Part shown: piece after piece, positions 1 through 64,000 of the stretch
Layout: the number at the start of each line of letters is the position of its first letter
How positions within the stretch are numbered: the first letter of the stretch is position 1
Source: Naegleria gruberi
Taxonomy: Eukaryota
Reading direction: 5' to 3' (one strand)
Assembly (NCBI GenBank): GCA_000004985.1
Contig: GG738858.1
Length of the DNA: 64,000 nt
Notes under the pieces: model-generated
Databases searched by the model: none
What the model saw: the letters and a program-made list of their open reading frames with translations, nothing else
Told to the model about the DNA's origin: nothing
Position numbers and translations under genes: made by a program

Positions 1-405
1 ATTGCCAATTGGGTTATTGGTGTTATTGTTGCTGGTAAGTTGTTATCTTTACATTGATCTAATATCATACTCCTTTTTCATCTTTTCATACTAATCATCA
101 TCATCTATTTAGCTGTTATTATCACCATTTTGTGTGCTGTTGCTGCTGTATTAATTCCAATCTTGATTTGTTGTGGTGTTCTCAGTTGCACAGTTTGTTG
201 TGGAGCCGCAGCAGGTGCAGCAGCTGGATCAGCTGGATCATCAGGAACCTATCAACAAATTCATCACAATCATACCAATCATGTTCATCATTCTATTTCT
301 CAACCAATTGCTCAACAACCAACTACTTATTATTCTGGTCAACAACCACCACAACAACAACAATACTATCCACAACCAACTTCTGCTAATTATCAAAAGG
401 TTTAA
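1..405 (+). CDS. Small single-pass membrane protein, 5' partial. Exons 1..34 and 113..405; intron 35..112 (gtaagt..tttag, phase 1). Hydrophobic TM segment, Cys-rich juxtamembrane (CCGVLSCTVCCG), His- and Gln/Pro/Tyr-rich tail.
   Basis: Frame 1 of the window start is open into a GTAAGT donor at position 35. An acceptor AG at 111-112 restores the frame of the 130..405 ORF (IANWVIGVIVA|AVIITILCAVAAVLIPILICCGV...). The stop is TAA at 403-405. No homolog recognised. Confidence 0.45.
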
Positions 406-574
406 ATTATTAATTTATTAAAATTGATTATAAATCTAGATTTGTTATTTTCATCTTCTATTATTGTTAACCCTAATTTTCGATTATTTTCTATTGAAAA
501 AGGCTTTTCATATCATTGCCAAATAATTCCATTAATTTATCACTCTTTTCACTTTGTGTGAGTTGAGAAAGAAT

Positions 575-931
575 TTATTCTTCTCCATCATCATCATCCT
601 CATCATCTTCATCTTGTTGACTATTCTTAATGTAGGTATTGAATTTAGGAATGGCAATAAAATAGGCTGAAGAAATAAACAAGGCAGTGAATGCTATCAC
701 TCTCCTTCCGAATGAATCATTCCACATCTTTCCAATATTCAATGCTAATTTCTGGAGACGAGTGAGTGGAACTTCATTAGGCTTTGAAGATGTTGGTTTG
801 ATAGGATTGAAATTATTCTTCCTTCCTAGAAAAGATACAATCTTATTAGTGGTTGGTGTTGATGAATTAATTGGTTCACTGTTTCCGAGGAGTGTATTAT
901 TATTACTAGGTTTCTTTTCCGTCGTCGACAT
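575..931 (-). CDS. Hypothetical 118-aa protein with a C-terminal hydrophobic segment and an acidic DEDDEDDDDGEE tail (tail-anchored-like).
   Basis: ATG-initiated ORF with aaATG context. Hydrophobic stretch RVIAFTALFISSAYFIAIP near the C-terminus. No family recognised. Confidence 0.4.
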   Translation of the reverse strand: MSTTEKKPSNNNTLLGNSEPINSSTPTTNKIVSFLGRKNNFNPIKPTSSKPNEVPLTRLQKLALNIGKMWNDSFGRRVIAFTALFISSAYFIAIPKFNTYIKNSQQDEDDEDDDDGEE

Positions 932-1133
932 TGATTATGAAGTAGAAAGAAAATTTAAATAATTTAAAGTAATTTGATGATTTTTTAATAAATGAATTGA
1001 AATAATATTTGTTGAAGGCTTTTTTAAAAAATTTTGAATATTTAAAAAAATAGCCTTTAAACTTGTGCAAGGAGCCTTTTTGTATTTTATCTCAAAACTT
1101 TGATTAAAAGTCTATTTCGGAATTGCATTAAAA

Positions 1134-3410
1134 ATGAAAAGAACATTAGAAGAAGGTTCAGAAGAACAATCTAAAAAACTCAAGATTGCCCAAGATAAGA
1201 ATCCACTCTCACCATATTGTGATGAAGAAAGTTCTGTTGGTATTAGTAAATATGTTGATGTAATTTTAAACGGAGATTCATTGGATATTTCTTTACCTCC
1301 ATTCACTGGTATTATGAAACAAAGATTTAGTGATTTTATTGTTCATGAAATTGATAGAAATGGAAAGGTTATTTATTTGACAAGTACAGAAATTCCTGAG
1401 AGTATCAAGGATAAAAGATCAAAGGATATTGATTTGGATCCAGAAGCTAAAAAGGAAAATGAAAGAAAAGGAATTGAAGAATTTAAATCAATTATTTCTG
1501 ATCAAACAATTGTTGCTGGTATTGAAGATTTCTTACAAAAGCATCAAGAAACTGAAGATTCACTTGTTGAAATTGTTAAACAAAGAAAAAAGATTGAAGA
1601 AGCTGATGTTCCAACACATTTAATTAAAGAAAATGATAAGAATAATAGATCAAAGATTCACAACATTATCAAGGAACATTTCAGTCATGTTATGGTTTCA
1701 GATACTTTAAATAAGGATAATGATCAATATGTTAGATTGAGATATCAATTCCAAAGTTTCACTCTTCAAACTTTATTCTTGAATAATCAAAATAATAGTA
1801 AAGCCAAGAAGAGAGAAAAGAGAGATAACAAAAAGAAGGGAGGAAGAAGAGAACAAAATAATCCAGCAACTCAATCATATTTCGATCCAAGACAATTTGC
1901 TTGGCCAAAAGAAAGACCAAATTATATTCAATTTGTTTTATATAAGGAAAATAGTGAAACCACTGAAATTATTGGTGAAATGTGTAGAATTTTGAAATTG
2001 AAACAAAAGAATTTCCAAATTGCAGGTACAAAAGATAAGAGAGGCATCACAACTCAAAGAGTTACTGGTTATCAAATTAGTGCTGAAAAATTAATGCAAG
2101 TTAATCAAAAATGTCACAAAATGGTTAAAGTTGGTAATTTTGAATATGTTGACAGACCATTGAAACTTGGTGATTTGAGTGGTAACAGATTTACACTTGT
2201 TTTAAGAGATTTAAAAATTCCAGAAGGAAGTCCATTTTCAAATAGAAATGTTGAAGATATTTTCAGAGAAAGAATTGAACAACTTAACAAGTATGGTTAT
2301 ATCAATTATTTTGGTATGCAAAGATTTGGTATTACTTACAATAGTGTTAAGAGAGAATATCATAGTGATTATCCAACTCATTTATTGGGTCAACATCTTT
2401 TGAAATCCAATTGGAAAACTTTAGCTAAAATTATTTTAATTGCTGGTATTCAAAATGTCAGAGATCAACGTGCTAAACAAACAATTATTGATTTTACAGA
2501 AGGAAAGATTTCAGCTGAACAATGTTATAATTCACTTCCAAAATTCAAATTTAATACTGAAAAGATCATGTTGAATTCCTATGTGAAAACATCTGAAAAT
2601 GATCATTTGGCAGCAATTCAAGCATTACCAATGAATTTATTATCCATGTATATTCATGCCTATCAATCACTTGTATATAATCATATGGTTTCATTGAGAA
2701 TTGAAAAATATGGATTGAAAGTTGTTGTTGGAGATATTGTTGTTTCTAGAAGTGAATTAAAGAGTTGTGAAGATCCAAAATTAACATTTGAAAGTCCAAT
2801 TACTAGAATTGAAACTGAAGAACAAGCTCAAAAATACAATATTGAAGATGTTGTAATGAGTATTCCAGGTTATGATATTCAATTCCCATCCACTGAATTT
2901 GTTAATAAGGAAACTTATTATAAATTCATGTTAGAAAATGGTGGAATTACTGAAGAAGATTATAAGAAACATCTTTCACAATATAGAACATTTGGTGCCT
3001 ATCGTTTCATGATTGAAAAAGCAAAAGATATTGAATTTGAATTTAAAGATTACAATCCAGAAACAAACAAATTAGTTGAAACTGATTATGATAATAACAT
3101 TACAAAGAAACCTTTGGAACAAATTCCATGTGAAAATACCAAAAAGGCAGCTATTATTTCCTTCTCTCTCAACTCTTCCAATTATGCAACCATGTTCGTT
3201 CGTGAACTAATTCGTCTTCCATCTGTTATTGATTGGAAATGGATTGAAAGTAATGGAAATCCACAACAACAAGAAGAACAACAAGAACAAGAACAAACAA
3301 ATGAAGATGATGAAGTTAATGATGAAGAACAATCACTTGCTACTGAACAAGATCATGATGAAACCAATCCACAAGAAGATGTTATTGCTGATGCTAATAT
3401 GTGTGAATAA
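1134..3410 (+). CDS. PUS7: Multisubstrate tRNA/snRNA pseudouridine synthase, TruD/Pus7 family (758 aa, single exon).
   Basis: N-terminal TruD motif FTGIMKQRFSDFIVHEI. Catalytic-Asp motif AGTKDKRGITTQRVT. Conserved NYFGMQRFG motif. Acidic C-terminal tail. Start context aaaaATG. Confidence 0.85.
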   Translation: MKRTLEEGSEEQSKKLKIAQDKNPLSPYCDEESSVGISKYVDVILNGDSLDISLPPFTGIMKQRFSDFIVHEIDRNGKVIYLTSTEIPESIKDKRSKDIDLDPEAKKENERKGIEEFKSIISDQTIVAGIEDFLQKHQETEDSLVEIVKQRKKIEEADVPTHLIKENDKNNRSKIHNIIKEHFSHVMVSDTLNKDNDQYVRLRYQFQSFTLQTLFLNNQNNSKAKKREKRDNKKKGGRREQNNPATQSYFDPRQFAWPKERPNYIQFVLYKENSETTEIIGEMCRILKLKQKNFQIAGTKDKRGITTQRVTGYQISAEKLMQVNQKCHKMVKVGNFEYVDRPLKLGDLSGNRFTLVLRDLKIPEGSPFSNRNVEDIFRERIEQLNKYGYINYFGMQRFGITYNSVKREYHSDYPTHLLGQHLLKSNWKTLAKIILIAGIQNVRDQRAKQTIIDFTEGKISAEQCYNSLPKFKFNTEKIMLNSYVKTSENDHLAAIQALPMNLLSMYIHAYQSLVYNHMVSLRIEKYGLKVVVGDIVVSRSELKSCEDPKLTFESPITRIETEEQAQKYNIEDVVMSIPGYDIQFPSTEFVNKETYYKFMLENGGITEEDYKKHLSQYRTFGAYRFMIEKAKDIEFEFKDYNPETNKLVETDYDNNITKKPLEQIPCENTKKAAIISFSLNSSNYATMFVRELIRLPSVIDWKWIESNGNPQQQEEQQEQEQTNEDDEVNDEEQSLATEQDHDETNPQEDVIADANMCE

Positions 3411-3700
3411 ATTGGTGGTCCACAATAAACCCTTACTTTATTCGATACAGACAAGTGATTCGAATGACGTTAGAAAAAAAAATATCAAACATTAAAACAT
3501 TTGTTAGAAGAAACAAGTAGAAGAAACAATAAAAAAACCAGAATCCTGAATCCATAATAGCATTTATTAATGGGGAATATTCTATCATCACTAACATTAT
3601 CATCATATCATCATCAACATGTTGATTCATCACTATCATCAATAACTACAACAACTACAACAACTATCAATACAAATATCATACATCATCACTATCATCA

Positions 3701-4996
3701 ATGGTTGAATTATCGGAGAAGGATGTAATTGCAATTGCAGTTTCATCAAGTGTTGGTGGAGTTTGTTTATTTTCCCTTCTACTCTCTGTCACTGTCTATT
3801 CTATTTATTTATATAGGAGAAGAAGGACAAGTCAACAACAACAACAACAACAACAATCTATACCATCAATGACAACACCTCTATTACAAAATAATAGTAA
3901 TAATTTAAATAATAATAATTCAAATAATTTAAATAATTTAAATAATTCAAATAATTCGAATAATTTAAAAAAACAAGTAAATTTACAAATAATTAAAGAA
4001 GGTATTATAAAATCATGTATTCAAGATAAAGAAGGAATACTTGTTAAAAGTTCTATTGCTAAAGATTTACCAAGATTAGTAAAAAAGACAATTTTATATT
4101 TTAATGGAAATGAAACATTTTCAAATATGGAACCAACAGTTAAATCATCACCAAGTAAAGGAGCAGAAGGTGATATTAATTTTGTTTGTTGTAAATTCCT
4201 TGCAGAGTTATCAAAATGTGTTAATGGTTCACAAAATGGAGTTATGGAGCTATCACAACAAGATGATCAACATTCCTCTTATGGAAGTAATACAAGTAGT
4301 TCATCACATTATAGTTTATTAGCAGTTAAAGGAGATTTAGATATTATTGATACGAGTATGAATGATCCAATGATTGATTTTAAAAGAAGATCAACAAGAA
4401 TGTTAATGAATACTTTGAATAACATTTCGAATAGAACAAATAGTCCAGATTCTTCCTCAATGATTAATGTTCAAAATTTTGAAACATTTTCAATCTTTTT
4501 AAAAGAAGTTTTTGGAGAACAATCACCAGTTGTTAACATTCTCAAATTGTGTAGTCAAACTGCTCTATTCGAAGGTTTAAATCAATTGAGACCTGCACTA
4601 ATGGATGTTGGAATAATGTTTAAGGATTTTAGAGGTAAAAATTGGACAGTTAAGATTTATACAAATAATCATGAACATTATCTTCAACAACAACAAATGA
4701 TACTTCCAATAGTTGAAGAGTCAAATTCTCCTTCTATAAATGGAGAATTGGAAGATAATTTTGAATTGCCAACTATAATTCATGAAAGAATTGAACAAGT
4801 AATTAACATGCAATTACAAAATTTATTTACATTTACTTATCAATTACAAATTGTAATGGATGAACATTTTCAATCAGTTCATCGAGTTCAATACAAGTTA
4901 TTGTCAATTGATTTTTCCAAATCAAATTTCCAATCAAGCGAAAAAGAAGAATATGAAGAAAAAATCAAATCTGTTTTTCAAAATGTGAAATTTTAA
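3701..4996 (+). CDS. Hypothetical type-I/II membrane protein (431 aa) with an N-terminal TM segment followed by RRRR, a polyGln run and an Asn-rich NNLNN repeat.
   Basis: Long ATG ORF. The main frame opens just after TGA at 3623-3625 and 3701 is its first ATG. No recognisable catalytic domain. Confidence 0.5.
   Translation: MVELSEKDVIAIAVSSSVGGVCLFSLLLSVTVYSIYLYRRRRTSQQQQQQQQSIPSMTTPLLQNNSNNLNNNNSNNLNNLNNSNNSNNLKKQVNLQIIKEGIIKSCIQDKEGILVKSSIAKDLPRLVKKTILYFNGNETFSNMEPTVKSSPSKGAEGDINFVCCKFLAELSKCVNGSQNGVMELSQQDDQHSSYGSNTSSSSHYSLLAVKGDLDIIDTSMNDPMIDFKRRSTRMLMNTLNNISNRTNSPDSSSMINVQNFETFSIFLKEVFGEQSPVVNILKLCSQTALFEGLNQLRPALMDVGIMFKDFRGKNWTVKIYTNNHEHYLQQQQMILPIVEESNSPSINGELEDNFELPTIIHERIEQVINMQLQNLFTFTYQLQIVMDEHFQSVHRVQYKLLSIDFSKSNFQSSEKEEYEEKIKSVFQNVKF
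3891..3970 (+). repeat. Coding tandem repeat of about 9 nt (aataatt[ct]a)n, giving an NNLNNSNN low-complexity tract.
   Basis: Direct reading: aataattcaaataatttaaataatttaaataattcaaataattcgaataattta. Confidence 0.6.
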
Positions 4997-5210
4997 GAGA
5001 ATTTTTGTAAACTATCAAATAAACTAAACCTAGGTTTTCTAATACTTATTCTAATTACATTCATTACTTAGTGGAAGCCATGTTTTGACGTTTAATTTGA
5101 TTTGTTGATTGTTGAGAAAAACTGTTGTGCATTCGTGAATACTTAATTTCATTTAAGAAAGTAAGTGCACTAAATTGAGTTTAAAAGATCAGTCATCAAA
5201 TGCTAATTGC

Positions 5211-6845
5211 CTACTGATTATTAAAGCAAATAGTATCCATTCTCAAAATATTGATTACAATCTGGATGGCAGTCTGAATGATATGTTTTCTGTTGTAAAA
5301 AGATTCAAGAGGAATGTAAGTGGTTGATGCGTGTTGGAATAACTCACTTCTCTGTATCAATGAAAGAGGCTTTTCATTTAGCGATTGTATAGAACTTGTC
5401 GATTGAATAAACGTCACATATTCCTCATTATTTTTCTTGACTAGTTCTTCTAGTAGTTGAAAGAAGTATCTTTCGTTGAATTGGGGTAGTGAATTCCTCA
5501 ACAACATTTTTGGAATGGTGAGCAGTGACTTGGAGACGAGGGTCACAATAATCTTAAACAATTCATCCTCTTTGTCTTGGGCAAGTGTTTGTACAATATT
5601 AGATAAATGGCATTCAAATGAACCTCCTCCAATTATTGCTGAAATTTCTCCTCTTCCAATTACATGTTTTACATGTCTAATACAATTAATTATTTGAAAT
5701 TCAACTTGATTCAAGTTTTCTTGATTCAATGATTTCAATTGTAGTGTGGAAAATACATCATCATGCATACTATTAGGAAAGTCAAAAGTTAAATCACATT
5801 GCTGACCATTATTCTTGAAAATAGTTTTCATGTTTGAAAGACCATAATTATAGTCTTTGAGATTTTCAAAGCAAGTTGCTATTCCAGTCATTTTCAAAAT
5901 ATCAACAAGTTTGAATATCAAATCCATACTATTTGATTGATAGAAAAATACTGAAACGCCTCTTTCATTCAAAATTTGAATAAATCTTCTACTCAGTATG
6001 TTAAACTGTTTTCCAACAAGTATAATTACATTACAATCTATTTTCATGGCAATATTTTGATCCAAATCACAACTGAGGATACATATTTTTGATTGATTAA
6101 CCTTTTCCTGTTGCGAAATTCTTATATTCAAATTCTGAAGTGATTGTAATGTCAAAGAATTTTTAAATAATTTACTATCATCTATCTTTCCCAAAGATTT
6201 AGAAATATTTAAATTATATTCAGAAATTAAATGTAAATTCTTAAACCCATTTGATGAATATTCAAACCATTCATAAATTAAATTTTTTAAATGATTACTT
6301 TGAATTTGAATATTAATCATTGATTTGATAAAAATTGATAATTCCTCACTCGTTCCAATCTTAATTTTTAATAATGAATTATCTGAATTGTTATTAAACA
6401 TTCTTTCCATAATTTGATGTAAATAATTACAAATGGTATTAATATTTTCATACTTGTTTCCAAATTCTGAACAAATTAAATCCAACAACTCATAACTCAA
6501 CACTAAACATGAAATTGTTCCATCACAAAATTCACTCGCAACACCACTAAACAATGATATCAAATATTGTACTATTGGATTATTAGTTTTAATAAATTCT
6601 AAAATCTGACTTCCACTCCTCGTAATAATTTGACTCTGATGAACATCAGTAATTAATTTAAATTTACCATTCGGACCAAATGATGAGGAAACCTGATTTA
6701 CCAACTTGAACAATTCATTTCTAATTTGAATGGTGGTATTATTATTTAATGTTTTCTGATGACTCACTGATAGAACCATCACTGAATTCGGAGAAAGAAA
6801 TCTCAAGCCTTGATTTTGTTGCATTTTTTCCCGCCCAAATTCCAA
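5211..6845 (-). CDS. Highly divergent group-II chaperonin (TCP-1/CCT)-like protein (544 aa), possibly of the BBS/MKKS-like chaperonin-like type.
   Basis: Keeps the CCT signature spacing: FGPNGKFKLITDVHQSQIITRSGSQIL (cf. LGPKGMDKM...ITNDGATIL). The ATP-binding GDGTT motif is present only as CDGTIS. C-terminal IGGGSFE (cf. VPGGGAxE). Size is the same as CCT subunits. Confidence 0.55.
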   Translation of the reverse strand: MEFGREKMQQNQGLRFLSPNSVMVLSVSHQKTLNNNTTIQIRNELFKLVNQVSSSFGPNGKFKLITDVHQSQIITRSGSQILEFIKTNNPIVQYLISLFSGVASEFCDGTISCLVLSYELLDLICSEFGNKYENINTICNYLHQIMERMFNNNSDNSLLKIKIGTSEELSIFIKSMINIQIQSNHLKNLIYEWFEYSSNGFKNLHLISEYNLNISKSLGKIDDSKLFKNSLTLQSLQNLNIRISQQEKVNQSKICILSCDLDQNIAMKIDCNVIILVGKQFNILSRRFIQILNERGVSVFFYQSNSMDLIFKLVDILKMTGIATCFENLKDYNYGLSNMKTIFKNNGQQCDLTFDFPNSMHDDVFSTLQLKSLNQENLNQVEFQIINCIRHVKHVIGRGEISAIIGGGSFECHLSNIVQTLAQDKEDELFKIIVTLVSKSLLTIPKMLLRNSLPQFNERYFFQLLEELVKKNNEEYVTFIQSTSSIQSLNEKPLSLIQRSELFQHASTTYIPLESFYNRKHIIQTAIQIVINILRMDTICFNNQ

Positions 6846-7203
6846 AGGCTATTATCCAATCCTAACTTTTCCAACAACATTGTTAACAACCATTATTGAA
6901 AATCAATCTTTTAAGAGTATGCAATAACTTTGAATTTCAAACCTCAAGTCATTCATTAAATTACCTTCCAAATAAGTTAGTCAATCGACATCTACCTGAT
7001 GATTTTGACACAATTCACTGAATCATTCACTTGCAACGCCCACAATATCCAACAGCAAGTCGCATAGTTCACGTCCCAGTATCAAAATCCACAAGCGAAG
7101 AGTTTGAACAACCAGCAAAAAAATAACGATAAACGCAAAAGGCTTTTTTCATCATTCTTCTATATTGGCCAATAATTCAATTTACGCGTAGTGTTTAGAA
7201 TAG

Positions 7204-10200
7204 ATGATGTCGGTTCAATCGATAGTGGGAGGAGAAGGTTCTTCTAGAAGGACCAGAGGATCAATTTATTCTTCAATGATTCTGATCATGTCAATTGTGA
7301 TGATGATGATGGTCATTTTGATGGGTCAACAGGAATATCATTCTTGTAGTGCTGTTGTGAATCCAACATGTTTTGGTTTTACCAATAGTTCAGGTTTTGA
7401 ATGTGTTCATCAATTGGGATCATGTATTAGTGATAATACTTGTTTCTTTTCTCCAACAACTTCAATCATTGGAATGGGTAGTAATACCTATTCACAACTT
7501 GGTATTACTGCTTCAAATTTTACTGATTATCCAATTAGAGTCAACTCTACGTACAATAGAATTTTCTATATCAGTAAAATGACAATGACTAATAGTTTAG
7601 TAACAGACTACAATGGAGATGTGTTAATGTCTTCAACTCAAGATCAAAAATTCATTCAAGCCTCCACTGCACTTCCTGCTTTGACAACTATGAATATTGG
7701 TGGTGATTTTCCAATTGCAATTTTAGGAGATGATACCACTACTGCTTTAATCACAACCACTAACAAGATTTATGTTTATGGCGATCAGACAAATAATAAT
7801 TTGGGTAGAGAAACTCTTGCTGATGAGGTTGTTTCCTCTCCTACTGCTTTGGGTTATCAGAATGTTGTTGATGCTTCTATTTCAAAATTGGGTGGATGTG
7901 CAATTCATAGCAATAATGGTGTTGACTTTAATATTACTATTTGGGGACCAGCTGCTAAAACCATGTCCAATGGAGTTGGTTATTTAGCATTGACTAATCA
8001 AGCCATTAATAATGATAATTCTCGACCATTTGTAAAATGTGAAATTATTTCTGCTAAGAATTCAAGTGGTTATGATGTTCCAGCAGTTTTTGTTATGGAT
8101 GATTTGGGTAATTTGTACTCTGGTGGAGCCAGAAGTAATTTGGAAGGTTGTAATCCAACCATCAAAAATGCATGTGACTTTGGTGAATGTTTTGCTGCTC
8201 AAAAGATTTTATCAAGTGTAGATTCATTCAAGTGTTCAGCCACTCATTGTGTTGCTGCAATTAATGGTACAGATATTTATGTTTGGGGAAATAACACAAA
8301 TGGTCAACTCGGTAATTCTGCCTATCTCCAAACACCAACAAGGATTCAAGTGTTTACTCCAGAAACTATAATTCAAGTAACTGCTACTAAGAAAAATATT
8401 TATGCATTAACTGAATCTGGTTTTATTTATGGTATTGGTAGTAATGAAAAAGGTCAATTGGGTCGTTCTCCATCTACTTTCCTCTCTAGAACCTATTTCA
8501 CTAAAATTGTAATTCCAGATCAAAGAAGAAAGATTTGGCATATGGCTGATGGTCCAAACAGTGAACATTTGTTGGCCTTTACTGGCTTCAAATGTGCATC
8601 TCAATACTCAGGTGGTGATTGTTCCACTCCTCTTTTCAACTGTGCAGGTTATGCTCCAAGCGATTCTGCTGTTTGTGGAGGTAATGGTATTTGTGCTGAT
8701 ACTGATTATTGTATCTGTTCTTCTGGATTTATTGGTCAATTCTGTAACACTACAGTTTCATCAGCTTGTTATGGAAAGCCAACAAATTTGGCTTGTAGTA
8801 ACAGAGGTTCTTGTATTGGTGTTGATAATTGTCAGTGTGCCTCACCATTCACTGGCAACCAATGTGAATTGTTCCAAAATGATTTTAATTTTGTTGCAAA
8901 TTTCTCACAATTACCAAACTCAAAGATTTATGATAACTTTAATATTTCTAATCTTGTTATCACCCCTACACTTGGTATTTCCAACCCAGCTTATAATACT
9001 ATTTGGGCCTATACTCAATATACCTCAAAGCTTTATTTGACAGGTCCATCTTCATACAGTTGGCAAGGTAGTCAATTATCATTCGATAAGAATTTTGTTA
9101 CCAATTTGAAACCAGGTTATTATGTTCTCAAATCAGAAAGTATTGCCAATGTTACCAATCAAATAATTGTTGTTAACAATACTTTTACATTTGAAAAGGT
9201 TTCTACATCTTTAACAAATCCACTTACATTAGATCAAACAGGTGTAATCTATGTATCACAGTTTGCATCTGTTGTTGTTTCAGCACTTATTACTGACCCA
9301 ACCTTTGATGCCTCAACATTTGATTATGACTGGCTTTCCAGTAATGATCAAGCTAATTATGTTTCTGTCAAAGCATCCACATCTATTGTCAATAATAATA
9401 AGATTACTTTTACCAATCTTGCATCTCAACTCCTTCCATCAAACTTTGCTGGTACCAATCACACTGTTTTTTTCAAAGTAACATACAATAGATATAGTGG
9501 CGACTCCAATTCATTTAGTGCTTATTTCACAGTTGTCATCAGTACAAAGGCCTATGCCCCAACTATTGCTCTAACTAGATTCCCATTTAGCAGTTATTTG
9601 TCAACAACAAGAGCAACAAGTCTTTCAGCTGTTTTGACCTTCACTGAAACTATTCCTTCAGATTTGGTTATTAGTTACTTGTGGACCTGTGATAAATTTA
9701 CTATTACAGATGCCACACAAGCTGCTTTAATTATCTATCCAGCTCAATTGACCATTGATACTTCATACCAATTCTCCCTGACTGTCACTGTATCATACAA
9801 GGGAGATGTTAACACATATGTTTCTACTTTAAATATCAAAACTCCACCTGCTTTACCAACATATTCTGTTAATACTCAAATACTCAGCATTTCTCCAAGC
9901 GATGGTAGTGGTGTTGCTCTCCTCACCTCTCACAATATCACAGTTGCTCCTCTTCCAGTTTCTGATACTAGAATTCTCAAGTATACTGTCAGATATTCTT
10001 TCAATGCAAGTGATGCTGCATCCTTTAAAGATTTATTATCTCTCAGTTCAACAATTTTGAATGATAGTGCTTATCTTCCATATGGTACTATGACACTTCA
10101 AATCTACATTGAAGACGAATATGGAAACAAATTGACAGCTGGCAACTTGGCTGTTTCAACTCAAAATATTGACTTTAGTTCACTTGCTAATATTATTAAC

Positions 10201-12732
10201 ACAAGAGATTTGTCTTTGAATCAAATTGAAACTACAGCAACAACACTCAATTCTGCTGCTGACCAAGATACTAAATCCCTAAGAGAAAAACTTTCAGAAA
10301 TTCTTATAGCCAAACTTAATGGTCAATCTTCTTCGACAAGTCAAGCTATTTTGAGTATTTCTCAAAAACCTTCAGATATCACTGCTAAAACTTCTCAACT
10401 CCTTGTTTCTGGTGTTACAACTTTGGGAGGTAATCTCAGATCAATTTATGCAGCAGGTGGTGAAGCAGATAAAATAGCTAGTGCCTTGACTGGTTCATTG
10501 TCAAACATTGTTGACAACAAGAATATTACTACAAATGAAACCAATAAGGATATTACCAATTCTTTGGCTTCTATCTCAAGAGAACTTGCCAAGATTTTAC
10601 TTCCATCCCAAACCTTGTCAATCAGCTCTAATAATTTCAATATCCTTGTTTTTGGATCTTCCTCTACAAAATCCAGTAATTATACTATTGAAGGATCATC
10701 AATTGGTACTCCTGACAACTTTGATGAATATCTTTCTGGTGCCACTTCATCACTTAACTCTGCCTCTAAGGCCTATGGTGTTGAACTTGTCTACTACAAA
10801 TCTTCATTGTTTGAATCAGTTGGAAAAGCCTCTAACAGTACAAGATCTAGTAATATTTTATCATTTGTTGTTAGTGCCTCCACATCATTTGGTAGTGAAA
10901 GTAGATCGACAGTTTCTATCAAGGGATTGACGAAACCTTTGGTGTTTACATTTACTGTAGCTAATGGTTCTACAAATGGATTCGAATGTAAATTTATTGA
11001 CGAAATTAATAATTATTGGAGTACAGATGGTTGTTCCTCTTTGATCCTCAATGACAACACTGTACAATGTTCATGCAATCACGCAACTAAATTCTCTACA
11101 TTCAGATTATTTACTCAAGTTGTATCCCAAGAAGAATATCTTGGAAGTACTGGTATTAGAATTGTCAATGTTATTTTTGGTGCTATTTATTTCTGTCTAG
11201 CTGCTTTGGTGTTCATTGCTTTGATTATTCTCAGAAACATCAATCCTGTAAGATCAAGATACATTGGTCCTTACATTGGTTTGATTGCAATTATGGTTGA
11301 CTCATTGATCATTTCATTCATCCAAAATATTGTAGTTTTATCTTTGGATAAGGGTATATCCAATTCAACTGCCGATATTGCCAATATTAGAAGAATCAGC
11401 GACGGTTTTAACTATTTCAATGTAATCCTTGTCATTCCTCTTTACTTGACCGCTTTCTTCACTTTCTTGGTCCAAATTGTTAGATACTTTATCAAGAGAC
11501 ACATGTATGAATTCATGTCAAATAAGGTTCTTTTCAATGCTCAAATTTATAGAGCTATTACTTCCAAGATTGCCTTTTGGGTTACCTTGCTTTCTTCTTT
11601 GGCAATAATTATGGCTTATTACACCATTTGGGTTGGTTTGGGAGGAGGAAATGTTTTCGTTGTTAGTACAAACACTGCTCAACAAGATAAGGAAAGAATG
11701 ACATTTACATATATTACTTCCCTTTCCTACTTTGGTCTTGCATGGATAATTGCTATCTGTATGGTTGTTATTGCAGCTTGGGATCTTTTCTACATGAATC
11801 GCCATTTATTCACTTCATGTTGTTATTCTCAAGAAGATTTGTTGAAGAAATCCTCTAGCAATCTTAATCAAACTAGAAATAGAGTTGAAAAACTTCTCAA
11901 TATGTTATCTAGAACAAAGAAACAAAAAGTTCAACTTGGAAAGTCTGCATGGTTGACTGTCCCTCAAGTTTACTACTTTACCGATGACAATTTATATTTC
12001 AGATTGGAAATTCACGTCTTTATTACAGCCTTTGTTTTCCTCACCATCAACTATCTTGCTGGTATTGCTGATATTTCAGTAATTTCAGTTGGATTAACCA
12101 ATGCTGGATCCCGTTTGGCTCCTCAAATTGTTTCCCTAATTGCTGGTATTCTCTACACATTCTGTTTGATTGCTGCTTTTGGTGGTGTGATTGTTGTCTC
12201 TTACCTTACTGAAAGACGTAGAAAGCAGTACCATAAGGATGTAGCTCCTCAATCAAAGATGGATGAAGATGAATTGAACATTGTATTGAGTGATAGATTT
12301 GGTAAACCATTGTTTGTTGAATTCTGTCAAAAAGAATTCTCACTTGAAGTAAGTTTTGGAAATTTTAATTTTATTAACACATTTAAATAGAATGTTTATT
12401 TCTATGATGCAATTACTGATTTCCTTAGAAGTGCTGATTCTAAATCAGATGCAGATGTTAAGAATTCCATTTCTGACATGTTTGAAAAGTATATCAAGAC
12501 TGGTTCTGAATATGAAGTCAACTTGCCTAGCGCCTCAAAGAAGGCCTTTATCACAACACACGAGTGTTCACAACCATCCTCCAAGATGGTTAAGGATATG
12601 TTGGACAATGTAATGATTTCAGTCATGTACAATTTGAAGGATACTTACAGTAGATTCTCAATGACTGAAGAATACAAGCTCTACCAACAAAGTAGAGACA
12701 ACATCAGTATGTTGGAAAACAACTTCTTGTAA
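7204..12732 (+). CDS. Adhesion-GPCR-like receptor with a C-terminal RGS domain, about 1.83 kaa. Exons 7204..12348 and 12391..12732; 42-nt intron 12349..12390 (GTAAGT..AAATAG, phase 0).
   Basis: N-terminal signal anchor. RCC1-like repeats (YVWGNNTNGQLGNS, IYGIGSNEKGQLGRS). Three EGF-like Cys patterns (CGGNGICADTDYCICSSGFIGQFC, CSNRGSCIGVDNCQCASPFTGNQC). GPS motif WSTDGCSSLILNDNTVQCSCNHATKFSTF immediately before 7 predicted TM helices. The RGS box starts in exon 1 (FVEFCQKEFSLE) and continues in exon 2 (NVYFYDAITDFL...EYEVNLPSASKKAF...KDTYSRFSMTEEYKLY). The unspliced read-through hits TAG at 12388. Confidence 0.75.
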
Positions 12733-12914
12733 ACAAGCAATTAAGAGTTAATAAATCTAAATTTCATTCAATAAATGTTAAGCAATGAAATTGTGACTAA
12801 CAATCTAACACACTCGAAATTTGGCGCCTAAATTTTCCGTTTTTTAAATTTGAAAACAAAACGTTAACATAAGTTTCCCGCCAATCATCTTTAAACAAAA
12901 CAACAATCAAAAAA

Positions 12915-15047
12915 ATGTCCACACTCACGCCAAACAACTACTTGAAGCGTAAGCGAAGTGATGAAAACTCACCAACGGACCAAGAGAATGTAAATCCTAA
13001 CAAGAAGACTAGTAAAATCCCAGTACTAAAACACTCTAATAGCTCCTCCTCTCTCAACTCATCAACACTTTCCACCAACAAAACCACACCAGTTAAACCA
13101 ACCTTACCAACAAGAACCAATTCAATCCGAGCAAATGCCACTTCTAAGATTAATATGCCAAAGCCTACATCTACACCTTCCACTAGAGTCTCACACTATC
13201 AAAAAACTACACCAAATAGTACAAATCCAAATGCCAGACAATTCGGTTCTGTCTCTGGTAGAATGCTTGCTCCAGGAAGAACAACCCAACAACAACAGCA
13301 GCAACAACAACAACTTCAACAACAATCGAAGGTTGAACTTGAACAAACCAAGTCTCAACTTTCACTTGTTTCCGAAGAAAATAACCACCTCAAGACTAAA
13401 ATCGATGAACAAACCAATCAACTCAAAGATTTGGGTCAGTTAGAAGAAAGAACAAAGTTCCTCTCCACTCAAGCAAACAAATTCCAAGAAGAAAACTTCC
13501 AATTGAAGTCTACAGTCACATCCCAAGAAATTGAAATTAGTGCCATGAAAGGTGTTCAAGAAAGATTACAATCTGATAATATTGATTTGAGAGTTAAAGT
13601 CAGCTCTTTGGAAAAGGAAGTCTCAATGGAAAAGAAGCAAGCAGAAATGGACAAGGCCACCATTAAAATTCAATACGAAAGTGAGCTTAGAATTCAAAAA
13701 GAAACATTCGAACAGCAAATTACTGAAATTACTGAAATTAAGGATAAAGAGCTTTCTCTCACTAAAGACAGACTCACTAGGGAAATTACCAAGTACAAAA
13801 CTGATTTGGAAAAGACTCAATTTGACTTGAGCTTATCAGTTGAAGATGCCAACTCCAAAGCAGAAAAGATTAGATCTCTTGAAGAAATTATCAGACAACA
13901 AGCAGAAGATATCAAATCTCTTGAGAGTAAGAGACATAAGGATGAAAATGAAAGAAGAAGATTACACAATCTCATTCAAGAACTTAAAGGTAATATCAGA
14001 GTTTATTGTAGAGTCAAGCCTGCCCAAAACTTGAAATGTATAGATTATCCAGAAAATGATGTTGATGAAAGATCCATCAGTGTTCAAGAGGAATCCAGAA
14101 CATCTGCAACTGGTGCTTCAGTTGATGGCAAGAAGGCCTTTTTCGAATTTGACAAGGTATTCAAACCAAACTCAAAGCAAAGTGAAATTTTCCACGAAAT
14201 TTCTCAACTTGTACAAAGTGCACTTGATGGTTTCAAGGTTTGTATCTTTGCCTATGGTCAAACTGGTTCTGGTAAGACTTTTACTATGGAAGGTCCACCA
14301 AGAGATGTAATCTCAAAGCTTGATATTGAATCACAAAAAGAAGTTGTTGGTATGATTCCAAGAAGTGTTGACCAAATCTTTGAATCAGCTGAAAGACTCA
14401 AAGAAAGAGGATGGACTTTCTCAATCGTTGCTAGCTTTGTAGAAATTTACAATGAAACTATTAGAGATTTGTTAGACTCCACAACTAAGGACAATGTAAA
14501 ACATGAAATTAAGCATACTAAAGATGGCTCTACATCAGTAACTGGTATCAAATACGTCAACGTTTCTGGTCCACAACACGTTCAAGATTTGTTAAAGATT
14601 GCTTCCAAGAATAGAGCTGTTGCAGCAACTCAATCAAACGATAGATCTAGTAGATCACATTCTGTCTTTACTTTGCAAATTACAGGAAGAAATGATATCA
14701 CTGATCAAACAACTCAAGGAGCATTGAATTTAGTCGATTTGGCAGGTAGTGAAAGAATTGGTACCAGTCAACCAGCTAACGGTGAAAGAGTTAAAGAAAC
14801 CCAAAACATTAATCTCAGTTTGACATGCTTGAGTAATGTTGTAAATGCTCTTTTGAATAAGTCATCACATGTTCCATACAGAGACTCTAAATTGACCTAC
14901 CTCCTTCAAAATTGTTTAGGCAAAGATGCCAAGACTTTGATGTTTGTTAATATTGACCCAGATAATGTAAATGAATCTCTTCAATCACTTCGTTTTGCTG
15001 CTAAGGTAAATTCATGTGAAGTTAATGCCTCAAGAAAGGTAAAGTAG
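12915..15047 (+). CDS. Kinesin-14 (C-terminal motor, Kar3/Ncd/KIFC type), 710 aa, single exon.
   Basis: N-terminal Ser/Thr-rich and coiled-coil region. Neck IRVYCRVKP. P-loop GQTGSGKT. Switch I SSRSH. Switch II LVDLAGSE. Motor at the C-terminus. Confidence 0.9.
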   Translation: MSTLTPNNYLKRKRSDENSPTDQENVNPNKKTSKIPVLKHSNSSSSLNSSTLSTNKTTPVKPTLPTRTNSIRANATSKINMPKPTSTPSTRVSHYQKTTPNSTNPNARQFGSVSGRMLAPGRTTQQQQQQQQQLQQQSKVELEQTKSQLSLVSEENNHLKTKIDEQTNQLKDLGQLEERTKFLSTQANKFQEENFQLKSTVTSQEIEISAMKGVQERLQSDNIDLRVKVSSLEKEVSMEKKQAEMDKATIKIQYESELRIQKETFEQQITEITEIKDKELSLTKDRLTREITKYKTDLEKTQFDLSLSVEDANSKAEKIRSLEEIIRQQAEDIKSLESKRHKDENERRRLHNLIQELKGNIRVYCRVKPAQNLKCIDYPENDVDERSISVQEESRTSATGASVDGKKAFFEFDKVFKPNSKQSEIFHEISQLVQSALDGFKVCIFAYGQTGSGKTFTMEGPPRDVISKLDIESQKEVVGMIPRSVDQIFESAERLKERGWTFSIVASFVEIYNETIRDLLDSTTKDNVKHEIKHTKDGSTSVTGIKYVNVSGPQHVQDLLKIASKNRAVAATQSNDRSSRSHSVFTLQITGRNDITDQTTQGALNLVDLAGSERIGTSQPANGERVKETQNINLSLTCLSNVVNALLNKSSHVPYRDSKLTYLLQNCLGKDAKTLMFVNIDPDNVNESLQSLRFAAKVNSCEVNASRKVK

Positions 15048-15472
15048 AGAGTGGATCCTACTTTATTTATAAAAAATTAATTTATTAACTATTGTTTTTG
15101 GCTAATGAGTAATAACTTGTCCTTGTACACAGATAATATAACTAATGAACCTGTACAATATTAGCCTTCAAATCATCATTACCAAGATAACAAGTTTGTG
15201 TGCATCAATTTGATTGAGTTGCTGCAACAAGTGCACTTGCATAGAAAGTGTGAAACCTTGATGGTACCAATTAAAAATGAGGTTGATGATGGCTGGAAAC
15301 ACTTTAAAAAATACAACAACATCCCTCCCGCGATCACGCCGGTGCAACAAATTCTTCATCATCAATTTCCATCTAGAAAATCTGAGTAAACATTGTATGT
15401 TTAATTGTATAACCTTAGATTTATAATATTAATAATAATTTATTGTATTTTTAAAATTATAGTATATCCATC

Positions 15473-17071
15473 ATGACTGAATTAACACCACAACAAATTA
15501 GTGTCAGCTTTGTTACTCAATATTACTTTATTTTGTCATCAAATACTAAAAACCTTTTCAAATTTTACAAGACCGAATCTGAGATGACTCATGAACACTC
15601 AACTGTTGTTAAGCAATTACCCGGAAATATTAATCCTAATGCAGCAGTTGGAGTTGATAATATTGAAAAGAAGATTTCAACCCTAGGCTATGAAGAATGT
15701 AAAGTCAAATTGACCTATGTTGACTCACAACGCTCATTGAATGGAGCTGTTTTTGTTTTTGTAGAAGGTGTTATGACAAGACAAGTTGACCAAAAGGAAA
15801 TGAATTTCACTCAAACTTTCCTTTTGGCTGAACAAGAAAATGGATACTTTGTTAGAAATGATTATCTTCGTTTCATTCCTGATACATCTAACATTCCAAC
15901 CACTGTTCAAGCTACTCAAAGCAATCCTCCACTTGCTGAATCATCAACCACTGCTTCTGTTTCCAGCACTTCAAGCAGTGAACATCACTCTAAATCACAA
16001 AATGGTCATCAATTATCCTTCTCTCTTAATCCATCCACTGTTAACATTGTTTCCTCTACTACCAACGGTTCTCACTCTCCAAGAAGTGAAGCCAGTTCAA
16101 CTGCTGCTACAGCTGGTGCCAGTTCTGTTTATGGTGGAGCAGAAGAAAATCAATTAGATGATGAAGCTGAGGAAGAAGAAATTACAGTAGTTGAAAAGCC
16201 ACAACAAAATCAACAACCAACTCAAGCTAAATCAACTACTAGTGTACCTGCTGAAAATAAGGAACCACACGGAACAATTTCTTATGCTGCTGCTGCTAGT
16301 GGTAGAGATTATAAGAATGAATCATCTGAACAAACTCAACCAAAACACAAGTCTGGAAAGAAACACAACAAGGAAAATAAGGAACACAAGACTGAACAAC
16401 ACAAGACCGAAAACAAGGAACACAAGACTACCACTGAACAACAACAACACAATAAGGAACACAAAGAACACAAGGAACACAAAGATCACAAAGAACACAA
16501 GGAACATAAGGACCACAAGAATGAACATCATAAGAATGAACACAAGAAACCAGCCACTGCTCCAGTAACTGGTGAACAAAAGCAAGTATCAGCTGAAAAG
16601 AAGGAAAAGACTTTCCGTGGAAAGGATCATCCACTTAATAAGCATGCTATCTATGTTCGTGATCTTCCTGTTGGCACTAAGGATAGTGATTTGAAGGAAG
16701 CTTTTGCAGCTTATGGTAGCATTATTGATATTAACAACAAGTCTGGTAAGGATCAATCATACAATAAGTATGCTTTGATTTTCTTTGAAAAACAACAAAG
16801 TGTTGATGAAGTATTGAAGAATCCAGCTGTCTCAATCAATAATCACCAATGTCCAATCACAAAATACCAAAGAAAGCCAAAACAATACCCAAGAACTCCA
16901 AACCAACCAACATCTACAACCACCACCAGTACACCAACAAAGACTGAGACCACTACTACTCCTGTCACCAATAATACTCAACAACCACGTAATAATAATA
17001 ACAATAATCGTGCTCCAAGACAAAAGTATACTCGTGCCACCAGTAATGAAAGTGAATCAGAAAAGAAGTAA
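15473..17071 (+). CDS. G3BP/Rasputin-like RNA-binding protein: N-terminal NTF2-like domain plus a C-terminal RRM, with a Lys/Glu/His-rich (KEHK)n repeat linker.
   Basis: NTF2-like FVTQYYFILSSNTKNLFKFY. RRM IYVRDLPVGTKDSDLKEAFAAYGSIIDI...YALIFFE. Intervening KEHKEHKEHKDHKEHK repeats. Confidence 0.65.
   Translation: MTELTPQQISVSFVTQYYFILSSNTKNLFKFYKTESEMTHEHSTVVKQLPGNINPNAAVGVDNIEKKISTLGYEECKVKLTYVDSQRSLNGAVFVFVEGVMTRQVDQKEMNFTQTFLLAEQENGYFVRNDYLRFIPDTSNIPTTVQATQSNPPLAESSTTASVSSTSSSEHHSKSQNGHQLSFSLNPSTVNIVSSTTNGSHSPRSEASSTAATAGASSVYGGAEENQLDDEAEEEEITVVEKPQQNQQPTQAKSTTSVPAENKEPHGTISYAAAASGRDYKNESSEQTQPKHKSGKKHNKENKEHKTEQHKTENKEHKTTTEQQQHNKEHKEHKEHKDHKEHKEHKDHKNEHHKNEHKKPATAPVTGEQKQVSAEKKEKTFRGKDHPLNKHAIYVRDLPVGTKDSDLKEAFAAYGSIIDINNKSGKDQSYNKYALIFFEKQQSVDEVLKNPAVSINNHQCPITKYQRKPKQYPRTPNQPTSTTTTSTPTKTETTTTPVTNNTQQPRNNNNNNRAPRQKYTRATSNESESEKK
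16345..16548 (+). repeat. Coding imperfect tandem repeat (aag gaa cac)n and variants, encoding His/Lys/Glu-rich KEHK units.
   Basis: Direct reading: ggaacacaaagaacacaaggaacacaaagatcacaaagaacacaaggaacataaggaccacaag. Confidence 0.6.
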
Positions 17072-17721
17072 ACCTAAAGACATTAGAAAATGGCTGAAAT
17101 TAAATTGTAAAAACAAATGTAAACAAAATCAAAGAAGAAACAAAATTTTGCAGAATTAGGACTAATTCTTTTCGAAAGTAAATCATTCAATATTAATTTT
17201 CTCTATTTCCTTTGTTCTAAAGCTTTGTTCTAAAAATCGTTCCAAATCATACTGAAATTCACATTTGAACATTTCAAAAATAGAATACCATAATATTGTG
17301 AATATTAAAAGTAAATTACATGTTAGGGATGGGAAAGTCCTATTGTGAATGAGGCATGTAGTGTAATTCTAACACCACGATCAGCTCATTTATCTGAAGT
17401 GTTGGTGGCGTAACTCCATCCATGCCTTTTTACATCTGCAAAACTTTTTCTTTTGGTAAGCAAATGAGTTTGTTTTATTGAGGGCACATGTTTTCAAAAT
17501 TAAGACAAGAAACCAACAATCAACACGAACCAATACAACGACACTGGTGGAAATTCTTGAGAAAAGGTTTTCAGGCATAATTGAGTCAACTACCACAACA
17601 CTGCCTTGGAGTTTGGCTAATTTTAAAAATGCATGGGGCAATCCGGAGTGCCCTGTCTGTAGGGTATTGTCATTGTATTGAATAACTGTGATATCTGAGA
17701 TATTTCCAAATAAAGAAGGTA

Positions 17722-18865
17722 TTAAAAAATATTCGAATATTTTATACAAGCTCCTAAATGTATGAGAGCAAGCTGTAGAATTGATGTAACTGAGTCAGGT
17801 GATATTTGAGTTGTTTCCACCATTTCATTAAAAATTTGAATAGCATCTCTTCCTCTTCCATTTTTACCCAATCCATGAATTAAGGTAGTCCAGAGAGAAA
17901 CATTAATCTTTGATCTACTTTGAGATTTGAGAGTATTAAATGTCAACAGTGCTTTTTCTATTTCTCCAAACTTGGTAAGCATTCTTAATAACACGTTCAT
18001 AGCATTTACATCATTATTCAATTTGTTATTGTTCAAAATATTATCGAACAAGTTCATTCCTATCGCTTTGTCGTTTGATCGTATACATGCAGAAAGAAGT
18101 AAAATATTAATGGATGGATTATCTTTGATTCCAATAATAGTATTCATTAGTATGAATACTTTATCAAAATTGTTTTTCTTCAGAGATGCTTTAATTAGAC
18201 GTCCATAATGACTTACATTTGGGTTAATATTAAACCTATCCTTCATAGAATTAAGCAACTCTTCTGTTGATTTAATATTTCCAGAACTTGCATAGGCATC
18301 CTAAATTTTTAGTATGGTTGCTTCATTAGGGTTTAAAAAGTATGAAATAGCTCAAAAGCTCTGTTTGTCTTATTGTTCTTTACAAAACCTGAAAGCATGT
18401 TATTCCAAGAGACAATATTCTTCTCTTTCATTTCGCAGAAAATAGAATAGGCAATATCTGGTTTTGAGTAATTACAATAAAATGATATTCACTCTCGAAC
18501 ACTTCTGGAAACCCACAAAGTTGTCTCAAAGTAAAATTCCATGTTATTTTTATCTTTCCCTTGTTTTTTTGTTTCCTTATCAATGATATCAAATCTTTAC
18601 AATACTCCAAAGGTTTCATATCATTGCTTTTAGAATTGATAGCTGATATCATTGAAACTACCAAAGAAATAGAAACATCGCCTTTTTGCTTTAGGATTTC
18701 ATACATTTCCAAACATTGTTCCTAATTATACCCTTCGGAAGGTTTGGGATGTTTTTTGAATTGATAAAGTGCTTGATCTAATTTTTTCTCTTCCACCAAT
18801 TTCCTAACTGTTGTGTTGTATAGTGAAGAAATAGATAATGTTGTTAGATTCCGAAAGCTAATCAT
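17722..18865 (-). pseudogene. Pentatricopeptide-repeat (PPR) protein gene with a disrupted reading frame: two in-frame TAG codons and two -1 shifts at homopolymer runs. Pseudogene or low-quality sequence. A possible degenerate DYW-like tail lies downstream in another frame (17390..17749).
   Basis: Clear PPR motifs in three successive frames: VSWNNMLSGFVKNNKTNRAFELFHTF, NPNEATILKI*DAYASSGNIKSTEELLNSM, VSLWTTLIHGLGKNGRGRDAIQIFNEMVETTQISPDSVT. The frames rejoin if t5 becomes t6 and a3 becomes a4. The TAG codons fall at GYN*EQCLEMYEIL and KI*DAY. Confidence 0.5.
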
Positions 18866-19006
18866 TTCTTTTATTCAAAAATAATTTAACCCATGTAAAC
18901 AATTTGAATTCATTATTGGTGGATATTGTTTGAGAAGATTTGAAATCTAGTTCATTATTTGGAGGTAATTTTAAGGATTCAACATTTCCTAGTTTTACAA
19001 TAAAAA

Positions 19007-19124
19007 GACTACAGCACCACAGGTTCCCAAGTTGTCTCCAACCTCAGTACTGATGTGGCTCGACGATGCTTAACTTCTCAAATCGGACGGGATGAGGTGC
19101 ATTCATCGTGATATGGCCGTAGCC
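19007..19124 (-). rRNA. 5S rRNA: 5S ribosomal RNA gene, about 118 nt, with a downstream T5 Pol III terminator.
   Basis: Reverse complement reads GGCTACGGCCATATCACGATGAATGCACCTCATCCCGTCCGATTTGAGAAGTTAAGCATCGTCGAGCCACATCAGTACTGAGGTTGGAGACAACTTGGGAACCTGTGGTGCTGTAGTC followed by TTTTT. This matches the universal 5S consensus (GCCTACGGCCATACC...CCCGATCTCGTCTGATCTCGGAAGCTAAGCAGGGTCGGGCCTGGTTAGTACTTGGATGGGAGACC...GGGTGCTGTAGGC). Confidence 0.85.
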
Positions 19125-20457
19125 ATTCAATACCTTAATCTGCCTCCTTTCAACAATCTCGGGAAAAGCAAAAGATTAAGTTAAATCCTTCATTCTCAAT
19201 TTTAAATAAACATCAACTCTATAAAAGCATTCAATATTAACTGCCTCGACTCTTTACAATGAATATTCAAACAAACTATCTTCTTTCCATAAAAAAATAA
19301 TAATATCAATTATTATTTCCAAATTCCGTAAAAAGATATGAGTCTAGACTTTTCAGTGCATTTACAATATGTGTGATTGTAAGAGAAACTACCAATTTCG
19401 TACTTCCTAAAGTTAAAATCGTTGTATTACGATATGAATCTAACTGTAAATCAGGCGGCAACAATATTGGCAATATTAAGCAACATACAAAGAATCCAAA
19501 TAAATCGGTTTGAACTCTTGATAAAGTTACGGTATTGAAGAAACACAAAGGTTGTATTTCATTGCAATCAATTTCATTATCCATTAATCATATCAAAGAG
19601 TTCGATATTAAATATTTATCTAAGGAATGGGTAGTGGCTATCAGATACTACATATTTGTATAATTTTTGAATATTCTTTTTGTTAAAGGGTTTTCACGAG
19701 TTGAATCTTTTTAAGACGGTGCAGTCCAGAAGGCAATATTTTGCTACCCACCACTGATAGAGATCTTACACCACTTGCTACCAATTTGGACTTTGATTAC
19801 GGTTTTGGCTAAGATCTCCGCCCGTCATCATGTTGAGAAGACAAAAACAACAAAAAGTGTTGTGTTTTACAACAACTTGAAACCTCCAAAACCAATATTC
19901 ATTCACTGTATTGCTGTTAGTTTAAATAAGATATTCAAAGTATTGGTGTTGAAAGGTTAATCTTCATCCCTACCTATTGAAAACATACATTTCCGCACCA
20001 AGGTATTCCAAACCAAAACCAAGAACCGAGAAAGGTTGTTTGTTTTTGAAATTGTTCCAAGGCTTTTTCCCTGATAAATTCACTTGAACAAGCGTATCAC
20101 AGTACACGCTCCAAACAACAACCAAAAAAATAATACCACCAAAACTCAGACTTTGTAGTAGCAATCAATCGCTGGGCAATATTAGTGTTGTTGGTCATCC
20201 GTTGAGACGAGAGAGGGAAACAGCAGCATCATAATTAATCTCCTTGCTAAAACTTACATAAGATTGACCATAATCTTCATCATCTTTGTATTCTACAAAA
20301 TACACATTTTATCATCATCAAAAACAGTAACTTTTTGATTCTGTTATCATCATTAAATAGACCAATTTCATATTGGATATTATTGTAGAATAGTATTATA
20401 TAGATAATTGTTATTAATCTATCACTTGATCCTAATTTATTTAATTTAAATCTATCA

Positions 20458-22446
20458 ATGATGTATCAGCCAACAAAAAGTAAATACGAAACATTGCACA
20501 ATCATGATGCAGTACAAGGAAACAGCAAACAATCATCAAACTTACTGCCATCACTTCAAAATTGCAATAAGAGCAAACAACCTTGTATTTGCTCAACTAC
20601 AACTTCAACTTCACAAATTCAATCAAATATTTACCTCCAACAACAACCTTCCCGATCTAATGGTTATTTCAGTAATATGGACCATATGATTAATAGTAAT
20701 TCATCCTATCAATTGTACAGACAACATTCCTTCTTAGATTCAGTCCTTACTTCCAACAATAACAATAATGGACTTCTCGAGCATGATAACACATTTCCAG
20801 ATAATTATTCTACCAACATTCCAGGTACTGAACAAATATTAATGATATTAATGTGCAATGGTATGACCCCTGAATTCGATCAATTTAATGGTAAATTCAA
20901 AACTCCAACCTACAAGTACAGTACAAATAGATTAAGAACAGAAAATTTAAACACCAACAGTAGCAATGGTACAACACCATCCTCTTCTTCTTCCACAACA
21001 CCATCCTCTAGTATATCCTCCCCTAATTGTAATGATAATCTTAAATCTCACCTTGAGAGCTCAAATACAATAACAATCATATCCAGAGAAGATATTTGCA
21101 ACGTGAATGCTACTTGTAATTCTCCACAAAGAGAATCAATCTCTAGTAACAATCAACAATATCTTTCAGAATCTTCAAATAAGCTTGATGAAAACTTAAC
21201 CCTTCCTCCTTCTCCATGCGTTTCAGACATTTCCGAATCGGAACAAGTTAAAATTCCAGAAGAAATAATTTTCCAACAAATGACCACCACCACTCCTACG
21301 ACAGACCAAAACCTCATTCCTCACAAGATTGAATCTGTTATCCATGGTTCAACCGAATCATGTCGTATTTCTGATAGTCATGGCGAAACTACCGATGAAT
21401 CCAGTGATGAAGAGGATGCTCCAAAAGCAAAATATCCAAAAAGAGAAGCAAGAGACCAACAAAAAACAATGAAACAAGACCTATCACTTGATTCTGCAGA
21501 ATCATCTGGTTTTGTTGTTAAACCTACCAGGACTTACAGTTTCAGAGATGCCACTATCTATATTCTTTCTCAAATTGGTAAACCAATGACCGCAGTTGAC
21601 ATTACTAAGAACATATTTGATAACAAGATGGTTAAAAGCGCAGGAAAAACTCCTGAAAGAACTGTTGCAGCCATGATTTATCAAGAAATGAAAAAGAAGA
21701 AAAACACCTCTGAGTTTGCTTTATTTGGCTCTGGTCTCTTTGGTTTAAGTGCTTGGAAGAGTGATGACCACACAAGCCAAGATACTGCCAGTGTTTCCAC
21801 TGACGCCTCCTTGTCATCAGTTGACAGAGCTGATAAGAAGAAAAAGGAAAAGAGGAAAAAGAGGAAACTTGCTACTAAACCAGAGAAGGAATCAGAGCTT
21901 TCAGAAGCAGAAAGTGATAATGGGATGTCCGTTTCAAAAAGAAAACCTAGAAAAATGCACAAACACAAACAAGCTTGTTCTTCTTCAAGTGAGGAAACCT
22001 CAATGACAGATTCTGAAGAAACAACAAGTAGTAAGAAGAGAAAACACAATGAATCAGAAGAAACAGCAATTATTATGACAGAGGAAGCTCTTTTCAAAAC
22101 CTACATTTCCAAACTCAAAAAGAAGGATCAAACAGAATCCGATGAAGATGAATGTTTTGTTTGTAAGAATGGTGGTGATTTGATTTGTTGTGATTATAGA
22201 GGATGTAGAAAGGTTTATCATGCTTCATGTGTTGGTCTTAAAGAAGTGCCTCAAGGAGATTGGATTTGTCCTCATCACTATTGTGCAGAATGTAAAAAGA
22301 AATCATTCAGGAGCAAATCTTCTAAGAAGTGTTTCAGTTGTCCATATAGTGTTTGTGGTGAACATGGTTCTCTATTGAAAGATAAGATAGATAACGACAA
22401 GTATGTTTGCACAAAATGTAAACCAATGTGTGAGAACATTAAATAA
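20458..22446 (+). CDS. Ser/Asn-rich nuclear protein with a HARE-HTH-like winged-helix segment and a C-terminal PHD-type zinc finger (662 aa).
   Basis: C-terminal CFVCKNGGDLICCDYRGCRKVYHASCVGL...WICPHHYCAECKK (C4HC3-like). Lys/Arg-rich NLS-like KKKKEKRKKRK. Segment YILSQIGKPMTAVDITKNIF...TPERTVAAMIYQEM resembles HARE-HTH. Confidence 0.6.
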   Translation: MMYQPTKSKYETLHNHDAVQGNSKQSSNLLPSLQNCNKSKQPCICSTTTSTSQIQSNIYLQQQPSRSNGYFSNMDHMINSNSSYQLYRQHSFLDSVLTSNNNNNGLLEHDNTFPDNYSTNIPGTEQILMILMCNGMTPEFDQFNGKFKTPTYKYSTNRLRTENLNTNSSNGTTPSSSSSTTPSSSISSPNCNDNLKSHLESSNTITIISREDICNVNATCNSPQRESISSNNQQYLSESSNKLDENLTLPPSPCVSDISESEQVKIPEEIIFQQMTTTTPTTDQNLIPHKIESVIHGSTESCRISDSHGETTDESSDEEDAPKAKYPKREARDQQKTMKQDLSLDSAESSGFVVKPTRTYSFRDATIYILSQIGKPMTAVDITKNIFDNKMVKSAGKTPERTVAAMIYQEMKKKKNTSEFALFGSGLFGLSAWKSDDHTSQDTASVSTDASLSSVDRADKKKKEKRKKRKLATKPEKESELSEAESDNGMSVSKRKPRKMHKHKQACSSSSEETSMTDSEETTSSKKRKHNESEETAIIMTEEALFKTYISKLKKKDQTESDEDECFVCKNGGDLICCDYRGCRKVYHASCVGLKEVPQGDWICPHHYCAECKKKSFRSKSSKKCFSCPYSVCGEHGSLLKDKIDNDKYVCTKCKPMCENIK

Positions 22447-22709
22447 TTTATTTCACTTTACAATTTCAAATTTGATCTTATTGTTATCTGATTGTTGTTG
22501 GAATATCCCACCAATGGACATTGAGAGTGATAACAAGTCAATCACGACTTTCTCTCAGCGCAAGGAAAGAACAGTACTTATGGTAGGTACCTTCATATTA
22601 CTGTGTGACAAATATCAACATTTACAGAGTTGTTCCAAACTCTTTGGACTAGCATTGCCAAAATCCGACCACCTTTCCAGTTTGACATTTAACAAACACA
22701 AAAAAAATT

Positions 22710-25174
22710 ATGAAGAAACTCTTTTCCCGTACACCTAGCTTTCGTCCAAAATTTTCCAGTAGAATTGATAGCCATGAACAAACTGATGCTCTTGTAGGAG
22801 ATGTTTATCCTGGTCCTCATACAACTAATGGTCAATCATCAATAGTTAATAGTGCACCACTTAGTTCAACTAGTACTAATTCTCTTAACTCCACCACAAT
22901 CAAATATATGTTATTTGGTGGAGAACTTGATGATTCAGATCCAAACAAATTACCACAATTTATTCTTGATACCATTGATTTCCTTCTCAAATATGGTCTA
23001 GAAGTTGAGGGTATCTTTAGAGTTTCAACTCATGAGACTAGAAAAGCCGATTTGATCAACAAGATGAATGATCGATATGCTAAAGAGAAGGATCCACACA
23101 AGAATTGTACATTTACATATAATGGTACAAATAGTGATGAAGTTTATTTTGCCTCTGCTGTTTTAAAACATTACTTTAGAAGTTTACCAACTCCACTCAT
23201 CAAACCACAATTTTATGAAACTTTCATGTTGACAACTAAATGTAGAGATCAGGAAAGAAAAGACATGTTAAAGAATGCTGTCAGATTGTTACCTGTTAAT
23301 TATTTTACTTTATTGAAAAAGATTTCAGACCTTTGTTTTGAAATTTCAAAACACAGCTCATCAAATAAGATGACATGCGAAAATTTATCCGTCTGTTGGA
23401 CTCCTAATTTATTAATGTATGTTATTCATATTATTCATTTATTATTCATTTAGTGATTCAATATGATCTCAATAATTGTAAATGAATTGATCATTCATGG
23501 ATCAATAACTCTCTTCAAATTGTTAAATCAAATAGTAATAATAATATGGATTTTATGGAACAAATGAAGAGAACAGGTGATGCTCAAAATGTAATTGCAG
23601 CTCTTTTCAGAGATTGTAAACAAATCTTTGAAGACGAAGAAGAGGTACCTGTTAGAAATGTAGAAAGAAAACGATCAGCAGCTCAAACTAAGAAATTCTT
23701 TTTGGGACTCACTTCACAAACTTCTCAAGAAGGAATGGCAGTTTACAATGGAGAAAAGAATGAAAATGGAGAGAAACATGGTCGTGGTATTTTAATGTTA
23801 CCAAATGGTTCAGTATTTGAAGGTGAATTTAGAAATAACAGTTATGCAAATGGTAAATTGGTTTATGTTACAGGTGAACAATACGAAGGAAAGTTTATTG
23901 ATGATTTGCCAGATGATGATAATGGTGTTTTCCGTTTTGCAAACATGTCAGTTTACACTGGTCAAGTAAAGAAAGGCCAATTGACTGGAGTTGGTGAATT
24001 GAAATACAAAGATGGTGGTATTTACAAAGGATCATTTGTAAATGGAAAGAGAGAAGGAAAAGGAAGTTTTGAATTTTATGAAGGAAATCAAAAAGTTAGA
24101 CATTACGATGGTGATTGGGAAAATGATTCAATGAGTGGTCAAGGTACCCTAATTAACACAACTATTCAACAAGTTTATACTGGTCAATTTAAGAATAATG
24201 TTTATCACGGACAAGGTGTTTTAATTTCTGGTTTAGAACAAAATAGATGTGAAGGTGAATTTGAGAATGGTGTTGTAAAGAATGGTTCTGGAAGTTTCAC
24301 TTCACTGAATAATGAATTTATTCAATTTGAAGGATCATGGAAGAATTGTCAATTCACAGGTAAAATTAAGATTTTCAATTTCCAAACCAGATCATTAGAA
24401 TTTGAAGGTGATATGATTGACTCTAGAAAGAATGGTTTCGGTAAATTAGTTTATTCAGATGGATCATATTATGAAGGTCAATTTAATAATGATGAAATGA
24501 CTGGTACAGGTTCATTTGTTGATTCTGATAGAGTTTACAATGGTCAATTCGTTAAAAGTTTATTCCATGGTAAAGGAAAGTTAAAGGCAACTTTCAAATC
24601 TAAGGATTATGTTTTTGAAGGAGAATTTAGAGAACACCAACCATATAATGGTGTTGGTTCAGTTGTTGTGAGTAGAAAAACTGGAGATTATTGGGATGGT
24701 GAATTTAAGAATGGAAAGTTTAGTGGAAAGGGTCGTCTCACATTTGAAGATGCTTCTGTTTATGAAGGTAATGTTAAAAATTCACTTTGTGAAGGAAAGG
24801 GTGTTGTCACCTATCCAGATGGATCAATTTATTCTGGATCATTCTCAAATGATGAAAGACATGGTCCTGGAACACTCACTATTAAGGATGGAGATGAGAA
24901 GGATTTCATGATTGTCTCAATTAATCAAGTTTGGGATCATGGTGTTTTAGTTTCACAAGAAGAACCTCAATCACCTGCTACATTGGATGAGAAGGAATCT
25001 CTAATCTTTTCATTCCTTGACTCATTAGAGAAGGAAGAACCTCTGAGATTTGGACCACTTGTTGGTAAAGAACAACGACCTTACATCTCAACTGCCTTAA
25101 CAAAAGCAAAGGAAAATCCAAATACTTCAATCTTGTATGAAATTCTCTATCAACTCTCAAAATGCAGGCGTTAA
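22710..25174 (+). CDS. RhoGAP domain protein fused to MORN repeats. Proposed exons 22710..23416 and 23536..25174, with a 119-nt intron 23417..23535 (GTATGT..AATAG, phase 2). Alternative model: two separate genes, 22710..23453 and 23546..25174.
   Basis: RhoGAP motifs GIFRVS (Arg finger), LKHYFRSLPTPL, NKMTCENLSVCWTPNLL. The spliced product continues in frame into TGDAQNVIAALFRDCKQIF, which matches the last RhoGAP helix. This is followed by more than 12 MORN-like repeats (YEGxFxNGKxHGxG). Confidence 0.6.
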
Positions 25175-25331
25175 CATGTTGACAATAAAAGTAAAAATCC
25201 AAACATTGTAACAATATTTCTCAATTTCAAATACTTGATGATGATTCAAATTTTCGGAAATGTTCATCCATTGATTCAAATTTTGATTTTTCAAAGTTAA
25301 AAATAAAACCAATCAAATAACAATCAAAAAA

Positions 25332-26834
25332 ATGAATCATCAACATCTCTCAAAATTTGCTCAACCATCATCACTGATGAGAGTGTTCAGTGCTGGTACT
25401 AGAAAATGTAAAGGCTTTTCTCTTGTTCAATCATCTTCTTGGATTAATAATAGGAAATTCCAATCAAATAATATTAGACAATTTTCATCAACAAGTTTGA
25501 ATAGGAATGAAAAACAAGCAAGACAAGATTTGTATTCCTATGAAGTTTATGCTCTTCCGACAGAAAGAGATTATGATAGAATGATTCCGGATAGTGTTGA
25601 AGATAAACAAACTATTGTTGATTTGAATATGGACATTAGAAATGTATTAAATTATGTTCTTTTCTTGGCTTGTGATAAATATTCAGCAGAACGTTTAAAA
25701 GGATATCAAGAACATAAATTTAGTTTTGGAAAGGATAGACTTGTTAGTATTTTACAGTTAGCTCATGATGATTCAACTAGTCATTCAGGAAAAAAGCGAA
25801 GTTTAGAAAGTATTCTGGATAAGTCAACCACTGATTATATTGATATTATTGATGCTGTAAATTCTCACGTTCAATATATTAATAGAGAATTGAACAGACT
25901 TGATTTAAGTATTTCAGAGGAATACTATTCTGGTTCACCAAAAATTTCTGCAGAGGAATCAAATACTTCTCTTGCACAATGTGAAAAGGATATTGAAAAA
26001 TTGAATAGTGTTTTTAATAAGATGTATTCTATGGCTGATGTTGATCCATTGGATGATGATCTCATTGATAATGAAGCATATCACCCAATTGCATTGTATC
26101 TTAAGAATAAGATGAGAATAGTTTCTGTTAAAATGGACTTACAAAAGGACAAAGACAAGTTTAAGGATATTGAATCATTTCTCAAAATGGAACATGACAA
26201 GGATGAAGTTTTGGCTATGTGTAACAAAATTCAAGAAAGAGCTCTCCTCTATATGTCAACTCTACAATTGACAAAAGCCTATTCTGACATTACTCTATGC
26301 ACTCATATTACCAAACTAGTAGTTACAAAAGATGATACCAAGAAAGATATTTTAATTACTAGAGGATTAATTACATTACAATCATTAATTTACATGTACT
26401 CACTCTTGAAGGAATATGTTGTTATCATTAATAGAAAAGTTGATTTTGATTTTACTACAGAAAATCCAAAAGATTTACATCACTTTTTTGTTGAAAATTT
26501 CAAGGTTGTTCAACCAGTTATGTTTGACAATCAAATTGTTGAACTCGATTCTCAACGTTTAGCTTCTCTAGTAGATTTGAAAAATATTTCCCTTAAACTT
26601 GCTGTTTATGCTTCTAATCAACTTGAAATGCTGAAATATGATTTAGATGGTAAGAAGTTTGAATTTTTAGATAAATACCAGAAAGATTTAGACCTCACCA
26701 TGAAAGTTCTCAAATTCCAAGCAATTTATGTAGTCCTTAAAAAAGCTTTATCATTCACTCTTTGGGCAATTGCTTCTATTTGGCTCTTTAGATTTATTTC
26801 ACGAAAGCTTGAAGGAGAACCACTATTCAAATAA
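25332..26834 (+). CDS. Hypothetical 500-aa protein with a basic N-terminus (possible organellar presequence) and a C-terminal TM segment.
   Basis: Long ATG ORF with aaaaATG context. N-terminal MNHQHLSKFAQPSSLMRVFSAGTRK. C-terminal LSFTLWAIASIWLFRFI. No family recognised. Confidence 0.45.
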   Translation: MNHQHLSKFAQPSSLMRVFSAGTRKCKGFSLVQSSSWINNRKFQSNNIRQFSSTSLNRNEKQARQDLYSYEVYALPTERDYDRMIPDSVEDKQTIVDLNMDIRNVLNYVLFLACDKYSAERLKGYQEHKFSFGKDRLVSILQLAHDDSTSHSGKKRSLESILDKSTTDYIDIIDAVNSHVQYINRELNRLDLSISEEYYSGSPKISAEESNTSLAQCEKDIEKLNSVFNKMYSMADVDPLDDDLIDNEAYHPIALYLKNKMRIVSVKMDLQKDKDKFKDIESFLKMEHDKDEVLAMCNKIQERALLYMSTLQLTKAYSDITLCTHITKLVVTKDDTKKDILITRGLITLQSLIYMYSLLKEYVVIINRKVDFDFTTENPKDLHHFFVENFKVVQPVMFDNQIVELDSQRLASLVDLKNISLKLAVYASNQLEMLKYDLDGKKFEFLDKYQKDLDLTMKVLKFQAIYVVLKKALSFTLWAIASIWLFRFISRKLEGEPLFK

Positions 26835-26955
26835 ACAATTTTAAATTAATTTAAAATTGTAGATGGAAATAAGAACCTTATTGAAATTGTAAATTGAGAA
26901 TGGCGCCAAAATCATTTTAAAAAATTACGTTAATTGAGGAGAAGGAATTTATTTG

Positions 26956-27630
26956 ATGGCTGAACAATTATTGATGAATGCAGTTGAAAAGGGAGATCTC
27001 CAACAAGTTTCAACCCTTATTGTAGAAACAAATGCTGATGTGGATTTTATTGATGAGGGAAATAGAGGATTCACTCCATGTCATTTAGCTTCGGAAAATG
27101 GTCTGATGAGTGTTTTGGAATTAATATTGACTTATAATTGTGATCCGAACATTCCAAGTAATGAACAAGTTGGATATTTGACTCCTCTCCATATTGCAAC
27201 ATCGAAAGGATATAAGAAAATTGTTGAGACACTTTTGAATTATTATGCAGATCCTAACATGCAAGATATTAATGGTTATACTCCTCTGCACATTGCCTGT
27301 AGGAAGGGATTTTTGGAGATTGCCAAACTCCTTCTCGCAAAAGGAGCTGATGTTGAGATAAAAGATGAGCAAGGTAAAACACCTTATTATTGGGCACAAG
27401 AATACAAACATGATGAGATTTTACCATTCCTTGAAGTGTTTGCTTTCAGTTCAATGAAAGATCTTCCACCAATGCCTCTCGATCCTGCCACAGAAGCAAA
27501 AGCAAGAGAAAAGCTCGCTCTCTACGACTATACTAAACATCATGATTCTACCAAGGTTACAATTCATGTCATTAAGAAACAAGATACAACCAAAACGAAA
27601 AAGAAAACAACTAAGAAAAAGAAGAAATAA
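26956..27630 (+). CDS. Ankyrin-repeat protein (4 ANK repeats) with a Lys-rich C-terminal tail.
   Basis: ANK consensus repeats: GFTPCHLASENGLMSVLELIL, LTPLHIATSKGYKKIVETLL, GYTPLHIACRKGFLEIAKLLLAKGADVE, GKTPYYWA. Confidence 0.85.
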   Translation: MAEQLLMNAVEKGDLQQVSTLIVETNADVDFIDEGNRGFTPCHLASENGLMSVLELILTYNCDPNIPSNEQVGYLTPLHIATSKGYKKIVETLLNYYADPNMQDINGYTPLHIACRKGFLEIAKLLLAKGADVEIKDEQGKTPYYWAQEYKHDEILPFLEVFAFSSMKDLPPMPLDPATEAKAREKLALYDYTKHHDSTKVTIHVIKKQDTTKTKKKTTKKKKK

Positions 27631-27789
27631 GGAGTTTTTCTTCATATTATCAAATTGTTTGATCAACTGAATTATTCCTGAATCGGATATCTGTTTGAGT
27701 TTCTATTCAAGAAGCAGTAGGGACCAAATAATTAGCGGAGTTAATCATAAGGAGTTCGTTAAGAATTGTAATTTGAAAAGAAAAAAAAA

Positions 27790-29105
27790 ATGAAGAGAGT
27801 CTTATTGGTAGCTACCATTTTGGCTGTTCTCGCTGTTTCTGTCTTTGCCAAGACAATCACAGTCTCACTCAACAAGAAGGTTTTGGATCATTCTGATTCC
27901 AATGCTGTTGCTTGGTTCAACAATATCCGTATTGCTCAAATGACCAAGGTTGGTGCTGTTCCTAACAGACCATACTTGAAGACTGGTGCTTCTCCAGTTG
28001 TTCCATTGAACGATTTCTCTGATACTCAAGTATGTATTTTCATCAAGTATTGTTCTCTATAATTCCGTTATTTTTCCTGTTATTATTTTGTGTTAAAATT
28101 GATTTTTGGTGATCGATGTTAATTTATATTTGATTTGATGATGACAATTAATAACAGTACTATGGTTTTGTCAGTCTTGGTACTCCACAACAAAATTTCA
28201 AGGTTATTTTCGATACTGGTTCTTCCAACGTTTGGGTTCCATCTGAAAGTTGTTGGTCTATCACTTGTTTGTTGCACAACAGATACGATCACACCAAGTC
28301 CTCAACTTATGTTGCCAATGGTCAAAAGTTCAACATTACCTATGGTAGTGGTGGTGTTAACGGATTCTTATCTCAAGATGCTCTCTCTTGTGGTGGTATT
28401 CCAGTTAAGGGACAAGTTTTCGGTGAAGTTATGAGTGAACAAGGATTGGCTTTCTTGTTCGGTAAGTCTGACGGTATTGTTGGTATGGCTTTCCCATCTA
28501 TTTCTGTTGATGGTGTTACTCCAATGTTCAACAATATGATGAATCAAAAGTTGGTTGACAAGAATTTGTTCTCATTCTACTTGTCAAAGACTTCTGGTAG
28601 TACTGCAAGTGCTATGATTTTGGGTGGTATTGATACTAAGTATTATACTGGTCCATTGACCTATGTTCCATTGGCCAATAGAACTTATTGGGCTATTAGA
28701 ATCAACGATGTTGGTGTTGGTGGTGACTACAAGGGTGTCTGTCCTCCAGGTGGTTGTCTTGCTGCTGTTGATACTGGTACTTCCCTCATTGCTGGTCCAG
28801 CTTTGAAGATTGGTCCTATTATTGAATCTTTGAACATTGCTAAGGATTGTTCCAACATTGATTCTAATCCTGATGTTACTTTCAAGATTGGTGGTGTTGA
28901 ATATACTTTGAAGCCAAGAGACTATGTCTTGAAGATGACTCAATTCGGTCAATCTGAATGTATTGCCGGATTCATGCCATTGGCTTTGCCACCTCAATTT
29001 GGTGACTTCTGGATTCTTGGTGACGTTTTCATTTCCACTTATTACACTGTTTTTGACTATGATGGAAGCCGTGTTGGTTTCGCCAAGGCCAATCAAAACT
29101 TGTAA
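27790..29105 (+). CDS. Cathepsin D-like lysosomal aspartic protease (pepsin family A1), 395 aa. Exons 27790..28029 and 28158..29105; intron 28030..28157 (GTATGT..AACAG, phase 0).
   Basis: Signal peptide, then propeptide ending VVPLNDFSDTQ|YYGFVSLGTPQQNFKVIFDTGSSNVWVPS (first catalytic DTGS). Second catalytic site AAVDTGTSLIAGP. C-terminal GDVFISTYYTVFDYDGSRVGFAKA. Strong preferred-codon bias (ggt/gtt/aag/ttc). Confidence 0.9.
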
Positions 29106-29268
29106 ATAAATTAACACAAGTTCTTTAATATTGTACCCTCAATAACTTTACACATTTAATCGGTTTAATGATTTGATTTGAATTTTGATTTGTTCTCCTT
29201 TTGAACAATCATTGTCAGTTGTAAAACTGGTTAGCTGATTAAAGAGACGATGAACTTTAAATAAAAAA

Positions 29269-30652
29269 ATGTGGAAAGGTTGGAATGATCTTGTGGGCAC
29301 AGTGACTGGTGGAAATCATCACACCTCTACGGAAAATAGTGAAGAAAGTGAGGCATCAAATGAAGCAACAAATAATTCCTCCTCCGTACCATCATCAGAA
29401 TATTACACCAAAGATGATTTTGAATTGATCAATAATAAGGAAGATGCAGAAATACATTTAGTTATTTTAATTGCAGGAATGGGTGCTAGAAAGGGACATT
29501 ACCTTTCCGATTCACTTCTTGTTCCTTTTGGTAAATGGTTTGATATTAACAAGTGTCAACAAGCAATGAAAGAAGAAGTTTCCAATTGTTTCAAATCTTA
29601 TGCAAATGATCAGGTTAAAAAGAGATCTCCTCATATTTTGATTCGATCAATTGATTATTGTTCAACTGTTAGAGAAGAAGGAGGTTATAATGAAAAATTG
29701 AATCTTATTTCAATGAAATCAGGTGTTCAATTCCTTCGTTTAATTGCCAATGAATCAATGATTGATGTTTTAATGTATAATAGTGAAAAAATCAAACAAC
29801 AAATGCAAACTGTAAGTGTCAGGAATTGTTGAAAATTATATTGATGAATTACATTACAGACTGCTGTCAAACAAATTAATGAAATATTTGAGGAATTTAA
29901 GGATGTTCCAATCAAATCAGTTTCATTTGTTGGACATTCACTTGGTTCTGTTCTTGCCTTTGATATTCTTTATCAACATCAAGAATCTGGAAATACTCTT
30001 TTAAAGATGAATCCTAATAGATGCTTTTTAGTTGGAAGTCCACTTGGTTTGTTTTTGACAATGTCAGTTCAAACAACCAACCAATATTTAGAAGCATTCC
30101 ATTGTGTTAATCCTCAAACAAATAAGAAACAATTATTGAAGGAAATTGATGTTTATCACTTGTACCATCCTTATGACCCTGTTGCTTATAGATTGGATCC
30201 TCATTTAGATTCTAGATTTGGAAAACATGATCCTCATAGCTGTATGTTGTTATTTCACATTCTGATTTGTTAATTATTCAATAGTGGAGTATTTTGCTAG
30301 AAGATTTAATCCAAATCATTATGTCAATCAATTCAATAACTATGTAAGTAACACTTTAAAATAGATTATTCGAAACAATTTTCATTAGAAAGCTAAGATA
30401 TTTGGAAATCAAGAAAAGATTGATGAAGAATTAAGTGAACTCCTTAAACAATATGAAATGTATGTTAATTTTGAGAATAATTTATCTAACTTTCTTTATA
30501 GTATTGATTATTGCCTTCCAGTAAACTCTGAGCTTGTTATTAATGAGTATTTGAGTGCTGGTGATGTACATTTGAAATATTGGAACAATACTGAAGTTAT
30601 TTGTTTCATTTTAGAGAAAATGAATTTGATTTCTGCCAACAAATCTGAATAA
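29269..30652 (+). CDS. DDHD-domain phospholipase A1-like protein (PA-PLA1/SEC23IP family). Four exons: 29269..29811, 29860..30244, 30288..30346, 30392..30652. Introns of 48, 43 and 45 nt.
   Basis: Lipase serine motif FVGHSLGSVLAFDIL in exon 2. DDHD-domain end IDYCLPVNSELVINEYLSAGDVHLKYW in exon 4. Donors GTAAGT/GTATGT/GTAAGT with acceptors ACAG/ATAG/TTAG, and phases are consistent. Confidence 0.65.
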
Positions 30653-30704
30653 AATCCGCCAGCTATTTTGTACATCAGCTTCCTAGTTGTATTTACTTTT
30701 CAGT

Positions 30705-32358
30705 CTACTTTTTTGATCGTTTTTCTGACATTACTCCCAATCTATAACCAAGAAGTAAAAGTAAAAAGTGTTCATCAGCTTTGATGTTATTCTTTGCATC
30801 AATAAAGAGCTGACGAATTTCATCATCTGTTCTACACATTTCAGCGAGCATTGAAGAGTAATGTTGAAGGGAACTATTAGTAAATGAGATACATTGCTCA
30901 TTTTGATTTTGAGGAGGTGGTGGAGGTGGTGGATTATTAGTTAAATTAGTTGTGGTTGGATGGGAGGTAGATTCTGAAAGGAATGAAGATTTGGAATTAA
31001 CATTAAAACCAAACGAAGATGGTAAATTTTGTGTTCTTTCTTCTTTTTCTGCGAACACTGGAAGGTGATTACTTGTCGGTTCATCTCCTCCCAAATTCGA
31101 AAGTGATGGAAGTACTAAAAATCCTGATTGACTATTATCAAAAAGAAAAGATCCTCCACTGTTGGTATTATCCAAAAAACTCTTTTTCAAAAATGAAAAA
31201 TTACTATTACTGGCATCGTTATTCATTCCATGATCTAACAGGGACGATTCATGCTCCTTTTCCACATGAGAATTATGCAACTCATAAATTGAAGGTATCG
31301 AATTTGAGTGGGCATTTGAGTGAAAATTCCAATTATTAAAACCTATTGAATTACTTCTCGAACTACAACTTTGTTCCATTGAATTACTATTGGATTGTTG
31401 TGTATGATGTTTAACTTCATTGAGGTTGTTGAGGTTATTGTTATTGAGATTTTCACTTATTACCTCAACGTTCTTAACACTAACGGTTTCAGGTGTTTCT
31501 TCCTTAACAGGAGAAGTTTCAATATTAGATGTAGTGCTCTTCTTCTTTTTCTTTCCAGTTTTCTGAGTTGTTTCTTGAGGTGTTGGTTCTGTTACCTCTT
31601 TTGTTTCTTTTATTTCTGGTGTTTCTTTTGGAGGAGGCAACAGTTCATCTCCTTTTTTAATTTGTAATCTGTACTTTTGAAGGTGACTCTTAATATGATC
31701 AGTCTGTTAGAAAAATTGATTTGTTAAATTGTTAAATTAACTCTTTTGAAATACATACCGTTACACGAGAAACACCCATTAAATTCTTGATTGCTTTAGG
31801 GGCAGCATTATCAAGTCCCAACACAGAAACAGCTTCCACAAATGATTGATGTAATTCATTGGTCCATGATAATCTTTGTTTTTTGTTTTTAGCCTGAAGA
31901 TCTTCAGAATCACCCGATGAAACAGAAGGAGAAACTGTTGCTTCAACTGTTCTCTTTTTCTTATCATCGGATGATGATAATTGATCATAAGAGGAGTTGG
32001 GTAGTGATTTTGATTTTCTCTTTGTTTTAGATTCCTTCTTATTTGACTTTGTAGAGTTATTGTTATTTATATTATTACTCACAATACTATTGGTACTAGT
32101 GCTTGTTTGTTGTTGTTGTTGTTGAAGGCTACTGGAAGAGGAGGTAGTACTCATTGATGACGAGGCTCCTCCATATGAATCAGAGTTATTATTATTCATC
32201 ATATTCATATTATTATTATTATTATTATTGAGTACATTATTAGTAGCTACCACTCCTACAACTCCTTGGTGATGCTGATGATGAGCTGACTGATGTTGGT
32301 GCTGCACTTGTTGTGAGGAGATTGTTTGTTGCGGAACAAGCAGAGGTGGTTTTTGCAT
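30705..32358 (-). CDS. Myb-like SHAQKYF/GARP-class DNA-binding protein with Gln/Asn/Ser-rich flanks. Exons 32358..31759 and 31703..30705 (minus strand); 55-nt intron 31704..31758.
   Basis: Myb repeat RLSWTNELHQSFVEAVSVLGLDNAAPKAIKNLMGVSRVT, joined across GTATGT..AACAG to TDHIKSHLQKYRLQIKK (the SHLQKYR signature). The upstream frame is closed by TGA; 32358 is the first ATG. Confidence 0.65.
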
Positions 32359-32686
32359 TTTTTGTTCTAATTTGTACAACAAGCTTCATGCTAAAGCTTT
32401 GGGAATGAAGACTGAACATATATTGGTGAAAGAGGTCATTGATCAAACAAATACGTTACGTTAAGTCACTACACACGATGTCTATTGACTTTGTATTGGT
32501 AGTGAGCTTTTTATTCGGAGAGGTTACTCCTTTTGAGAAGAAAGAGCTTATTGGAGTGATTGTGGCAGGGAAATAACTTGAAGGATTGTAGTATTTTAAC
32601 AAGGGTGAAAATTATTTGATATTCCAATATAGTTCTGTAAGGACTATGGAGATAACGGTTTATAAAAATTTTTAGAATCGCAATAC

Positions 32687-34598
32687 TTACTTTTGGTTGA
32701 GAATAAAGGTCCTAAAAGGATGAATTTGAGAATCTGTAGTATTGGAAGAAGGAAAATCCACACTCTGTTGTTCAAACCTATCAGGATTGAATTGATTTGA
32801 TTGTTTTCCCCAAACTCTAATATCTGAATTCAATAAATTAAAAAGAATGAGAAGTTTTGAACTCTTTGGAATATTGTAATGACTTCTACTAGTATTTGGA
32901 AGAGGTTTTCCACTTCCAACTCTACAACTTTCCAAAGCTTCACCTGCATATGTAAATACTGGTGCTGCCAACCTGAATGTTTCTTGCACAACTCTGTTGC
33001 AATATTTAAATTTGTATTTAAAAGTTCTGAATAGGACAGTCTTGTCCTCTCTTTGAGAGAAATTCTCGTCAACTTCTTGTTGGACTAATTGTTGATACTC
33101 AGGATTTAGAGATAAGTAATGAAGAGCTCGTGTCACATATAATAAAACATGTTCTTGTCCGTCACAAAATGCTCTACTATTAGCTGGCAGTTGTAATTTA
33201 CAAATGGATGGGATTGGAAGAGGTAGATTAATAGTTGATTCTTTCTTGTTTTTAGATGATCTCTTGAACATGGGTAATAGTGTTCTCTTAGGTTGAAGTA
33301 GTGAAATACTCCTACTAAGGCAGGATTTCAATAATTTCATTAAAATATTCTTTTGTTGATTGGATGATTCAAAACTAGTCAAATTCGATGTGGGACTGAT
33401 TTTTGTGGAATTATCTGGGGACTCTGGCTTGCATACTGCCTCTGTAATATTAGAAAGCAATGAAGAGAGGTAATCATCAATATTAACGGACACAAATTTT
33501 TGTGAATGTCTTTGTTCTTCGAGAACAAGACTCTCCATGCTCGATGTTACCTCTTCATTGAATAACTCCATCCAGGATGTAGTAAGTTGAGTTAAATTTT
33601 CATTCAAAATTTTCTCAAAGTTGTTTGGATCCAAAGTATTTAAAATATCTTCTTCATCCAATGATTCTAATCCATTATGAAATTTGGTAGAGATTAGATT
33701 CATATTAGTGACATGCCTATCCCTACAGTCACTAAAATTATGTTTGAGTTTTGGATTATTAACAATCTCAAAATATGTATTGGAATCACTATTGCGCTTG
33801 TTAATAAAATTGTGCTGAAATATTAACATACCTAGTTATTAAATAATTATCAAGAAATAAACTAAGTCTCCACATACTACAACCAAACATTTGAGATTTC
33901 AATATTTGATATTTTGGAAAGAGGAACACATTGTCCAATTTTTGTTGATAGTCCCAAGCAAATTTACAATTCTTGCAGGGATAATATCCCACACAATCAT
34001 TCAGCAATTTTGTCATCCAAATCTTGCACCAATAACAAGAGCAAGATTGATAACTTGGATCTTCCATTGAAAGGAATGTAGCCATATTATTTTGTCTTCT
34101 TTTGTACTTATTTTGCAAGCTGTTAAGAAAAGAAGTAGAACTCATAGCTCGTGTTAAACTTGGCTTATTGGCATCATTATTGTAGATAACAACACCTTCA
34201 TCAGGATTAAATTGATAACTATGTTTTTGATATTTAAAAAGAGGTGAATCATCTTCTTCGTTACTACTTGTACTACTACTATCAGATGATGAGGTCGGAG
34301 ATGATGGATGGTAATTATTTGGTTGAACATTTGCAGGATCATAATTTTGGGAAGGAATATTATTGGGAGTTGGAGGTATTTGATTATTACTAGCATCTTC
34401 GTTATGATACAAATCAATATTGGAAATATTTGAAAAATAGGGCCTGTTGAAAAATCGTAAGGTAAAATAGTGGAAATGTGAATAGCCTGGCAGATGCGTA
34501 GCTTTACTAATAGTTCTCACATGTTTTCCATAAATATAAACAATTATAAGAGCCAATATGTTCAATAGAACAAAACAGGCTGCAACAAAAACCAACAT
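32687..34598 (-). CDS. Cytochrome P450-like protein with an N-terminal membrane anchor. Exons 34598..33878 and 33831..32687; 46-nt intron 33832..33877 (phase 1). The heme-binding Cys loop was not identifiable.
   Basis: N-terminal anchor MLVFVAACFVLLNILALIIVYIYG. J/K-helix region LSLNPEYQQLVQQEVD. ExxR motif VVQETFRL. PERF motif FNPDRF. After IHPF the expected FGxGxRxCxG is replaced by RTFILNQK and then a stop. The splice (GTATGT..AACTAG) joins ...SQMFGC|S|MLIFQHNF. Confidence 0.55.
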
Positions 34599-35472
34599 TT
34601 CGGTTTTGGTACAATCTATTACTATATAATATTATTGTTTTTGGTCTTGAAAATATTCATTCAAAAACTATCTACTCTAAAATCAGAGAAGTGTGATGAT
34701 GAAATGTACACGAGAGAAGAAAGATGAAAATCCCAAGAGAGAATATTCTTCAAATTTTTTCTTCTTTCCGGAATGTTGAAAGGTGCGCGAAATGTTTTGC
34801 CCAAAAGCTTGCAAGAAAAAGTCCATGATTGAATTCGAGTGCAAGCAGCTCAACACACCGTAATTGCTGTTTATTGTCATCTTTGCAAAATGATAGAGTT
34901 TATGTAACATTGTAGGATTGTTAAAGAAGGTGATGGTCATAGATGTTGGTGTTGGGTAAATGTGTTGAAAAATCCAACCATTGTGAATTTCACAATTCCT
35001 AATGTCAAAAAGTTAACAACGGAAAGTGGTGACCGTTTGCAACCTTAATCATCACTCATGTGTCATACTTGAAGAGTTTTAAATTACTGCTCACAAGGAA
35101 ATTGTAAAGCTAACTTGAAATTAAGGGAAAAAAACTGTAGTTCTTATCTTTGCTCTAATTTCATCACCAAATATTGAATAAACGAATATGGATCTGACTC
35201 CTTTCGTAACATCCCATTTGCATAAAAAAAACCATTAAACCAATAAATCTGCTGATTGATCTATTCGGTCGGAAACTGAATTCATTGCTAATATATCTTC
35301 ATAGAAACCATCAGTTATTACGCCTCATTCAACAGTTGATTATGTAGGTTGAGTATGGTGGGTAAAATAATATGAGTTCATATCGAGGCAAATTGAAGTG
35401 TCTTTTTGCTTGGATTCGGAGAATCACAGAACAAAACCATCACCGAATTGAAACAAAGCTTACAAAAAAAAA

Positions 35473-37389
35473 ATGAGAGCATCATCACACTTGCTTAAAC
35501 AACACTGCTCCTCCAAACGAGCATCAGGTAAAAAACTGTTGAGTAATACTGTTGCTTCTGTACTTGGTACAACAGCAAATGGCAGAGCCTTGTCAAGTAC
35601 CATTGTATCATCATCAATCAAGAATAATTTATTTGCCAACAAGAATAATTTATATAACAAACCAAATCATTCCAAGAGAAGCTTTTCGACAAGTTTATTG
35701 TCCAGAAATGAAGAATCTATGGAAGAAGAACCAATCGAAAGAGAAGTTATGGAATATGACGTTGTAATTGTTGGTGCAGGTCCATCTGGTTTATCTTGTG
35801 CAATTAAATTAAAACAATTGGCACAAGAATCGGGAAGTGATATTAGTGTATGTGTTTTGGAAAAGGGACAAGAAGTTGGATCTCATCTCTTATCAGGTGC
35901 ATGTATGGAAACACATTCACTTGAAGAATTATTCCCAAATTTCAGAGAACTTGATGTACCTTTCTATACACCTGCCACAAAGGATAGAATGTTGTTTTTG
36001 ACAGAGAAGAGAGCATTACCTTTACCAACAATTTCCGAAATGAATAATCATGGTAATTACATTGTTAGTTTGGGTCAAATTGCCAAATGGTTATCTGAAC
36101 AAGCAGAAGCTTTAGGAGTTGATATTTTACCAGGTTTTTCTGCTGATCAAGTCGTTTATGCTGATGAAAATAATGATAGAGTCATTGGTGTCATCACAAA
36201 GGATGTTGGTATCGGAAAGGATGGAAAGAGAAAGGACAATTTTGAACCAGGTATTATGCTTCAAGCAAGACAAACAATTTTCTCTGAAGGATGTAGAGGA
36301 TCACTCACTAAAACTCTTTATGCCAATCAGAAATTTAAATTGAGAGAAAATTGCACACCACAAACTTTTGCTCTCGGAGTTAAAGAATTATGGGAATTTC
36401 CAGAAGATCACCCAACATTTGACAAGGGACTTATTACACACAGTGTTGGTTATCCATTAGATGCTCACACTTATGGTGGTTCATTCATGTATCATTTCAA
36501 TGCTGATGGTGCCAATAGAGTTGCTCTTGGTTTAGTTACTGCATTAGATTATGAAAATCCAACTCTCAGTCCATATAATGAATTCCAAAAACTTAAACAT
36601 CATCCAGAATTTAAGAAAGTTCTCGAAGGTGGTAAATGCATTTCATATGGAGCTAGAACTCTCGTTGAAGGTGGTATTCAAGCTCTTCCAAAACTTTCAT
36701 TCCCAGGTGGTGTTTTAATTGGTGATACTGCTGGTTTCTTGAACGTTCCAAAGATCAAGGGTATTCACACAGCCATGAAATCTGGTATTTTGGGAGCTGA
36801 AAGTGTTTTTGAAGCTCTTACAAAGGATCAAGTTGAAGCAAGTACATTCCAAGAAAGATTCAAGAGTTCTTGGTTATACAACGAACTCTACAAGGAAAGA
36901 AATATTAGATCCTATTTCAAATATGGTCTCTATCCTGGTCTTTTATTGGCTGGTGTTGATTCAATTGTTTTTCGTGGAAAGACACCATGGACTGTCAAGA
37001 TGGAAACTTTAGATAATGAACATACCAAACCAATTTCTGAAGTGAAAAAGATTGAATATCCAAAACCAGATGGTGTTATCAGTTTCGATTTGTTGACTAA
37101 TCTCCAACGTTCTGGAACCAACCATAATCACGATCAACCAGCTCACTTAAAGTTGAAGGATGATTCCATACCTGTAAATGTTAACCTCAAAGTTTATGGT
37201 GGTCCTGAACAATACTTCTGTCCTGCCCGTGTGTATGAATTTATTCCAGATGAACAAGGAAATCAAAAGCTCAAGATTAATGCCCAAAATTGTCTCCACT
37301 GTAAGGCATGTGACATTAAGGATCCAAAGCAAAATATTAACTGGACTGTCCCTGAAGGTACTGGAGGTCCATCCTATCTTATTATGTAA
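35473..37389 (+). CDS. ETFDH: Electron-transfer flavoprotein:ubiquinone oxidoreductase (ETF-QO), mitochondrial, 638 aa, single exon.
   Basis: N-terminal presequence. FAD-binding DVVIVGAGPSGLSCAIKL. C-terminal 4Fe-4S region CPARVYEF...NCLHCKACDIKDP. Overall ETF-QO collinearity. Confidence 0.9.
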   Translation: MRASSHLLKQHCSSKRASGKKLLSNTVASVLGTTANGRALSSTIVSSSIKNNLFANKNNLYNKPNHSKRSFSTSLLSRNEESMEEEPIEREVMEYDVVIVGAGPSGLSCAIKLKQLAQESGSDISVCVLEKGQEVGSHLLSGACMETHSLEELFPNFRELDVPFYTPATKDRMLFLTEKRALPLPTISEMNNHGNYIVSLGQIAKWLSEQAEALGVDILPGFSADQVVYADENNDRVIGVITKDVGIGKDGKRKDNFEPGIMLQARQTIFSEGCRGSLTKTLYANQKFKLRENCTPQTFALGVKELWEFPEDHPTFDKGLITHSVGYPLDAHTYGGSFMYHFNADGANRVALGLVTALDYENPTLSPYNEFQKLKHHPEFKKVLEGGKCISYGARTLVEGGIQALPKLSFPGGVLIGDTAGFLNVPKIKGIHTAMKSGILGAESVFEALTKDQVEASTFQERFKSSWLYNELYKERNIRSYFKYGLYPGLLLAGVDSIVFRGKTPWTVKMETLDNEHTKPISEVKKIEYPKPDGVISFDLLTNLQRSGTNHNHDQPAHLKLKDDSIPVNVNLKVYGGPEQYFCPARVYEFIPDEQGNQKLKINAQNCLHCKACDIKDPKQNINWTVPEGTGGPSYLIM

Positions 37390-37408
37390 ATTTTTGTTAA
37401 TTAAATAT

Positions 37409-38032
37409 TTATTTATGGTGTTTTTGTAAAGAAGATGATTTTAATTTTGCAAATGCTTTCAAAACATTTCGTTCCTTTTGATTATTGTTGATACAAGGAG
37501 AGGATGTGTTCAATTGTTCAAGTTGCTTAGAATGAAACACCAATTGTATCTTCTCCATCATTTGAATGCAAGCAGATGACTCGACAATTTGCCCTAATTT
37601 ACAATGACAATTCATCTTTAATTGATAAAGTGAATTCAACTCGATCAAATCAACTTGTGGGATGTTATTAATTGGCTCAGAGTTGCTACAAAATAATTGA
37701 ATTAATTTTTGATATCCTATTAATGCATTCGAATACTCCTCTAATTCTAAACATTTATCTGAATAGTTTCTTACAATTAAAATCAATTCATTCCTATTGT
37801 GTTTATGTTCCTCCTTCTCCATCACATCAATTAATATTCTCATTATCAACAAGGCTTTATGAATCATTCCAACACTATTGTAAAGCCTAACCTGATATTT
37901 GAGCGCTTCCTTCTTATCATAAACATGATTCGATTTTTGAGCAATCCTTTCAATACTATTCTCATCTAAGGCTAATTCCTCAATACTTAAATACTGTCCA
38001 TCGAATAAGCTTTCCATTAATTGTTGTTCCAT
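37409..38032 (-). CDS. Hypothetical 207-aa protein (helical, TPR-like?). It shares a roughly 100-bp divergent promoter with the proteasome gene.
   Basis: ATG ORF. No family recognised. Confidence 0.4.
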   Translation of the reverse strand: MEQQLMESLFDGQYLSIEELALDENSIERIAQKSNHVYDKKEALKYQVRLYNSVGMIHKALLIMRILIDVMEKEEHKHNRNELILIVRNYSDKCLELEEYSNALIGYQKLIQLFCSNSEPINNIPQVDLIELNSLYQLKMNCHCKLGQIVESSACIQMMEKIQLVFHSKQLEQLNTSSPCINNNQKERNVLKAFAKLKSSSLQKHHK

Positions 38033-38132
38033 TATTTTTTGTTGTATTCAAGGGTAAGCTCTCCATCAAAATATAAGCTTGCGTAATTGTGATCTATTTT
38101 TGTCTTTTAATTGAAAAACAATAGATAAAAAA

Positions 38133-38830
38133 ATGAGTATTCTCGAATATAATGGAGCCGGTATTGTCGCCATGACTGGCAAGAATTGTGTGGCCATCGC
38201 TGCCGATACAAGATATGGTATTCGTCAACAAACTGTAGGAACTGATATGCAAAAGATTTTCAAGATTCACGATAAATTGTTTATTGGATTGAACGGATTG
38301 GCTACTGATGTTCAAACTGTTAATGAAAAACTGAAATTTAGAATGAACATGTACAATCTTAAGGAAGAAAGAGACATCAAACCAAGTAGTTTTGCCAATC
38401 TCATGTCTAATATTCTCTATGAAAAGAGGTATGTAATTTTCCCGATCAAAATATTCTTACAATCTCATCGTCATCATATTGATAACAATAATACTATTAA
38501 TACAATAGATTTGGACCTTGGTTTATTGAACCAGTTATTGCAGGACTTGAAGGACCAGAAAATAAGCCATTTATTTGCGCTCAAGATTTGATCGGAGCTC
38601 CTTGTTTTACTGATAACTTTGTTGTTTCTGGTACTTGTAGTGAAGCTTTATACGGAATGTGTGAATCTTTGTATAAACCAGATATGGAACCAGAAGATCT
38701 CTTTGAAGTTATTTCACAATGTCTTTTGGCTGCTGTTGATAGAGATTGTATTTCTGGTTGGGGTGCTGTTGTTCATGTAATCACTCCAGATAGTATCACA
38801 ACCAAGAGACTGAAGGTCAGACAAGATTAA
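38133..38830 (+). CDS. PSMB3: Proteasome subunit beta type-3 (PSMB3/Pup3). Exons 38133..38428 and 38509..38830; 80-nt intron (GTATGT..AATAG, phase 2).
   Basis: Near-collinear with PSMB3: [30 protein letters not shown]...GLATDVQTV...LYEKR|[13 protein letters not shown]...[48 protein letters not shown]...[15 protein letters not shown]. Confidence 0.9.
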
Positions 38831-38987
38831 TTGCCTTTCATTCATTGTACACTTAACATGTCATTGTAAATTTAATACCTCATAAAACTATTTAACTTTC
38901 TAATAATGTTGTAACTTGATAGTAGTTCCATGTGTTCGTGGTTATTGCATTATCCAGCATAAGACAGTCTAATCCAATTTTTAAAAA

Positions 38988-41037
38988 ATGCTCAAACCAA
39001 CATCCCTATCGTTGGTATTAATGGTTATTTTGGCCATCCTTTCGGTTTTTGTTGGAGCAGACGAAGTTACACATAAAGTATGTTCTCCTGATTATAGTAA
39101 ATTTATACTGAATAACAAAAATAATAATTTAAAACTTTGTAATGATTAACTGTCGTTAGTATGAAGTTGGAGATAATGTTGTTTTGTGGGCAAATCACGT
39201 AGGACCACATTACAATCCTTTGGAAACATATCCTTATTATGAATCACATGTTCCTGTCTGTAAACCAAATGATCCTACACATGGAGATTTTAAATTGGAA
39301 TATAAATCACTTTCTCTCGGAGAAGCTTTACAAGGACAAGATCTTGTTAAAGTTTACGGAATTGAAACAATTTTCAGAAGTATGTTTTAATTAATATTGT
39401 ATTGTGTTCGAACAAGTGTTTAGAGAATACACCAATCACTCGTTTATGTAAATTGCCAATCACTAAGAAGGAAATTGATCAATATATTTATGCAATTGAT
39501 AATCAATATTGGTATCAATATTACTTGGATGGTATGTAATTTTTAATCATCATAATATTAAATAATAATAATTCAAGATCTTCCAATGTGGGCCATGATT
39601 GGAGGTTACGCCTTGTCAAAGAAGGGAGATACTGTAGAAAAAGTACCTTTTGTTTATACACATCAAATCTTTAATTTGGAATGGAATGAGGATCGTATTG
39701 TTAGTGTAAATTTAACTTCTAGTAGAAGAAAGCCTCTTTTGGATAACACACAAGAAATTACTTTCACTTACGAAGTTAATTGGAATAATAATCCTAATAT
39801 TAATTTTGAGAAACGTTTTGATCTCTACCTTGAACTCAACTTTTTCCAACACAAGATTCACTGGTTCTCAATCATTAATAGTTTCATGATGGTTTTATTC
39901 TTGAGTGCTGTAGTTTTTATGATTTTAATCAGAACTCTCTACAAAGATCTAGCTGCTCTTGAAAAACATGCCAAATCTAAAACTGGTGGAGATATGGAAA
40001 TTGGAACAGAAAATGATAGTGAGTTTGATATTATTGGAAGTGGAGACTCTTCTGATAGTGGTCCTTGGAAAATGTTACATGGTGATGTATTCCGTAAGCC
40101 AGCAAACCTTACATTATTCTGTGCAATTCTTGGTACTGGTCTTCAATTATTATTCTTGGCATTTTATTTGATTCTTCTCTCTATTATCAATACTTGGTAT
40201 GATACTCGTGGAGCTTTGTTGAGAGCTTTCATTTTCACATACTGTATTACAAGCTTTGTTGGTGGTTATTTCAGTGGACATTTCTACCTCAAATGGAAGG
40301 GAACTGGAGATAGATGGATTAGAACAGCTCTCTGGACAGCTTGTATTTTCCCATTCACTGTATTTATTACATCCATATTATTGAATTTCTTGGCTATTTC
40401 ATATAATGCTTTGATTGCCATGCCATTCACTACCATGCTTACTGTTTTTGTTATGTGGTTGTTCATTACTCTTCCACTAACATTTATTGGTACAATCTTT
40501 GGCAGAAACTTCCCTTCAAAGAATGTTGGTAAATCAAGTCAATTCCCATGCCAAGTCAATCAATTCCCAAGACCAATTCCAACTAAGCCATGGTATTTCA
40601 GAACATTTAGCATGTTTATTTTTGCTGGTATTTTACCATTCGGAAGTATCTTTATTGAACTCTATTTCGTATTTACTTCATTCTGGAATTACAAGTTTTA
40701 CTATGTTTATGGATTCCTTTTATTGGTATTTGCAATTCTAGTTGTAGTTATTGGTTGTGTTTCAGTTGTTACAACATTCTTCCTTTTGAATAGTGAAGAT
40801 TGGAGATGGGTGTGGCACTCAATGATTGTTGGTTTCAGTACTTCATTCTACATTTTCCTCTACTCAATTTACTTCTTTAATACCAAGACAAGAATGAGAG
40901 GCTTCTTCCAGATAGTTTTCTACTATGGTATTACGTTCATGTTTTGTGTGGGTATGGCATTCCTGTGTGGTGCTATTGCCTTCTCTGCCACCTATGTCTT
41001 TGTTAAACGAATTTACAAGGACATTAAAGTTGATTAA
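38988..41037 (+). CDS. TM9SF: Transmembrane 9 superfamily (nonaspanin/TM9SF) protein. Exons 38988..39077, 39160..39379, 39424..39531, 39578..41037.
   Basis: Signal peptide exon MLKPTSLSLVLMVILAILSVFVGADEVTHK. YEVGDNVVLWANHVGPHYNPLETYPYY...VPVCKP. AIDNQYWYQYYLDDLPMWAMIGG. Nine C-terminal TM helices ending IYKDIKVD. All donors are GTATGT. Confidence 0.85.
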
Positions 41038-41234
41038 TCAATTTTTTCACACACAAAAGTACTCTAGAGTGACTAAATTAAATATTTAAATAGATTGAAA
41101 CTCTTCAACCCTCACAGCTCTCAGTTATTAAATAATACTTAAACAATAAATTACAAAATAAATTAAAACTTTTTATTGAACAAAAATTGTGTGTGGTGAG
41201 AAAGATATGTTTGGAGGTGTTCGGTTTAGAAAAC

Positions 41235-41348
41235 TTAAACCTTGTTGTTTCTCTTTCTTCTCAAGAAGCCTAAGCCAACAAAAATGGCGAAAATAACCAA
41301 CAACACAAAAACAACAATAGCAATAATATCACCGGCTGCGATACCCAT
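41235..41348 (-). CDS. Possible 37-aa single-pass micro-protein (MGIAAGDIIAIVVFVLLVIFAIFVGLGFLRRKRNNKV), with a GTATGT..AAATAG intron candidate immediately upstream.
   Basis: Short ATG ORF with a hydrophobic core and an RRKR stop-transfer. It is below the ORF-track threshold. Speculative. Confidence 0.2.
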   Translation of the reverse strand: MGIAAGDIIAIVVFVLLVIFAIFVGLGFLRRKRNNKV

Positions 41349-41876
41349 CTATTTGATGAAAACAATCAATAATGATCAATCCAATAACAACCGATCACCA
41401 TCAAATCATATTAAATTCAAATTGTTTTGCCTCTAAACACATACCTTTTCAAATATTTGATATTTTTTTAAATTAATATTTGTTACTTTGTGATTCTGAG
41501 CAGGCAAAAATCTTCTTGCTGGCAAACTCCGGAGAATGTTTTATTGGAAGAAGGCTAGAGAGTTTCATAAACGAAGGAATTGAAAAGGGTTCTTTCTTGC
41601 ATTGATTCTCCAATTAGATTCCATAATATTTCATCAAGGCTAGTAAATACTAAGTAATTAGAGATTATTGAACGTTGATTTAATATCAAGATTTAATACG
41701 TGGAAATGTAAATTGGTGCCAATATGATAATTTTTAAACCATGCACATACACATTTAAAAACCATGATTAAACAACTGTTAATTAAGTACTGTAGTAGCA
41801 CACTTCAACATCATGTTACTTCATACTAAATTGATTATTAAATTATTTAATAATTATTTGATGAAATTCAAAAAAA

Positions 41877-43205
41877 ATGTTTGCAACTTCAAGTGGTCGT
41901 TTTGGTTTAAATTTTGATGATGATAGTGATGATGAATTAATGCTTGTAGATGATGAAAAGGCTGTGGAAAAAATTCAAGACAATGATGATGAATTAATGC
42001 AAGAATCGGAGGAGGATTATAAAAAGTTTCTTAAGGAGAGTGATACATCACTGACAAGCAATTATTCAAATTTACCAAAATCATTTAAACAATCGATAAT
42101 GCACGATTATATTGGACATACTATTCAAAATATTGGTGTATTGTTTTATAATAATTTGGTTCCACAAGTGAGTACATCATTCTCCAAGACATCAAGTGCA
42201 AGCTTTTCGGAATTAATATTGGCTATTTCCAATAGAAACACTGTTCGATTCTATACCTTGTTGAATGATAGCAAACAAATGAAAATTATTGAATTTTCTT
42301 CAGAAGATAATTCCATCACTTTGGAGGAAAATATCAAATTTATCAAGGTTATTGATGATCTTTTAATTGTTTGTGACGAAAGAGGTACAATTTATGTTTA
42401 TAGACACAATGTTAGTCAGATTCCACAACCAGATCAAACAAAATTATTGCCAACACATGAACTTAAAATTACTTGCTCATATAGACCTTTCGAAATTTGT
42501 CCAAATGATTCCAATAACTTTTTATCTTTTGATGTCGAAGCACTTTTTGAGGGAGATATTTTGAAAATCACTGTTGCTTTAGGTACTAGTAATGGAGCTA
42601 TTTATTATTCAACATTCTCAAACACAACCAGAAAGCCTTCTCAATTTGAAGTTCTCAGACAAATCAAATATCAACACAAATCTATGCTTCCAATTCTTGG
42701 TCTTACATTCCCAATCAGAAAGTTGGTTGCTGTTGATATTCCAATTATGTTATATTATAGAACTATGAATTGTGTATTCTCTGTTGATGTAAACGATAAC
42801 AGCATTACACAAGCTAAGTACGAGCCAACTTTGGTAATGAAAACAAAGGACAGAATAACATGTCTATTTGTTCATCCTCTCCAACCAAATAATATTATTG
42901 TTGGTTTGGCAAAAGGTACACTTATTGGAAGAGACCAAATCAGTGTGTGGGATAGATCAGTTTCAAACAATGCAATTAAGGCTATCACATTTGGAAATCA
43001 ATCTAAGAGTATTCTTGTTGGAGATGAACAAGGATTTATTTACAGTGTCGACATGACAAATATTAACCAAAAATCAAGTCAATCATCTGAAAAGAGCATA
43101 GAGAATCTTGATGGAAATGACGTTCTACATATTGAATATCTTTCATCTGAAGATAAGATTTTAGCTGTTAATTCAAATGGAAGAATTAACTTGGTTTTGA
43201 ATTAA
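41877..43205 (+). CDS. Hypothetical 442-aa protein with an acidic N-terminus (possible beta-propeller).
   Basis: aaaaATG context and an uninterrupted ORF. No family recognised. Confidence 0.45.
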   Translation: MFATSSGRFGLNFDDDSDDELMLVDDEKAVEKIQDNDDELMQESEEDYKKFLKESDTSLTSNYSNLPKSFKQSIMHDYIGHTIQNIGVLFYNNLVPQVSTSFSKTSSASFSELILAISNRNTVRFYTLLNDSKQMKIIEFSSEDNSITLEENIKFIKVIDDLLIVCDERGTIYVYRHNVSQIPQPDQTKLLPTHELKITCSYRPFEICPNDSNNFLSFDVEALFEGDILKITVALGTSNGAIYYSTFSNTTRKPSQFEVLRQIKYQHKSMLPILGLTFPIRKLVAVDIPIMLYYRTMNCVFSVDVNDNSITQAKYEPTLVMKTKDRITCLFVHPLQPNNIIVGLAKGTLIGRDQISVWDRSVSNNAIKAITFGNQSKSILVGDEQGFIYSVDMTNINQKSSQSSEKSIENLDGNDVLHIEYLSSEDKILAVNSNGRINLVLN

Positions 43206-45320
43206 ACTTGAGGTTGAGTTTCTGTTTCTTGATTATTTTCTTCAAGTGTTCCAATAGGATTTTGAGTTTCTTCTTTAGTTTCAATTTTATCGCTAAGCAC
43301 AGCTTCAATCATCTTTGCTGATGTTGGCTCACTAATATCAACAGTTGTAGGAACAGATTTTTCTGTGTCTTTTGCAGAAACTTCTGCCTTGTCTTTGCTT
43401 TCTTTGAGTCTTTTTTGTTCTGCTTTCTTTGCCAAAATAGTTGGAGAAGTTTCTTTGAGGAGGAAAATGTACATAATGATACCTATTAAGGTAAATCCAG
43501 CAAAAATAAACCAAGGAACTGCTTGACTTGTTACAGATACAACTGGAATAAAGAATAAGGAAAGTACAATAGTTGTAACCCACATTGTCAAAGTACTCAA
43601 ACCAGTTCCATAAAGGATTACTTTCTCATTCTCTCCATTGAATACTTCGTGAGCTAGAATATAACACAAAGAGCCAATACCAATATTGAATCCTAAAAGG
43701 AATATACAAATAAAAATGATTGCTAAAATGATCTTGTAATCTGTTCCATTCTCAGAAAATTGAAAAATGAATCCTCCAGCAATATCTGCCAAGAAACAAA
43801 TAGTCATCTAAAAGGGTTAAAATTGAACTCAAAACACGAAACTTACACCAACAAGAGTAAGAGTTTTTCTTCCTAACCTATCAACAAGGAAAATGTTTGG
43901 AAAGACAGTTAAAACCTGCCACATTGAAATACCAAATGATGTGAGTAGTTGATCAAGAGCATCAGTGAGACCTGCACTTTGCATTAAACTTGGGGTGAAA
44001 CTAGTTGCTGATTGAATACCAGTCCATTCCAAAGCCATCATACCATAACAACCAAGTATTAATGGAATAATGACCTTTGAACAGAATAATCTCTTCATAG
44101 CAGCAATGGCTGACATTTGCTCCTGCTTAACTTCTGCAGAGGTATTTGGATCCTTTTCTTTGTTTTCCTTAATTTCCCCAGCATTTGTTGATTGCCTCTT
44201 TTCCTCTAATTCAATATTGTTGGATGTTGATGGAGTGGTTTCCTTACTATCATTATCTTTTAAGAATTGTGGAGACTCTGGAACGATAAACAATATAAGG
44301 AAGAACAATGGAACGCTCCACAAGTTATGGAATGCATGAACAGCTCTCCACATATCAGCAAAACGAACAAAAATTGCAGCAAATGCATAACCCAATGCAA
44401 TTCCTGCAGCCACACCAAGGTTATACATGGAGCCACACAATCCTTGATACTTTGAGTATGGCAACAATTCTGCCACATACATTGAGCAAACAACAGTAGA
44501 AATTCCAGCACCTGCACCAAGGAAACAACGAAACACAATAAGGGATGCATAAGTATAAGAAGCACTTGCTCCAATAGATCCCAACATTGAAATTAGACAA
44601 CAAATAAGCATGCTTGCCTTCCTTCCCAAAAGAGATCCTGTAAACATTGAAAACAAACAACCTGCAAGACCACCAATGAAAATACTACTGGCAAACAAAC
44701 CTTGCAATAAGGTTGTTCCTAAATCTGAAGAGGTACTACTTGTAGATGAAGTGTTATTTTGTTCATTGGTCATAAATAAGGAAAGGGTGTTGGCTTGTTG
44801 AGTTCTGATTTTGAATTTGGTGCACCCACTATTCTGTTGGTTGTTCTTACTGATGACGAGCGAAGAGTGCAACAGGTTCATCAAACTCTTCATATTAAAA
44901 AGTGTCGCCAACAGTTCTTCATGATTTTGATCATTCCAAATGTTTTGTTTCGATGTGGATGATTGTTGAGAAAGTGAACGTTGGGAATCTTCTTCTGATA
45001 ATGAATGAAGCAAATGGTCATCATAGTTATAATTATTACTGATATCTACAACTATTGGTAAATCTAGAACAAATCGATCTACAAAGGATGATCGAAGGCT
45101 GGAGAAGAAGGAAGAAAAACCATTAATATTTACATTATCATAACTGGTAGAACGGATTAAAGTACCATTGGATGAGGAGGATGAATTGTTGGATGAGAAG
45201 AAGGCAGTGGTGGCACTTGAAAGACCACCTCCGATGGTTCCTAAAGCGTAACCAAATACTAAACCACCAAGAATATTGACCAGTACAAGAATAATTGCAA
45301 GAGGAATAGGTTTGGATTTG
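43202..45320 (-). CDS. Major facilitator superfamily sugar-porter-like transporter. Exons about 45320..43847 and 43807..43202, with a 39-nt intron 43808..43846 (GTAAGT..TTTTAG). The N-terminal start is unresolved (no in-frame ATG before TM1; a further 5' exon is likely).
   Basis: TM1 with GGLVFGYALGTIGG (cf. GGxLFGYDxGVISG). Loop motifs GRK, PESPQFL, VDRLGRK. 12-TM hydropathy. Splice joins ...TLTLVG|MTICFLADIAGG. Confidence 0.65.
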
Positions 45321-46524
45321 CTAATAATTATTGTTATTTGAAATGATGATGCATATTTGCAATATATGATATTAGAATTTATAATAATTTAATTATTCAT
45401 GAAATTATGTGATGACGGAATATTATGTAGCAAGATAATGATTTGGAGGAACAAAGATGACAAAATTGAAAAAAGTTGAGTTTGCATCAGCCTTTTAATG
45501 AGCAAAAACCTACACAAATGATTCATATCTTTCGATATATTTCAATCGATAGAAAAGTTTAATTGGATTTTTCATGTTTCTCAACGTAGATTTGAATAGC
45601 CTAGTGATGAGAAACAAACACTTTCAAATATATTGGAGTGCAGATACTTTTTGAGAGTCAAAAAACAGCATTTCAACGCGCCTCCTCTCTCCTTTGCATC
45701 ACTAAACATGGTTGCAGCAGAGAGAAAAAACAGACTGTTGTTTTCGGCTTCAAGAACGAATTTGTTGAAATATGTTCCGCGCCATTTTCGCCCATTTTAG
45801 AGTGCGAAATGGCTTTATTGAATACCTAACCGAAAATGCCTCCAAATATTAATATTGACCATTTAATATTTATTGTATGCTTAAATGTGCAAAATGATTG
45901 CGTATTCAATTGTATTATTCAGAAATGAATATTGGAATTTACTTGTTTTGTTGAGTGGATAACAATTGCATTTATTATCTAAATTTTACTGGTTTTGCAA
46001 CGGAAACTTTAAAATGGAGAACATTAAGGTATTTGCGACCACATATTTGATTTGGAATGAAAGGGACCTTATTAGGAGCCCTTAGCTAAAATGCTGAAAC
46101 AATAAACCAATTTTTTAGAACAAGTTTTAAGCAATTCGAAAGAGAAGGTTCATTATTCATAAGGAAGGTTTGAATCCCATAATATAACCTGCTGCCTTCT
46201 TTGCAACATATCAAAAACAAGAGAAAATCACCACGACATTATGTTAATTTGTAAACCTTAATAAGAAACTGTAGTGAAATCGATGACATTTGATATTTTC
46301 ACAAATTTTGGAAAGAACAAAACAGAAAACTACTTCCAAATCGTTCCATTAGGGCAATTTCAAACAATACGTCAAACCACAAAGGAAACAAAAGCGAGAG
46401 ATTGTGAAGGGACAGATTCTGTTCTGCCTCAGTGCTCTTTCATGAAATAAATTCATACTTTAAAGATCCCTAACAAAGCTTTGTACATTTCAATACCCAT
46501 CAAAAAACAACATTAAACCTATCA

Positions 46525-48051
46525 ATGCAACAACAACCATTTCAAAATCATCATCATCAAGGAACTGCTCCATCATATGAATCCACATTACATCCACAAC
46601 AAAATTCACAAGTAATGTTAGGAAATAATTCATCCAATAATTATTCATCCTTTTCATCGTTTAATAATTTTAATAGTGAATATAGTGGTGGAATTAACAG
46701 TTGTCCTACTCCAACACTTTCAATAACACAATTTTCCTCCTCATCCGATAAGTCTCTCCAACAACACAATACAGCTTTTTATCCTTCCAACGTTTCAACA
46801 CCATCACAATATTCCTTCCATAATAATAATAATACTAACAACACGTTTACACCTAGCCCAACCACATCAACCACTAATAATCAACATCATCATCTTCAAT
46901 ATCACAACAATAATTCCATTGGAACACAACTTGTAGATGATCAAGACTCTTTTTTTAGGCGCCATTCTTCTACTGTAAATAATAACAATTTTCAAAGCTT
47001 TGAAAAAAATAGCCAACAACATCAACAAGCTACACCATTGTTCAATAATAGCTCTTTTATTGTACAATCAAGTCTTCCTTCTGTGAATAATTTACTGAGT
47101 ACGAATGGTGGCGGAGTGAATAATTTAATTGATGAGGATATTGATGAATTGCCTCCAACGATTGATATGAGTAGAATTCGTTCTAATTCATCTCATAATC
47201 AACAACATGTTAATATTTCGAATAGATCTGTAATGAATAATGAAGGATTTATGAGTCAGACTAATTTTTCAAACTATTCCAAGAGCAAATCTCTTTCGGT
47301 GCCAACACCACCTTCTGCCTCATATCTCAGTAATCCAATGAAGAGTCAAGTTTCACCATCCTATGCTTCGAATAATCAAACGATGATAAATATGCAATAT
47401 GATATCAAGAAGACACCATCTCCATCAAACAGTACCAACTCGCAAACATTTGTTAATTCTGATATTAATCAACTTCCCTCAATACATAGCCTTACTAATG
47501 ACATGATGGACACAACCTCAAATAATAGCTCTTCATATGTACACAAACGAGGTCATTCAGATCCTACCAATCTCTCTAAAACTGTACCATACAATTTTGC
47601 TCATCGTGGAAATTTACATTTAACACAGCAACAAAACTCTCCTTCCTCTCCTTCTACACAAATGTCTTGTAACACACCTAATTTAATGAGTATAACAACA
47701 CCTGTTTCTACTCCTTCGAGTTATGTTAGTACAGCTAGATCAGTAGTTTCTCCAAATACACCTACTAACATGAGTTTGGGCAATTTGGGAAATGATAGAA
47801 CTTTCTCTCCATCCTCAAGTAATCCTCCAACTATTCAGATTACCTCTCAAAAATCAAAAACTAAGAGCGCCAGTGTGAAAAGCCCATGCTATGACCAGTT
47901 GTGGTTTAACACAAAATATAGATTTATGGGGAGGAATAAGTATACTGAATTCAAGTCAGTACAGGGTGATACTGCTTCAAACTCGGAATCTAAAATTACA
48001 AAATCAAGCAAGATGAAGAAAAATTTAAATGTCAATAGTCCAATACAATAA
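46525..48051 (+). CDS. Ser/Asn/Thr/Gln-rich low-complexity protein (508 aa), function unknown.
   Basis: Long ATG ORF with no recognisable domain. Basic C-terminus. Confidence 0.4.
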   Translation: MQQQPFQNHHHQGTAPSYESTLHPQQNSQVMLGNNSSNNYSSFSSFNNFNSEYSGGINSCPTPTLSITQFSSSSDKSLQQHNTAFYPSNVSTPSQYSFHNNNNTNNTFTPSPTTSTTNNQHHHLQYHNNNSIGTQLVDDQDSFFRRHSSTVNNNNFQSFEKNSQQHQQATPLFNNSSFIVQSSLPSVNNLLSTNGGGVNNLIDEDIDELPPTIDMSRIRSNSSHNQQHVNISNRSVMNNEGFMSQTNFSNYSKSKSLSVPTPPSASYLSNPMKSQVSPSYASNNQTMINMQYDIKKTPSPSNSTNSQTFVNSDINQLPSIHSLTNDMMDTTSNNSSSYVHKRGHSDPTNLSKTVPYNFAHRGNLHLTQQQNSPSSPSTQMSCNTPNLMSITTPVSTPSSYVSTARSVVSPNTPTNMSLGNLGNDRTFSPSSSNPPTIQITSQKSKTKSASVKSPCYDQLWFNTKYRFMGRNKYTEFKSVQGDTASNSESKITKSSKMKKNLNVNSPIQ

Positions 48052-48052
48052 A

Positions 48053-50203
48053 TCACAAGTTTAATTGTGTAAGATTAATTAAGGAATCAAAAGCATGTTT
48101 GTATCCAATAAGGGAATGATGTGAAAACAAAAATCTTGATAAGATTATTCTTTCGAATTGTTTGACATCCACCCTCTTCAAATAAAATTTCAATTCTGTT
48201 GGCACGGTTGTATGTTTTGGCTGTACATATGATCTCAAATCATGCAGTTCAAATTTAGCCAAATATGGATTTTCTTCTTCTTCCTTAATATTTTCCACAA
48301 CAGTAGTATAGACAGTCTTAACAGTAGAAACAAGAGAGGAGAAGAGGGATTTTTCTTCTTTAGGTTCTGTAGTCTTTGGAGCTTCAGCTGGGTTTTCAGG
48401 TTCTTCATCAACAAATATCTTTTCATTGAATACTGAAAATAATGCTTCGGATAGGTCTTTCTTCTTTCTATCTTTTGAATTCATCTGCTCCAAATCTGGT
48501 ATTATTAAAAAGATAGTACCTGGAGGATACAACGTAGTAATATTCGTATTCATTTCATTCATCTCATTGAGAAGTGTTGTAACTGCTTTTTTGCTTTCAG
48601 AGTTATCCATCTCGATTGTTCCATCCTCTAGACTGAGATTTACTTTCGAAGAAGATGTAATCAAGGTCTTTTTAGTTTGGAATATTGGGACATATCCCTT
48701 GTCAAGCAAAAATCCATCCAATTTAGTTGCCACATTAGCAATCTTTGAATGCTCCTCAAAGAATTTAGCTAGCTTTTCCTCCCAATTCGTTTGATTGATT
48801 TCCAATCTGAGTCTCTCCATTTGTCCAATACCAATTCTTGGTATAACATCAGCTCCAATAATGAATGTAGTTACAAATGATCGACACCAATTCGATAAAT
48901 TTTCTGAGAATACAGAACTTGATGCATAACTTATAGCTTCAATATCTGGGAGAGGAGGCTCTGGTGTAACTAGGGTTGTACCCAGTTCTCTTGTTGTAAT
49001 GTGATGAGATTTGAATCGTTTAAGGAATAATTCTCTAAGTAAAATGGCAACTACACTGGCCAATCCACCGCCATATGAGTGCCCTGTACAAATAATTCTA
49101 TAATTGGAGTAAGGATTTGTTCCATTGAATATGAAATTAAGTAAACAATCTTCAATTTTACCAATTACCCATCTTGCTGTATTGATATATCCAGCATGGA
49201 CCTTTCCTTCAATCATAGCTTCAGTAGAGTCAGTTTCACAATAATTTTCAGATGGATTTTCTGTCTGAGAACATGATTGAGCATCATCACGAACTGTCAC
49301 AGCACTGGTAAGATTTGCTGTCTTAATCAAATGTTGTCTCTTTTCCTCAGTTCTCTTATAATCTCCATAATATCTGTGAACTTTTAATGTTGAATTTTCA
49401 AGAGTTAAATTGGTAAATATATCATCGACAGATGAAGTTCCTCTCAGGGCAATAATTACAGATTTGGTCTCATGATCTAACTTTACAAAAAAGGCTTGTT
49501 GGTGTGTTGCATTCTTATTTACATAATATTGAACATTCTTTTCAAATCTAAGAGATTCCAAATAACGTAAAACTTCCTTAGTATATTTTGGTTTTCCTGA
49601 AAACCAATTGTTCCTCCTTTCATATTCCTCAAATATAGTTTTTTCAATTAAATTTCTCTCACTTTCATCAGCAACATTTGCATAAGCTAAATTAGCATAA
49701 TAAACCATTCTCTTTGCAAATAATAATTTCTCTTGTAATTCTTCATCTCTTCTTTCCTTTTCTTCCTTTTCATTGAGAATTGGAATTGAATAATTAATTC
49801 CACAATGTTCATTCCACCACTTGTATTCTTCATCGGTGGGCTCCTCCTCAGCCTTACTCCTTTCATATTCATAGGGAAAGGCTAAATCCTGAGTGATAAG
49901 ATCTTGTCTAGCATGTTCTTTAGCTAAACATCCCAAACCAAATACAATATCTCCAATAGTAAGATGTCTATAGGATGGATAGGATTCCTGCAAACATTTA
50001 GCAGTAGCAGTGATCATATCTGTTAATGATGGTGTATAATCAGTGGTTGTAGTTGAAGTACTTGAGGCGTTTGAAGAATCATTGATCCCTCCGAAATGTT
50101 TTAATACATCAATGTTTAATTCACCACTCGGAAGGTGATGTTCATGATTCTTTCTACTATATTTAAAGGTAATTGTAGTTTGAATCATTTTCAGAACAAT
50201 CAA
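48053..50203 (-). CDS. Class-3 (fungal-type) lipase domain protein, 716 aa.
   Basis: Lipase_3 signatures VIIALRGTSSVDDIFTNLTL and nucleophile elbow RIICTGHSYGGGLASVVAILL (GHSxG). Confidence 0.7.
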   Translation of the reverse strand: MIVLKMIQTTITFKYSRKNHEHHLPSGELNIDVLKHFGGINDSSNASSTSTTTTDYTPSLTDMITATAKCLQESYPSYRHLTIGDIVFGLGCLAKEHARQDLITQDLAFPYEYERSKAEEEPTDEEYKWWNEHCGINYSIPILNEKEEKERRDEELQEKLLFAKRMVYYANLAYANVADESERNLIEKTIFEEYERRNNWFSGKPKYTKEVLRYLESLRFEKNVQYYVNKNATHQQAFFVKLDHETKSVIIALRGTSSVDDIFTNLTLENSTLKVHRYYGDYKRTEEKRQHLIKTANLTSAVTVRDDAQSCSQTENPSENYCETDSTEAMIEGKVHAGYINTARWVIGKIEDCLLNFIFNGTNPYSNYRIICTGHSYGGGLASVVAILLRELFLKRFKSHHITTRELGTTLVTPEPPLPDIEAISYASSSVFSENLSNWCRSFVTTFIIGADVIPRIGIGQMERLRLEINQTNWEEKLAKFFEEHSKIANVATKLDGFLLDKGYVPIFQTKKTLITSSSKVNLSLEDGTIEMDNSESKKAVTTLLNEMNEMNTNITTLYPPGTIFLIIPDLEQMNSKDRKKKDLSEALFSVFNEKIFVDEEPENPAEAPKTTEPKEEKSLFSSLVSTVKTVYTTVVENIKEEEENPYLAKFELHDLRSYVQPKHTTVPTELKFYLKRVDVKQFERIILSRFLFSHHSLIGYKHAFDSLINLTQLNL

Positions 50204-50555
50204 TAATTAATTATATGTAATAACAATTGATTATCGGAATGAAGATGATCGGTTATTTACAAAGGTAATTTACTTCCAAATTCTTTTTATCACAATGAAT
50301 CTATTATTTGATTTAAAAGTGATGTTTGGATTAACTTTGGAAGAATTGGACTGCTTAAGAACAAGTTGTTGTGTATTTTTATTTAAATATTAACAAGTAT
50401 TAATAACTTTCAAAACGTGTTCTTAGGCAGTTGGTAAGATAATGATCATTTAATTTGAATGTTTTTAGAAAGGGAATTTCGAAAATACGTGTCGTCCTAG
50501 TAGTGAAAGATTAGGAAGATTTCTCAAGTAAGGATTTGAATGCATTGTAAAATTC

Positions 50556-51551
50556 TCAATTTTGGGAAGTGGTTGAAGATGGAGATTTGTTGACCAAGTA
50601 TTGACCATTGTAATAGCAGAGGGATGGGAGTTTGAGGTGAACAAGAGTCATTTCATCAACTCTTTGTTGGACACGTTCTGGATTTGCGAAACGACTGTGA
50701 CAGCCAATTACATTTTCATCTGCAATGACAGAGTCAACTGGAGTGATTGGATTGGATTGAAGCCATAATTCTGAAAGTGACTGTTGGCAAAATTGGGAAA
50801 TAAAGTCTAAGAGTGTTTCCAAAGGTGTTGTTATCAGATTTCCATAAAATCCTAAATGTTTGATATTTCCACATTTTCTAATTTCTTCTTCTGGAATTTC
50901 GCTAATTTGATTTGAACTCAGAGAAAGATATTCCAATTTGTTGGATGTAGCATTATCTTCAGGGAGTGGTAAGTATTGAATCTTGTTAATTCTATTAATC
51001 TTTAAATCCAATCTTCTTAAATTTTTACAATATTGCAAATCAGGATTATTCATTTCCGTAATCTTATTATTAGATAACATTAATTCACGTAAATTAACCA
51101 ATTCCTTCAATGGTGGAAATTCTGTAATATCATTACAACTCAAATTCAGCTTTACAAGTGAACTAGTTAAAACTTTCCTTCCCATCAAGGTAATTTCATT
51201 GGTTGGAAATTTAGAAAGAAAATTTCTCGAACCATAAAATTCAATAATTGGACTTGTGTCATCATGACCATCCTTTTCTTCAAGTTTAAATGTAACTCCT
51301 TCCCCATCAAATCCACGAAGATAAGTAGCAGTCAAATCCCACATAATTCCAACATCGGAACCATTCGTACATTTTCTTTGTTTAATAGTAAATATCGAAC
51401 GTGAGAGATTTTCCTCTCTTCTTGTTAGTTTGTTCTTCCCGCCATCTTCCGAATTTTCGAGTGGATGTTTTTTTGTATTTTCCTCAAGTTGGTTCTCTGC
51501 GGTTGTTGAGGTTTGTTCCTTTGGTTGTTCGCTCATTTTTTTAAAGTGCAA
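50556..51551 (-). CDS. Leucine-rich-repeat protein (LRR, SDS22-like spacing), 331 aa.
   Basis: Consecutive LxxLxLxxNxI units: LNLSCNDITEFP, LRELMLSNNKITEM, LRRLDLKINRINKI, LEYLSLSSNQISEI. Confidence 0.65.
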   Translation of the reverse strand: MHFKKMSEQPKEQTSTTAENQLEENTKKHPLENSEDGGKNKLTRREENLSRSIFTIKQRKCTNGSDVGIMWDLTATYLRGFDGEGVTFKLEEKDGHDDTSPIIEFYGSRNFLSKFPTNEITLMGRKVLTSSLVKLNLSCNDITEFPPLKELVNLRELMLSNNKITEMNNPDLQYCKNLRRLDLKINRINKIQYLPLPEDNATSNKLEYLSLSSNQISEIPEEEIRKCGNIKHLGFYGNLITTPLETLLDFISQFCQQSLSELWLQSNPITPVDSVIADENVIGCHSRFANPERVQQRVDEMTLVHLKLPSLCYYNGQYLVNKSPSSTTSQN

Positions 51552-51620
51552 ATTTAATATTGCAAATAATTAATATTTAATTAATAAATTACAACAATTG
51601 TAAATTATTAATTCAAAAAA

Positions 51621-52247
51621 ATGTTACGATTCATTACCAAGCCAAAATCACTCCTCAAAACAAGTTCCATCCTCTCCTTCGGATTTCAAAAATTCGCAAA
51701 CCTTCCTTCCAACAACAATGCAATGCTGACAACTTTCCATCACCAAGGTGAAAGAATTCGTTTCTATTGCCAGGCTTGTGAGGAATCAATTGCACCAGGA
51801 ACCCCCTATGAAGATCATCACTTGGATATTTACTTATCCAATGCGTTGGATGTTATGTTGACCGATGATAAACATGCTTTGGAAATTTTGGACTTTGTTT
51901 TATCTGCTCGACCTTCACAAGCCAACGTACTATCAAAGAAGGCTGCAATTTTATTTGGAAGAATGGATTTTAAGGAGGCTGTTGTATGTTTGGATAAATG
52001 TCTTGATTCTGTACCTCCCCATGCAAGACCTTATATTTTGGAAGATGTTATTTGTACATATAAGGGAAATTATTTTGAGGAACGATATGTGATGCACTTA
52101 ATTCAAGGAGTTTTTAGAAGACATCTTGGAGAATTGGATATTGCTATTTCTGAATTTGGAATAGCATTGTTGGATAGAGCCAATGATCCATTTGCAATTA
52201 GTTTGAGAGATGAGCTCATTGAAAAGAAGAAACAACAAACCAACTGA
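51621..52247 (+). CDS. Hypothetical 208-aa protein (N-terminus presequence-like).
   Basis: aaaaATG context and an uninterrupted ORF. No family recognised. Confidence 0.4.
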   Translation: MLRFITKPKSLLKTSSILSFGFQKFANLPSNNNAMLTTFHHQGERIRFYCQACEESIAPGTPYEDHHLDIYLSNALDVMLTDDKHALEILDFVLSARPSQANVLSKKAAILFGRMDFKEAVVCLDKCLDSVPPHARPYILEDVICTYKGNYFEERYVMHLIQGVFRRHLGELDIAISEFGIALLDRANDPFAISLRDELIEKKKQQTN

Positions 52248-52279
52248 GTGGAGTATAATAAATCCTATATGGTTTATTA

Positions 52280-54113
52280 TTATTTTGAGGATATTTGGAT
52301 TGTGATCTCCTGTCCAGTATTGACATTATTAGTTAATAGTAATTCTACATAATTCTGATGGGATTGTTGGAGAATATTCATTGAATTGCTTGGATATAAT
52401 TTAATGGAAAATCCATTCGGATAATAATATTCTCTATTCAGATAGATAACTGTTGTTTCACTTCGACAATTTTCACTAACTTTGAATGAAAATTTGAAAT
52501 CACTCGAGAGAGGATCGAATTTCATATAGGTTGGATCTCCACAAACAATTGGTACATAAGTTCTACTCAGAGCTTTGACTTTTCTTGTTTGTAATTGTCC
52601 ATTCGCTCCATAAAAACTTTCAATAGTTGGAGGTGAAGCAGCAGTTGTCATATCATTATAATACTTGAATTGCCAATAGGTCCATGATCTCAAATATTGA
52701 TCTGCTAAACTTGTCATCCAATCCAATTCGTACTCACTTTGAGTGAAATTGCTTAAAGCTCCAAATTCAGTCATGAATGCTCCAGTCTATTGTTAAGATT
52801 GTTTCAATGTACTATATATCAAAAGTGTTCTTACCTTTAATCGTTTTACATCTGATTCCTTTGCCACAACAGTGACATCATCATCAATCCTGCATGTAAA
52901 TCTACTCTTTGGGTCTCCAGTTGAGTTGACATCTCCACAATAGATATGATAAGAGTAAACTTGTTTCTCTAAATCTTGAGTGCCAAGAGGAGATTCTTCA
53001 AATCCAGATGAAAGTAGATCAGTAACAGTAGGTTCTATACCAGTTCCAAAACTTAAAGTTACTTATAACACTTACCAAAGAAAACTAAATGATTCGAATT
53101 CACTGAACGAATAGCAGAATATACTTGTTGATAAAGTGGAATTAAATTCTGACGGTCTGCCTTCCCTCTCTGATCCAAAAGTAGTGACAAATCCTCATAA
53201 ATATCACCTGGCCATGGCTCATTAATAATTCTATTCAGCCATTTAATTTCACACATCATCAATTTACAACAATAGATACTCGTTAATGAATTATTGAACA
53301 ACATATGAAACTCACTCAAGTCCTAAAACATTTTCCTCATCCTTAAAATAATTTGCAGCAACTTTCCAAAAATTTACAAATGAATCCCTTAAACCATTTA
53401 CATTATTATAAAAGTTTTGGAATGCATTTGAGGCACCCTGAGTCAAATAATAGATAAAGAATGGTTCTTTCAAACAATCTTGAATAATTGGAGCACCAGT
53501 TGTTTGATTAATTCTCAAATGAATACTTTCGAATGGAAATGGAAAAGGTTGAGGTGATTTATATTGAACAGCCCATCTAGGAAACCCCTCTCCACAAAAC
53601 AGATCACTCATCACATCTTGATGAACATCCAGAATAATCATGATATCATACTGTTGTGCATTTCTAATAATTTCCTTTAGTTTCGAAAGATATTTGTAAT
53701 CATATTGATTTCTAATAGGTTCTGTTCCTTGCCATGAAAGCATCAATCTAATCACATTAAATCCCCAATCCTTTAAATTCTGAAAATCAACATTAGTCAA
53801 TGAAGTATTCGAATTGTAATTATACAAATCAGGATAAAAAGGATAAACCTTGTAAACTGCATTCACACTATTTTCCATATGATCAATTTTTCTGATAAAT
53901 CCATTGATTAACATACCCATGGAATATTCTTGTCCTATTCAATCCATCAATAAATTGTTGATTGACCTTGTTAACTTGAACGAAACCATTCGCATTCACA
54001 ACCATGCAATCAATCATCATGACAAGTGTCATCATGAACAGAAGAACCGTTTGATTCTTCAATATTAGTTGCGACATTTTTTGAATGAAATCCCACAACT
54101 CTTTGCCATTCAT
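52280..54113 (-). CDS. Glycoside hydrolase family 5 enzyme (cellulase/endoglycoceramidase-like), about 536 aa, 5 exons: 54113..53917, 53867..53316, 53230..53076, 53034..52835, 52786..52280. Introns of 49, 85, 41 and 48 nt.
   Basis: Signal peptide. RIFHG|VNAVYKVYPFYPD. GFNVIRLMLSW. Acid/base Glu in LGLE|IINEPWPGD. SYHIY. Nucleophile Glu in TGAFMTEFGA. Donors are GTATGT/GTGAGT/GTAAGT/GTAAGA and the phases are consistent throughout. Confidence 0.7.
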
Positions 54114-54192
54114 CTGTCTTTGATTTTACCATCATCAACAAGCTATCTCTTCTGTTGTAAACTTTTTGATTTTTTAATTATTTAATAAAAAA

Positions 54193-55368
54193 ATGAGCAA
54201 ACCATTGTTGGTGGTGGAATTATCAAATGAAAGAAATCAAACGGAAGAGCATAATATTGGTGCTAGTAGTTCGGAAGGAATAAATTTGATATATGATAAA
54301 GTATCGGATGAATATTTTGTATTTCAAGATAATCAGGAACCAGAAGATTTAAAATACGAGTTGAGTCTTTTTGATAAATTTAGGAGTATTAAGGATTATT
54401 CAAATGCAATAACTTCAATATCCAAATGTATAGCCAAGTATCCGAATTATTTTTATTTGTATTATAAACAGGGATTTTTATTTAAATCCATATCTAGTAG
54501 ATCGATAGAAACAATTAGAAGTTGTAAGATGGCACTATTTCTTGCCTCTAGACAACGGAATATAGTTTGGAGTCTATTATTATCTGGTTTTATATTTGAA
54601 TTGGATAATCAGTTTAAAACAGCGAGTGAATATTATGAGAATGCACTTAAACTATCAAATGAAAAAACATTGCATTTACAGGATTTGTATTTTAGGATTG
54701 GTATGATAAAGGGCGATTTAGAGGATTATGTTTCTAGTATGGATTATTTCTACAAATCTTTGGAAATACAACAATCAACAGATCCAACAAAAATATTTTA
54801 CATGGGAATGTGTTACAATAATATTGGTTGGTGTTATAAGCAAATGGAAAATGATCAGAAATCTGTTGAATTTTATGAAAAGGCAATTCAGGTTTGCAAT
54901 GGAACTGCATCCTTGTTTTACTCGAACAAAATTAAAGCTCTGAAAAAATTGGAAAGAATTGATGAAGCTATTGAACATTGTGATGCTGCTGTGAAGGTAA
55001 CAATAGATCGCAGCTCTCTTAGTAGCTTGTATGCTGAGAAGGCCTTCCTCTATCATTTAAAGGATCAAAGAGATTTGGCAAGCGAATATTTCGACTTGGC
55101 AATGAAATACGACGAAAAGTTTTATTTTCCTTACCTTTATGCGAGTGTATCAAAGTTGACCAGATTGGGAACCTCAAATCAAAATAATAGACAACCAAAT
55201 GAATCACTCACAATTTTGGAGAAGGGAATTAATATTTGTGATGAAAAAATAGAGCTGGTGCAAATGTTGGTTTCTATTTATGAATTCTTGGGGGACACTG
55301 AGAGAGGAGAGTTTTACTCTAACAAACTCGTCCAGTTAAAAGCAGGCCTATTACAGAGAATTAGTTAA
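54193..55368 (+). CDS. TPR-repeat protein, 391 aa.
   Basis: Repeated 34-aa helical units with W/LG/Y/A/F/A/P-type spacing (e.g. IGWCYKQMENDQKSVEFYEKAIQV). Confidence 0.55.
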   Translation: MSKPLLVVELSNERNQTEEHNIGASSSEGINLIYDKVSDEYFVFQDNQEPEDLKYELSLFDKFRSIKDYSNAITSISKCIAKYPNYFYLYYKQGFLFKSISSRSIETIRSCKMALFLASRQRNIVWSLLLSGFIFELDNQFKTASEYYENALKLSNEKTLHLQDLYFRIGMIKGDLEDYVSSMDYFYKSLEIQQSTDPTKIFYMGMCYNNIGWCYKQMENDQKSVEFYEKAIQVCNGTASLFYSNKIKALKKLERIDEAIEHCDAAVKVTIDRSSLSSLYAEKAFLYHLKDQRDLASEYFDLAMKYDEKFYFPYLYASVSKLTRLGTSNQNNRQPNESLTILEKGINICDEKIELVQMLVSIYEFLGDTERGEFYSNKLVQLKAGLLQRIS

Positions 55369-55550
55369 GAAGTAAATTAATTTATTCGAAATCTCAATTA
55401 CGATTTGTCCACATTAGATCTGCAATATGGATATCTCGTTTATCATACAATCAAGCGACCAATAATCAATTGGTATTTCAATCTTGTTGCATGCGTGTTA
55501 ATTATCGAAATATTGTCAAGAATGAATCACAATGCAAATTAAGTTTGTGT

Positions 55551-56727
55551 TCACCTATATCTATCATCCACAGATCCTGACTTGACATAAATCACATTGT
55601 CCTCTCTTCTTGGAGATTGAGTTGGCAATGTTGGTTTGCTGCTACCTGATCCACAACACCCAGTGTTACCTTGTTTTTCAACCTTGGTTGTCTTGATTGT
55701 GTACGAGCTGGATGTTGTTGAGATAATGTCACCATTTAAAAAACTATCGGTATCATCACTGAATCTTGACTTTCCAGTTGGTGAAAGATAACCAAACTCT
55801 TGTCTTCTTCTCCTTCTATTACAGTCAATAAGTTTTTTCCCAACTACATAGAAAAGATCATCAATCCCTTCATTTTCTTTGGATGATGTTTCAACGTAGA
55901 CAGCATTAATACTTTTAGCATATTGAATCATGTCAAAGAATGGATGTCTTGGATCAGAATAGAGGCCAGTAAGTCCAAAAGATGCTTCTGATTGAGAATC
56001 ACATTCACTCAATGGTGATAATTGTGAACTTGCTTCTGAAATGCTTGTAATATTGCTTGAAGGAGCATTTGATCCTGTTAATGTTGACGAAAATGATGAA
56101 AGAGATCCAGTTCTATCAGCAGAGCTTACAACATTTTCCAAAGTGCTCCTATTCCTAGATGTATCTCTAATATAGTTTTTAATAAAAGTCCTCCATTCTG
56201 GTGTTTCTCTGAGTAAGTCAGTTTTTGTGCAATTAATTACAACTAGAATTTCCTCATCTGCATGATGTTGAAGATCCTTCACCCAGTTTTTCACATTCTC
56301 TGCAGTTTGTTTTCTCATACTATCAAAGCAAACTACTGCACATGCTGCTCCTCTATAATACATTGGTAACATGGATTTAAAGCGTTCCTGACCAGCAGTA
56401 TCCTATGATCCAATGAAAAATATTGTTTGTAAATTGAATTTGAATTAATTTCAATCATCACGAAATTATTTAATATCCAATAATCCATCAAGTTACTTAC
56501 CCACAATTGCAGAGAAATATAATCATTCTCACCATCTACTTTAAGTCTTCTCGTGGAAAATGTTGCTCCTATTGTTGGCGATTGCGATTTAAATTTACCA
56601 TGGTTGTATCTACACAAAATACACGTTTTTCCCTATAATTTGTTATTATTAGATTCATCACAAAACATACCACTCCAGAATCTCCTAAAAGAACAACCTT
56701 GTGAGTTTGTTCATTCCTCCTGCTCAT
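55551..56727 (-). CDS. Rab-family small GTPase with a long Ser/Thr-rich C-terminal extension. Exons 56727..56671, 56632..56501, 56402..55551; introns of 38 nt and 98 nt.
   Basis: Spliced product: VVLLGDSGV|GKTCILCRYNHGKFKSQSPTIGATFSTRRLKVDGENDYISLQLW|DTAGQERFKSMLPMYYRGAACAVVCFD. This carries the P-loop, switch I T, the WDTAGQE switch II and the RabF YYRGA motif. No terminal CC/CXC prenylation motif; internal GCCGSGSS instead. Confidence 0.8.
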
Positions 56728-57045
56728 TTTCTACAGTTTGTGATTCAATAAATATTAACTTTACTATTTGTTTTAATCTACTTGATCCATGGACGATAAA
56801 GTGGCGGTTGATGAATGTTGTTGGTCTCCTGAAGGAGTTATTGTAACCGCCAATTTTTTTTTTGAAAATCTTCCGTGTAACGTTCAAAGTAAGGTGGAAG
56901 TTTTTAAGCCAACATGAAAGCTGCAATAACCACAACAAGTGCAAGTTTAATGTTATGGAAAATAACTTAAATGAGTTGTGCAGCGCTACATTAATAATTC
57001 TTCTTTATTGATAAATTTATTTACAATTGTTGTTTGTAGTTAATC

Positions 57046-58192
57046 TTATTCATCACCAATACTGGAATAGAATAAAATGTAGCATGTTTCTGAAATACCA
57101 GAAAATGAGGATGCCTCATCGTGAGGGAAGCCAAATGTGGATTTTACATAATCTTCATCCACATTGGACACTTTATCATCATCAAAAAGGAACCACCTCT
57201 CTTCAGATCTAATTATACACTTGTAATGGCCACAATTTGGTCCTGAGCCAATGTGAACAACTGCTGCAAATAATTTGTAAGTTTTCACTTTCTCATCTTG
57301 CGACAGGTTTGGCAATTTAAAATCGAATGGGAAGGTTACTCGATATGATAACTTTTTAAAGTTATTATTCATATATTTGAATCTCTTCAATTGGATTGCA
57401 AGTACTTGGGGTTGTCTTTTGATTTTCATACTTGTTTGGGCTTCCTGGTGTGAACAGCAACGATCACAGTAAAATTTGTTATTGGATTTTAAAATTTGCA
57501 TTCCACTAAAGTTTTTTAAACATTGAGTAATTGAGGAATATTGTTGAACATCTACACTGAGATCTAGAAACGATTCTTCCCTACTAGTTACATTCTCACA
57601 CATGATACATCTCGTTTCATTTATCAAAGTTCCTTCAAATATGTCATGAATAAATGTTTTCAGTTTTTTTAGATCCTCATTATCATTTGTTTGTGATTCT
57701 TGATTTTTCAGTTCATGTTGTAAAATTTCCACAAAGTGATTTAGTAAATAATTGAGAAATTCTTGTGCATCTTGTTGCATTAGAGATTTAAACATTTCAT
57801 TATCCAGTCTCAATCTTTGTATGAATGCTTTTGGTCCCAAATATCCAGTCTTTTTCTTTTGATTATTTAACTGATAAAACAGATCAGCCAATGATACTAG
57901 TAAATTAGGTTCCGAATTTTGTGGTATTGTTTTATAGTAATTCAAGATGTGATTTCTAAATGGTTTGCAAAAATACAATGCCTGCAGAACACTATTAGCA
58001 TAACATGTATTTCCGAACTGAATTATGATCAAAATTATTATCAATCTATTTTGATGATCAACCTACATTCTCCAATCCAAAATACTTTTCATTTCCTTCA
58101 TCAATTTTTGTGTCTATTCTACGAGAATTCGTCAATGGTGTAGATCCATTCGGACCGTTTTGTGTCGATTCTGCAGTATTGGTATTTCCCAT
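57046..58192 (-). CDS. USP12: Ubiquitin carboxyl-terminal hydrolase, USP12/USP46 orthologue (365 aa). Exons 58192..58067 and 58017..57046; 49-nt intron with a GTAGGT donor.
   Basis: [33 protein letters not shown] matches human USP12/46 [33 protein letters not shown]. Collinear through the Zn-ribbon CxxC pairs. His box VVHIGSGPNCGHYKCIIRSEERWFLFDDD. Confidence 0.9.
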
Positions 58193-58301
58193 TTTTTATT
58201 TTTAAATTTATTTTAATAACTTCCTTGAGGAAATAAAGGCATTGATTTTTGCTAGAATATTACTCAACAAATTTAAATATTTAATTTTATAAATAAGAAA
58301 T

Positions 58302-60293
58302 TTAGTCAACCTTAATACTACCATAAATTGTTTTGACAAACCATAAAGAACAGAAGAATCCAACAGCACCAGTCAAAACAAAGAAGAAGTAACATAAAAT
58401 TGAACAATATCCGAAATAGAGAACTGTCATCATGAAAGTATCAATTTCAAGAGAAGTAAAGTAGTAGAAAGCAGAATAAAGGAAGAGGTACAATGCAGAG
58501 CTACCACTACTCAAGAAACTTCTCCACCACCAACGGTAGTCTTCATTACATAATTGGAAGTAAGCAAATACAACACTAATTTCAGCAGAAGTTACAACCA
58601 AAATAAGGAAGACAACAAATAAAAATCCAAACAAGTAATAATATTGGTGCAACCAAATGGAGCTCAAAATAAAGTAGGATTGAATGAAAACACTTCCAAA
58701 TGGCAATACACCTCCCATTAAAACAGAGATAACTGGATGCATGTAAATAGGTTGAACTGGGATTTGTCTAGGGATTTGCAAAGTCTTGACTGGAACTTCA
58801 ATTTCACTTGAACGGTTTCCAAAGAAAGCACCTACAACAACAAGTGGAACAGAGATTGCAAGCCACAAACCAAAGATTTCAAGAAGTGAAAGGAAAGGAA
58901 GGGCTGATGTAGAATGGACAGAAACCCAAACCAAAAAGTTAACAAAAGTGAAGAGGAACAATGGAATTGCTGGGAAAGCCAAAGCTGCCAAAAGTGAAAC
59001 TGTCTTCCATGATTTACCTTGGAACATCTTGTAGAGTCTCAAAGTGGTATATCCATTAATAATACCCATAAATGCAAACAAAACCAATATAACAGTTGGA
59101 AGTGAGCCTCTTGATTCCGGAGAAATGAAACCAACAAGGGCTAATAATAATGAAACAACCAAACAGCCCAATACTTGCATACCAGCTCCTGCGCTTAATG
59201 CCAACAATGTAGAATTCTTTGGAGTACGGAATACATCACCATGTACAAGCTTCCAACCAGTTTCATCACCTGGATCTTCTTCATCCTTTTCGTTATATAA
59301 ATTGATATCCTTTCTCAAAATTCTCAACATGATCATACCAACCATACCAGTCAAGAAGAAGACAATGAGCAATGAGTTGATAATTGAGAACCAGTGAATA
59401 CGATAGTCATCTGGATTTTCCTCAGTATTGACGTATGCGTCAAATCTAGATCCCCAAGCAATTGAGCTTTCTTTCCAAATAATAGAATAAGAGTATTGAA
59501 CATTCTTCAAGTTGTCATCAATAACTAATCTATCAAAATCATCTGGAAGTGGCTTATCACCAGTACAAGAAGATTCTGTGTGTTCAATACTGGTTGGATA
59601 AACTTCAGCACCAACAATAACTTGTTTACCATTCTTTCTAACATGGTAATACAACACAAAAGTAAAATGGTTGTTCAAATAATAATTAAATCCGACAGTT
59701 CCATCAGCAGATTGAATCTTTTCCTTACATCCCACAGGATAACCATCAGGTCTATAATACTTTGTAGATTTTTCTTGATTCAAAATTTCTTCCTTTGATG
59801 GTGGAGGATTTCCGCAGGAAGTATAACCTTGAAGATTAGCAAAAGGAAGTTGATCAACAACTAATTGTGCCAAATAATCTTCATCAATTTTTTCCTTCAA
59901 ATTTTTAATATCATCAGAGGTGATTTGGGAAGGACATTCTGTCTCCACACAAGAATCAGCTTTTCCATCACAAGAGGAAATTGAAGTCAATCTCTTGCAA
60001 ATAACATCTTTCTTAAATTCAACAGAATACACTGAGTTGTGGATACGATCACCGAGCAAATATTCTCCCAAGTTTTCTACATTATTTTTAATTTCCTTTG
60101 GTTTGCAATATGGCATAGAATAAAAATCAAAAGCCAAATTGTGAGTACTAGATAATTTCCTGGTTTTAATTTTTACAGTATTTCCTTCTTCATAATAATT
60201 ATCAGGTATTCCTGGTAGGAAAGCGTTAATGAAAGAAACAAAAACGAGTAATAACACTAGTTGGGTAATGAGAACGTTGATTGGTGCTCTCAT
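58302..60293 (-). CDS. TM9SF: Transmembrane 9 superfamily (nonaspanin) protein, second paralogue, 663 aa, intronless.
   Basis: Signal peptide. Large luminal domain. 9 TM helices. C-terminal ...KTIYGSIKVD, the same tail as the 38988 gene. Confidence 0.85.
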   Translation of the reverse strand: MRAPINVLITQLVLLLVFVSFINAFLPGIPDNYYEEGNTVKIKTRKLSSTHNLAFDFYSMPYCKPKEIKNNVENLGEYLLGDRIHNSVYSVEFKKDVICKRLTSISSCDGKADSCVETECPSQITSDDIKNLKEKIDEDYLAQLVVDQLPFANLQGYTSCGNPPPSKEEILNQEKSTKYYRPDGYPVGCKEKIQSADGTVGFNYYLNNHFTFVLYYHVRKNGKQVIVGAEVYPTSIEHTESSCTGDKPLPDDFDRLVIDDNLKNVQYSYSIIWKESSIAWGSRFDAYVNTEENPDDYRIHWFSIINSLLIVFFLTGMVGMIMLRILRKDINLYNEKDEEDPGDETGWKLVHGDVFRTPKNSTLLALSAGAGMQVLGCLVVSLLLALVGFISPESRGSLPTVILVLFAFMGIINGYTTLRLYKMFQGKSWKTVSLLAALAFPAIPLFLFTFVNFLVWVSVHSTSALPFLSLLEIFGLWLAISVPLVVVGAFFGNRSSEIEVPVKTLQIPRQIPVQPIYMHPVISVLMGGVLPFGSVFIQSYFILSSIWLHQYYYLFGFLFVVFLILVVTSAEISVVFAYFQLCNEDYRWWWRSFLSSGSSALYLFLYSAFYYFTSLEIDTFMMTVLYFGYCSILCYFFFVLTGAVGFFCSLWFVKTIYGSIKVD

Positions 60294-60334
60294 TTTTTTT
60301 TAATTATTCTTCTTACAAACGATGTATTACGTAA

Positions 60335-61471
60335 TCAATTTCCCACAACAGCCAACAAACCATCATCAAGAAGAGACTCATTGAGGAAGGGATGGGATAC
60401 ACTAATAAAAAACAAACTGGGCTCATTTGCAAGACCCACTATCTCCTTATCTGAGTTTGTGAGATAAAAAAGTTTCCCTGACTTTGATGTTAAAGCCATG
60501 ACCTTCCTGCTATTACAAACTCTGACAACCTCTTCATTGATTTTGTTGTTGAAACAGATTGTTACATCTTTAACCTTACCATCAACCCACTTAAAAAAGT
60601 AGTCTTTTTCGAGAAAGAGATTAAACTCACAACTTGATCTGACCAAAAACCAATCATCACAACAAATAAGAGAACAGGTAAGTAAAGGCAATGAATTTTC
60701 CATTGAAAATCCAAATTCCTTATTCAAGTCAAACTCTAGAAACACAGGAGTGTTTCCTCCATTCAAAACTCCAGACACAAAAATCTTTAGTTTCTTTGAG
60801 AAAGCAATTGAGTAGTATTGACCACATCCTATTTCTTGCAATTCTTTAACAGACATTTCCTTATTGATAATCAAGGCTTTTTGATTTTTTGTTTTTGTGT
60901 CTAGAAATAATTGGCCTTGGTTTTGCAACCCCGATACCATAAGCTGATCGTCGTCAGACAACATTAGAACGTGGTACATTCCTATGGCGATTTTTTGAAT
61001 AGATTTTCCACCAGGTATTTTAACTTCAGTAATGTTGTAAACATTAGAATTAGGGATAATTCCTAAACAACCTTCCTCATTGAACCCACAACCATAAACT
61101 TTACCCTGTTCCGTCAAGAAAAATGTTTGGTTGTAGCCACAAATAACAGATCTTAAGGGTTCTGATCTCTTATTAAAAAAATCGATTATTTCGAAATCGC
61201 ATTGTTTCTTCACTTCACACATACCAAGCTGCCCAAAGAAATTATTTCCACAACAATACAGAAGAGAACCTTGTCTAATAAAAGTATGAGATGAACCAGT
61301 TGAAATGCCGTCTATTGTTGAAATAGGCAGCTGCAAGATTTTTGGGCTTGATAACTTGGTCTTATTGTCTGATAACAGCTGCCCATCAGTGTTGTCTCCA
61401 TAAACAAGCAAGCTCTTTGAAGCACTACTTAACAATTCATCAACAAATGAATCTTCGAAATCAAAAACCAT
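60335..61471 (-). CDS. RCC1-like repeat protein (378 aa).
   Basis: Repeated YGDNTDGQLL / CGNNFFGQLG / CGFNEEGCLG blades typical of RCC1/RLD propellers. Confidence 0.55.
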   Translation of the reverse strand: MVFDFEDSFVDELLSSASKSLLVYGDNTDGQLLSDNKTKLSSPKILQLPISTIDGISTGSSHTFIRQGSLLYCCGNNFFGQLGMCEVKKQCDFEIIDFFNKRSEPLRSVICGYNQTFFLTEQGKVYGCGFNEEGCLGIIPNSNVYNITEVKIPGGKSIQKIAIGMYHVLMLSDDDQLMVSGLQNQGQLFLDTKTKNQKALIINKEMSVKELQEIGCGQYYSIAFSKKLKIFVSGVLNGGNTPVFLEFDLNKEFGFSMENSLPLLTCSLICCDDWFLVRSSCEFNLFLEKDYFFKWVDGKVKDVTICFNNKINEEVVRVCNSRKVMALTSKSGKLFYLTNSDKEIVGLANEPSLFFISVSHPFLNESLLDDGLLAVVGN

Positions 61472-61571
61472 TTTTTTTGATTAAATTAAGAAGCTTCTTT
61501 TTTAGATGAAAACCGTAGTTAATTGTAAAATCATCAGATTATTGGTATTACTGTTACCAAAGAAATAAAAA

Positions 61572-62057
61572 ATGAGCAATCTTGATTTGAACACGGCACT
61601 TATTTCCCCAATTTCAAATTCTTCTCCTGTTTTACGAAGGAATGATACAATACCAAGGGTTTCCATCATGGAGTCCTCTTTTTTGGAAGATATTTCAGAA
61701 ATTCATGAGGTTCCGATCAATAGAAACATAAATGATGAACTGAACAGTCTTCAACACGATCTTTCCAGAATTTCTCAAGGAAGAATATTTGACACAGGAC
61801 CAATTGATGAAATTATGCAAGATACAATATTTACAACCGAAGAAAGAAATGAAATTTATTTAAATGATAAGATAATTAACGATTTTTCATCACGAGTAAT
61901 GCTTGAAAATTATATTCTATCTAAATGTGAATCGGAACTTGACAATACAAAGAATAACAAAATTTGGAATGAAGATGTAAGAGAAAAATTTATTGGTACT
62001 GATGATTGGGATTACCTACATCATGATGAGCTCAAATCTGCCTTCAAAAAATTTTAA
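61572..62057 (+). CDS. Hypothetical 161-aa protein.
   Basis: aaaaATG context. No family recognised. Confidence 0.4.
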   Translation: MSNLDLNTALISPISNSSPVLRRNDTIPRVSIMESSFLEDISEIHEVPINRNINDELNSLQHDLSRISQGRIFDTGPIDEIMQDTIFTTEERNEIYLNDKIINDFSSRVMLENYILSKCESELDNTKNNKIWNEDVREKFIGTDDWDYLHHDELKSAFKKF

Positions 62058-62076
62058 TTTTACTTATTTACAATTA

Positions 62077-63573
62077 TTATCGAATACTTCTCATGTTTCT
62101 TGGAGCAGTTGATAAAACAGATTGATGTTCTGAAGGTATGGATTTTTCTGAAAGAGTGTTTGGGCTGAATACTTTCCAAAATCTCAAAGTTTCATCACCT
62201 GCAGCACTTACTACAGTTGTCCCATCAGGACTTTGAGCCATGTGTAATACTCTACTTTTATGACCAGTCAATTCGGCAACTTTTACGAGAGAAGGATACT
62301 TCCAAACACACAACTGGTTTTGTGAAAATCCATGAGATGAGATAATTTCTCTATCATTCTTTGACCAAATAATTGAGCACACTTGAGAATTGGTATCAAT
62401 AGTATTAAGTAATGTACCTGATTGGGTATTCCAAAACATCATCTTTCTGTCACTTGTTCCTCCTCCAGAAGCCAATAAATTATTTTGCCAAGGACACCAT
62501 GCCAAGGCTTTAACTGCAGCCACATGCTCTCTCAATGAAAACTTTGGAAGAACCTCATTTTGAGTTAAAATCAAGCTCTTATCCCAAATATTCAATATAT
62601 TATCATTTGCTCCACTAGCCAATTGATTTCCATCAGGAGACCATTTCAAACCACAAACCTCAAAGTCTTGATGGGCACTTTGTGTTGTCAATAAATGTTT
62701 GGCTTGTCTTACATCATGGGATAATATTTTACCATCTTTGCCTCCACTTGACAAAATGTAAGAATTCCAAGATAGAGAGCAAACTCTTTGGGTATGACCT
62801 TTCATTGTTCTGATTTGCTTACTTCTGGATACATCCCATATTTGAACATCGTTGTAATTTGTTCCAACAGCCAAAAAACTACCATCTTCTGACCAGGACA
62901 CACTCGTAACATAATTATCTTGTTGAGAGCAGGACATCAACTTATTGATTTCACACGTTTCACCATTCCATAAATATACACTGTCACATAATGAAACAGC
63001 TAGTATGTTATTTTGATTCCAATCCAATAGATTGAGATAGTAATCATCAATCATACCTGGAGCATCCAAAACCTTATCTGGAGTTTGAGGAATATGTCTG
63101 GAAGAAACTTGTTTTCGTTGACTTGTAGAAGTGGTAGTTGTTCCAGGGAATATTTTGTTTTGAGAATAAAGTACACGTAGATTATTGTTCCAATCAGCAG
63201 GTGCCTTTGGAGCTTTTTCAGTAAGGGCCAGGATTTTTGCATCCTTTACTTTCTTACCATCAAACAATCGTTGCTCTAATATCTTGTTATGTAGATTTTC
63301 CTTGTCACCTTCGGAAACACTCATATCTTCATCATCCTCCATTTGATTGTTAATTAAATTATACTTGCAAATGTCCATGTCTTGTGAAGTCCTTCTAGAG
63401 GGAATAAATCTCTGATCAATATTGCTAGTACTACTACTACCATCGATATCAAGTGTTGTGGAAGAGAGTGTCTTTTGTTTTTGCTTTCTCTTCCATCTTG
63501 GTTCGTATACTGAAGAAAGATCTGAAGTTAAATCGTCATTAATATCGGCCGAGTCTTCAAAGTGGTAGGACAT
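62077..63573 (-). CDS. CDC20: CDC20/Fizzy-family APC/C co-activator (WD40), 498 aa.
   Basis: C-box DQRFIPSRR. KEN box GDKENLHN. Seven WD40 repeats. C-terminal IR tail (..RNMRSIR*). Confidence 0.85.
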   Translation of the reverse strand: MSYHFEDSADINDDLTSDLSSVYEPRWKRKQKQKTLSSTTLDIDGSSSTSNIDQRFIPSRRTSQDMDICKYNLINNQMEDDEDMSVSEGDKENLHNKILEQRLFDGKKVKDAKILALTEKAPKAPADWNNNLRVLYSQNKIFPGTTTTSTSQRKQVSSRHIPQTPDKVLDAPGMIDDYYLNLLDWNQNNILAVSLCDSVYLWNGETCEINKLMSCSQQDNYVTSVSWSEDGSFLAVGTNYNDVQIWDVSRSKQIRTMKGHTQRVCSLSWNSYILSSGGKDGKILSHDVRQAKHLLTTQSAHQDFEVCGLKWSPDGNQLASGANDNILNIWDKSLILTQNEVLPKFSLREHVAAVKALAWCPWQNNLLASGGGTSDRKMMFWNTQSGTLLNTIDTNSQVCSIIWSKNDREIISSHGFSQNQLCVWKYPSLVKVAELTGHKSRVLHMAQSPDGTTVVSAAGDETLRFWKVFSPNTLSEKSIPSEHQSVLSTAPRNMRSIR

Positions 63574-63806
63574 TTTTTTTTCAGTTAACTTTTTAAATTT
63601 TTTTGGAGGGAAATTTAAAAGTTAAAAAAAAGCGTAACGGTTGTTTTTCAATATTACAAATGGGAATTAAATACTACAAGAAGAAACCTCAATATTCTTG
63701 CAAGCATTGTAATCTGCAAATATTTAAATAGAATTATTCTGTTAAAATCGTAGTTGTATGAACTTGTGCACCACTGCACATCAAACTACAATTAATAATC
63801 TAAAAA

Positions 63807-64000
63807 AATGTCTAGGAAGGAGGTAGAGGAAATTCTACGAACAGAAAATGAAATTAATGAGGCTACCAAGGAGCTAAAAAAACTAACAGAGAATAACAAC
63901 AAACAAAAAGAAATAATACCAGTAAAAGAGGAGCAAAAAGTTATTGAAAAAGAAAAACCACTCTCAAGAAGCATTAAGGAGAGGAAAGAACTGAGTGAGT
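63807..64000 (+). CDS. 5' part of a Lys/Glu-rich coiled-coil protein. The gene continues beyond the window.
   Basis: aaaaaaATG start and an open frame to the window end. Confidence 0.3.

What the first reader, a model, noticed from the sequence alone, without database searches (positions are those of the whole stretch)
5211..6845. Chaperonin (CCT/TCP-1)-like protein with a degenerate ATP site
The ORF keeps CCT landmarks at the right spacing (GPNGKFKLI...ITRSGSQIL; IGGGSFE near the C-terminus). The nucleotide-binding GDGTT motif reads CDGTIS and most other conserved positions are lost. Chaperonin-like proteins of this type in other eukaryotes (MKKS/BBS6, BBS10, BBS12) work in BBSome assembly for cilia. 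A homologue in a protist would be notable, and is consistent with the flagellate-type gene content (kinesin-14).
Basis: partly seen in the sequence, partly recalled or inferred. Interest (0 to 1): 0.55.

Follow-up and report, generated by a model that had tools for sequence, protein, structure and literature searches.

The report
Catalytically dead CCT-like chaperonin in Naegleria
This Naegleria gruberi gene encodes a fast-evolving extra copy of the CCT/thermosome folding machine that keeps the fold but has lost the residues needed to burn ATP; it resembles the animal BBS6/10/12 "chaperonin-like" proteins in kind, but nothing shows it descends from them.

Summary
Window 6824..5211 (-) is an intact, intron-less 537-aa gene. 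It is identical to Naegleria gruberi XP_002679372.1 / NAEGRDRAFT_65524, annotated only as "predicted protein". It is a real group II chaperonin: Pfam Cpn60_TCP1 E=2.7e-28, and the AlphaFold model matches CCT/thermosome chains at TM ~0.75.

It is none of CCT1-8. It scores 28-53 bits against subunit models whose cut-offs are 450-800.

The hydrolysis residues are gone. GDGTTS reads CDGTIS, TNDGATIL reads TRSGSQIL, and the catalytic Asp of "HDA" is Asn. GP.G, DGT and GGG remain.

An exhaustive search of 1.84 billion proteins found one orthologue (N. lovaniensis, 42% identity, catalytic Asp replaced by Lys) and one metagenomic fragment.

The proposed link to BBS6/10/12 is not supported. Profile comparisons give thermosome 191, CCT-alpha 136, BBS10 45, MKKS 37 and BBS12 20. 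MKKS and BBS10 are just as star-like towards each other, so orthology cannot be excluded either.

Best reading: a lineage-restricted, non-catalytic CCT paralogue acting as an accessory or assembly factor, client unknown. Moderate interest. I class it as a new variant of a known kind.

The parts
5211..6824 (-). Complete single-exon CDS (ATG 6824..6822, TAG 5213..5211), 537 aa: N. gruberi NAEGRDRAFT_65524 / XP_002679372.1 / UniProt D2V9Q8, a divergent group II chaperonin paralogue
   Evidence: the translation equals P0001 exactly; Pfam PF00118 E=2.7e-28
6825..6845 (-). 21 nt included in the finding only because the bacterial-code ORF caller started at TTG; probably 5' UTR
   Evidence: the NCBI model starts at Met8 of the listed ORF
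6405..6752 (-). N-terminal equatorial segment (aa 25-140), the best-conserved part (51% identity to N. lovaniensis, model pLDDT >90). It carries the GP loop, the degenerate NDG motif and the P-loop.
6657..6680 (-). FGPNGKFK (aa 49-56): the GP.G loop is kept, but the Asp of canonical GPxGxDK is replaced by Phe (Tyr in N. lovaniensis)
6600..6626 (-). ITRSGSQIL (aa 67-75): canonical (I/V)TNDGATIL with Asn-Asp lost (TKNGNQLL in N. lovaniensis)
6510..6527 (-). CDGTIS (aa 100-105): P-loop GDGTT(S/T) with Gly replaced by Cys and the second Thr by Ile; Asp-Gly-Thr retained (MDGTIS in N. lovaniensis)
5745..6212 (-). Apical (substrate-binding / lid) region, aa 205-360. It is about 155 aa against about 173 aa in canonical subunits, with the lid/helical-protrusion segment shortened. 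Model confidence is low (pLDDT 45-70). Identity to N. lovaniensis is 40%, and that orthologue carries 65 extra residues here.
5679..5702 (-). EFQIINCI (aa 375-382), aligned to canonical ERSxHDAL. The catalytic Asp (Mm-cpn D386 equivalent) is Asn380 here and Lys in N. lovaniensis.
5613..5633 (-). IGGGSFE (aa 398-404): the conserved GGG nucleotide-pocket motif is retained (IGGGCFE in N. lovaniensis)
5214..5630 (-). C-terminal equatorial segment (aa 399-537), about 20 aa longer than canonical. It contains the genus-conserved TIPKMLLRNS and IPLESF..KRHII..AI.IV.NILRMDTI blocks.

Best explanation
The gene encodes a lineage-restricted, rapidly evolving ninth-type paralogue of the eukaryotic CCT/thermosome (group II chaperonin) family. 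Orthologues were detected only in Naegleria-like organisms.

It keeps the three-domain equatorial-intermediate-apical fold and the shape-defining pocket motifs (GP.G, DGT, GGG). It has lost the carboxylates that activate water and Mg2+ for ATP hydrolysis, and it has a shortened, poorly conserved apical/lid region.

It therefore most likely cannot run an ATP-driven folding cycle. I infer that it works as a non-catalytic 'pseudo-chaperonin': a client-specific adaptor or assembly factor that binds a substrate and/or docks on canonical CCT, in the way BBS6/10/12 are thought to work in animals.

Shown here: family membership, fold, loss of the catalytic residues in two species, non-identity with CCT1-8, and retention as an intact gene in two Naegleria species.

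Inferred: loss of ATPase activity, the accessory role, and any client. BBSome or flagellar assembly is one candidate client and is untested.
For: - Family and fold: Pfam Cpn60_TCP1 E=2.7e-28. AF2 model pTM 0.79 with equatorial pLDDT >90. Foldseek TM 0.72-0.76 to every CCT subunit and to thermosomes, with no subunit preference.
- Not a canonical subunit: 28-53 bits against cut-offs of 450-800 for N. gruberi, and 35-48 bits for N. lovaniensis.
- Catalytic loss: Asp of HDA is Asn (Ng) or Lys (Nl); GPxGxDK is KFK/QYK; TNDG is TRSG/TKNG; GDGTT is CDGTI/MDGTI; GGG is kept.
- Real, maintained gene: 537 intact codons at 28% GC. There is a full-length orthologue in N. lovaniensis (E=3e-58) with conserved equatorial blocks, plus a third fragment from a metagenome.
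- Rapid evolution and narrow distribution: only 42 hits at E<1e-3 in 1.84e9 representatives, and only one orthologue.
- Same grade of divergence as the animal chaperonin-like BBS proteins when scored with the same models: MKKS 25-97 bits, BBS10 22-41 bits.
Against: - No biochemical, localisation or expression data could be reached for this gene.
- Retention of Asp-Gly-Thr in the P-loop and of GGG leaves open nucleotide binding, and even residual hydrolysis by a non-canonical route.
- Some archaeal thermosomes among the hits also lack the HDA Asp, so loss of that residue alone does not prove loss of function.
- The apical domain is modelled with low confidence, so statements about the lid are soft.
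- I did not verify that N. gruberi has all eight canonical CCT genes. The low scores argue against this being a replacement, but the point is untested.
Confidence: 0.6

Rival explanations
1. [quoted passage not shown] It mediates BBSome assembly with CCT during Naegleria's amoeba-to-flagellate differentiation.
For: - It has the same grade of divergence from CCT models as MKKS and BBS10, and catalytic residues are lost as in MKKS.
- Naegleria builds flagella, and the BBSome is reported to be conserved as a set in ciliated species (PMC10074162).
- A BBS10-like protein, P0032 (GDGSKT motif; best hit of human BBS10), is among the 42 hits of the exhaustive search. Another, P0051, was hit by the two-species profile.
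- The GGGxFE motif and a small insertion before GGG in N. lovaniensis are shared with BBS10-like sequences.
Against: - hhalign gives BBS10 45, MKKS 37 and BBS12 20, against thermosome 191 and CCT-alpha 136.
- phmmer bits to vertebrate BBS proteins are <=17.
- The hit to P0032 covers only about 60 residues around GGG, and both proteins are N/K/I/S-rich, so composition may drive it.
- The P-loop differs from BBS10 (CDGTIS versus GDGAKT).
- Published surveys place the origin of chaperonin-like BBS proteins 'early in Opimoda', and that paper's main text reports none outside Mastigamoeba, Malawimonas and Dictyostelium (PMC10074162). Paramecium has a BBSome without them (PMC8535419).
- I could not retrieve flagellate-stage expression data.
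Confidence: 0.15
2. It is still a working ring subunit: a stage-specific or specialised CCT isoform that inserts into the hetero-oligomeric ring and contributes substrate binding while its neighbours supply ATPase activity.
For: - The full-length three-domain fold, with a well-conserved stem-loop and equatorial N-terminal segment.
- In canonical CCT some subunits contribute little to ATP hydrolysis (my own background knowledge, not checked here).
- A mild, consistent lean to CCT-alpha.
Against: - Scores are 8- to 28-fold below the subunit cut-offs.
- Only 42% identity between two congeneric species, with large indels in every domain. Ring subunits, by my own background knowledge, are among the most conserved eukaryotic proteins.
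- The apical and lid segments are shortened.
Confidence: 0.1
3. It derives from an archaeal thermosome acquired by horizontal transfer into the Naegleria lineage and has since diverged.
For: - The best non-Naegleria hits are archaeal thermosomes (Freyarchaeota P0005, E=2.4e-12; many others).
- The thermosome profile gives the top hhalign score.
Against: - The same Freyarchaeota protein is also the top hit for MKKS, Ceratiomyxa P0041, P0013 and P0032 (second behind one other protein for human BBS10 and for P0025). It therefore behaves as a generic, consensus-like attractor.
- Identity is only about 27%, and the thermosome profile was the deepest one used.
- Against the PDB, eukaryotic CCT-alpha outranks all thermosomes.
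- The same ambiguity was examined for the Dictyostelium BBS12-like protein, and no archaeal affinity was found (PMC10074162).
Confidence: 0.05
4. It is a decaying duplicate (pseudogene in progress) with no function.
For: Loss of catalytic residues, fast divergence, low-complexity insertions in the N. lovaniensis copy, and no conserved synteny.
Against: - 537 uninterrupted codons in a 28%-GC sequence.
- A full-length intact orthologue in a second species, with 51% identity in the N-equatorial domain and sharply conserved C-terminal blocks that are also present in a third sequence.
- A confident fold prediction for the equatorial domains.
Confidence: 0.05

Closest known systems
Canonical CCT/TRiC subunits (CCT1-8) and archaeal thermosomes (group II chaperonins, Pfam PF00118)
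   Same: Same superfamily and the same three-domain fold (TM ~0.75). The GP.G loop, DGT of the P-loop, the GGG motif and the C-terminal equatorial helices are conserved.
   Different: It is not assignable to any subunit (28-53 bits against cut-offs of 450-800). The catalytic Asp and the NDG Asp are lost. The apical/lid region is about 18 aa shorter. It evolves very fast (42% identity within the genus).
[quoted passage not shown]
   Same: Same kind of object: a highly divergent CCT-derived paralogue outside CCT1-8, with a comparable score range against CCT models. It has a degenerate nucleotide site like MKKS and BBS12, and it occurs in an organism that builds flagella.
   Different: No specific sequence affinity (hhalign 20-45; phmmer <=17 bits). 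It lacks the large BBS10/BBS12 insertions, has a different P-loop, and leans to CCT-alpha rather than CCT8. No evidence links it to the BBSome.
Orphan CCT-like proteins of other protists, e.g. Dictyostelium DDB_G0268902 ('BBS12-like', PMC10074162) and Ceratiomyxa fruticulosa P0041
   Same: These are also outside every CCT family, have archaeal thermosomes as their best outside hits, and (for P0041) have a CDGT-type P-loop and a lost catalytic Asp.
   Different: Only weak mutual similarity (P0041 versus the Naegleria proteins 32-33 bits; hhalign 52-76), so there is no evidence that they form one family. The Dictyostelium sequence could not be retrieved for comparison.

Membership tests
Group II chaperonin superfamily (Cpn60_TCP1, PF00118) | Significant match to the family profile above the curated cut-off | tested here: met
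   99.4 bits against a cut-off of 34.3, E=2.7e-28
Group II chaperonin superfamily (Cpn60_TCP1, PF00118) | Three-domain equatorial/intermediate/apical fold | tested here: met
   AF2 pTM 0.79; Foldseek TM 0.72-0.76 and E~1e-22 to CCT and thermosome chains over about 560 columns
Group II chaperonin superfamily (Cpn60_TCP1, PF00118) | Intact ATP-hydrolysis residues (GDGTT P-loop, NDG, catalytic Asp of the HDA helix) | tested here: not met
   CDGTIS, TRSG, and Asn380 in place of the catalytic Asp; the N. lovaniensis orthologue has MDGTIS, TKNG and Lys
Group II chaperonin superfamily (Cpn60_TCP1, PF00118) | Assembly into a double-ring oligomer | not testable with these tools
   Needs biochemistry or cryo-EM; no multimer prediction was available
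Canonical CCT subunit (any of alpha to theta) | Score at or above the NCBIfam equivalog cut-off for one subunit, clearly above the other seven | tested here: not met
   Best scores are eta 53, gamma 52.4 and alpha 51.8 bits against cut-offs of 669, 553 and 800. Even divergent true CCTs from Mikrocytos and Anaeramoeba score 429-540 bits on their own subunit.
Chaperonin-like BBS proteins (BBS6/MKKS, BBS10, BBS12) | Specific sequence or profile affinity to one BBS family, above the affinity to CCTs (orthology) | tested here: not met
   hhalign BBS10 45.5, MKKS 37.2 and BBS12 19.9, against thermosome 190.8 and CCT-alpha 136.4; phmmer <=17 bits. Caveat: BBS10 and BBS12 were available only as OCR text from PMC2846930 supplement 22 (plus P0032 and P0051), and MKKS only from mammals.
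Chaperonin-like BBS proteins (BBS6/MKKS, BBS10, BBS12) | Monophyly with BBS clades in a phylogeny (reported derivation from CCT8) | not tested
   No ML tree software was available, and pairwise identities of 15-20% are saturated for distance methods. Similarity leans to CCT-alpha rather than theta.
Chaperonin-like BBS proteins (BBS6/MKKS, BBS10, BBS12) | Family-specific insertions (BBS10/BBS12 intermediate-domain and pre-GGG insertions; MKKS C-equatorial insertion) | tested here: inconclusive
   N. gruberi has only +2 aa before GGG. N. lovaniensis has +13 aa of low-complexity sequence at the BBS10 insertion site. Both have a longer C-equatorial segment (138 and 172 aa against about 116).
Chaperonin-like BBS proteins (BBS6/MKKS, BBS10, BBS12) | Functional link to the BBSome and CCT (interaction with BBS2/BBS7/BBS9, basal-body localisation, co-expression with flagellar genes) | not testable with these tools
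   The Naegleria differentiation microarray (Fritz-Laylin & Cande 2010, PMC2987438) is not held. No held paper or supplement mentions gene 65524.

The most novel reading that the evidence does not exclude
The Naegleria protein is the first Discoba representative of the ciliopathy chaperonin-like lineage (BBS6/10/12). That would move the origin of dedicated BBSome-assembly chaperonins from 'early Opimoda' back to the last eukaryotic common ancestor. It would also offer a system in which the factor can be studied during synchronous, de novo flagellum assembly.
Probability: 0.13. Interest if true: 0.6.

Novelty: new variant of a known kind. Interest (0 to 1): 0.37.

Why it matters
Animals need three catalytically odd CCT-like proteins (BBS6/10/12) to build the BBSome. 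It is debated whether other ciliated eukaryotes need such helpers, and when they arose.

A maintained, catalytically dead CCT paralogue in Naegleria bears on this in two ways. Naegleria is a discobid, far from animals, and it assembles basal bodies and flagella from scratch within about an hour. Either the protein is a deep orthologue, which would push the origin of these factors back to LECA. Or it is an independent case of the same evolutionary route, in which a duplicated CCT loses ATPase activity and becomes a client-specific adaptor.

Both outcomes are testable in an experimentally synchronous system. As it stands, the protein is an uncharacterised 'predicted protein' whose family membership is already detectable by Pfam. 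The finding is therefore a solid lead rather than a surprise.

Tried and rejected
1. Word-indexed homologue searches with the protein and with the two-species profile returned only the protein itself, two thermosome-like metagenomic proteins and one cnidarian-type sequence. They were too insensitive and composition-biased.
2. A bait search with OCR-derived human MKKS/BBS10/BBS12 returned only mammalian MKKS, because the profile is keyed on its first sequence. Genuine BBS10 and BBS12 sets were therefore not obtained.
The PDB holds no BBS chaperonin.
4. Literature look-ups failed for Mukherjee & Brocchieri 2013, van Dam 2013 and Fritz-Laylin & Cande 2010, none of which is held. The gene identifiers appear in no held paper or supplement.
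5. A distance phylogeny was considered and rejected. At 15-20% identity the corrected distances are saturated, and long-branch attraction would decide the result.
6. Synteny is not conserved between N. gruberi and N. lovaniensis, so it gives no functional hint.
7. dN/dS was rejected, because synonymous sites are saturated at 42% amino-acid identity.
8. I tried to extend the metagenomic fragment (L002) upstream. Only the C-terminal exon is recognisable.
9. The pseudogene, archaeal-transfer and canonical-subunit readings were considered and down-weighted (see the rival explanations).
Full report
**What is there.** The ORF caller lists a 544-codon ORF at 5211..6845 on the minus strand, starting at TTG. 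The sequence shows an ATG at 6824..6822 preceded by stops further upstream. Translation of 6824..5211 (1614 nt, ATG to TAG, 28% GC) is identical to a 537-aa database protein. That protein is N. gruberi EFC46628.1 / XP_002679372.1 / UniProt D2V9Q8 / NAEGRDRAFT_65524, named only 'predicted/uncharacterized protein'. The window is therefore Naegleria gruberi nuclear DNA, and the gene has no intron. Surrounding genes are an unrelated mix, with no functional clustering:
- TruD-type pseudouridine synthase
- a GlfB_C-domain protein
- an RCC1/EGF/GPS receptor-like protein
- a C-terminal-motor kinesin
- an NTF2+RRM protein
- a MORN protein
- ETF-QO
- a lipase
- EMP70
- CDC20

**Is it a chaperonin?** Yes.
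- Pfam Cpn60_TCP1 scores 99 bits against a cut-off of 34, E=2.7e-28.
- PDB CCT and thermosome chains are hit by sequence, and more strongly by a two-species profile: CCT-alpha 59 bits, E=3e-15.
- An AlphaFold2 model built on a 38-sequence alignment has mean pLDDT 76.6 and pTM 0.79. The equatorial domains are above 90 and the apical domain is at 45-70.
- Foldseek aligns the model over its whole length to every CCT subunit and to thermosomes (E 3e-22 to 1e-20, TM 0.72-0.76), with no preference for one subunit.

**Is it one of CCT1-8?** No. The eight NCBIfam equivalog models score 28-53 bits against curated cut-offs of 450-800. The N. lovaniensis orthologue behaves the same way, at 35-48 bits. 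Even very divergent genuine subunits scored 429-540 bits on their own subunit model, for example Mikrocytos epsilon and Anaeramoeba alpha. There is a mild and consistent lean towards CCT-alpha. It is too weak to name a parent subunit.

**The nucleotide site.** I aligned the protein with thermosomes and labelled CCT subunits.

| Canonical motif | N. gruberi | N. lovaniensis | Status |
|---|---|---|---|
| GPxGxDK | GPNGKFK | GPCGQYK | GP.G loop kept, Asp lost |
| (I/V)TNDGATIL | ITRSGSQIL | TKNGNQLL | Asn-Asp lost |
| GDGTT(S/T) | CDGTIS | MDGTIS | Asp-Gly-Thr kept |
| ERSxHDAL | EFQIINCI | EYQIHKCV | catalytic Asp is Asn380 / Lys |
| GGG | IGGGSFE | IGGGCFE | kept |

From my own knowledge of group II chaperonins, the HDA Asp is the Mm-cpn D386 position. 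D386A variants are the standard hydrolysis-dead mutants, and such entries appear. The residues that shape the pocket survive, but the carboxylates needed for hydrolysis do not, and the replacement residue differs between the two species. I infer that nucleotide binding is possible and hydrolysis is unlikely.

**Other anatomy.**
- The apical region between the intermediate-domain anchors is about 155 aa, against about 173 aa in canonical proteins. The shortening falls in the lid/helical-protrusion segment. Model confidence is low there, so this is tentative.
- The C-terminal equatorial segment is about 20 aa longer than usual.
- Identity to the N. lovaniensis protein is 51% in the N-equatorial domain and 33-40% elsewhere. 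N. lovaniensis carries about 138 extra, largely low-complexity residues.

**Distribution.** An exhaustive HMMER scan of 1.84 billion cluster representatives found only 42 proteins at E<1e-3. One is a true orthologue: N. lovaniensis XP_044544784.1, 673 aa, 42% identity, E=3e-58. One is a 113-aa metagenomic fragment that matches the C-terminal blocks at 38-41% identity. All the rest are weak hits to archaeal thermosomes, to assorted CCT alpha, gamma, delta, epsilon, eta and theta subunits, and to a few orphan divergent chaperonins. The two Naegleria loci share no neighbours. The gene is thus real and maintained, but it evolves fast and is detectable only within Naegleria-like organisms.

**The BBS6/10/12 hypothesis.** I obtained genuine mammalian MKKS sequences. 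Human BBS10 and BBS12, and mouse Bbs12, were available only as OCR text from the supplement of PMC2846930. Two database proteins, P0032 and P0051, behave as BBS10-like: they carry GDGSKT/GDSTKE P-loops, and P0032 is the best hit of human BBS10.
- **phmmer.** The Naegleria proteins score <=17 bits against any BBS protein. They score 22-32 bits against ordinary PDB CCT chains and up to 61 bits against the best database hits.
- **hhalign.** The two-species Naegleria profile scores thermosome 191, CCT-alpha 136, gamma 125, theta 96, epsilon 75, delta 70, eta 58, BBS10 45, MKKS 37 and BBS12 20.
- **Control.** MKKS and BBS10 show the same star-like pattern towards each other: about 50 to each other, and 154-171 to thermosomes.

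Similarity therefore gives no support for orthology, and it lacks the power to reject it. When scored with the same subunit models, the Naegleria protein lies in the same divergence range as MKKS (25-97 bits) and BBS10 (22-41 bits). It is the same kind of object. Weak hints toward BBS10 are the presence of P0032 among the 42 hits, the GGGxFE motif, and an insertion before GGG in N. lovaniensis. Shared N/K/I/S-rich composition and the short aligned stretch could explain these equally well.

**Literature.**
- Reviews still differ on whether BBS6/10/12 are vertebrate-specific (PMC9325507) or older (PMC5534436, citing Mukherjee & Brocchieri 2013).
- The most recent survey (Ewerling et al. 2023, PMC10074162) concludes that the BBSome dates to LECA, whereas chaperonin-like BBS proteins 'arose early in Opimoda'.
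- That survey reports BBS6 candidates in Mastigamoeba and Malawimonas, and a BBS12-like orphan in non-ciliated Dictyostelium. The best outside hits of the Dictyostelium orphan are archaeal thermosomes, which is the same behaviour I see here.
- Its main text does not mention Naegleria or Discoba; the species figure and supplement could not be read.
- Paramecium has a BBSome but no BBS6/10/12 (PMC8535419).
- No held paper or supplement mentions this gene's identifiers.
- The Naegleria differentiation expression study is not held.

**Interpretation.**
- **Best (about 0.6):** a lineage-restricted, non-catalytic CCT paralogue. It is a pseudo-chaperonin that has kept the fold for binding, to a client and/or to CCT, rather than for ATP-driven folding. 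BBSome or flagellar assembly is a plausible client but is untested.
- **BBS orthology (about 0.15):** a true BBS-family orthologue.
- **Specialised ring subunit (about 0.1).**
- **Archaeal transfer (about 0.05):** the Freyarchaeota top hit is a generic attractor for all divergent families.
- **Decaying pseudogene (about 0.05):** contradicted by the intact ORFs and the conserved blocks in two to three species.

**Verdict.** I class it as a new variant of a known kind, of moderate interest.

Noticed in passing
window 7204..12390 (+): The head-to-head neighbour, across a 379-bp intergenic region, is a 1728-aa receptor-like protein. It has RCC1 repeats, EGF-like modules, a GPS (GPCR proteolysis site) motif and a multi-pass C-terminal region, which is an adhesion-GPCR/polycystin-like architecture in a discobid. 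In mammals the BBS/CCT chaperonin complex is reported to be needed for ciliary-base localisation of an adhesion GPCR (title and abstract of PMC11913874). This is probably coincidence.
   Followed up: partly
P0041 (Ceratiomyxa fruticulosa transcript, 614 aa): This is another orphan CCT-like protein outside all CCT families (no NCBIfam match at 1e-90). It has a CDGTKT P-loop, a lost catalytic Asp (LFSAL) and an insertion before GGG. It may be an amoebozoan counterpart of the Dictyostelium 'BBS12-like' protein. It is only weakly similar to the Naegleria protein (32-33 bits).
   Followed up: partly
P0032 (561 aa, Logan assembly) and P0051 (564 aa, EukProt 'Seg6996.1/GoldUCD'): These look like non-vertebrate BBS10 relatives. 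They have GDGSKT/GDSTKE P-loops, human BBS10's best hit is P0032 at 57 bits, and both have an insertion before GGG. One source labels P0051 'Thermosome subunit alpha'.
   Followed up: partly
P0017, P0020, P0035 (archaeal thermosome-class hits; alignment): Several archaeal thermosome paralogues among the hits also lack the catalytic Asp (IHKAL, IKKAI, IRNGL) and the GPxGxDK Asp; P0020 even reads GPNGKFKLI as in Naegleria. Catalytically degenerate group II chaperonin copies may be recurrent in archaea too.
   Followed up: no
P0005 / P0045 (1057 aa, Candidatus Freyarchaeota 'thermosome subunit alpha'): This is a double-length Asgard thermosome-like protein, with the chaperonin match starting near residue 513 and four matched stretches. 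It is the top or near-top hit for every divergent family tested (Naegleria, MKKS, BBS10, Ceratiomyxa, P0013, P0025). It behaves like a consensus-like attractor.
   Followed up: no
L001 (N. lovaniensis PYSW02000037.1) 8001..10022 and flanks: The N. lovaniensis orthologue sits between a Sel1/TPR protein and a formin (FH2). None of its neighbours match the N. gruberi neighbours, so local gene order is not conserved between the two species at this locus.
   Followed up: yes
L002 (metagenome contig ERZ27237200 k141_420665) 729..1070: This is a third homologue, known only from a 113-aa C-terminal exon-like ORF. No upstream coding sequence for the rest of the protein is recognisable on the 1.3-kb contig, which suggests an intron or an assembly break. 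The source organism is unknown.
   Followed up: partly
The Pfam Kinesin motor domain lies at aa 367-700 of 710 (E=5e-104), which is consistent with a kinesin-14-type architecture.
   Followed up: partly
window 3701..4996 (+): The convergent downstream neighbour is a 431-aa protein with an N-terminal transmembrane helix, poly-Q/poly-N tracts and a partial GlfB_C domain match (E=4e-12). Its function is unclear.
   Followed up: no

What the first reader, a model, noticed from the sequence alone, without database searches (positions are those of the whole stretch)
7204..12732. One polypeptide combining an adhesion-GPCR ectodomain (RCC1 propeller + EGF + GPS), a 7TM core and an intracellular RGS domain
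In the sequence, a GPS autoproteolysis motif (CSCNHATKFSTF) sits directly upstream of seven hydrophobic helices. The C-terminal tail carries a complete RGS box that is split by a 42-nt GTAAGT..AG intron (FVEFCQKEFSLE | NVYFYDAITDFL...KDTYSRFSMTEEYKLY). A receptor that carries its own GTPase-activating domain would be a self-inactivating G-protein switch. 7TM-RGS proteins are known from plants (AtRGS1-type). Combining one with a metazoan-style adhesion/GAIN ectodomain and an RCC1-like propeller is unusual architecture. I cannot tell from the sequence alone whether it has been described before.
Basis: partly seen in the sequence, partly recalled or inferred. Interest (0 to 1): 0.85.

Follow-up and report, generated by a model that had tools for sequence, protein, structure and literature searches.

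The report
Naegleria GAIN–7TM–RGS receptor with RCC1 ectodomain
This Naegleria gruberi gene encodes a large surface receptor with an adhesion-receptor-like outer part, seven membrane helices and a built-in G-protein "off switch" (RGS domain); the reading is correct, but this receptor family was already described in Naegleria fowleri in 2022, so it is a new member, not a new kind.

Summary
Window 7204-12732 (+) encodes one 1,828-aa protein from two exons joined across a 42-nt GTAAGT..TAG intron (12349-12390). It has a signal peptide, an RCC1-like seven-blade propeller, two EGF-like modules, a ~450-aa beta-rich region, a complete GAIN domain with a GPS motif (H-A|T), seven TM helices and a C-terminal RGS box.

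The splice is supported by three orthologues that read straight through the junction; one is a single uninterrupted ORF with the same downstream kinesin gene. The window is Naegleria gruberi.

The interpretation needs two corrections:
- The 7TM core has a generic GPCR fold but no detectable sequence relationship to adhesion/secretin 7tm_2. Only the GAIN/GPS part is adhesion-GPCR-like.
- The architecture is not new. Bosch, Jeck and Siderovski (JBC 2022, PMC9283941) described 28 "7TM RGS" proteins in N. fowleri, several with GPS motifs and EGF/lectin ectodomains. They showed RGS-domain GAP activity on Naegleria G-alpha subunits, some of them self-activating.

I found about 90 sequence clusters of this family; every named member checked is heterolobosean. 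Seven clusters carry an RCC1 ectodomain, which that paper does not mention.

Most likely function: a receptor-GAP of the AtRGS1 type, not a self-limiting GPCR. Verdict: new member of a known kind, modest interest.

The parts
7204..12348 (+). Exon 1 (aa 1-1715): start codon to the splice donor
   Evidence: First ATG of the ORF; translation; orthologue P0001 aligns over 97% of the product.
7264..7323 (+). N-terminal hydrophobic segment (aa 21-40): signal peptide or signal anchor placing the N-terminal region outside the cell
   Evidence: Hydropathy peak of 2.43. Orthologue P0001 has an equivalent N-terminal hydrophobic stretch. The ectodomain has 21 N-x-S/T sequons and 31 Cys, against 3 and 7 in the remainder.
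7456..8613 (+). RCC1-like seven-blade beta-propeller (about aa 85-470), extracellular
   Evidence: Pfam RCC1 E 7e-14 and WD40_RLD E 8e-26. The AF2 model of this part matches whole RCC1-like domains: HERC2 RLD2 7q40 E 1e-17, TM 0.74; RCC1 1a12 TM 0.67. Model confidence here is only moderate (pLDDT 60-85).
8614..8871 (+). Two EGF-like six-cysteine modules (about aa 471-556)
   Evidence: Pfam EGF_Teneurin and EGF_2 hits are below cut-off. The cysteine pattern is read directly. Orthologue P0122 scores above cut-off, 43 bits.
8872..10215 (+). Beta-rich region of unassigned fold (about aa 557-1004)
   Evidence: Conserved only in orthologues P0001 and P0122. The AF2 model is all-beta but of low confidence. 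There is no Pfam hit. Three paralogues carry a REJ domain; their position was not checked.
10216..10596 (+). GAIN subdomain A, helical (aa 1005-1131)
10612..11109 (+). GAIN subdomain B, beta-sandwich (aa 1137-1302), containing the GPS motif (aa 1262-1298, nt 10987-11097). The last strand, TKFSTFRLF, lies in the tethered-peptide position.
11080..11088 (+). Putative autoproteolysis triad H1293-A1294 | T1295
   Evidence: His (-2) and Thr (+1) are present in all 103 strict GPS-motif matches but one, which has H-L-S. Position -1 is Thr in 80 and Ala in this orthologue group. Leu at -1 occurs in 12 of the 23 weaker (mostly GPS-only) hits that include the confirmed adhesion GPCRs, which carry L, M or T at -1. 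Cleavage itself is untested.
11128..12234 (+). Seven-transmembrane core (aa 1309-1677) with a ~58-aa loop between TM5 and TM6
12280..12348 (+). RGS box, first part (aa 1693-1715), ending ...KEFSLE
   Evidence: The Pfam RGS hit spans aa 1693-1811; alignment to human RGS18, RGS7 and RGS8.
12349..12390 (+). 42-nt phase-0 intron, GTAAGT...AATAG, containing an in-frame TAG at 12388
   Evidence: Sequence. Orthologues P0001 (uninterrupted ORF on L001), P0121 (N. fowleri) and P0122 (Willaertia) show no insertion here. Two other GTAAGT intron candidates of 39 and 48 nt occur in the window.
12391..12732 (+). Exon 2: remainder of the RGS box (to aa 1811, nt 12678), C-terminal tail and TAA stop
   Evidence: Translation. 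The EVNL and KDTYSRF motifs align with G-alpha-contact motifs of R4/R7 RGS boxes.

Best explanation
The locus is a Naegleria gruberi member of the heterolobosean '7TM RGS' receptor family.

Architecture. It is a type-I, seven-pass membrane protein. Its extracellular part is an RCC1-like propeller, two EGF-like modules, a beta-rich spacer and a full GAIN domain with a GPS motif. Its cytosolic tail is a canonical RGS box. The architecture is shown here.

Inferred GAP function. By homology with the N. fowleri proteins tested by Bosch et al. 2022, the RGS box binds the transition state of Naegleria G-alpha subunits and accelerates their GTP hydrolysis. Several of those G-alpha subunits exchange nucleotide spontaneously. 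The receptor would therefore hold them off at the membrane.

Inferred regulation. By analogy with plant AtRGS1 and with adhesion GPCRs, engagement of the ectodomain by a ligand, surface or mechanical pull would change 7TM conformation or receptor localisation. This might involve the GAIN domain and its conserved T-x-F-x-x-F terminal strand. That change would relieve or redirect the GAP activity, so the signal is release of inhibition, not catalysed exchange.
For: - Gene structure and domains.
- Splice: P0001 is a single ORF with a syntenic kinesin downstream. The N. fowleri fragment P0121 reads KEFSLENIYFYDA. The alignment has no gap at the junction.
- RGS: Pfam E 1e-12. Full-length alignment to RGS18, RGS7 and RGS8, E 6e-8, with S-x-E-N, E-V-N-L and D-x-Y-x-R-F conserved.
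- Family: 124 representative clusters, about 90 with 7TM plus RGS. Every named member looked up is N. gruberi, N. fowleri, N. lovaniensis or Willaertia magna.
- Published biochemistry: 28 N. fowleri 7TM RGS proteins, several with GPS and EGF. Their RGS boxes act as GAPs on Nf G-alpha2, 3, 5 and 7, with 5 and 7 self-activating. The switch-1 G-to-S mutation in G-alpha2 and G-alpha3 abolishes the GAP effect (PMC9283941).
Against: - No experiment exists on this protein or its N. fowleri orthologue. The four boxes tested by Bosch et al. have different lengths and C-termini.
- The splice is inferred from homology, not from transcripts.
- Position -1 of the GPS site is Ala (Thr in most of the family) instead of the Leu typical of cleaved adhesion GPCRs, so autoproteolysis is uncertain.
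- Nothing here shows how ectodomain events reach the RGS box.
- A GEF activity of the 7TM cannot be excluded. The fold is GPCR-like, and an R-Y pair at the cytoplasmic end of TM3 is nearly invariant.
Confidence: 0.72

Rival explanations
1. The 7TM is a genuine GPCR (a GEF) that activates a G-alpha when the GAIN/tethered peptide is engaged. The fused RGS box then shuts off the same G-alpha, giving a self-inactivating, pulse-generating switch.
For: - GPCR-like fold.
- GAIN domain with the catalytic His/Thr conserved and a T-x-F-x-x-F terminal strand resembling a tethered agonist.
- A nearly invariant R-Y at the cytoplasmic end of TM3 and a conserved D-D-P-L-x-F-R-x-E before TM6.
- N. fowleri also has G-alpha subunits with slow exchange, which would need a GEF (abstract of PMC9283941).
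Against: - No sequence relationship to any GPCR class with demonstrated GEF activity.
- The best-studied 7TM-RGS protein, AtRGS1, works with a self-activating G-alpha.
- The Naegleria RGS boxes tested act on self-activating G-alpha5 and G-alpha7.
- A GEF and a GAP in fixed 1:1 stoichiometry on one chain would largely cancel unless they were separately regulated.
Confidence: 0.18
2. The intron is not removed. The protein ends at the TAG at 12388 as a GAIN-7TM protein with a truncated, non-functional RGS stub, and 12391-12732 is not part of it.
For: The intron is a multiple of three and very short. No transcript data were available. Neither product is in the 15-billion-protein collection.
Against: - Exon 2 continues the RGS profile exactly where exon 1 stops.
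- Three orthologues are colinear with no insertion, one of them an uninterrupted ORF.
- The donor is a consensus GTAAGT and the acceptor is TAG.
- Similar 39-nt and 48-nt intron candidates exist in the window.
- A 114-codon open frame conserved at about 70% identity with N. fowleri would not persist in untranslated sequence.
Confidence: 0.04
3. A polycystin-1/REJ-type surface protein (GAIN plus multi-pass membrane region) that acts in adhesion or channel regulation independently of G proteins, with the RGS box serving only as a scaffold.
For: GAIN/GPS also defines polycystin-1-like proteins. Three paralogues carry a Pfam REJ domain, E 4e-28. Some RGS domains are known to have lost GAP activity (de Mendoza 2014).
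Against: - There are exactly seven helices with a GPCR fold, not eleven.
- There are no PLAT, REJ or channel-domain hits in this protein.
- The G-alpha-contact motifs of the RGS box are intact.
Confidence: 0.05

Closest known systems
Naegleria fowleri '7TM RGS' proteins (Nf 7TM RGS1-4 and 24 others; Bosch, Jeck & Siderovski, J Biol Chem 2022, PMC9283941)
   Same: - Same family by sequence: the N. fowleri fragment P0121 is 63% identical over GAIN-B/7TM/RGS.
- Paralogues P0126, P0198 and P0255 are N. fowleri proteins.
- Same layout: large ectodomain with EGF-like repeats, a GPS motif, seven TM helices and a C-terminal RGS box.
   Different: - It comes from a different species (N. gruberi).
- Its orthologue is not one of the four whose RGS boxes were tested.
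- Its ectodomain starts with an RCC1-like propeller, a domain the paper's text never mentions (0 occurrences).
- The paper speaks of 'GPS motifs'. The complete GAIN fold is shown here only by modelling.
Metazoan/holozoan adhesion GPCRs (class B2: latrophilins, BAI, CD97, GPR56 and others)
   Same: - GAIN domain of two subdomains with a GPS motif immediately before TM1.
- The four Cys, the Trp residues, the His and the Thr nucleophile are conserved.
- The terminal beta-strand is in the tethered-agonist position.
- EGF-like modules lie in the ectodomain.
   Different: - The 7TM is not 7tm_2 by Pfam, profile-versus-sequence or profile-versus-profile tests.
- The -1 residue is Ala/Thr, not Leu.
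- It carries an RGS box, which no metazoan adhesion GPCR has; de Mendoza 2014 found no 7TM-RGS in metazoans.
Arabidopsis AtRGS1-type plant 7TM-RGS proteins
   Same: Seven TM helices followed by a cytosolic RGS box. The presumed logic is a membrane receptor-GAP acting on self-activating G-alpha.
   Different: - From general knowledge, AtRGS1 has essentially no ectodomain. This protein has about 1,300 extracellular residues including GAIN.
- No plant protein appeared among the named hits of a 7TM search of 1.84 billion representatives.
Polycystin-1 / PKD-REJ family
   Same: GAIN/GPS directly before the first TM helix. Some paralogues carry REJ domains.
   Different: Seven TM helices, not eleven; no PLAT domain; no REJ hit in this protein; RGS tail.

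Membership tests
Heterolobosean 7TM RGS family (Bosch et al. 2022) | Seven predicted TM helices followed by a C-terminal RGS domain | tested here: met
   Hydropathy and AF2 both give seven helices at aa 1309-1677. Pfam RGS at aa 1693-1811 is above cut-off.
Heterolobosean 7TM RGS family (Bosch et al. 2022) | Sequence homology of the 7TM core to Naegleria members | tested here: met
   phmmer of the GPS+7TM segment gives 82 clusters at E<1e-10. The 7TM alone hits 94 proteins, including N. fowleri, N. gruberi, N. lovaniensis and Willaertia proteins.
Heterolobosean 7TM RGS family (Bosch et al. 2022) | RGS box is a GAP for Naegleria G-alpha subunits | not testable with these tools
   Only the conservation of the contact motifs S-x-E-N, E-V-N-L and D-x-Y-x-R-F could be checked. 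Mapping them to RGS4 residues rests on my recollection of the RGS4 sequence and of the RGS4-Gi-alpha1 structure.
Adhesion GPCR (class B2) | GAIN domain with GPS motif directly N-terminal to TM1 | tested here: met
Adhesion GPCR (class B2) | Secretin-like 7TM (Pfam 7tm_2) | tested here: not met
Adhesion GPCR (class B2) | Autoproteolysis at H-L|T/S and tethered-agonist activation | tested here: inconclusive
   His(-2) and Thr(+1) are conserved, but -1 is Ala here and Thr in 80 of 103 strict motif matches. Cleavage and agonism need experiments.
Plant AtRGS1-type 7TM-RGS | 7TM + RGS with a minimal N-terminus, and 7TM homologous to AtRGS1 | tested here: inconclusive
   The layout of 7TM then RGS is shared. 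The ectodomain of about 1,300 aa is not. No AtRGS1 sequence was available for direct comparison. No plant protein was seen among the named hits.
Polycystin-1 / PKD-REJ | REJ domain, PLAT domain after TM1, eleven TM helices | tested here: not met
   No REJ or PLAT hit at E<=1. There are seven helices.
RGS domain superfamily (canonical R4/R7-like box) | Full-length RGS box above the Pfam gathering score | tested here: met
   48.5 bits against a cut-off of 23.9, covering profile positions 4-115 of 117. Best solved relatives are RGS18, RGS7 and RGS8.
RCC1-like domain (RLD) proteins | Seven-blade propeller built of RCC1 repeats | tested here: met
   Pfam RCC1 52.6 bits against a cut-off of 21.7. 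The model aligns over whole RLDs of HERC2, RCC1, RPGR and UVR8 with TM 0.64-0.74. The model's pLDDT is only moderate.

The most novel reading that the evidence does not exclude
The GAIN domain and its terminal T-x-F-x-x-F strand are functionally coupled, in a discoban protist, to a 7TM that is not of the adhesion/secretin class and whose output is a GAP rather than a GEF.

If so, the GAIN-to-7TM tethered-peptide mechanism either predates the opisthokont adhesion GPCRs or was assembled independently. It would also exist as an 'inverse adhesion GPCR', in which force or ligand on the ectodomain releases G-alpha from inhibition. In this subfamily the sensing module would be an extracellular RCC1 propeller, a location otherwise typical of bacterial surface proteins.
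Probability: 0.2. Interest if true: 0.65.

Novelty: new member of a known kind. Interest (0 to 1): 0.3.

Why it matters
As found, it adds one uncharacterised N. gruberi gene to a family already published for N. fowleri. The product is absent from the protein collection searched. It also documents three details that the 2022 paper does not state:
- The "GPS motif" sits in a complete GAIN fold.
- The family conserves an H-T/A|T-x-F site across about 90 clusters.
- A recurrent subfamily uses an RCC1-like propeller as its outermost domain.

The wider question is how adhesion-type ectodomains became wired to G-protein control, and whether receptor-GAP signalling is an old alternative to receptor-GEF signalling. 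This family is a tractable place to test it. N. gruberi is non-pathogenic and easily cultured (general knowledge, not checked here). The assays already exist for N. fowleri, where these receptors have been proposed as possible pharmacological targets.

Tried and rejected
I used the contiguous exon-1 segment instead.
- The second word-index homology search with the C-terminal 837 aa returned only one hit, because low-complexity words filled the candidate list.
- Anantharaman 2011 (PMC3396428) and Bradford 2013 (PMC4871593) are not held. I could not check whether they already noted GPS-7TM-RGS in Naegleria.
- The 2025 choanoflagellate GPCR survey has nothing on this family.
- Looking up the N. 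gruberi contig through the kinesin product failed, so the public gene model at this locus could not be inspected.
- The ectodomain AF2 model has mean pLDDT 56.5. The EGF region and the aa 557-1004 region cannot be interpreted from it. Only the propeller match was used.
- I considered and rejected a paralogue cluster in the window. tblastn with all domains finds only the gene itself and a weak RCC1-like hit near 61 kb.
- I considered and rejected class-B membership of the 7TM and polycystin-1 membership.


Full report
**What is in the sequence**

The + strand has an ORF from the ATG at 7204 to a TAG at 12388-12390. The last 42 nt before and including that TAG (12349-12390) read GTAAGTTTTGGAAATTTTAATTTTATTAACACATTTAAATAG. 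This is a consensus donor, an AG acceptor and a length divisible by three. Skipping them joins ...FVEFCQKEFSLE to NVYFYDAITDFL... and continues for 113 more codons to the TAA at 12730-12732. The product is 1,828 aa.

**Is the splice real?**

No transcript data were available, so the argument is comparative.
- The Pfam RGS model aligns as one stretch at aa 1693-1811 (profile 4-115 of 117, E 1.3e-12, above the curated cut-off). It therefore runs straight across the junction at 1715/1716.
- The closest full-length relative is P0001, 44% identical over 97% of the product. It is encoded on a metagenome contig as one uninterrupted 1,822-codon ORF. A kinesin gene follows it, as in the window, where 12915-15047 is a kinesin.
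- P0001 reads KEFSLENFDMYF at the junction. The N. fowleri fragment P0121 reads KEFSLENIYFYDA, and the Willaertia magna orthologue P0122 reads KEFSIENLFMFDD. None has a 14-residue insertion.
- A scan of the window for GTAAGT introns flanked by long open frames finds two others, of 48 nt and 39 nt, so 42 nt is in range here.

I regard the splice as very likely, but not demonstrated.

**Organism**

The downstream kinesin product is identical to Naegleria gruberi kinesin-14, XP_002679253.1. Neither the spliced nor the unspliced product of the gene under study is in the 15-billion-protein collection. No protein more than 63% identical was returned by two homology searches. The public gene model is therefore either missing, different or not held. 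I could not inspect it.

**Domains**

- **Signal segment.** aa 21-40 are strongly hydrophobic.
- **Topology.** The roughly 1,270 residues that follow carry 21 N-glycosylation sequons and 31 cysteines. The remaining 520 residues carry 3 and 7. This is consistent with an extracellular N-terminal part.
- **RCC1 propeller.** RCC1 repeats score above the Pfam cut-off. The ectodomain model has low overall confidence, but it superposes over complete RCC1-like propellers: HERC2 RLD2 at E 1e-17 and TM 0.74, and RCC1 itself at TM 0.67.
- **EGF-like modules.** Two six-cysteine modules follow. They are below the Pfam cut-off here but above it in the Willaertia orthologue.
- **Unassigned region.** aa 557-1004 are beta-rich, conserved only among orthologues, and of unassigned fold.
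- **Terminal strand.** The last strand is K1296-L1302, right after H1293-A1294-T1295. It sits where adhesion GPCRs have their tethered peptide.

**The 7TM core**

At the sequence level there is no link to adhesion/secretin receptors:
- No Pfam 7TM family is hit in the window's GAIN-7TM segment or in its 25 relatives scanned with it.
- A family profile of GPS+7TM matches solved adhesion GPCRs only from the GPS motif into the start of TM1.
- A 7TM-only profile of 68 family sequences, compared with six genuine GPS+7tm_2 receptors, gives hhalign probability 0.1%. That adhesion profile is thin.

The ectodomain is therefore adhesion-GPCR-like. The membrane core is a lineage-specific GPCR-fold domain.

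**The RGS box**

The spliced box aligns end to end with human RGS18, RGS7 and RGS8 at E 6e-8. It keeps the S-x-E-N, E-V-N-L and D-x-Y-x-R-F motifs. By my recollection of the RGS4-Gi-alpha1 structure, these contain the G-alpha switch-contact residues Glu87/Asn88, Asn128 and Asp163/Arg167. It looks like a competent GAP.

**The family**

- A full HMMER scan of 1.84 billion representatives with the GPS+7TM segment found 124 clusters, 82 of them at E<1e-10.
- About 90 clusters have both the 7TM and an RGS box, 44 have EGF-like regions and 7 have an RCC1 region (five of the RCC1-bearing ones were re-checked against Pfam).
- Every named member I looked up is from N. gruberi, N. fowleri, N. lovaniensis or Willaertia magna. 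The rest are metagenomic.
- The GPS site is strikingly uniform at C-x-C-x-H-T-T-x-F in 80 of 103 motif matches. It is H-A-T in this orthologue group. Leu at -1 occurs in 12 of the 23 weaker (mostly GPS-only) hits that include the confirmed adhesion GPCRs, which carry L, M or T at -1.
- Three paralogues carry REJ domains.

**What is known**

Bosch, Jeck and Siderovski (J Biol Chem 2022, PMC9283941) reported the following for N. fowleri:
- It expresses 28 seven-transmembrane proteins with C-terminal RGS domains.
- Several have EGF-like repeats and lectin domains in the ectodomain.
- The RGS boxes of three of them are GAPs, with selectivity, for Nf G-alpha2, 3, 5 and 7.
- G-alpha5 and G-alpha7 are self-activating.

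De Mendoza et al. 2014 had already noted 7TM-RGS architectures in many non-metazoan lineages. The orthologue of the present gene is not among the four boxes tested; lengths and C-termini differ. "RCC1" does not occur in the 2022 paper. No held paper combines Naegleria with "GAIN domain" or with RCC1 plus RGS in this sense. Two older comparative papers could not be read.

**Mechanism**

- **Shown:** the architecture and the family membership.
- **Inferred from homologues:** the RGS box accelerates GTP hydrolysis on one or more Naegleria G-alpha subunits.
- **Inferred by analogy with AtRGS1:** the receptor constitutively restrains self-activating G-alpha, and an extracellular event relieves this.
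a GEF-competent GPCR that switches itself off. This is not excluded. It has no positive support beyond the fold, the conserved motifs at helix ends and the tethered-peptide-like strand. I give it about 0.18.
- **Still open:** whether the GAIN domain is cleaved. The catalytic His and Thr are conserved, but the -1 residue is atypical.

**Verdict**

It is wrong about the class of the 7TM, and its mechanism is probably inverted. The architecture has been in the literature since 2022. The gene is a new, unstudied member with an RCC1-propeller ectodomain that defines a small subfamily. Interest is 0.3. The most novel reading still open is GAIN/tethered-peptide control of a GAP receptor outside the adhesion-GPCR class. 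I put its probability at about 0.2.

Noticed in passing
window 12915-15047 (+): A 710-aa kinesin-14 (Pfam Kinesin E 5e-104) that is identical to N. gruberi XP_002679253.1, which identifies the window's organism. The metagenome orthologue contig L001 has the same 7TM-RGS then kinesin gene order.
   Followed up: yes
window 29812-29859 (+) and 43808-43846 (-): Two further candidate very short GTAAGT...AG introns (48 nt and 39 nt), each flanked by long open frames of 186/137 and 514/201 codons. The genes they belong to were not examined.
   Followed up: partly
window 61013-61405 (-): A weak tblastn match (E 1e-5, 32% identity) to the RCC1 region, probably an unrelated RCC1-repeat gene on the minus strand.
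   Followed up: no
window 5211-6845 (-): A 544-aa ORF upstream on the opposite strand with a TCP-1/cpn60 chaperonin match. The best matched stretch covers profile positions 3-232 of 490 (two matched stretches in all), so the coverage and gene structure were not resolved.
   Followed up: partly
window 7204-12732 (whole gene): Neither the spliced nor the unspliced product is in the 15-billion-protein collection, although neighbouring N. gruberi proteins and paralogues are. The public gene model here may be missing or different.
   Followed up: partly
family alignments A2 and A4 (window aa ~1345-1665): Nearly invariant family motifs of unknown role: Q-P-V-K-S-R just after TM1, R-Y at the cytoplasmic end of TM3, D-D-P-L-x-F-R-x-E before TM6, and F-G-G in TM7.
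   Followed up: no
paralogues in alignment A2 (not in the window): Three family members carry a Pfam REJ domain (E 4e-28), the domain that precedes GAIN in polycystin-1. This links the family's ectodomain repertoire to PKD1-like proteins as well as to adhesion GPCRs.
   Followed up: no
one search hit list: Apart from the orthologues, the best matches to the RCC1 region are large bacterial secreted or surface RCC1-repeat proteins. An extracellular RCC1 propeller is a bacterial-style usage. The origin of this domain was not investigated.
   Followed up: no

What the first reader, a model, noticed from the sequence alone, without database searches (positions are those of the whole stretch)
12349..12390. 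Two-size intron population: ultra-short 38-49 nt introns plus a 78-128 nt class, with an almost invariant GTATGT/GTAAGT donor
Tiny-class introns modelled by hand: 42 (GPCR-RGS), 48/43/45 (DDHD), 46 (P450), 39 (MFS), 49/41/48 (GH5), 38 (Rab) and 49 (USP) nt. Longer class: 55 (Myb), 78 (first gene), 80 (PSMB3), 85 (GH5), 98 (Rab), 119 (RhoGAP-MORN) and 128 (cathepsin D) nt. The donor is GTATGT or GTAAGT in nearly every case; one is GTAGGT, one GTGAGT and one GTAAGA. Most genes here have no introns at all. The tiny class reads across stop codons in every case, so it cannot be ignored when calling genes in this genome.
Basis: seen in the sequence. Interest (0 to 1): 0.5.

Follow-up and report, generated by a model that had tools for sequence, protein, structure and literature searches.

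The report
Ordinary short introns of Naegleria gruberi
The flagged 42-base segment is a genuine, ordinary spliceosomal intron in the already sequenced and annotated amoeba Naegleria gruberi, one of 23 mostly very short introns in this window, and the suggested split into two size classes is not established by this sample.

Summary
The window is Naegleria gruberi NEG-M (exact protein matches). The focal segment 12349-12390 is a real 42-nt GT-AG intron. The N. fowleri orthologue has no intron there and aligns without a gap across the splice junction, and the RGS domain is only detectable after splicing.

Two (119 nt, 78 nt) are only moderately supported. One is misplaced: the P450 '46-nt intron' is coding sequence, and the true intron is the adjacent 43-nt segment.

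The donor description is correct: 20 of 23 are GTAAGT or GTATGT.

Two size classes are not shown. Fifteen introns are 38-49 nt, one is 55 nt, and seven are 78-128 nt. Tests for two modes are inconclusive at n=23. Orthologous introns in N. lovaniensis and N. fowleri have uncorrelated, mostly longer lengths.

The best reading is the familiar peak at a minimal intron length with a tail. Six genes carrying 15 of these introns already match the public annotation exactly. This is already known and of low interest.

The parts
12349..12390 (+). Focal intron, 42 nt, GTAAGT..ATAG, phase 0, in the adhesion-GPCR/RGS gene (7204-12733)
   Evidence: No intron in the N. fowleri orthologue, which aligns without a gap. 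The RGS Pfam domain is complete only after splicing.
35..112 (+). Intron, 78 nt, GTAAGT, phase 1, in the first gene, which is cut by the window start
   Evidence: Splicing gives a continuous transmembrane helix and ORF. There is a TACTAAT-like branch motif 18 nt from the 3' end. Moderate support only.
23417..23535 (+). Intron, 119 nt, GTATGT, phase 2, joining the RhoGAP and MORN exons
   Evidence: The frames are compatible. The RhoGAP profile extends across the junction. The same RhoGAP-then-MORN architecture is seen in a transcript-derived protein, P0150. Moderate support; the public model is partial.
28030..28157 (+). Intron, 128 nt, GTATGT, phase 0, cathepsin D-like aspartic protease
   Evidence: Gap-free alignment to solved cathepsin D across DTQ|YYG.
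29812..29859 (+). DDHD intron 1, 48 nt, GTAAGT
   Evidence: The spliced protein is identical to XP_002679259.1. Homologues align without a gap.
30242..30284 (+). DDHD intron 2, 43 nt, GTATGT
30344..30388 (+). DDHD intron 3, 45 nt, GTAAGT
30460..30501 (+).
   Evidence: Removed in XP_002679259.1. All four homologues lack the 14 residues it would encode.
31704..31758 (-). Myb/GARP-type gene intron, 55 nt, GTATGT
   Evidence: The Myb domain is complete (profile 1-46/46, 34.6 bits) only after splicing.
33789..33831 (-). True first intron of the P450-like gene, 43 nt, GTATGT..AATAG, phase 2
   Evidence: The Willaertia orthologue matches this model and has a 44-nt intron at the same position and phase.
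33832..33877 (-).
   Evidence: It encodes MWRLSLFLDNYLIT, which is identical in the Willaertia protein P0153.
32644..32690 (-).
   Evidence: Gap-free alignment LNQ|NPYRTILEYQ to Willaertia, which has a 51-nt intron at the same site.
38429..38508 (+). PSMB3 intron, 80 nt, GTATGT
   Evidence: The spliced protein is identical to XP_002679261.1. An 88%-identical Logan contig lacks exactly these 80 nt. Same position in N. lovaniensis (77 nt) and N. fowleri (101 nt).
39078..39159 (+).
   Evidence: The spliced protein is identical to XP_002679262.1. The position is conserved in N. lovaniensis (76 nt) and N. fowleri (95 nt).
39380..39423 (+). EMP70 paralogue intron 2, 44 nt, GTATGT
   Evidence: 105 nt in N. 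lovaniensis, 117 nt in N. fowleri.
39532..39577 (+). EMP70 paralogue intron 3, 46 nt, GTATGT, AAG acceptor
   Evidence: 68 nt in N. lovaniensis, 61 nt in N. fowleri.
43808..43846 (-). MFS sugar-transporter intron, 39 nt, GTAAGT
   Evidence: N. lovaniensis and N. fowleri have no intron here and align without a gap. Willaertia has a 48-nt intron at the same site.
53868..53916 (-). GH5 intron 1, 49 nt, GTATGT
   Evidence: The spliced protein is identical to XP_002679377.1. Same position and phase in N. lovaniensis (135 nt) and Willaertia (111 nt).
53231..53315 (-). GH5 intron 2, 85 nt, GTGAGT
   Evidence: 176 nt in N. lovaniensis. It restores the catalytic NEP motif.
53035..53075 (-). GH5 intron 3, 41 nt, GTAAGT
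   Evidence: 219 nt in N. lovaniensis.
52787..52834 (-). GH5 intron 4, 48 nt, GTAAGA
   Evidence: 55 nt in N. lovaniensis.
56633..56670 (-). Rab intron 1, 38 nt, GTATGT, splits the P-loop GDSGV|GKT
   Evidence: The spliced protein is identical to XP_002679378.1. The Ras profile 1-118 is contiguous only after splicing.
56403..56500 (-). Rab intron 2, 98 nt, GTAAGT, before DTAGQE
58018..58066 (-). USP intron, 49 nt, GTAGGT, inside the Cys box GLEN|FGNTCY
   Evidence: The spliced protein is identical to XP_002679379.1. Same position in N. lovaniensis (52 nt) and N. fowleri (77 nt).

Best explanation
These segments are ordinary major-type (U2-dependent, GT-AG) spliceosomal introns of Naegleria gruberi strain NEG-M. 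That genome was published in 2010, and its public gene models already contain most of these introns.

Anatomy shown here:
- The 5' splice site is GTA(A/T)GT.
- The interior is very AT-rich (about 76% A+T, only 10% C) and has no polypyrimidine tract.
- A TAAC-type, branch-like motif is enriched in the last 30 nt.
- The 3' end is (A)TAG.

Inferred mechanism (no step observed here):
- Recognition is by intron definition.
- U1 and U6 pair with the strong, almost invariant donor.
- U2 pairs with the (T)TAAC branch site a few to about 27 nt upstream of the AG.
- The first downstream AG is used.

The cluster at 38-49 nt is the 'minimal intron' peak seen in many compact eukaryotic genomes. Lengths pile up just above the shortest spacing the spliceosome tolerates, and a right-hand tail (55-128 nt here) holds introns that have not shrunk to that floor. 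The tail is not a separate class.

Intron length is evolutionarily labile. The same intron positions carry quite different lengths in N. lovaniensis, N. fowleri and Willaertia, and some introns are absent from those species.
For: Identity of the genome:
- Exact matches of window ORFs and spliced models to N. gruberi NEG-M proteins.

Reality of the introns:
- Six spliced gene models carrying 15 introns are identical to public proteins.
- Orthologues with no intron at the RGS and MFS sites align without a gap.
- Intron positions and phases are conserved in orthologues, while flanking exons stay conserved and intron sequence and length diverge.
- Protein motifs are restored only after splicing.
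- An 88%-identical contig lacks exactly the 80-nt PSMB3 intron.

Splice signals:
- Donor and acceptor position counts, and TAAC present in the last 30 nt of 12/23 introns against 3.65 expected (P<0.0002).

One peak with a tail rather than two classes:
- Silverman test p = 0.21 and 0.48.
- Orthologous lengths are uncorrelated (rho = -0.07), and N. gruberi is the shorter member in 12 of 14 orthologous pairs.
- The N. lovaniensis sample runs continuously from 51 to 219 nt, with 5 of 19 introns falling in the 56-77 nt range that is empty in N. gruberi.

Literature:
- N. gruberi has 1.7 exons per gene (PMC8296547).
- N. gruberi RNA-seq exists. Among annotated introns with enough coverage, 2,534 were scored as not retained and 122 as retained (PMC6142364 supplement).
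- Intron-length distributions of almost all eukaryotes decompose into one to three components (PMC6157073).
Against: - No RNA from this organism was examined here, so splicing is inferred from comparison and homology.
- In this window there really is a gap with no intron between 56 and 77 nt. Gap tests under shifted gamma or Weibull nulls give p about 0.013, and a two-component Gaussian mixture beats one component by about 16 BIC units. A genuine second component therefore cannot be excluded.
- Two introns (119 nt, 78 nt) rest on weak evidence.
- The branch points are inferred from motif enrichment, not mapped.
- My full-length model of the focal gene is not an exact match to any public protein. 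I could not show that the public annotation contains the focal intron itself.
Confidence: 0.8

Rival explanations
1. There are two genuine intron populations in N. gruberi: a minimal class of about 38-49 nt and a distinct class of about 78-128 nt. The two would be maintained by different constraints, such as different recognition modes or functional elements in the longer introns.
For: - No intron of 56-77 nt among the 23 in the window.
- Gap tests give p = 0.013-0.054, and the two-component mixture is preferred by BIC.
- Dual-modal intron-length distributions are common across eukaryotes (PMC6157073).
Against: - Silverman's test does not reject a single mode.
- n = 23 from a single 64-kb window, with ascertainment by ORF disruption.
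- Orthologous introns switch between 'classes' across species, for example 41 vs 219, 44 vs 105 and 49 vs 135 nt, and lengths are uncorrelated.
- The longer introns show no Rfam family and no sequence conservation that I could see.
- Donor and acceptor signals are the same in both groups.
Confidence: 0.18
2. The tiny segments are not removed from the RNA. The interrupted ORFs would instead reflect pseudogenes, assembly or sequencing errors, or retained sequence that truncates the proteins.
For: No RNA from this strain was examined here. The PPR gene at 17722-18874 does show frame interruptions without canonical introns.
Against: - Every segment has GT...AG ends and a strong donor, and its removal restores conserved motifs exactly.
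- Positions and phases are shared with other species and genera while lengths differ.
- Related-strain contigs differ preferentially inside the segments.
- An in-frame, stop-free 42-nt segment is absent from all homologues.
Confidence: 0.02

Closest known systems
Annotated spliceosomal introns of Naegleria gruberi NEG-M (JGI/NCBI gene models from the 2010 genome paper, Fritz-Laylin et al., Cell 2010; citation from my own knowledge, the paper is not held in the library)
   Same: This is the same genome. Six spliced gene models carrying 15 of the 23 introns reproduce the public proteins residue for residue. Intron density in the window (about 0.7 per gene) equals the published figure.
   Different: For some genes here the public models are absent, partial or different: the P450-like gene (no N. 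gruberi hit), RhoGAP-MORN (partial model P0149), and CatD, Myb and GPCR-RGS (not exact matches). I found no published description of the length distribution in the searchable library.
'Minimal intron' peak in compact eukaryotic genomes (for example S. pombe, filamentous fungi, C. elegans, Drosophila; species examples from my own knowledge, minimal introns also in PMC2856156 and PMC3060096, listed)
   Same: A sharp mode just above a hard lower length limit with a long right tail, strong splice-site signals, and recognition across the intron.
   Different: The mode here (about 45 nt) is at the short end of the range. There is no polypyrimidine tract. The branch-like TAAC motif lies unusually close to the 3' splice site in several introns, 3-13 nt away.
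Saccharomyces cerevisiae introns (GUAUGU donor, UACUAAC branch site, bimodal length distribution; from my own knowledge)
   Same: GTATGT is the commonest donor (12/23). There is a TAAC-type branch motif, few genes have introns, and the lengths look two-peaked.
   Different: GTAAGT is nearly as common (8/23). The branch motif is short and degenerate. Lengths are far shorter than the yeast peaks of about 100 and 400 nt. Bimodality is not demonstrated here.
Trichomonas/Giardia introns with a fused branch-site and 3' splice-site motif (ACTAACACACAG; from my own knowledge)
   Same: Excavate-grade protists with short introns, a GTATGT-like donor, and a branch motif close to the 3' end. Some N. gruberi introns end in CTAACAG or ATAACAG.
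   Different: There is no conserved 12-nt 3' motif. The distance from the TAAC motif to the AG varies from 3 to 27 nt within the 30-nt window that was tested, and the motif is absent from that window in about half the introns.
Ultra-short introns of ciliates and others (Paramecium about 25 nt; PMC5014332)
   Same: A narrow length distribution pressed against a minimum.
   Different: The N. gruberi minimum here is 38 nt, well above the 15-30 nt of truly ultra-short systems, and a substantial tail up to 128 nt exists.

Membership tests
Major (U2-type) GT-AG spliceosomal introns | GT at the 5' end and AG at the 3' end | tested here: met
   23 of 23.
Major (U2-type) GT-AG spliceosomal introns | 5' splice-site consensus of the GTRAGT/GTATGT type, complementary to U1/U6 | tested here: met
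   G1, T2 and G5 are invariant, A3 is 22/23 and T6 is 22/23. The pairing to the snRNAs themselves is inferred; no snRNA gene lies in the window.
Major (U2-type) GT-AG spliceosomal introns | Branch-site motif upstream of the 3' splice site | tested here: inconclusive
   TAAC is enriched in the last 30 nt (12/23 observed against 3.65 expected, P<0.0002). Eleven introns lack it there, and actual branch usage cannot be tested with these tools.
Major (U2-type) GT-AG spliceosomal introns | Precise removal restores the reading frame and conserved protein sequence | tested here: met
   Exact identity to public proteins for six genes.
Major (U2-type) GT-AG spliceosomal introns | Removal from RNA in this organism | not testable with these tools
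   RNA-seq exists (PRJEB23822; PMC6142364) but cannot be mapped here. The only indirect hint is an intron-free PSMB3 contig from a related organism.
Minor (U12-type) introns | Extended donor [AG]TATCCTT | tested here: not met
   None of the 23 donors has it.
Bimodal (two-component) intron-length distribution | Two statistically separated modes | tested here: inconclusive
   Silverman p = 0.21 (log length) and 0.48 (raw length). Interior-gap tests give p = 0.013-0.054. BIC favours two Gaussians. n = 23.
Bimodal (two-component) intron-length distribution | Class membership is a stable property of an intron across orthologues | tested here: not met
   Spearman rho = -0.07 for nine N. gruberi/N. 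lovaniensis pairs. Introns of 41, 44 and 49 nt correspond to 219, 105 and 135 nt.
Minimal-intron peak | Majority of introns within a narrow band just above a hard lower limit, with a right tail | tested here: met
   15 of 23 lie within 38-49 nt, none is shorter than 38 nt, and the tail reaches 128 nt.
Trichomonas/Giardia-type introns | Conserved fused branch-site and 3' splice-site motif (ACTAACACACAG) | tested here: not met
   The acceptor-region position counts show no such motif, and the TAAC-to-AG distance varies from 3 to 27 nt within the tested 30-nt window.

The most novel reading that the evidence does not exclude
The N. gruberi lineage has undergone genome-wide shrinkage of its introns to a floor of about 38-49 nt relative to N. 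lovaniensis and N. fowleri, leaving a discrete, functionally constrained second population of about 80-130 nt. N. gruberi is the shorter member in 12 of 14 orthologous pairs, with a median of 48 nt against 91 and 95 nt in the relatives. This is the opposite of what published mean intron lengths suggest (203 nt against 126-144 nt). Those published means would then be inflated by mis-modelled long introns, and Naegleria would offer a closely related species set for studying how minimal intron length is set.
Probability: 0.2. Interest if true: 0.35.

Novelty: already known. Interest (0 to 1): 0.15.

Why it matters
The practical point stands: gene calling in Naegleria fails unless introns of about 40 nt are modelled. 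That includes in-frame, stop-free introns that no ORF scan can see, and it means avoiding intron-like coding stretches that act as decoys. The window also shows that some public N. gruberi models are missing or partial. Biologically this is the familiar minimal-intron pattern in an annotated genome. The only mildly new hint is that N. gruberi introns are systematically shorter than their orthologues in N. lovaniensis and N. fowleri, and that rests on 14 pairs.

Tried and rejected
- Exact-sequence look-up of N. gruberi proteins in the contig index returned nothing, so the annotated neighbourhood of the window could not be fetched. I used exact protein look-ups and orthologous loci instead.
- Literature searches for a published N. 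gruberi intron-length distribution found none.
  - The per-species intron quartile table in the PMC6142364 supplement is truncated before the N. gruberi row.
  - No supplementary files are held for the fitild paper.
- Pfam scores could not discriminate the DDHD models with and without the 42-nt intron (64.7 against 64.6 bits). They also could not discriminate the two P450 models. Alignment to homologues settled both.
- No Naegleria orthologue was found for RhoGAP-MORN, so the 119-nt intron stays moderately supported.
- The candidate 75-nt intron at 19914-19988 was not counted. The surrounding region shows no convincing coding frame and no Rfam family other than the neighbouring 5S rRNA.
- The donor hexamer alone is not informative. 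GTAWGT occurs 58 times in the window against 54 +/- 7 expected by chance.
- I considered and rejected snoRNA or other RNA genes inside the longer introns (no Rfam hit) and U12-type introns (no matching donors).
- My full-length GPCR-RGS, CatD, Myb, RhoGAP-MORN and P450 models are not exact matches to any public protein. For these genes, agreement with the public annotation could not be shown.
Full report
**Where the window comes from.** The window is AT-rich (about 33% G+C) and densely packed with eukaryotic genes. Exact-sequence look-ups place it on a 782-kb scaffold of Naegleria gruberi strain NEG-M. ETF-QO, kinesin-14, an EMP70 protein, a TPR protein, TruD and others are identical to NCBI/JGI proteins of that strain. 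Published statistics for this genome are 33% G+C, 1.7 exons per gene and a mean intron length of 203 bp (PMC8296547). The contig index does not hold this genome. I therefore worked with exact protein look-ups and with orthologous loci from N. lovaniensis (L001, L003), N. fowleri (L004) and Willaertia magna (L002, L005).

**The focal intron.**
- Positions 12349-12390 read GTAAGTTTTGGAAATTTTAATTTTATTAACACATTTAAATAG (42 nt).
- Removing them joins a 1715-codon ORF to a 113-codon ORF in phase 0, giving '...FCQKEFSLE|NVYFYDAITDF...'.
- The unspliced ORF has no RGS match. The spliced C-terminus matches the RGS profile at positions 4-115 of 117 in one stretch across the junction.
- Most tellingly, the N. 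fowleri orthologue has no intron at this site. Its genomic DNA encodes 'RFGKPLFVEFCEKEFSLENIYFYDAVSE', which aligns without a gap over the N. gruberi junction.
- The boundaries are therefore right to the base.
- My full 1828-residue model is not an exact match to a public protein. I could not show that the public annotation already contains this particular intron.

  - PSMB3 (80 nt) and GH5 (49/85/41/48);
  - Rab (38/98) and USP (49, GTAGGT donor);
  - DDHD, but only when a fourth intron is also removed.
- MFS 39 nt: N. lovaniensis and N. fowleri have no intron at that site and align without a gap. Willaertia carries a 48-nt stop-containing GTAAGT insert at exactly that site.
- CatD 128 nt: solved cathepsin D structures align without a gap over DTQ|YYG.
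- Myb 55 nt: the Myb domain is complete (profile 1-46/46, 34.6 bits) only after splicing, against a sub-threshold partial match before.
- Rab: the Ras profile 1-118 is contiguous only after both introns are removed. The first intron splits the P-loop GDSGV|GKT.
- RhoGAP-MORN 119 nt has weaker support. The frames are compatible, the RhoGAP profile extends slightly across the junction, and a transcript-derived protein from another protist has the same RhoGAP-then-MORN order. No Naegleria orthologue was found, and the public model is partial.
- The first-gene 78-nt intron gives a continuous transmembrane helix in phase 1, but the upstream exon is cut by the window edge.

**One error and five omissions.**
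- In the P450-like gene two intron-like units lie back to back on the minus strand: 33877-33832 (46 nt) and 33831-33789 (43 nt). Removing either one joins the same two ORFs.
  - The Willaertia orthologue P0153 reads 'KSQMFGSSMWRLSLFLDNYLITSD', identical to the model that keeps the 46-nt unit as coding sequence and removes the 43-nt unit.
  - Willaertia has a 44-nt intron at the same position and phase.
- The same comparison reveals a second P450 intron of 47 nt (32644-32690). Its donor overlaps the apparent stop codon. Willaertia has a 51-nt intron there.
The spliced model is an exact match to XP_002679262.1. The positions are conserved in N. lovaniensis and N. fowleri, with well-conserved exon flanks and diverged intron sequence.
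It is a multiple of three with no in-frame stop, so it is invisible to an ORF scan. The public model removes it, and four homologues all lack the 14 residues it would encode.
- The corrected census is 23 introns in about 13 of 34 protein-coding genes, roughly 0.7 per gene, in line with the published density.

**Anatomy.**
- Donor: G1, T2 and G5 are invariant. A3 is 22/23. Position +4 is A 10, T 12, G 1. T6 is 22/23.
- Acceptor: AG is invariant. Position -3 is T 18, C 4, A 1. Position -4 is mostly A.
- Interior: 35% A, 41% T and only 10% C, with no polypyrimidine tract.
- TAAC occurs in the last 30 nt of 12 introns, against 3.65 expected from shuffles (P<0.0002). The putative branch adenosine lies 3-27 nt from the 3' end.
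- Lengths fall evenly into the three residue classes modulo 3 (7/8/8).
- The donor hexamer alone is not diagnostic. GTAWGT occurs 58 times in the window against 54 +/- 7 by chance, and only 20 occurrences are donors.

**Are there two size classes?**
- The lengths are 38, 39, 41, 42, 42, 43, 43, 44, 45, 46, 47, 48, 48, 49, 49, 55, 78, 80, 82, 85, 98, 119 and 128 nt.
- A two-Gaussian mixture beats one by about 16 BIC units, but any skewed distribution would do that.
- Silverman's test does not reject one mode (p = 0.21 on log length, 0.48 on raw length).
- The 55-to-78 gap has p = 0.054, 0.013 and 0.014 under shifted lognormal, gamma and Weibull nulls. The sample is too small to decide.
- Comparative data argue against stable classes.
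  - The four GH5 introns (49/85/41/48) sit at the same positions and phases as N. lovaniensis introns of 135/176/219/55 nt.
  - USP is 49 nt against 52 (N. lovaniensis) and 77 (N. fowleri). PSMB3 is 80 against 77 and 101. EMP70 is 82/44/46 against 76/105/68 and 95/117/61.
  - Across nine N. gruberi/N. lovaniensis pairs the lengths are uncorrelated (rho = -0.07). N. gruberi is the shorter member in 12 of 14 pairs.
- Small samples reconstructed from annotated genes in the fetched loci:
  - N. lovaniensis: median 91 nt, range 51-219, five of 19 in the 56-77 band;
  - N. fowleri: median 95 nt, n = 7;
  - Willaertia: median 57.5 nt, range 40-136, n = 12.

**Interpretation.**
- These are ordinary U2-type introns.
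- The tight 38-49 nt cluster is the minimal-intron peak known from many compact genomes. The 55-128 nt introns are most simply its tail.
- The mechanism is inferred from the signals, not observed: recognition across the intron, with U1/U6 on a near-invariant donor, U2 on a TAAC-type branch site close to the 3' end, and use of the next AG.
- RNA-seq for this species exists. Most tested annotated introns were scored as efficiently spliced: 2,534 not retained against 122 retained (PMC6142364).
- A general survey reports that intron-length distributions of almost all eukaryotes decompose into one to three components (PMC6157073). Even a true second component would therefore not be unusual.

**Verdict.**
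The practical conclusion, that tiny introns must be modelled, is right.
- One intron was misplaced and five were missed. The two-class interpretation is unproven and is weakened by the comparative data.
- The feature is already known in the sense that the genome and most of these gene models are public. Interest is low.
- The one lead worth a genome-wide check is the apparent systematic shortness of N. gruberi introns relative to their orthologues.

Noticed in passing
window 19006-19124 (-): A 5S ribosomal RNA gene (Rfam RF00001, 105 bits, full length) lies between protein-coding genes.
   Followed up: partly
window 33832-33877 (-): A 46-nt stretch of coding sequence mimics an intron (GTATGT...TAATAACTAG). 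It lies directly upstream of the true 43-nt intron and has the same length modulo 3. It encodes MWRLSLFLDNYLIT, which is conserved in Willaertia, and would mislead any signal-based gene caller.
   Followed up: yes
window 17722-18874 (-): A PPR-repeat gene is split over four reading-frame segments, including one in-frame stop. No GT-AG intron with a good donor joins the segments. Possible explanations are a pseudogene, sequence errors, or non-canonical introns.
   Followed up: partly
window about 45300-45420 (-): The MFS transporter ORF has no ATG upstream of its first transmembrane helix. A 96-nt in-frame segment with a non-consensus GTCATC donor, an ATAAC motif and a TTATTAG acceptor could be a further intron (sequence; the 96-nt count is my own hand count, not a tool result). 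This is unresolved.
   Followed up: partly
window 19914-19988 (-): A 75-nt segment has perfect intron signals (GTATGT...TTAAACTAACAG). It lies in a region with no convincing ORF and no Rfam family, so it may be an intron of an unannotated or non-coding transcript.
   Followed up: partly
window 32511-34598 (-) and 22710-25174 (+): The public annotation looks incomplete here. No N. gruberi protein was returned for the P450-like gene. The RhoGAP-MORN gene is represented only by a partial 357-residue MORN model with an internal in-frame deletion.
   Followed up: partly
window 32511-32760 (-): The P450-like protein has no cysteine where the haem-binding FxxGxRxCxG motif would sit. It reads 'HPFRTFILNQNPYRTILEYQ', and the same cysteine-free sequence is conserved in Willaertia. 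It may not be a working P450.
   Followed up: no
window 12349-12390 and 43808-43846; L003, L004, L002: Intron presence varies between species. N. fowleri has no intron at the RGS site. N. fowleri and N. lovaniensis have none at the MFS site, while Willaertia has one there, which suggests loss in the fowleri/lovaniensis lineage.
   Followed up: yes
window introns compared with L001, L003, L004: N. gruberi introns are shorter than their orthologues in 12 of 14 pairs (medians 48 nt against 91 and 95 nt), although the published mean intron length is larger for N. gruberi (203 against 126-144 bp). The published mean may be inflated by a few long or mis-modelled introns.
   Followed up: partly
window 22583-22627 (+): A 45-nt intron-like segment (GTAGGT...TTTACAG) joins two short ORFs just upstream of the RhoGAP start codon. 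It could be an upstream exon, a uORF or a small separate gene.
   Followed up: no
L006 (Logan ERR2815185 contig, 1039 nt): A contig 88% identical to the PSMB3 coding sequence lacks exactly the 80-nt intron and carries another ORF 42 nt upstream of the gene. It is either a transcript assembly or an intron-free gene copy in a related Naegleria.
   Followed up: partly
window 39575-39577 (+): The third EMP70 intron uses an AAG acceptor (TTCAAG|AT), whereas N. lovaniensis and N. fowleri have TAG at the same site.
   Followed up: no

What the first reader, a model, noticed from the sequence alone, without database searches (positions are those of the whole stretch)
17390..18865. PPR gene carrying two in-frame TAG codons and two homopolymer frameshifts, possibly with a degenerate DYW-like tail
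Three consecutive frames on the minus strand each encode textbook PPR motifs. They rejoin perfectly if a t5 run (about 18380) is t6 and an a3 run (about 18425) is a4, so these shifts could be homopolymer assembly errors. Two TAG codons then remain in frame (GYN*EQC and KI*DAY). Every other gene in the window is intact, so TAG is a genuine stop here. The gene is therefore either a recent pseudogene or needs read-through. The ORF immediately downstream (17390..17749) ends in ...HSGLPHAFLKL...ISTSVVVLVRVDCW. This loosely resembles the HSE..AFGL...VRD..RFH..DYW terminus of DYW deaminase domains of organellar RNA-editing factors, but it lacks the CxxCH zinc motif.
Basis: partly seen in the sequence, partly recalled or inferred. 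Interest (0 to 1): 0.6.

Follow-up and report, generated by a model that had tools for sequence, protein, structure and literature searches.

The report
Dead PPR editing-factor gene in Naegleria
This is the decayed, unannotated remnant of a plant-like mitochondrial RNA-editing-factor (PPR) gene in the amoeba Naegleria gruberi; it has lost its catalytic end and about four repeats and carries stops and frameshifts, so it is an ordinary pseudogene and not a recoded or mis-assembled gene.

Summary
The window is Naegleria gruberi nuclear DNA, from a species known to have 10-11 plant-like DYW-type PPR genes. On the minus strand at 17722-18865 there is a real PPR-coding relic, with Pfam PPR_2 E=1e-28 after conceptual repair. 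Its closest intact relative is P0037, a 765-aa PPR-E-DYW protein from a metagenomic eukaryote. P0037 matches collinearly from Met1 at 38-48% identity, and this maps the damage. There are two TAGs (18722-18724 and 18301-18303). A second frame change lies at or near the T5 run 18335-18339. The whole C-terminal L2-S2-E1-E2-DYW module (245 aa) is missing. The supposed DYW-like tail (17390-17749) is chance: a custom E/DYW profile gives negative scores in all six frames, and its BLAST score against PPR/DYW proteins is no better than shuffled versions. TAG is a working stop here and the genome was Sanger-sequenced, so read-through and homopolymer error are both unlikely. There are only 2 stops in 379 codons against about 32 expected, so the decay is fairly young. 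No close intact paralogue was found. Verdict: a unitary pseudogene of a known family, of low interest.

The parts
18863..18865 (-). Retained start codon (ATG) of the PPR relic
   Evidence: It aligns with Met1 of the intact relative P0037 (alignments A1 and A2), so the 5' end of the gene is complete.
18518..18865 (-). Segment A (first reading frame): N-terminal region and the first degenerate PPR-like helices
   Evidence: tblastn: P0037 residues 17-127 match window 18814-18518 at 41% identity over 111 aa, E 2e-19.
18722..18724 (-). Premature stop 1 (TAG, codon 48; GYN*EQC)
   Evidence: The flanking residues align to P0037 without a gap, so an intron cannot remove this stop.
18489..18517 (-). 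Junction 1: internal deletion of about 137 codons (about four PPR motifs), coinciding with the first frame change
   Evidence: P0037 residues 128-264 have no counterpart, and only about 30 nt separate the flanking homologous blocks, which lie in different frames. The missing region is present in the Willaertia relatives P0062 and P0161, so it is ancestral.
18336..18488 (-). Segment C (second frame): ISFYCNYSKPDIAYSIFCEMKEKNIVSWNNMLSGFVKNNKTNRAFELFHTF, an S-type plus a P-type PPR motif
   Evidence: 48% identity to P0037 residues 265-320. Pfam PPR_2 E 1.9e-12 and PPR E 4.7e-12.
18331..18345 (-). Junction 2: second frame change (net -1 nt) in or next to the T5 run at 18335-18339
   Evidence: The relic is 3 residues shorter than P0037 and P0062 here, so either a 1-nt slip or a 10-nt deletion is possible.
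17745..18333 (-). Segment B (third frame): about five PLS-type PPR motifs, ending inside an L2-type motif (...SVTSILQLALIHLGAC)
   Evidence: 38% identity over 204 aa to P0037 residues 321-520, joint E 1e-48. Pfam PPR_2 E 1.6e-19.
18301..18303 (-). Premature stop 2 (TAG; KI*DAY)
   Evidence: It aligns to Met332 of P0037 and to Leu in P0062; one T->A change converts TTG (Leu) to TAG.
17722..17744 (-). 3' truncation point: a non-homologous tail (IKYSNIF) followed by TAA, containing a perfect 18-nt palindrome at 17726-17743
   Evidence: Homology to P0037 ends after HLGAC. P0037 residues 521-765 (rest of L2, S2, E1, E2, DYW) have no match anywhere in the 64 kb window. The palindrome is shown (I5).
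17390..17749 (-). It is not part of the PPR gene and is of unknown or no function
   Evidence: There is no Pfam hit. The E/DYW HMM gives negative scores in all frames. BLASTP is no better than shuffles.
19006..19124 (-). Complete 5S rRNA gene, whose 3' end lies 141 nt upstream of the relic's ATG (context, not part of the gene)
   Evidence: Rfam RF00001, 105.4 bits against a gathering score of 38, model positions 1-120 of 120.

Best explanation
The locus is a unitary (non-duplicated) pseudogene: the dead copy of a nuclear gene for a PLS-class, DYW-type pentatricopeptide-repeat protein in Naegleria gruberi. This is the horizontally acquired, plant-like family thought to specify and catalyse mitochondrial C-to-U RNA editing. 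The ancestral gene encoded roughly 760 aa: a short N-terminal region, about 12-14 PPR motifs, the E1/E2 motifs and a DYW cytidine-deaminase domain. After selection was lost, the copy in this genome accumulated six lesions: two nonsense mutations (TAG), an internal deletion of about 410 nt that removed about four PPR motifs and shifted the frame, a second small frameshifting indel, and a 3' deletion or rearrangement that removed the last one and a half PPR motifs plus E1, E2 and the whole deaminase domain. It makes no functional protein. What is shown: family membership of the remaining segments, the position of each lesion relative to intact relatives, the absence of any E/DYW remnant, and the absence of a close intact paralogue or any annotated product in the databases searched. 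What is inferred: the order of the lesions, the fairly recent loss of constraint, and the ancestral function (mitochondrial editing), which rests on family membership only.
For: The organism was identified by exact matches of four neighbouring ORFs to N. gruberi proteins EFC46509, EFC46510, EFC46512 and EFC46516. PPR identity: Pfam PPR_2 E 1e-28 and PPR E 1.5e-25 on the repaired protein, and the best relatives all carry E_motif with or without DYW_deaminase. Collinear homology runs from Met1 to P0037 (765 aa; DYW_deaminase 133.5 bits, E_motif 44.5 bits) in three successive frames, with total BLASTP E 7e-58. Six lesions were mapped against P0037 and the Willaertia magna relatives P0062 and P0161. 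No E/DYW remnant exists in any frame downstream, and no other match to P0037 exists in the window. TAG is a used stop. The genome was Sanger-sequenced. The exhaustive HMMER search of 1.84 billion representatives returned no hit above 36% identity, so there is no annotated product of this locus and no close intact paralogue in a collection that demonstrably holds the N. gruberi proteome. None of the four ORF fragments is on record as a called gene. There are 2 stops in 379 codons against about 32 expected, which gives d about 0.035 (95% CI 0.004-0.13) of neutral decay. Background: N. gruberi has 10-11 DYW-type PPR genes but only two verified editing sites, and the family shows lineage-specific expansion and turnover (PMC4202320; bioRxiv 10.64898/2026.09.04.749523).
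Against: There are no raw reads, no second assembly and no transcript data for this locus, so the lesions rest on one (Sanger) assembly. The nearest intact relative is only 33-48% identical and is not syntenic, so 'deletion' is inferred from a distant comparison, although two Willaertia outgroups support it. I could not retrieve the annotated N. gruberi DYW proteins by name, because the word-indexed searches were swamped by plant PPRs; the claim of 'no close paralogue' therefore rests on the exhaustive HMMER ranking alone. N. gruberi may be polyploid or heterozygous (my recollection of the genome paper, not checked here), so an intact allele cannot be excluded. The surviving segments are well preserved, which could also mean that a truncated product stayed useful for some time.
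Confidence: 0.88

Rival explanations
1. The gene is intact and the damage is an assembly or sequencing artefact: homopolymer miscounts cause the two frameshifts, and other base-call errors cause the stops.
For: T5->T6 at 18335-18339 does rejoin the last two frames.
Against: The NEG-M genome was Sanger-sequenced, and that method does not miscount runs of 3-5 bases systematically. Homology places the first frame change at 18489-18517, at a junction where about 137 codons are missing, and not at the a3 run. Two independent TAGs and the missing 245-aa E/DYW module cannot be homopolymer errors.
Confidence: 0.03
2. The gene is functional and is expressed through recoding: TAG read-through at two sites plus two programmed ribosomal frameshifts (or mRNA-level repair).
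For: Only TAG, and never TAA or TGA, interrupts the homologous path, and the remaining codons are well preserved.
Against: TAG ends 5 of 37 long ORFs in the same window, including exact-match annotated genes. Four separate recoding events of two kinds would be needed. Even the repaired product has a PPR motif broken by the internal deletion, ends inside an L2 motif and lacks E1, E2 and DYW. No recoding signal was looked for or is known at these sites.
Confidence: 0.01
3. The assembled sequence is a null allele, and an intact allele of the same gene persists on another haplotype or in other N. gruberi strains.
For: The point-mutation load is low (d about 0.035). The exhaustive search found no other close copy, so if the function is still needed it would have to come from an allele.
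Against: Six independent lesions, including two large deletions, are many for a segregating null allele. No annotated protein at 50% identity or more to the relic exists in the collection, which includes the N. gruberi proteome. There is no direct data either way.
Confidence: 0.06
4. The locus is a truncated but still used product, for example the 174-178-aa ORF at 17722-18258 with about five PPR motifs, acting as an RNA-binding factor without a DYW domain.
For: The ORF at 17722-18258 is intact, carries strong PPR hits (E 1.6e-19) and has an internal ATG at 18246. In plants, PPR proteins that lack DYW can work with a DYW domain supplied in trans (bioRxiv 10.64898/2026.09.04.749523).
Against: No gene with this product is on record in any assembly. 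The ORF would lack an N-terminal targeting sequence, it starts in the middle of a PPR motif, and no promoter evidence exists. Its openness is expected for a young pseudogene.
Confidence: 0.03

Closest known systems
DYW-type PLS-class PPR proteins of Naegleria gruberi (10-11 genes; Knoop and Rudinger 2010, cited through PMC4202320) and of land plants (organellar C-to-U RNA editing factors)
   Same: It is in the same organism and the same repeat family. The surviving segments have the characteristic PLS-type signatures (…NIVSWNNMLSGF…, …VSHYGRLIKA…, …WTTLIHGLGKNGRG…). All the nearest homologues carry the Pfam E_motif, with or without DYW_deaminase.
   Different: The relic has no E1, E2 or DYW module, lacks about four internal PPR motifs, and is interrupted by two stops and two frame changes. 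It cannot be an editing enzyme. It is not at 50% identity or more to any annotated N. gruberi protein.
P0037, an unnamed 765-aa PPR-E-DYW protein on JGI metagenome 3300002220 contig MLSBCLC_10042003 (locus L001)
   Same: This is the closest relative found. It is collinear from Met1, including the non-repeat N-terminus (41% identity), and through the PPR tract (38-48% identity), with BLASTP E 7e-58.
   Different: P0037 is intact and has the E motif and a DYW domain that ends in DYF. It comes from a different organism (38.8% GC against 32.9%) and a different gene neighbourhood (RPB2, WD40, CFAP91, GT18). Orthology is therefore plausible but not shown.
Willaertia magna PPR proteins KAL9655006.1 (P0062, DYW-type), KAL9657062.1 (P0161), KAL9658046.1 (P0123) and KAL9652962.1 (P0032)
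   Same: These are the next-best relatives, from the sister genus of Naegleria, at 26-29% identity to the relic. They contain the region deleted in the relic and the full E/DYW module.
   Different: They are more distant than P0037, and they are intact genes.
Loss and pseudogenisation of plant PPR editing factors after loss of their editing sites (for example CRR28, RARE1 and CLB19; PMC5992886)
   Same: The evolutionary pattern is the same: a site-specific editing factor that becomes dispensable decays by stops, frameshifts and deletions.
   Different: For the Naegleria relic no target site is known, and the link to a lost editing site is only an inference.

Membership tests
PPR protein family (Pfam PF01535 / PF13041) | Tandem, roughly 35-aa helix-turn-helix PPR motifs scoring above the Pfam gathering thresholds | tested here: met
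   On the repaired protein, PPR_2 scores 99.6 bits (cut-off 30; 6 stretches) and PPR scores 88 bits (cut-off 25; 5 stretches). The unrepaired fragments also pass.
PLS-class PPR (the plant-type editing-factor subclass) | Nearest homologues are PLS-class proteins, with a collinear arrangement of P, L and S variant motifs | tested here: met
   All the top hits carry E_motif, with or without DYW_deaminase. The relic aligns collinearly with the PLS tract of P0037, P0062 and P0161. I did not run a formal motif caller such as PPRfinder.
DYW-type PPR editing factor | E1/E2 (Pfam E_motif, PF20431) extension after the last S2 motif | tested here: not met
   There is no E_motif hit at E<=10 on the repaired protein, whereas P0037 scores 44.5 bits and P0062 scores 48.7 bits. 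The custom L2-S2-E1-E2-DYW HMM gives negative scores in all six frames of 16900-17800.
DYW-type PPR editing factor | C-terminal DYW cytidine-deaminase domain (PF14432) with the HxE...CxxCH zinc-binding signature and a DYW-like terminus | tested here: not met
   There is no PF14432 hit in any frame. tblastn with P0037 and P0062 finds nothing for their C-terminal 245 aa anywhere in the window. The 119-aa ORF is no better than shuffles and has no CxxCH motif.
Functional protein-coding gene | A single uninterrupted reading frame from start to stop (with or without plausible introns) | tested here: not met
   There are two in-frame TAGs and two frame changes. Residues on both sides of each TAG align without a gap to P0037, so introns cannot remove them.
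Functional protein-coding gene | Transcription and translation of the locus | not testable with these tools
   No expression data are available here. No gene product from the locus is on record.
Mitochondrial RNA-editing factor (functional sense) | Mitochondrial targeting and a cognate C-to-U editing site in the mtDNA | not tested
   No mitochondrial genome or transcriptome is available through these tools. The literature reports only two editing sites in N. gruberi (PMC4202320).

The most novel reading that the evidence does not exclude
The relic records the recent death of one member of the horizontally acquired DYW-PPR family in Naegleria, after its mitochondrial editing target was lost (for example by a genomic C-to-T change). 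That would make it a non-plant example of editing-factor and editing-site co-loss. The intact relative P0037 would show what the lost factor looked like, and through its PPR code, which RNA it bound.
Probability: 0.3. Interest if true: 0.3.

Novelty: new member of a known kind. Interest (0 to 1): 0.15.

Why it matters
The significance is modest. N. gruberi is the classic non-plant carrier of plant-type DYW-PPR editing factors, and it has many more such genes (10-11) than known editing sites (2). A clearly dead family member with no close living paralogue is direct evidence that the family turns over by gene birth and death in this lineage, as it does in plants. It also gives a concrete locus for testing whether loss of a factor tracks loss of an editing site. 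In practical terms, the locus should be annotated as a pseudogene. It should not be counted as a DYW gene or cited as evidence for stop-codon read-through.

Tried and rejected
(1) Word-indexed homology searches returned only plant PLS-PPRs or nothing. They missed even P0037 and P0062, so they could not deliver the named N. gruberi DYW paralogues. (2) Independent assemblies and transcripts: exact look-ups of four ORF fragments found no record. The 44-aa cluster mate of the neighbouring gene (P0002) led to unrelated phage-like contigs. (3) Two metagenome scans for closer relatives, one with N-terminal patterns and one with PPR-tract patterns, found nothing. (4) Synteny: P0037's contig shares no neighbours with the window. 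(5) Introns as an explanation for the frame changes and stops were rejected, because the homologous residues run without a gap across both TAGs and up to both junctions. The only GT...AG unit around TAG1 is 10 nt long (read from the sequence). (6) The DYW-tail idea was tested in three ways and rejected. The only curiosity was 'FCRCKKAW' aligning to '...CSCGDYW' at -5.1 bits, which is not significant. (7) The downstream region as a repeat or mobile element: there is no significant match elsewhere in the window apart from its own palindrome. (8) Primary papers: Knoop and Rudinger 2010, Rudinger et al. 2011 (PMC3222119) and Schallenberg-Rudinger et al. 2013 (PMC3858438) are not held. I therefore could not check whether this relic has been mentioned before. 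The papers that are held and that contain 'Naegleria', 'pentatricopeptide' and 'pseudogene' do not, judging by their titles and abstracts, describe it.

Full report
**Where the window comes from.** Four long ORFs in the window are exact matches to Naegleria gruberi proteins on one 782-kb scaffold: EFC46509 kinesin-14 (12915-15047), EFC46510 (15473-17071), EFC46512 (25332-26834) and EFC46516 ETF-QO (35473-37389). The window is 33% G+C. [quoted passage not shown] It has 10-11 such genes and two verified mitochondrial C-to-U editing sites (PMC4202320). A PPR-related sequence here is therefore expected biology and not an oddity.

**Checking the observation.** An ATG at 18865 opens a frame that runs to about 18490, with a TAG at 18722-18724 (GYN*EQC). 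A second frame carries ISFYCNYSKPDIAYSIFCEMKEKNIVSWNNMLSGFVKNNKTNRAFELFHTF. A third frame runs from about 18333 to a TAA at 17722-17724, with a TAG at 18301-18303 (KI*DAY). Pfam confirms PPR motifs in the second and third pieces (E 1e-12 to 1e-19). On the conceptually repaired protein, PPR_2 scores E 1e-28 with six stretches. The reading path defined by homology has 2 stops in 379 codons, whereas composition-matched shuffles give 32 on average and never fewer than 17 in 2000 trials. This is real coding sequence that has been damaged. TAG is a working stop codon in this genome: it ends 5 of the 37 long ORFs in the window, including the exact-match kinesin gene.

**Finding the right comparison.** The word-indexed protein search returned only plant PLS-class PPRs at 20-27% identity. 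An exhaustive HMMER search of 1.84 billion representatives, using the longest exact fragment (178 aa), gave 6875 hits. Most scored highly only because many repeats each contributed. Re-ranking all the retrieved proteins by a single collinear BLASTP alignment to the repaired protein singled out P0037. It is 765 aa long and matches at 33% identity over 358 aa with E 7e-58; the next best hit scores 110 bits against P0037's 195. P0037 comes from a 14.8-kb JGI metagenome contig. It has a complete architecture: PPR tract, E_motif (44.5 bits) and DYW_deaminase (133.5 bits), ending ...CSCGDYF. The next-best relatives are proteins of Willaertia magna, the sister genus of Naegleria. No hit in the exhaustive search exceeds 36% identity. 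The collection demonstrably contains the N. gruberi proteome, so there is no annotated product of this locus and no close intact paralogue. The relic is a unitary pseudogene and not a fresh duplicate.

**The lesion map.** tblastn of P0037 against the window gives three collinear blocks in three successive frames:

- P0037 residues 17-127 match 18814-18518 at 41% identity. This block includes the non-repeat N-terminus, and the two Met1 residues align.
- P0037 residues 265-320 match 18488-18321 at 48% identity.
- P0037 residues 321-520 match 18330-17725 at 38% identity.

Four conclusions follow.

- **Internal deletion and first frame change.** P0037 residues 128-264 (137 aa, about four PPR motifs) have no counterpart, and only about 30 nt separate the flanking blocks. 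The two Willaertia proteins contain this region, so it was deleted in the N. gruberi locus.
- **Second frame change.** It falls in or beside the T5 run at 18335-18339. T5->T6 would repair it, but the relic is also three residues shorter than its relatives here, so a 10-nt deletion is equally possible.
- **The two TAGs.** Both lie inside ungapped homologous stretches, so they cannot be spliced out.
- **3' truncation.** Homology stops after ...HLGAC (17745), in the middle of an L2-type motif. P0037 residues 521-765, which cover the rest of L2, S2, E1, E2, the PG box and the DYW deaminase, match nothing anywhere in the 64 kb.

**The supposed DYW-like tail.** The ORF at 17390-17749 has no Pfam hit at E<=1 in any frame. 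Every score was negative, from -0.8 to -5.6 bits. The ORF's best BLASTP score against all 195 PPR/DYW proteins held is 22.7 bits, exactly the median for shuffled versions of the ORF, and 31 of 60 shuffles score at least as high. What this 119-aa ORF is remains unexplained. It is somewhat more G+C-rich than its flanks. By my estimate about 0.3 ORFs of this length are expected by chance in 64 kb of this composition.

**Artefact, recoding or pseudogene?**

- **Assembly error.** The NEG-M reference genome was Sanger-sequenced (PMC9928731 Table 1), and that method does not systematically miscount runs of three to five bases. Only one of the six lesions could be a homopolymer slip at all.
- **Recoding.** Read-through plus frameshifting would require four separate events. 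The result would still be a protein with a broken PPR motif and no E/DYW module, in a genome where TAG clearly terminates translation.
- **Other records of the locus.** None of the ORF fragments is recorded as a called gene in any public assembly in the collection.
- **Conclusion.** The simplest reading is a pseudogene.

**Age of the pseudogene.** Counting the single-base changes that could create stops in the surviving codons (172 of them) and assuming equal rates, two observed nonsense codons correspond to about 0.035 substitutions per site of unconstrained evolution (95% CI 0.004-0.13). The death of the gene is therefore fairly recent in terms of point mutations, even though two large deletions have occurred. 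The order of the events cannot be recovered.

**Mechanism and history (inferred).** The ancestral gene most likely encoded a mitochondrial, site-specific C-to-U editing factor like its intact relatives. That function is assigned from family membership only. It is untested for any protist DYW protein (bioRxiv 10.64898/2026.09.04.749523). The gene may have become dispensable because its editing site was lost. That is a plausible scenario by analogy with plants (PMC5992886), but it was not tested here.

**Comparison with known biology, and novelty.** DYW-PPR genes in Naegleria have been known since 2010. Lineage-specific expansion and turnover of the family is documented in heteroloboseans and plants. 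PPR pseudogenes are commonplace in plants. I could not open the primary Naegleria papers, so I cannot say whether this particular relic has been noted before. No protein from it is in the databases. I classify it as a new, dead member of a known kind.

**Limits.** All the lesion calls rest on one assembly. The best comparator is distant and not syntenic. The annotated N. gruberi paralogues could not be retrieved by name. There are no expression data. Two metagenome scans for closer relatives found nothing.

**Other observations.** A complete 5S rRNA gene lies at 19006-19124 on the same strand, and its 3' end is 141 nt upstream of the relic's ATG. It is the only Rfam hit in the window. A perfect 18-nt palindrome (17726-17743) sits exactly at the 3' breakpoint of homology and supplies the terminal codons and the stop.

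Noticed in passing
window 19006-19124 (minus strand): There is a complete 5S rRNA gene here (Rfam RF00001, 105.4 bits, full model). It is the only Rfam hit in the 64 kb. Its 3' end, with a T-run terminator, lies 141 nt upstream of the relic's ATG, in what would have been the PPR gene's promoter region.
   Followed up: partly
window 17726-17743 (within the inverted repeat 17714-17755): A perfect 18-nt palindrome, AAAATATTCGAATATTTT, sits exactly where homology to the intact relative stops. It encodes the non-homologous tail IKYSNIF plus the TAA stop. It may mark the 3' deletion or rearrangement breakpoint, but AT-rich palindromes are common, so this is weak evidence.
   Followed up: partly
window 17390-17749 (minus strand): This 119-aa ORF is somewhat more G+C-rich (0.36-0.42) than its flanks. 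It has no Pfam hit and no similarity to PPR/DYW proteins beyond shuffled controls. Its origin is unexplained, and it may be a chance ORF (about 0.3 expected per window by my estimate).
   Followed up: partly
L001 10001-12298 (JGI metagenome 3300002220, contig MLSBCLC_10042003): This locus carries the intact PPR-E-DYW gene (P0037) of an unidentified eukaryote (38.8% GC). Its neighbours are RPB2, WD40-repeat, CFAP91 and GT18 genes. The protein ends in DYF instead of DYW and is the only close relative of the relic's subfamily found anywhere.
   Followed up: partly
window 20458-22446 and 23546-25174 (plus strand): These two long ORFs are not exact matches to any database protein, although their neighbours are. 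The annotated N. gruberi gene models there presumably differ through introns or alternative starts. Only one accession number (EFC46511) falls between the flanking matched genes, even though there are three long ORFs.
   Followed up: no
window 15473-17071 (plus strand; EFC46510): A 44-aa metagenomic 'hypothetical protein' (P0002) clusters at 90% identity or more with this low-complexity (HKEHK-repeat) Naegleria protein, but it lies on phage-like contigs with SNF2 and DNA polymerase A genes. This is a clustering artefact of low-complexity sequence and not a relative.
   Followed up: yes
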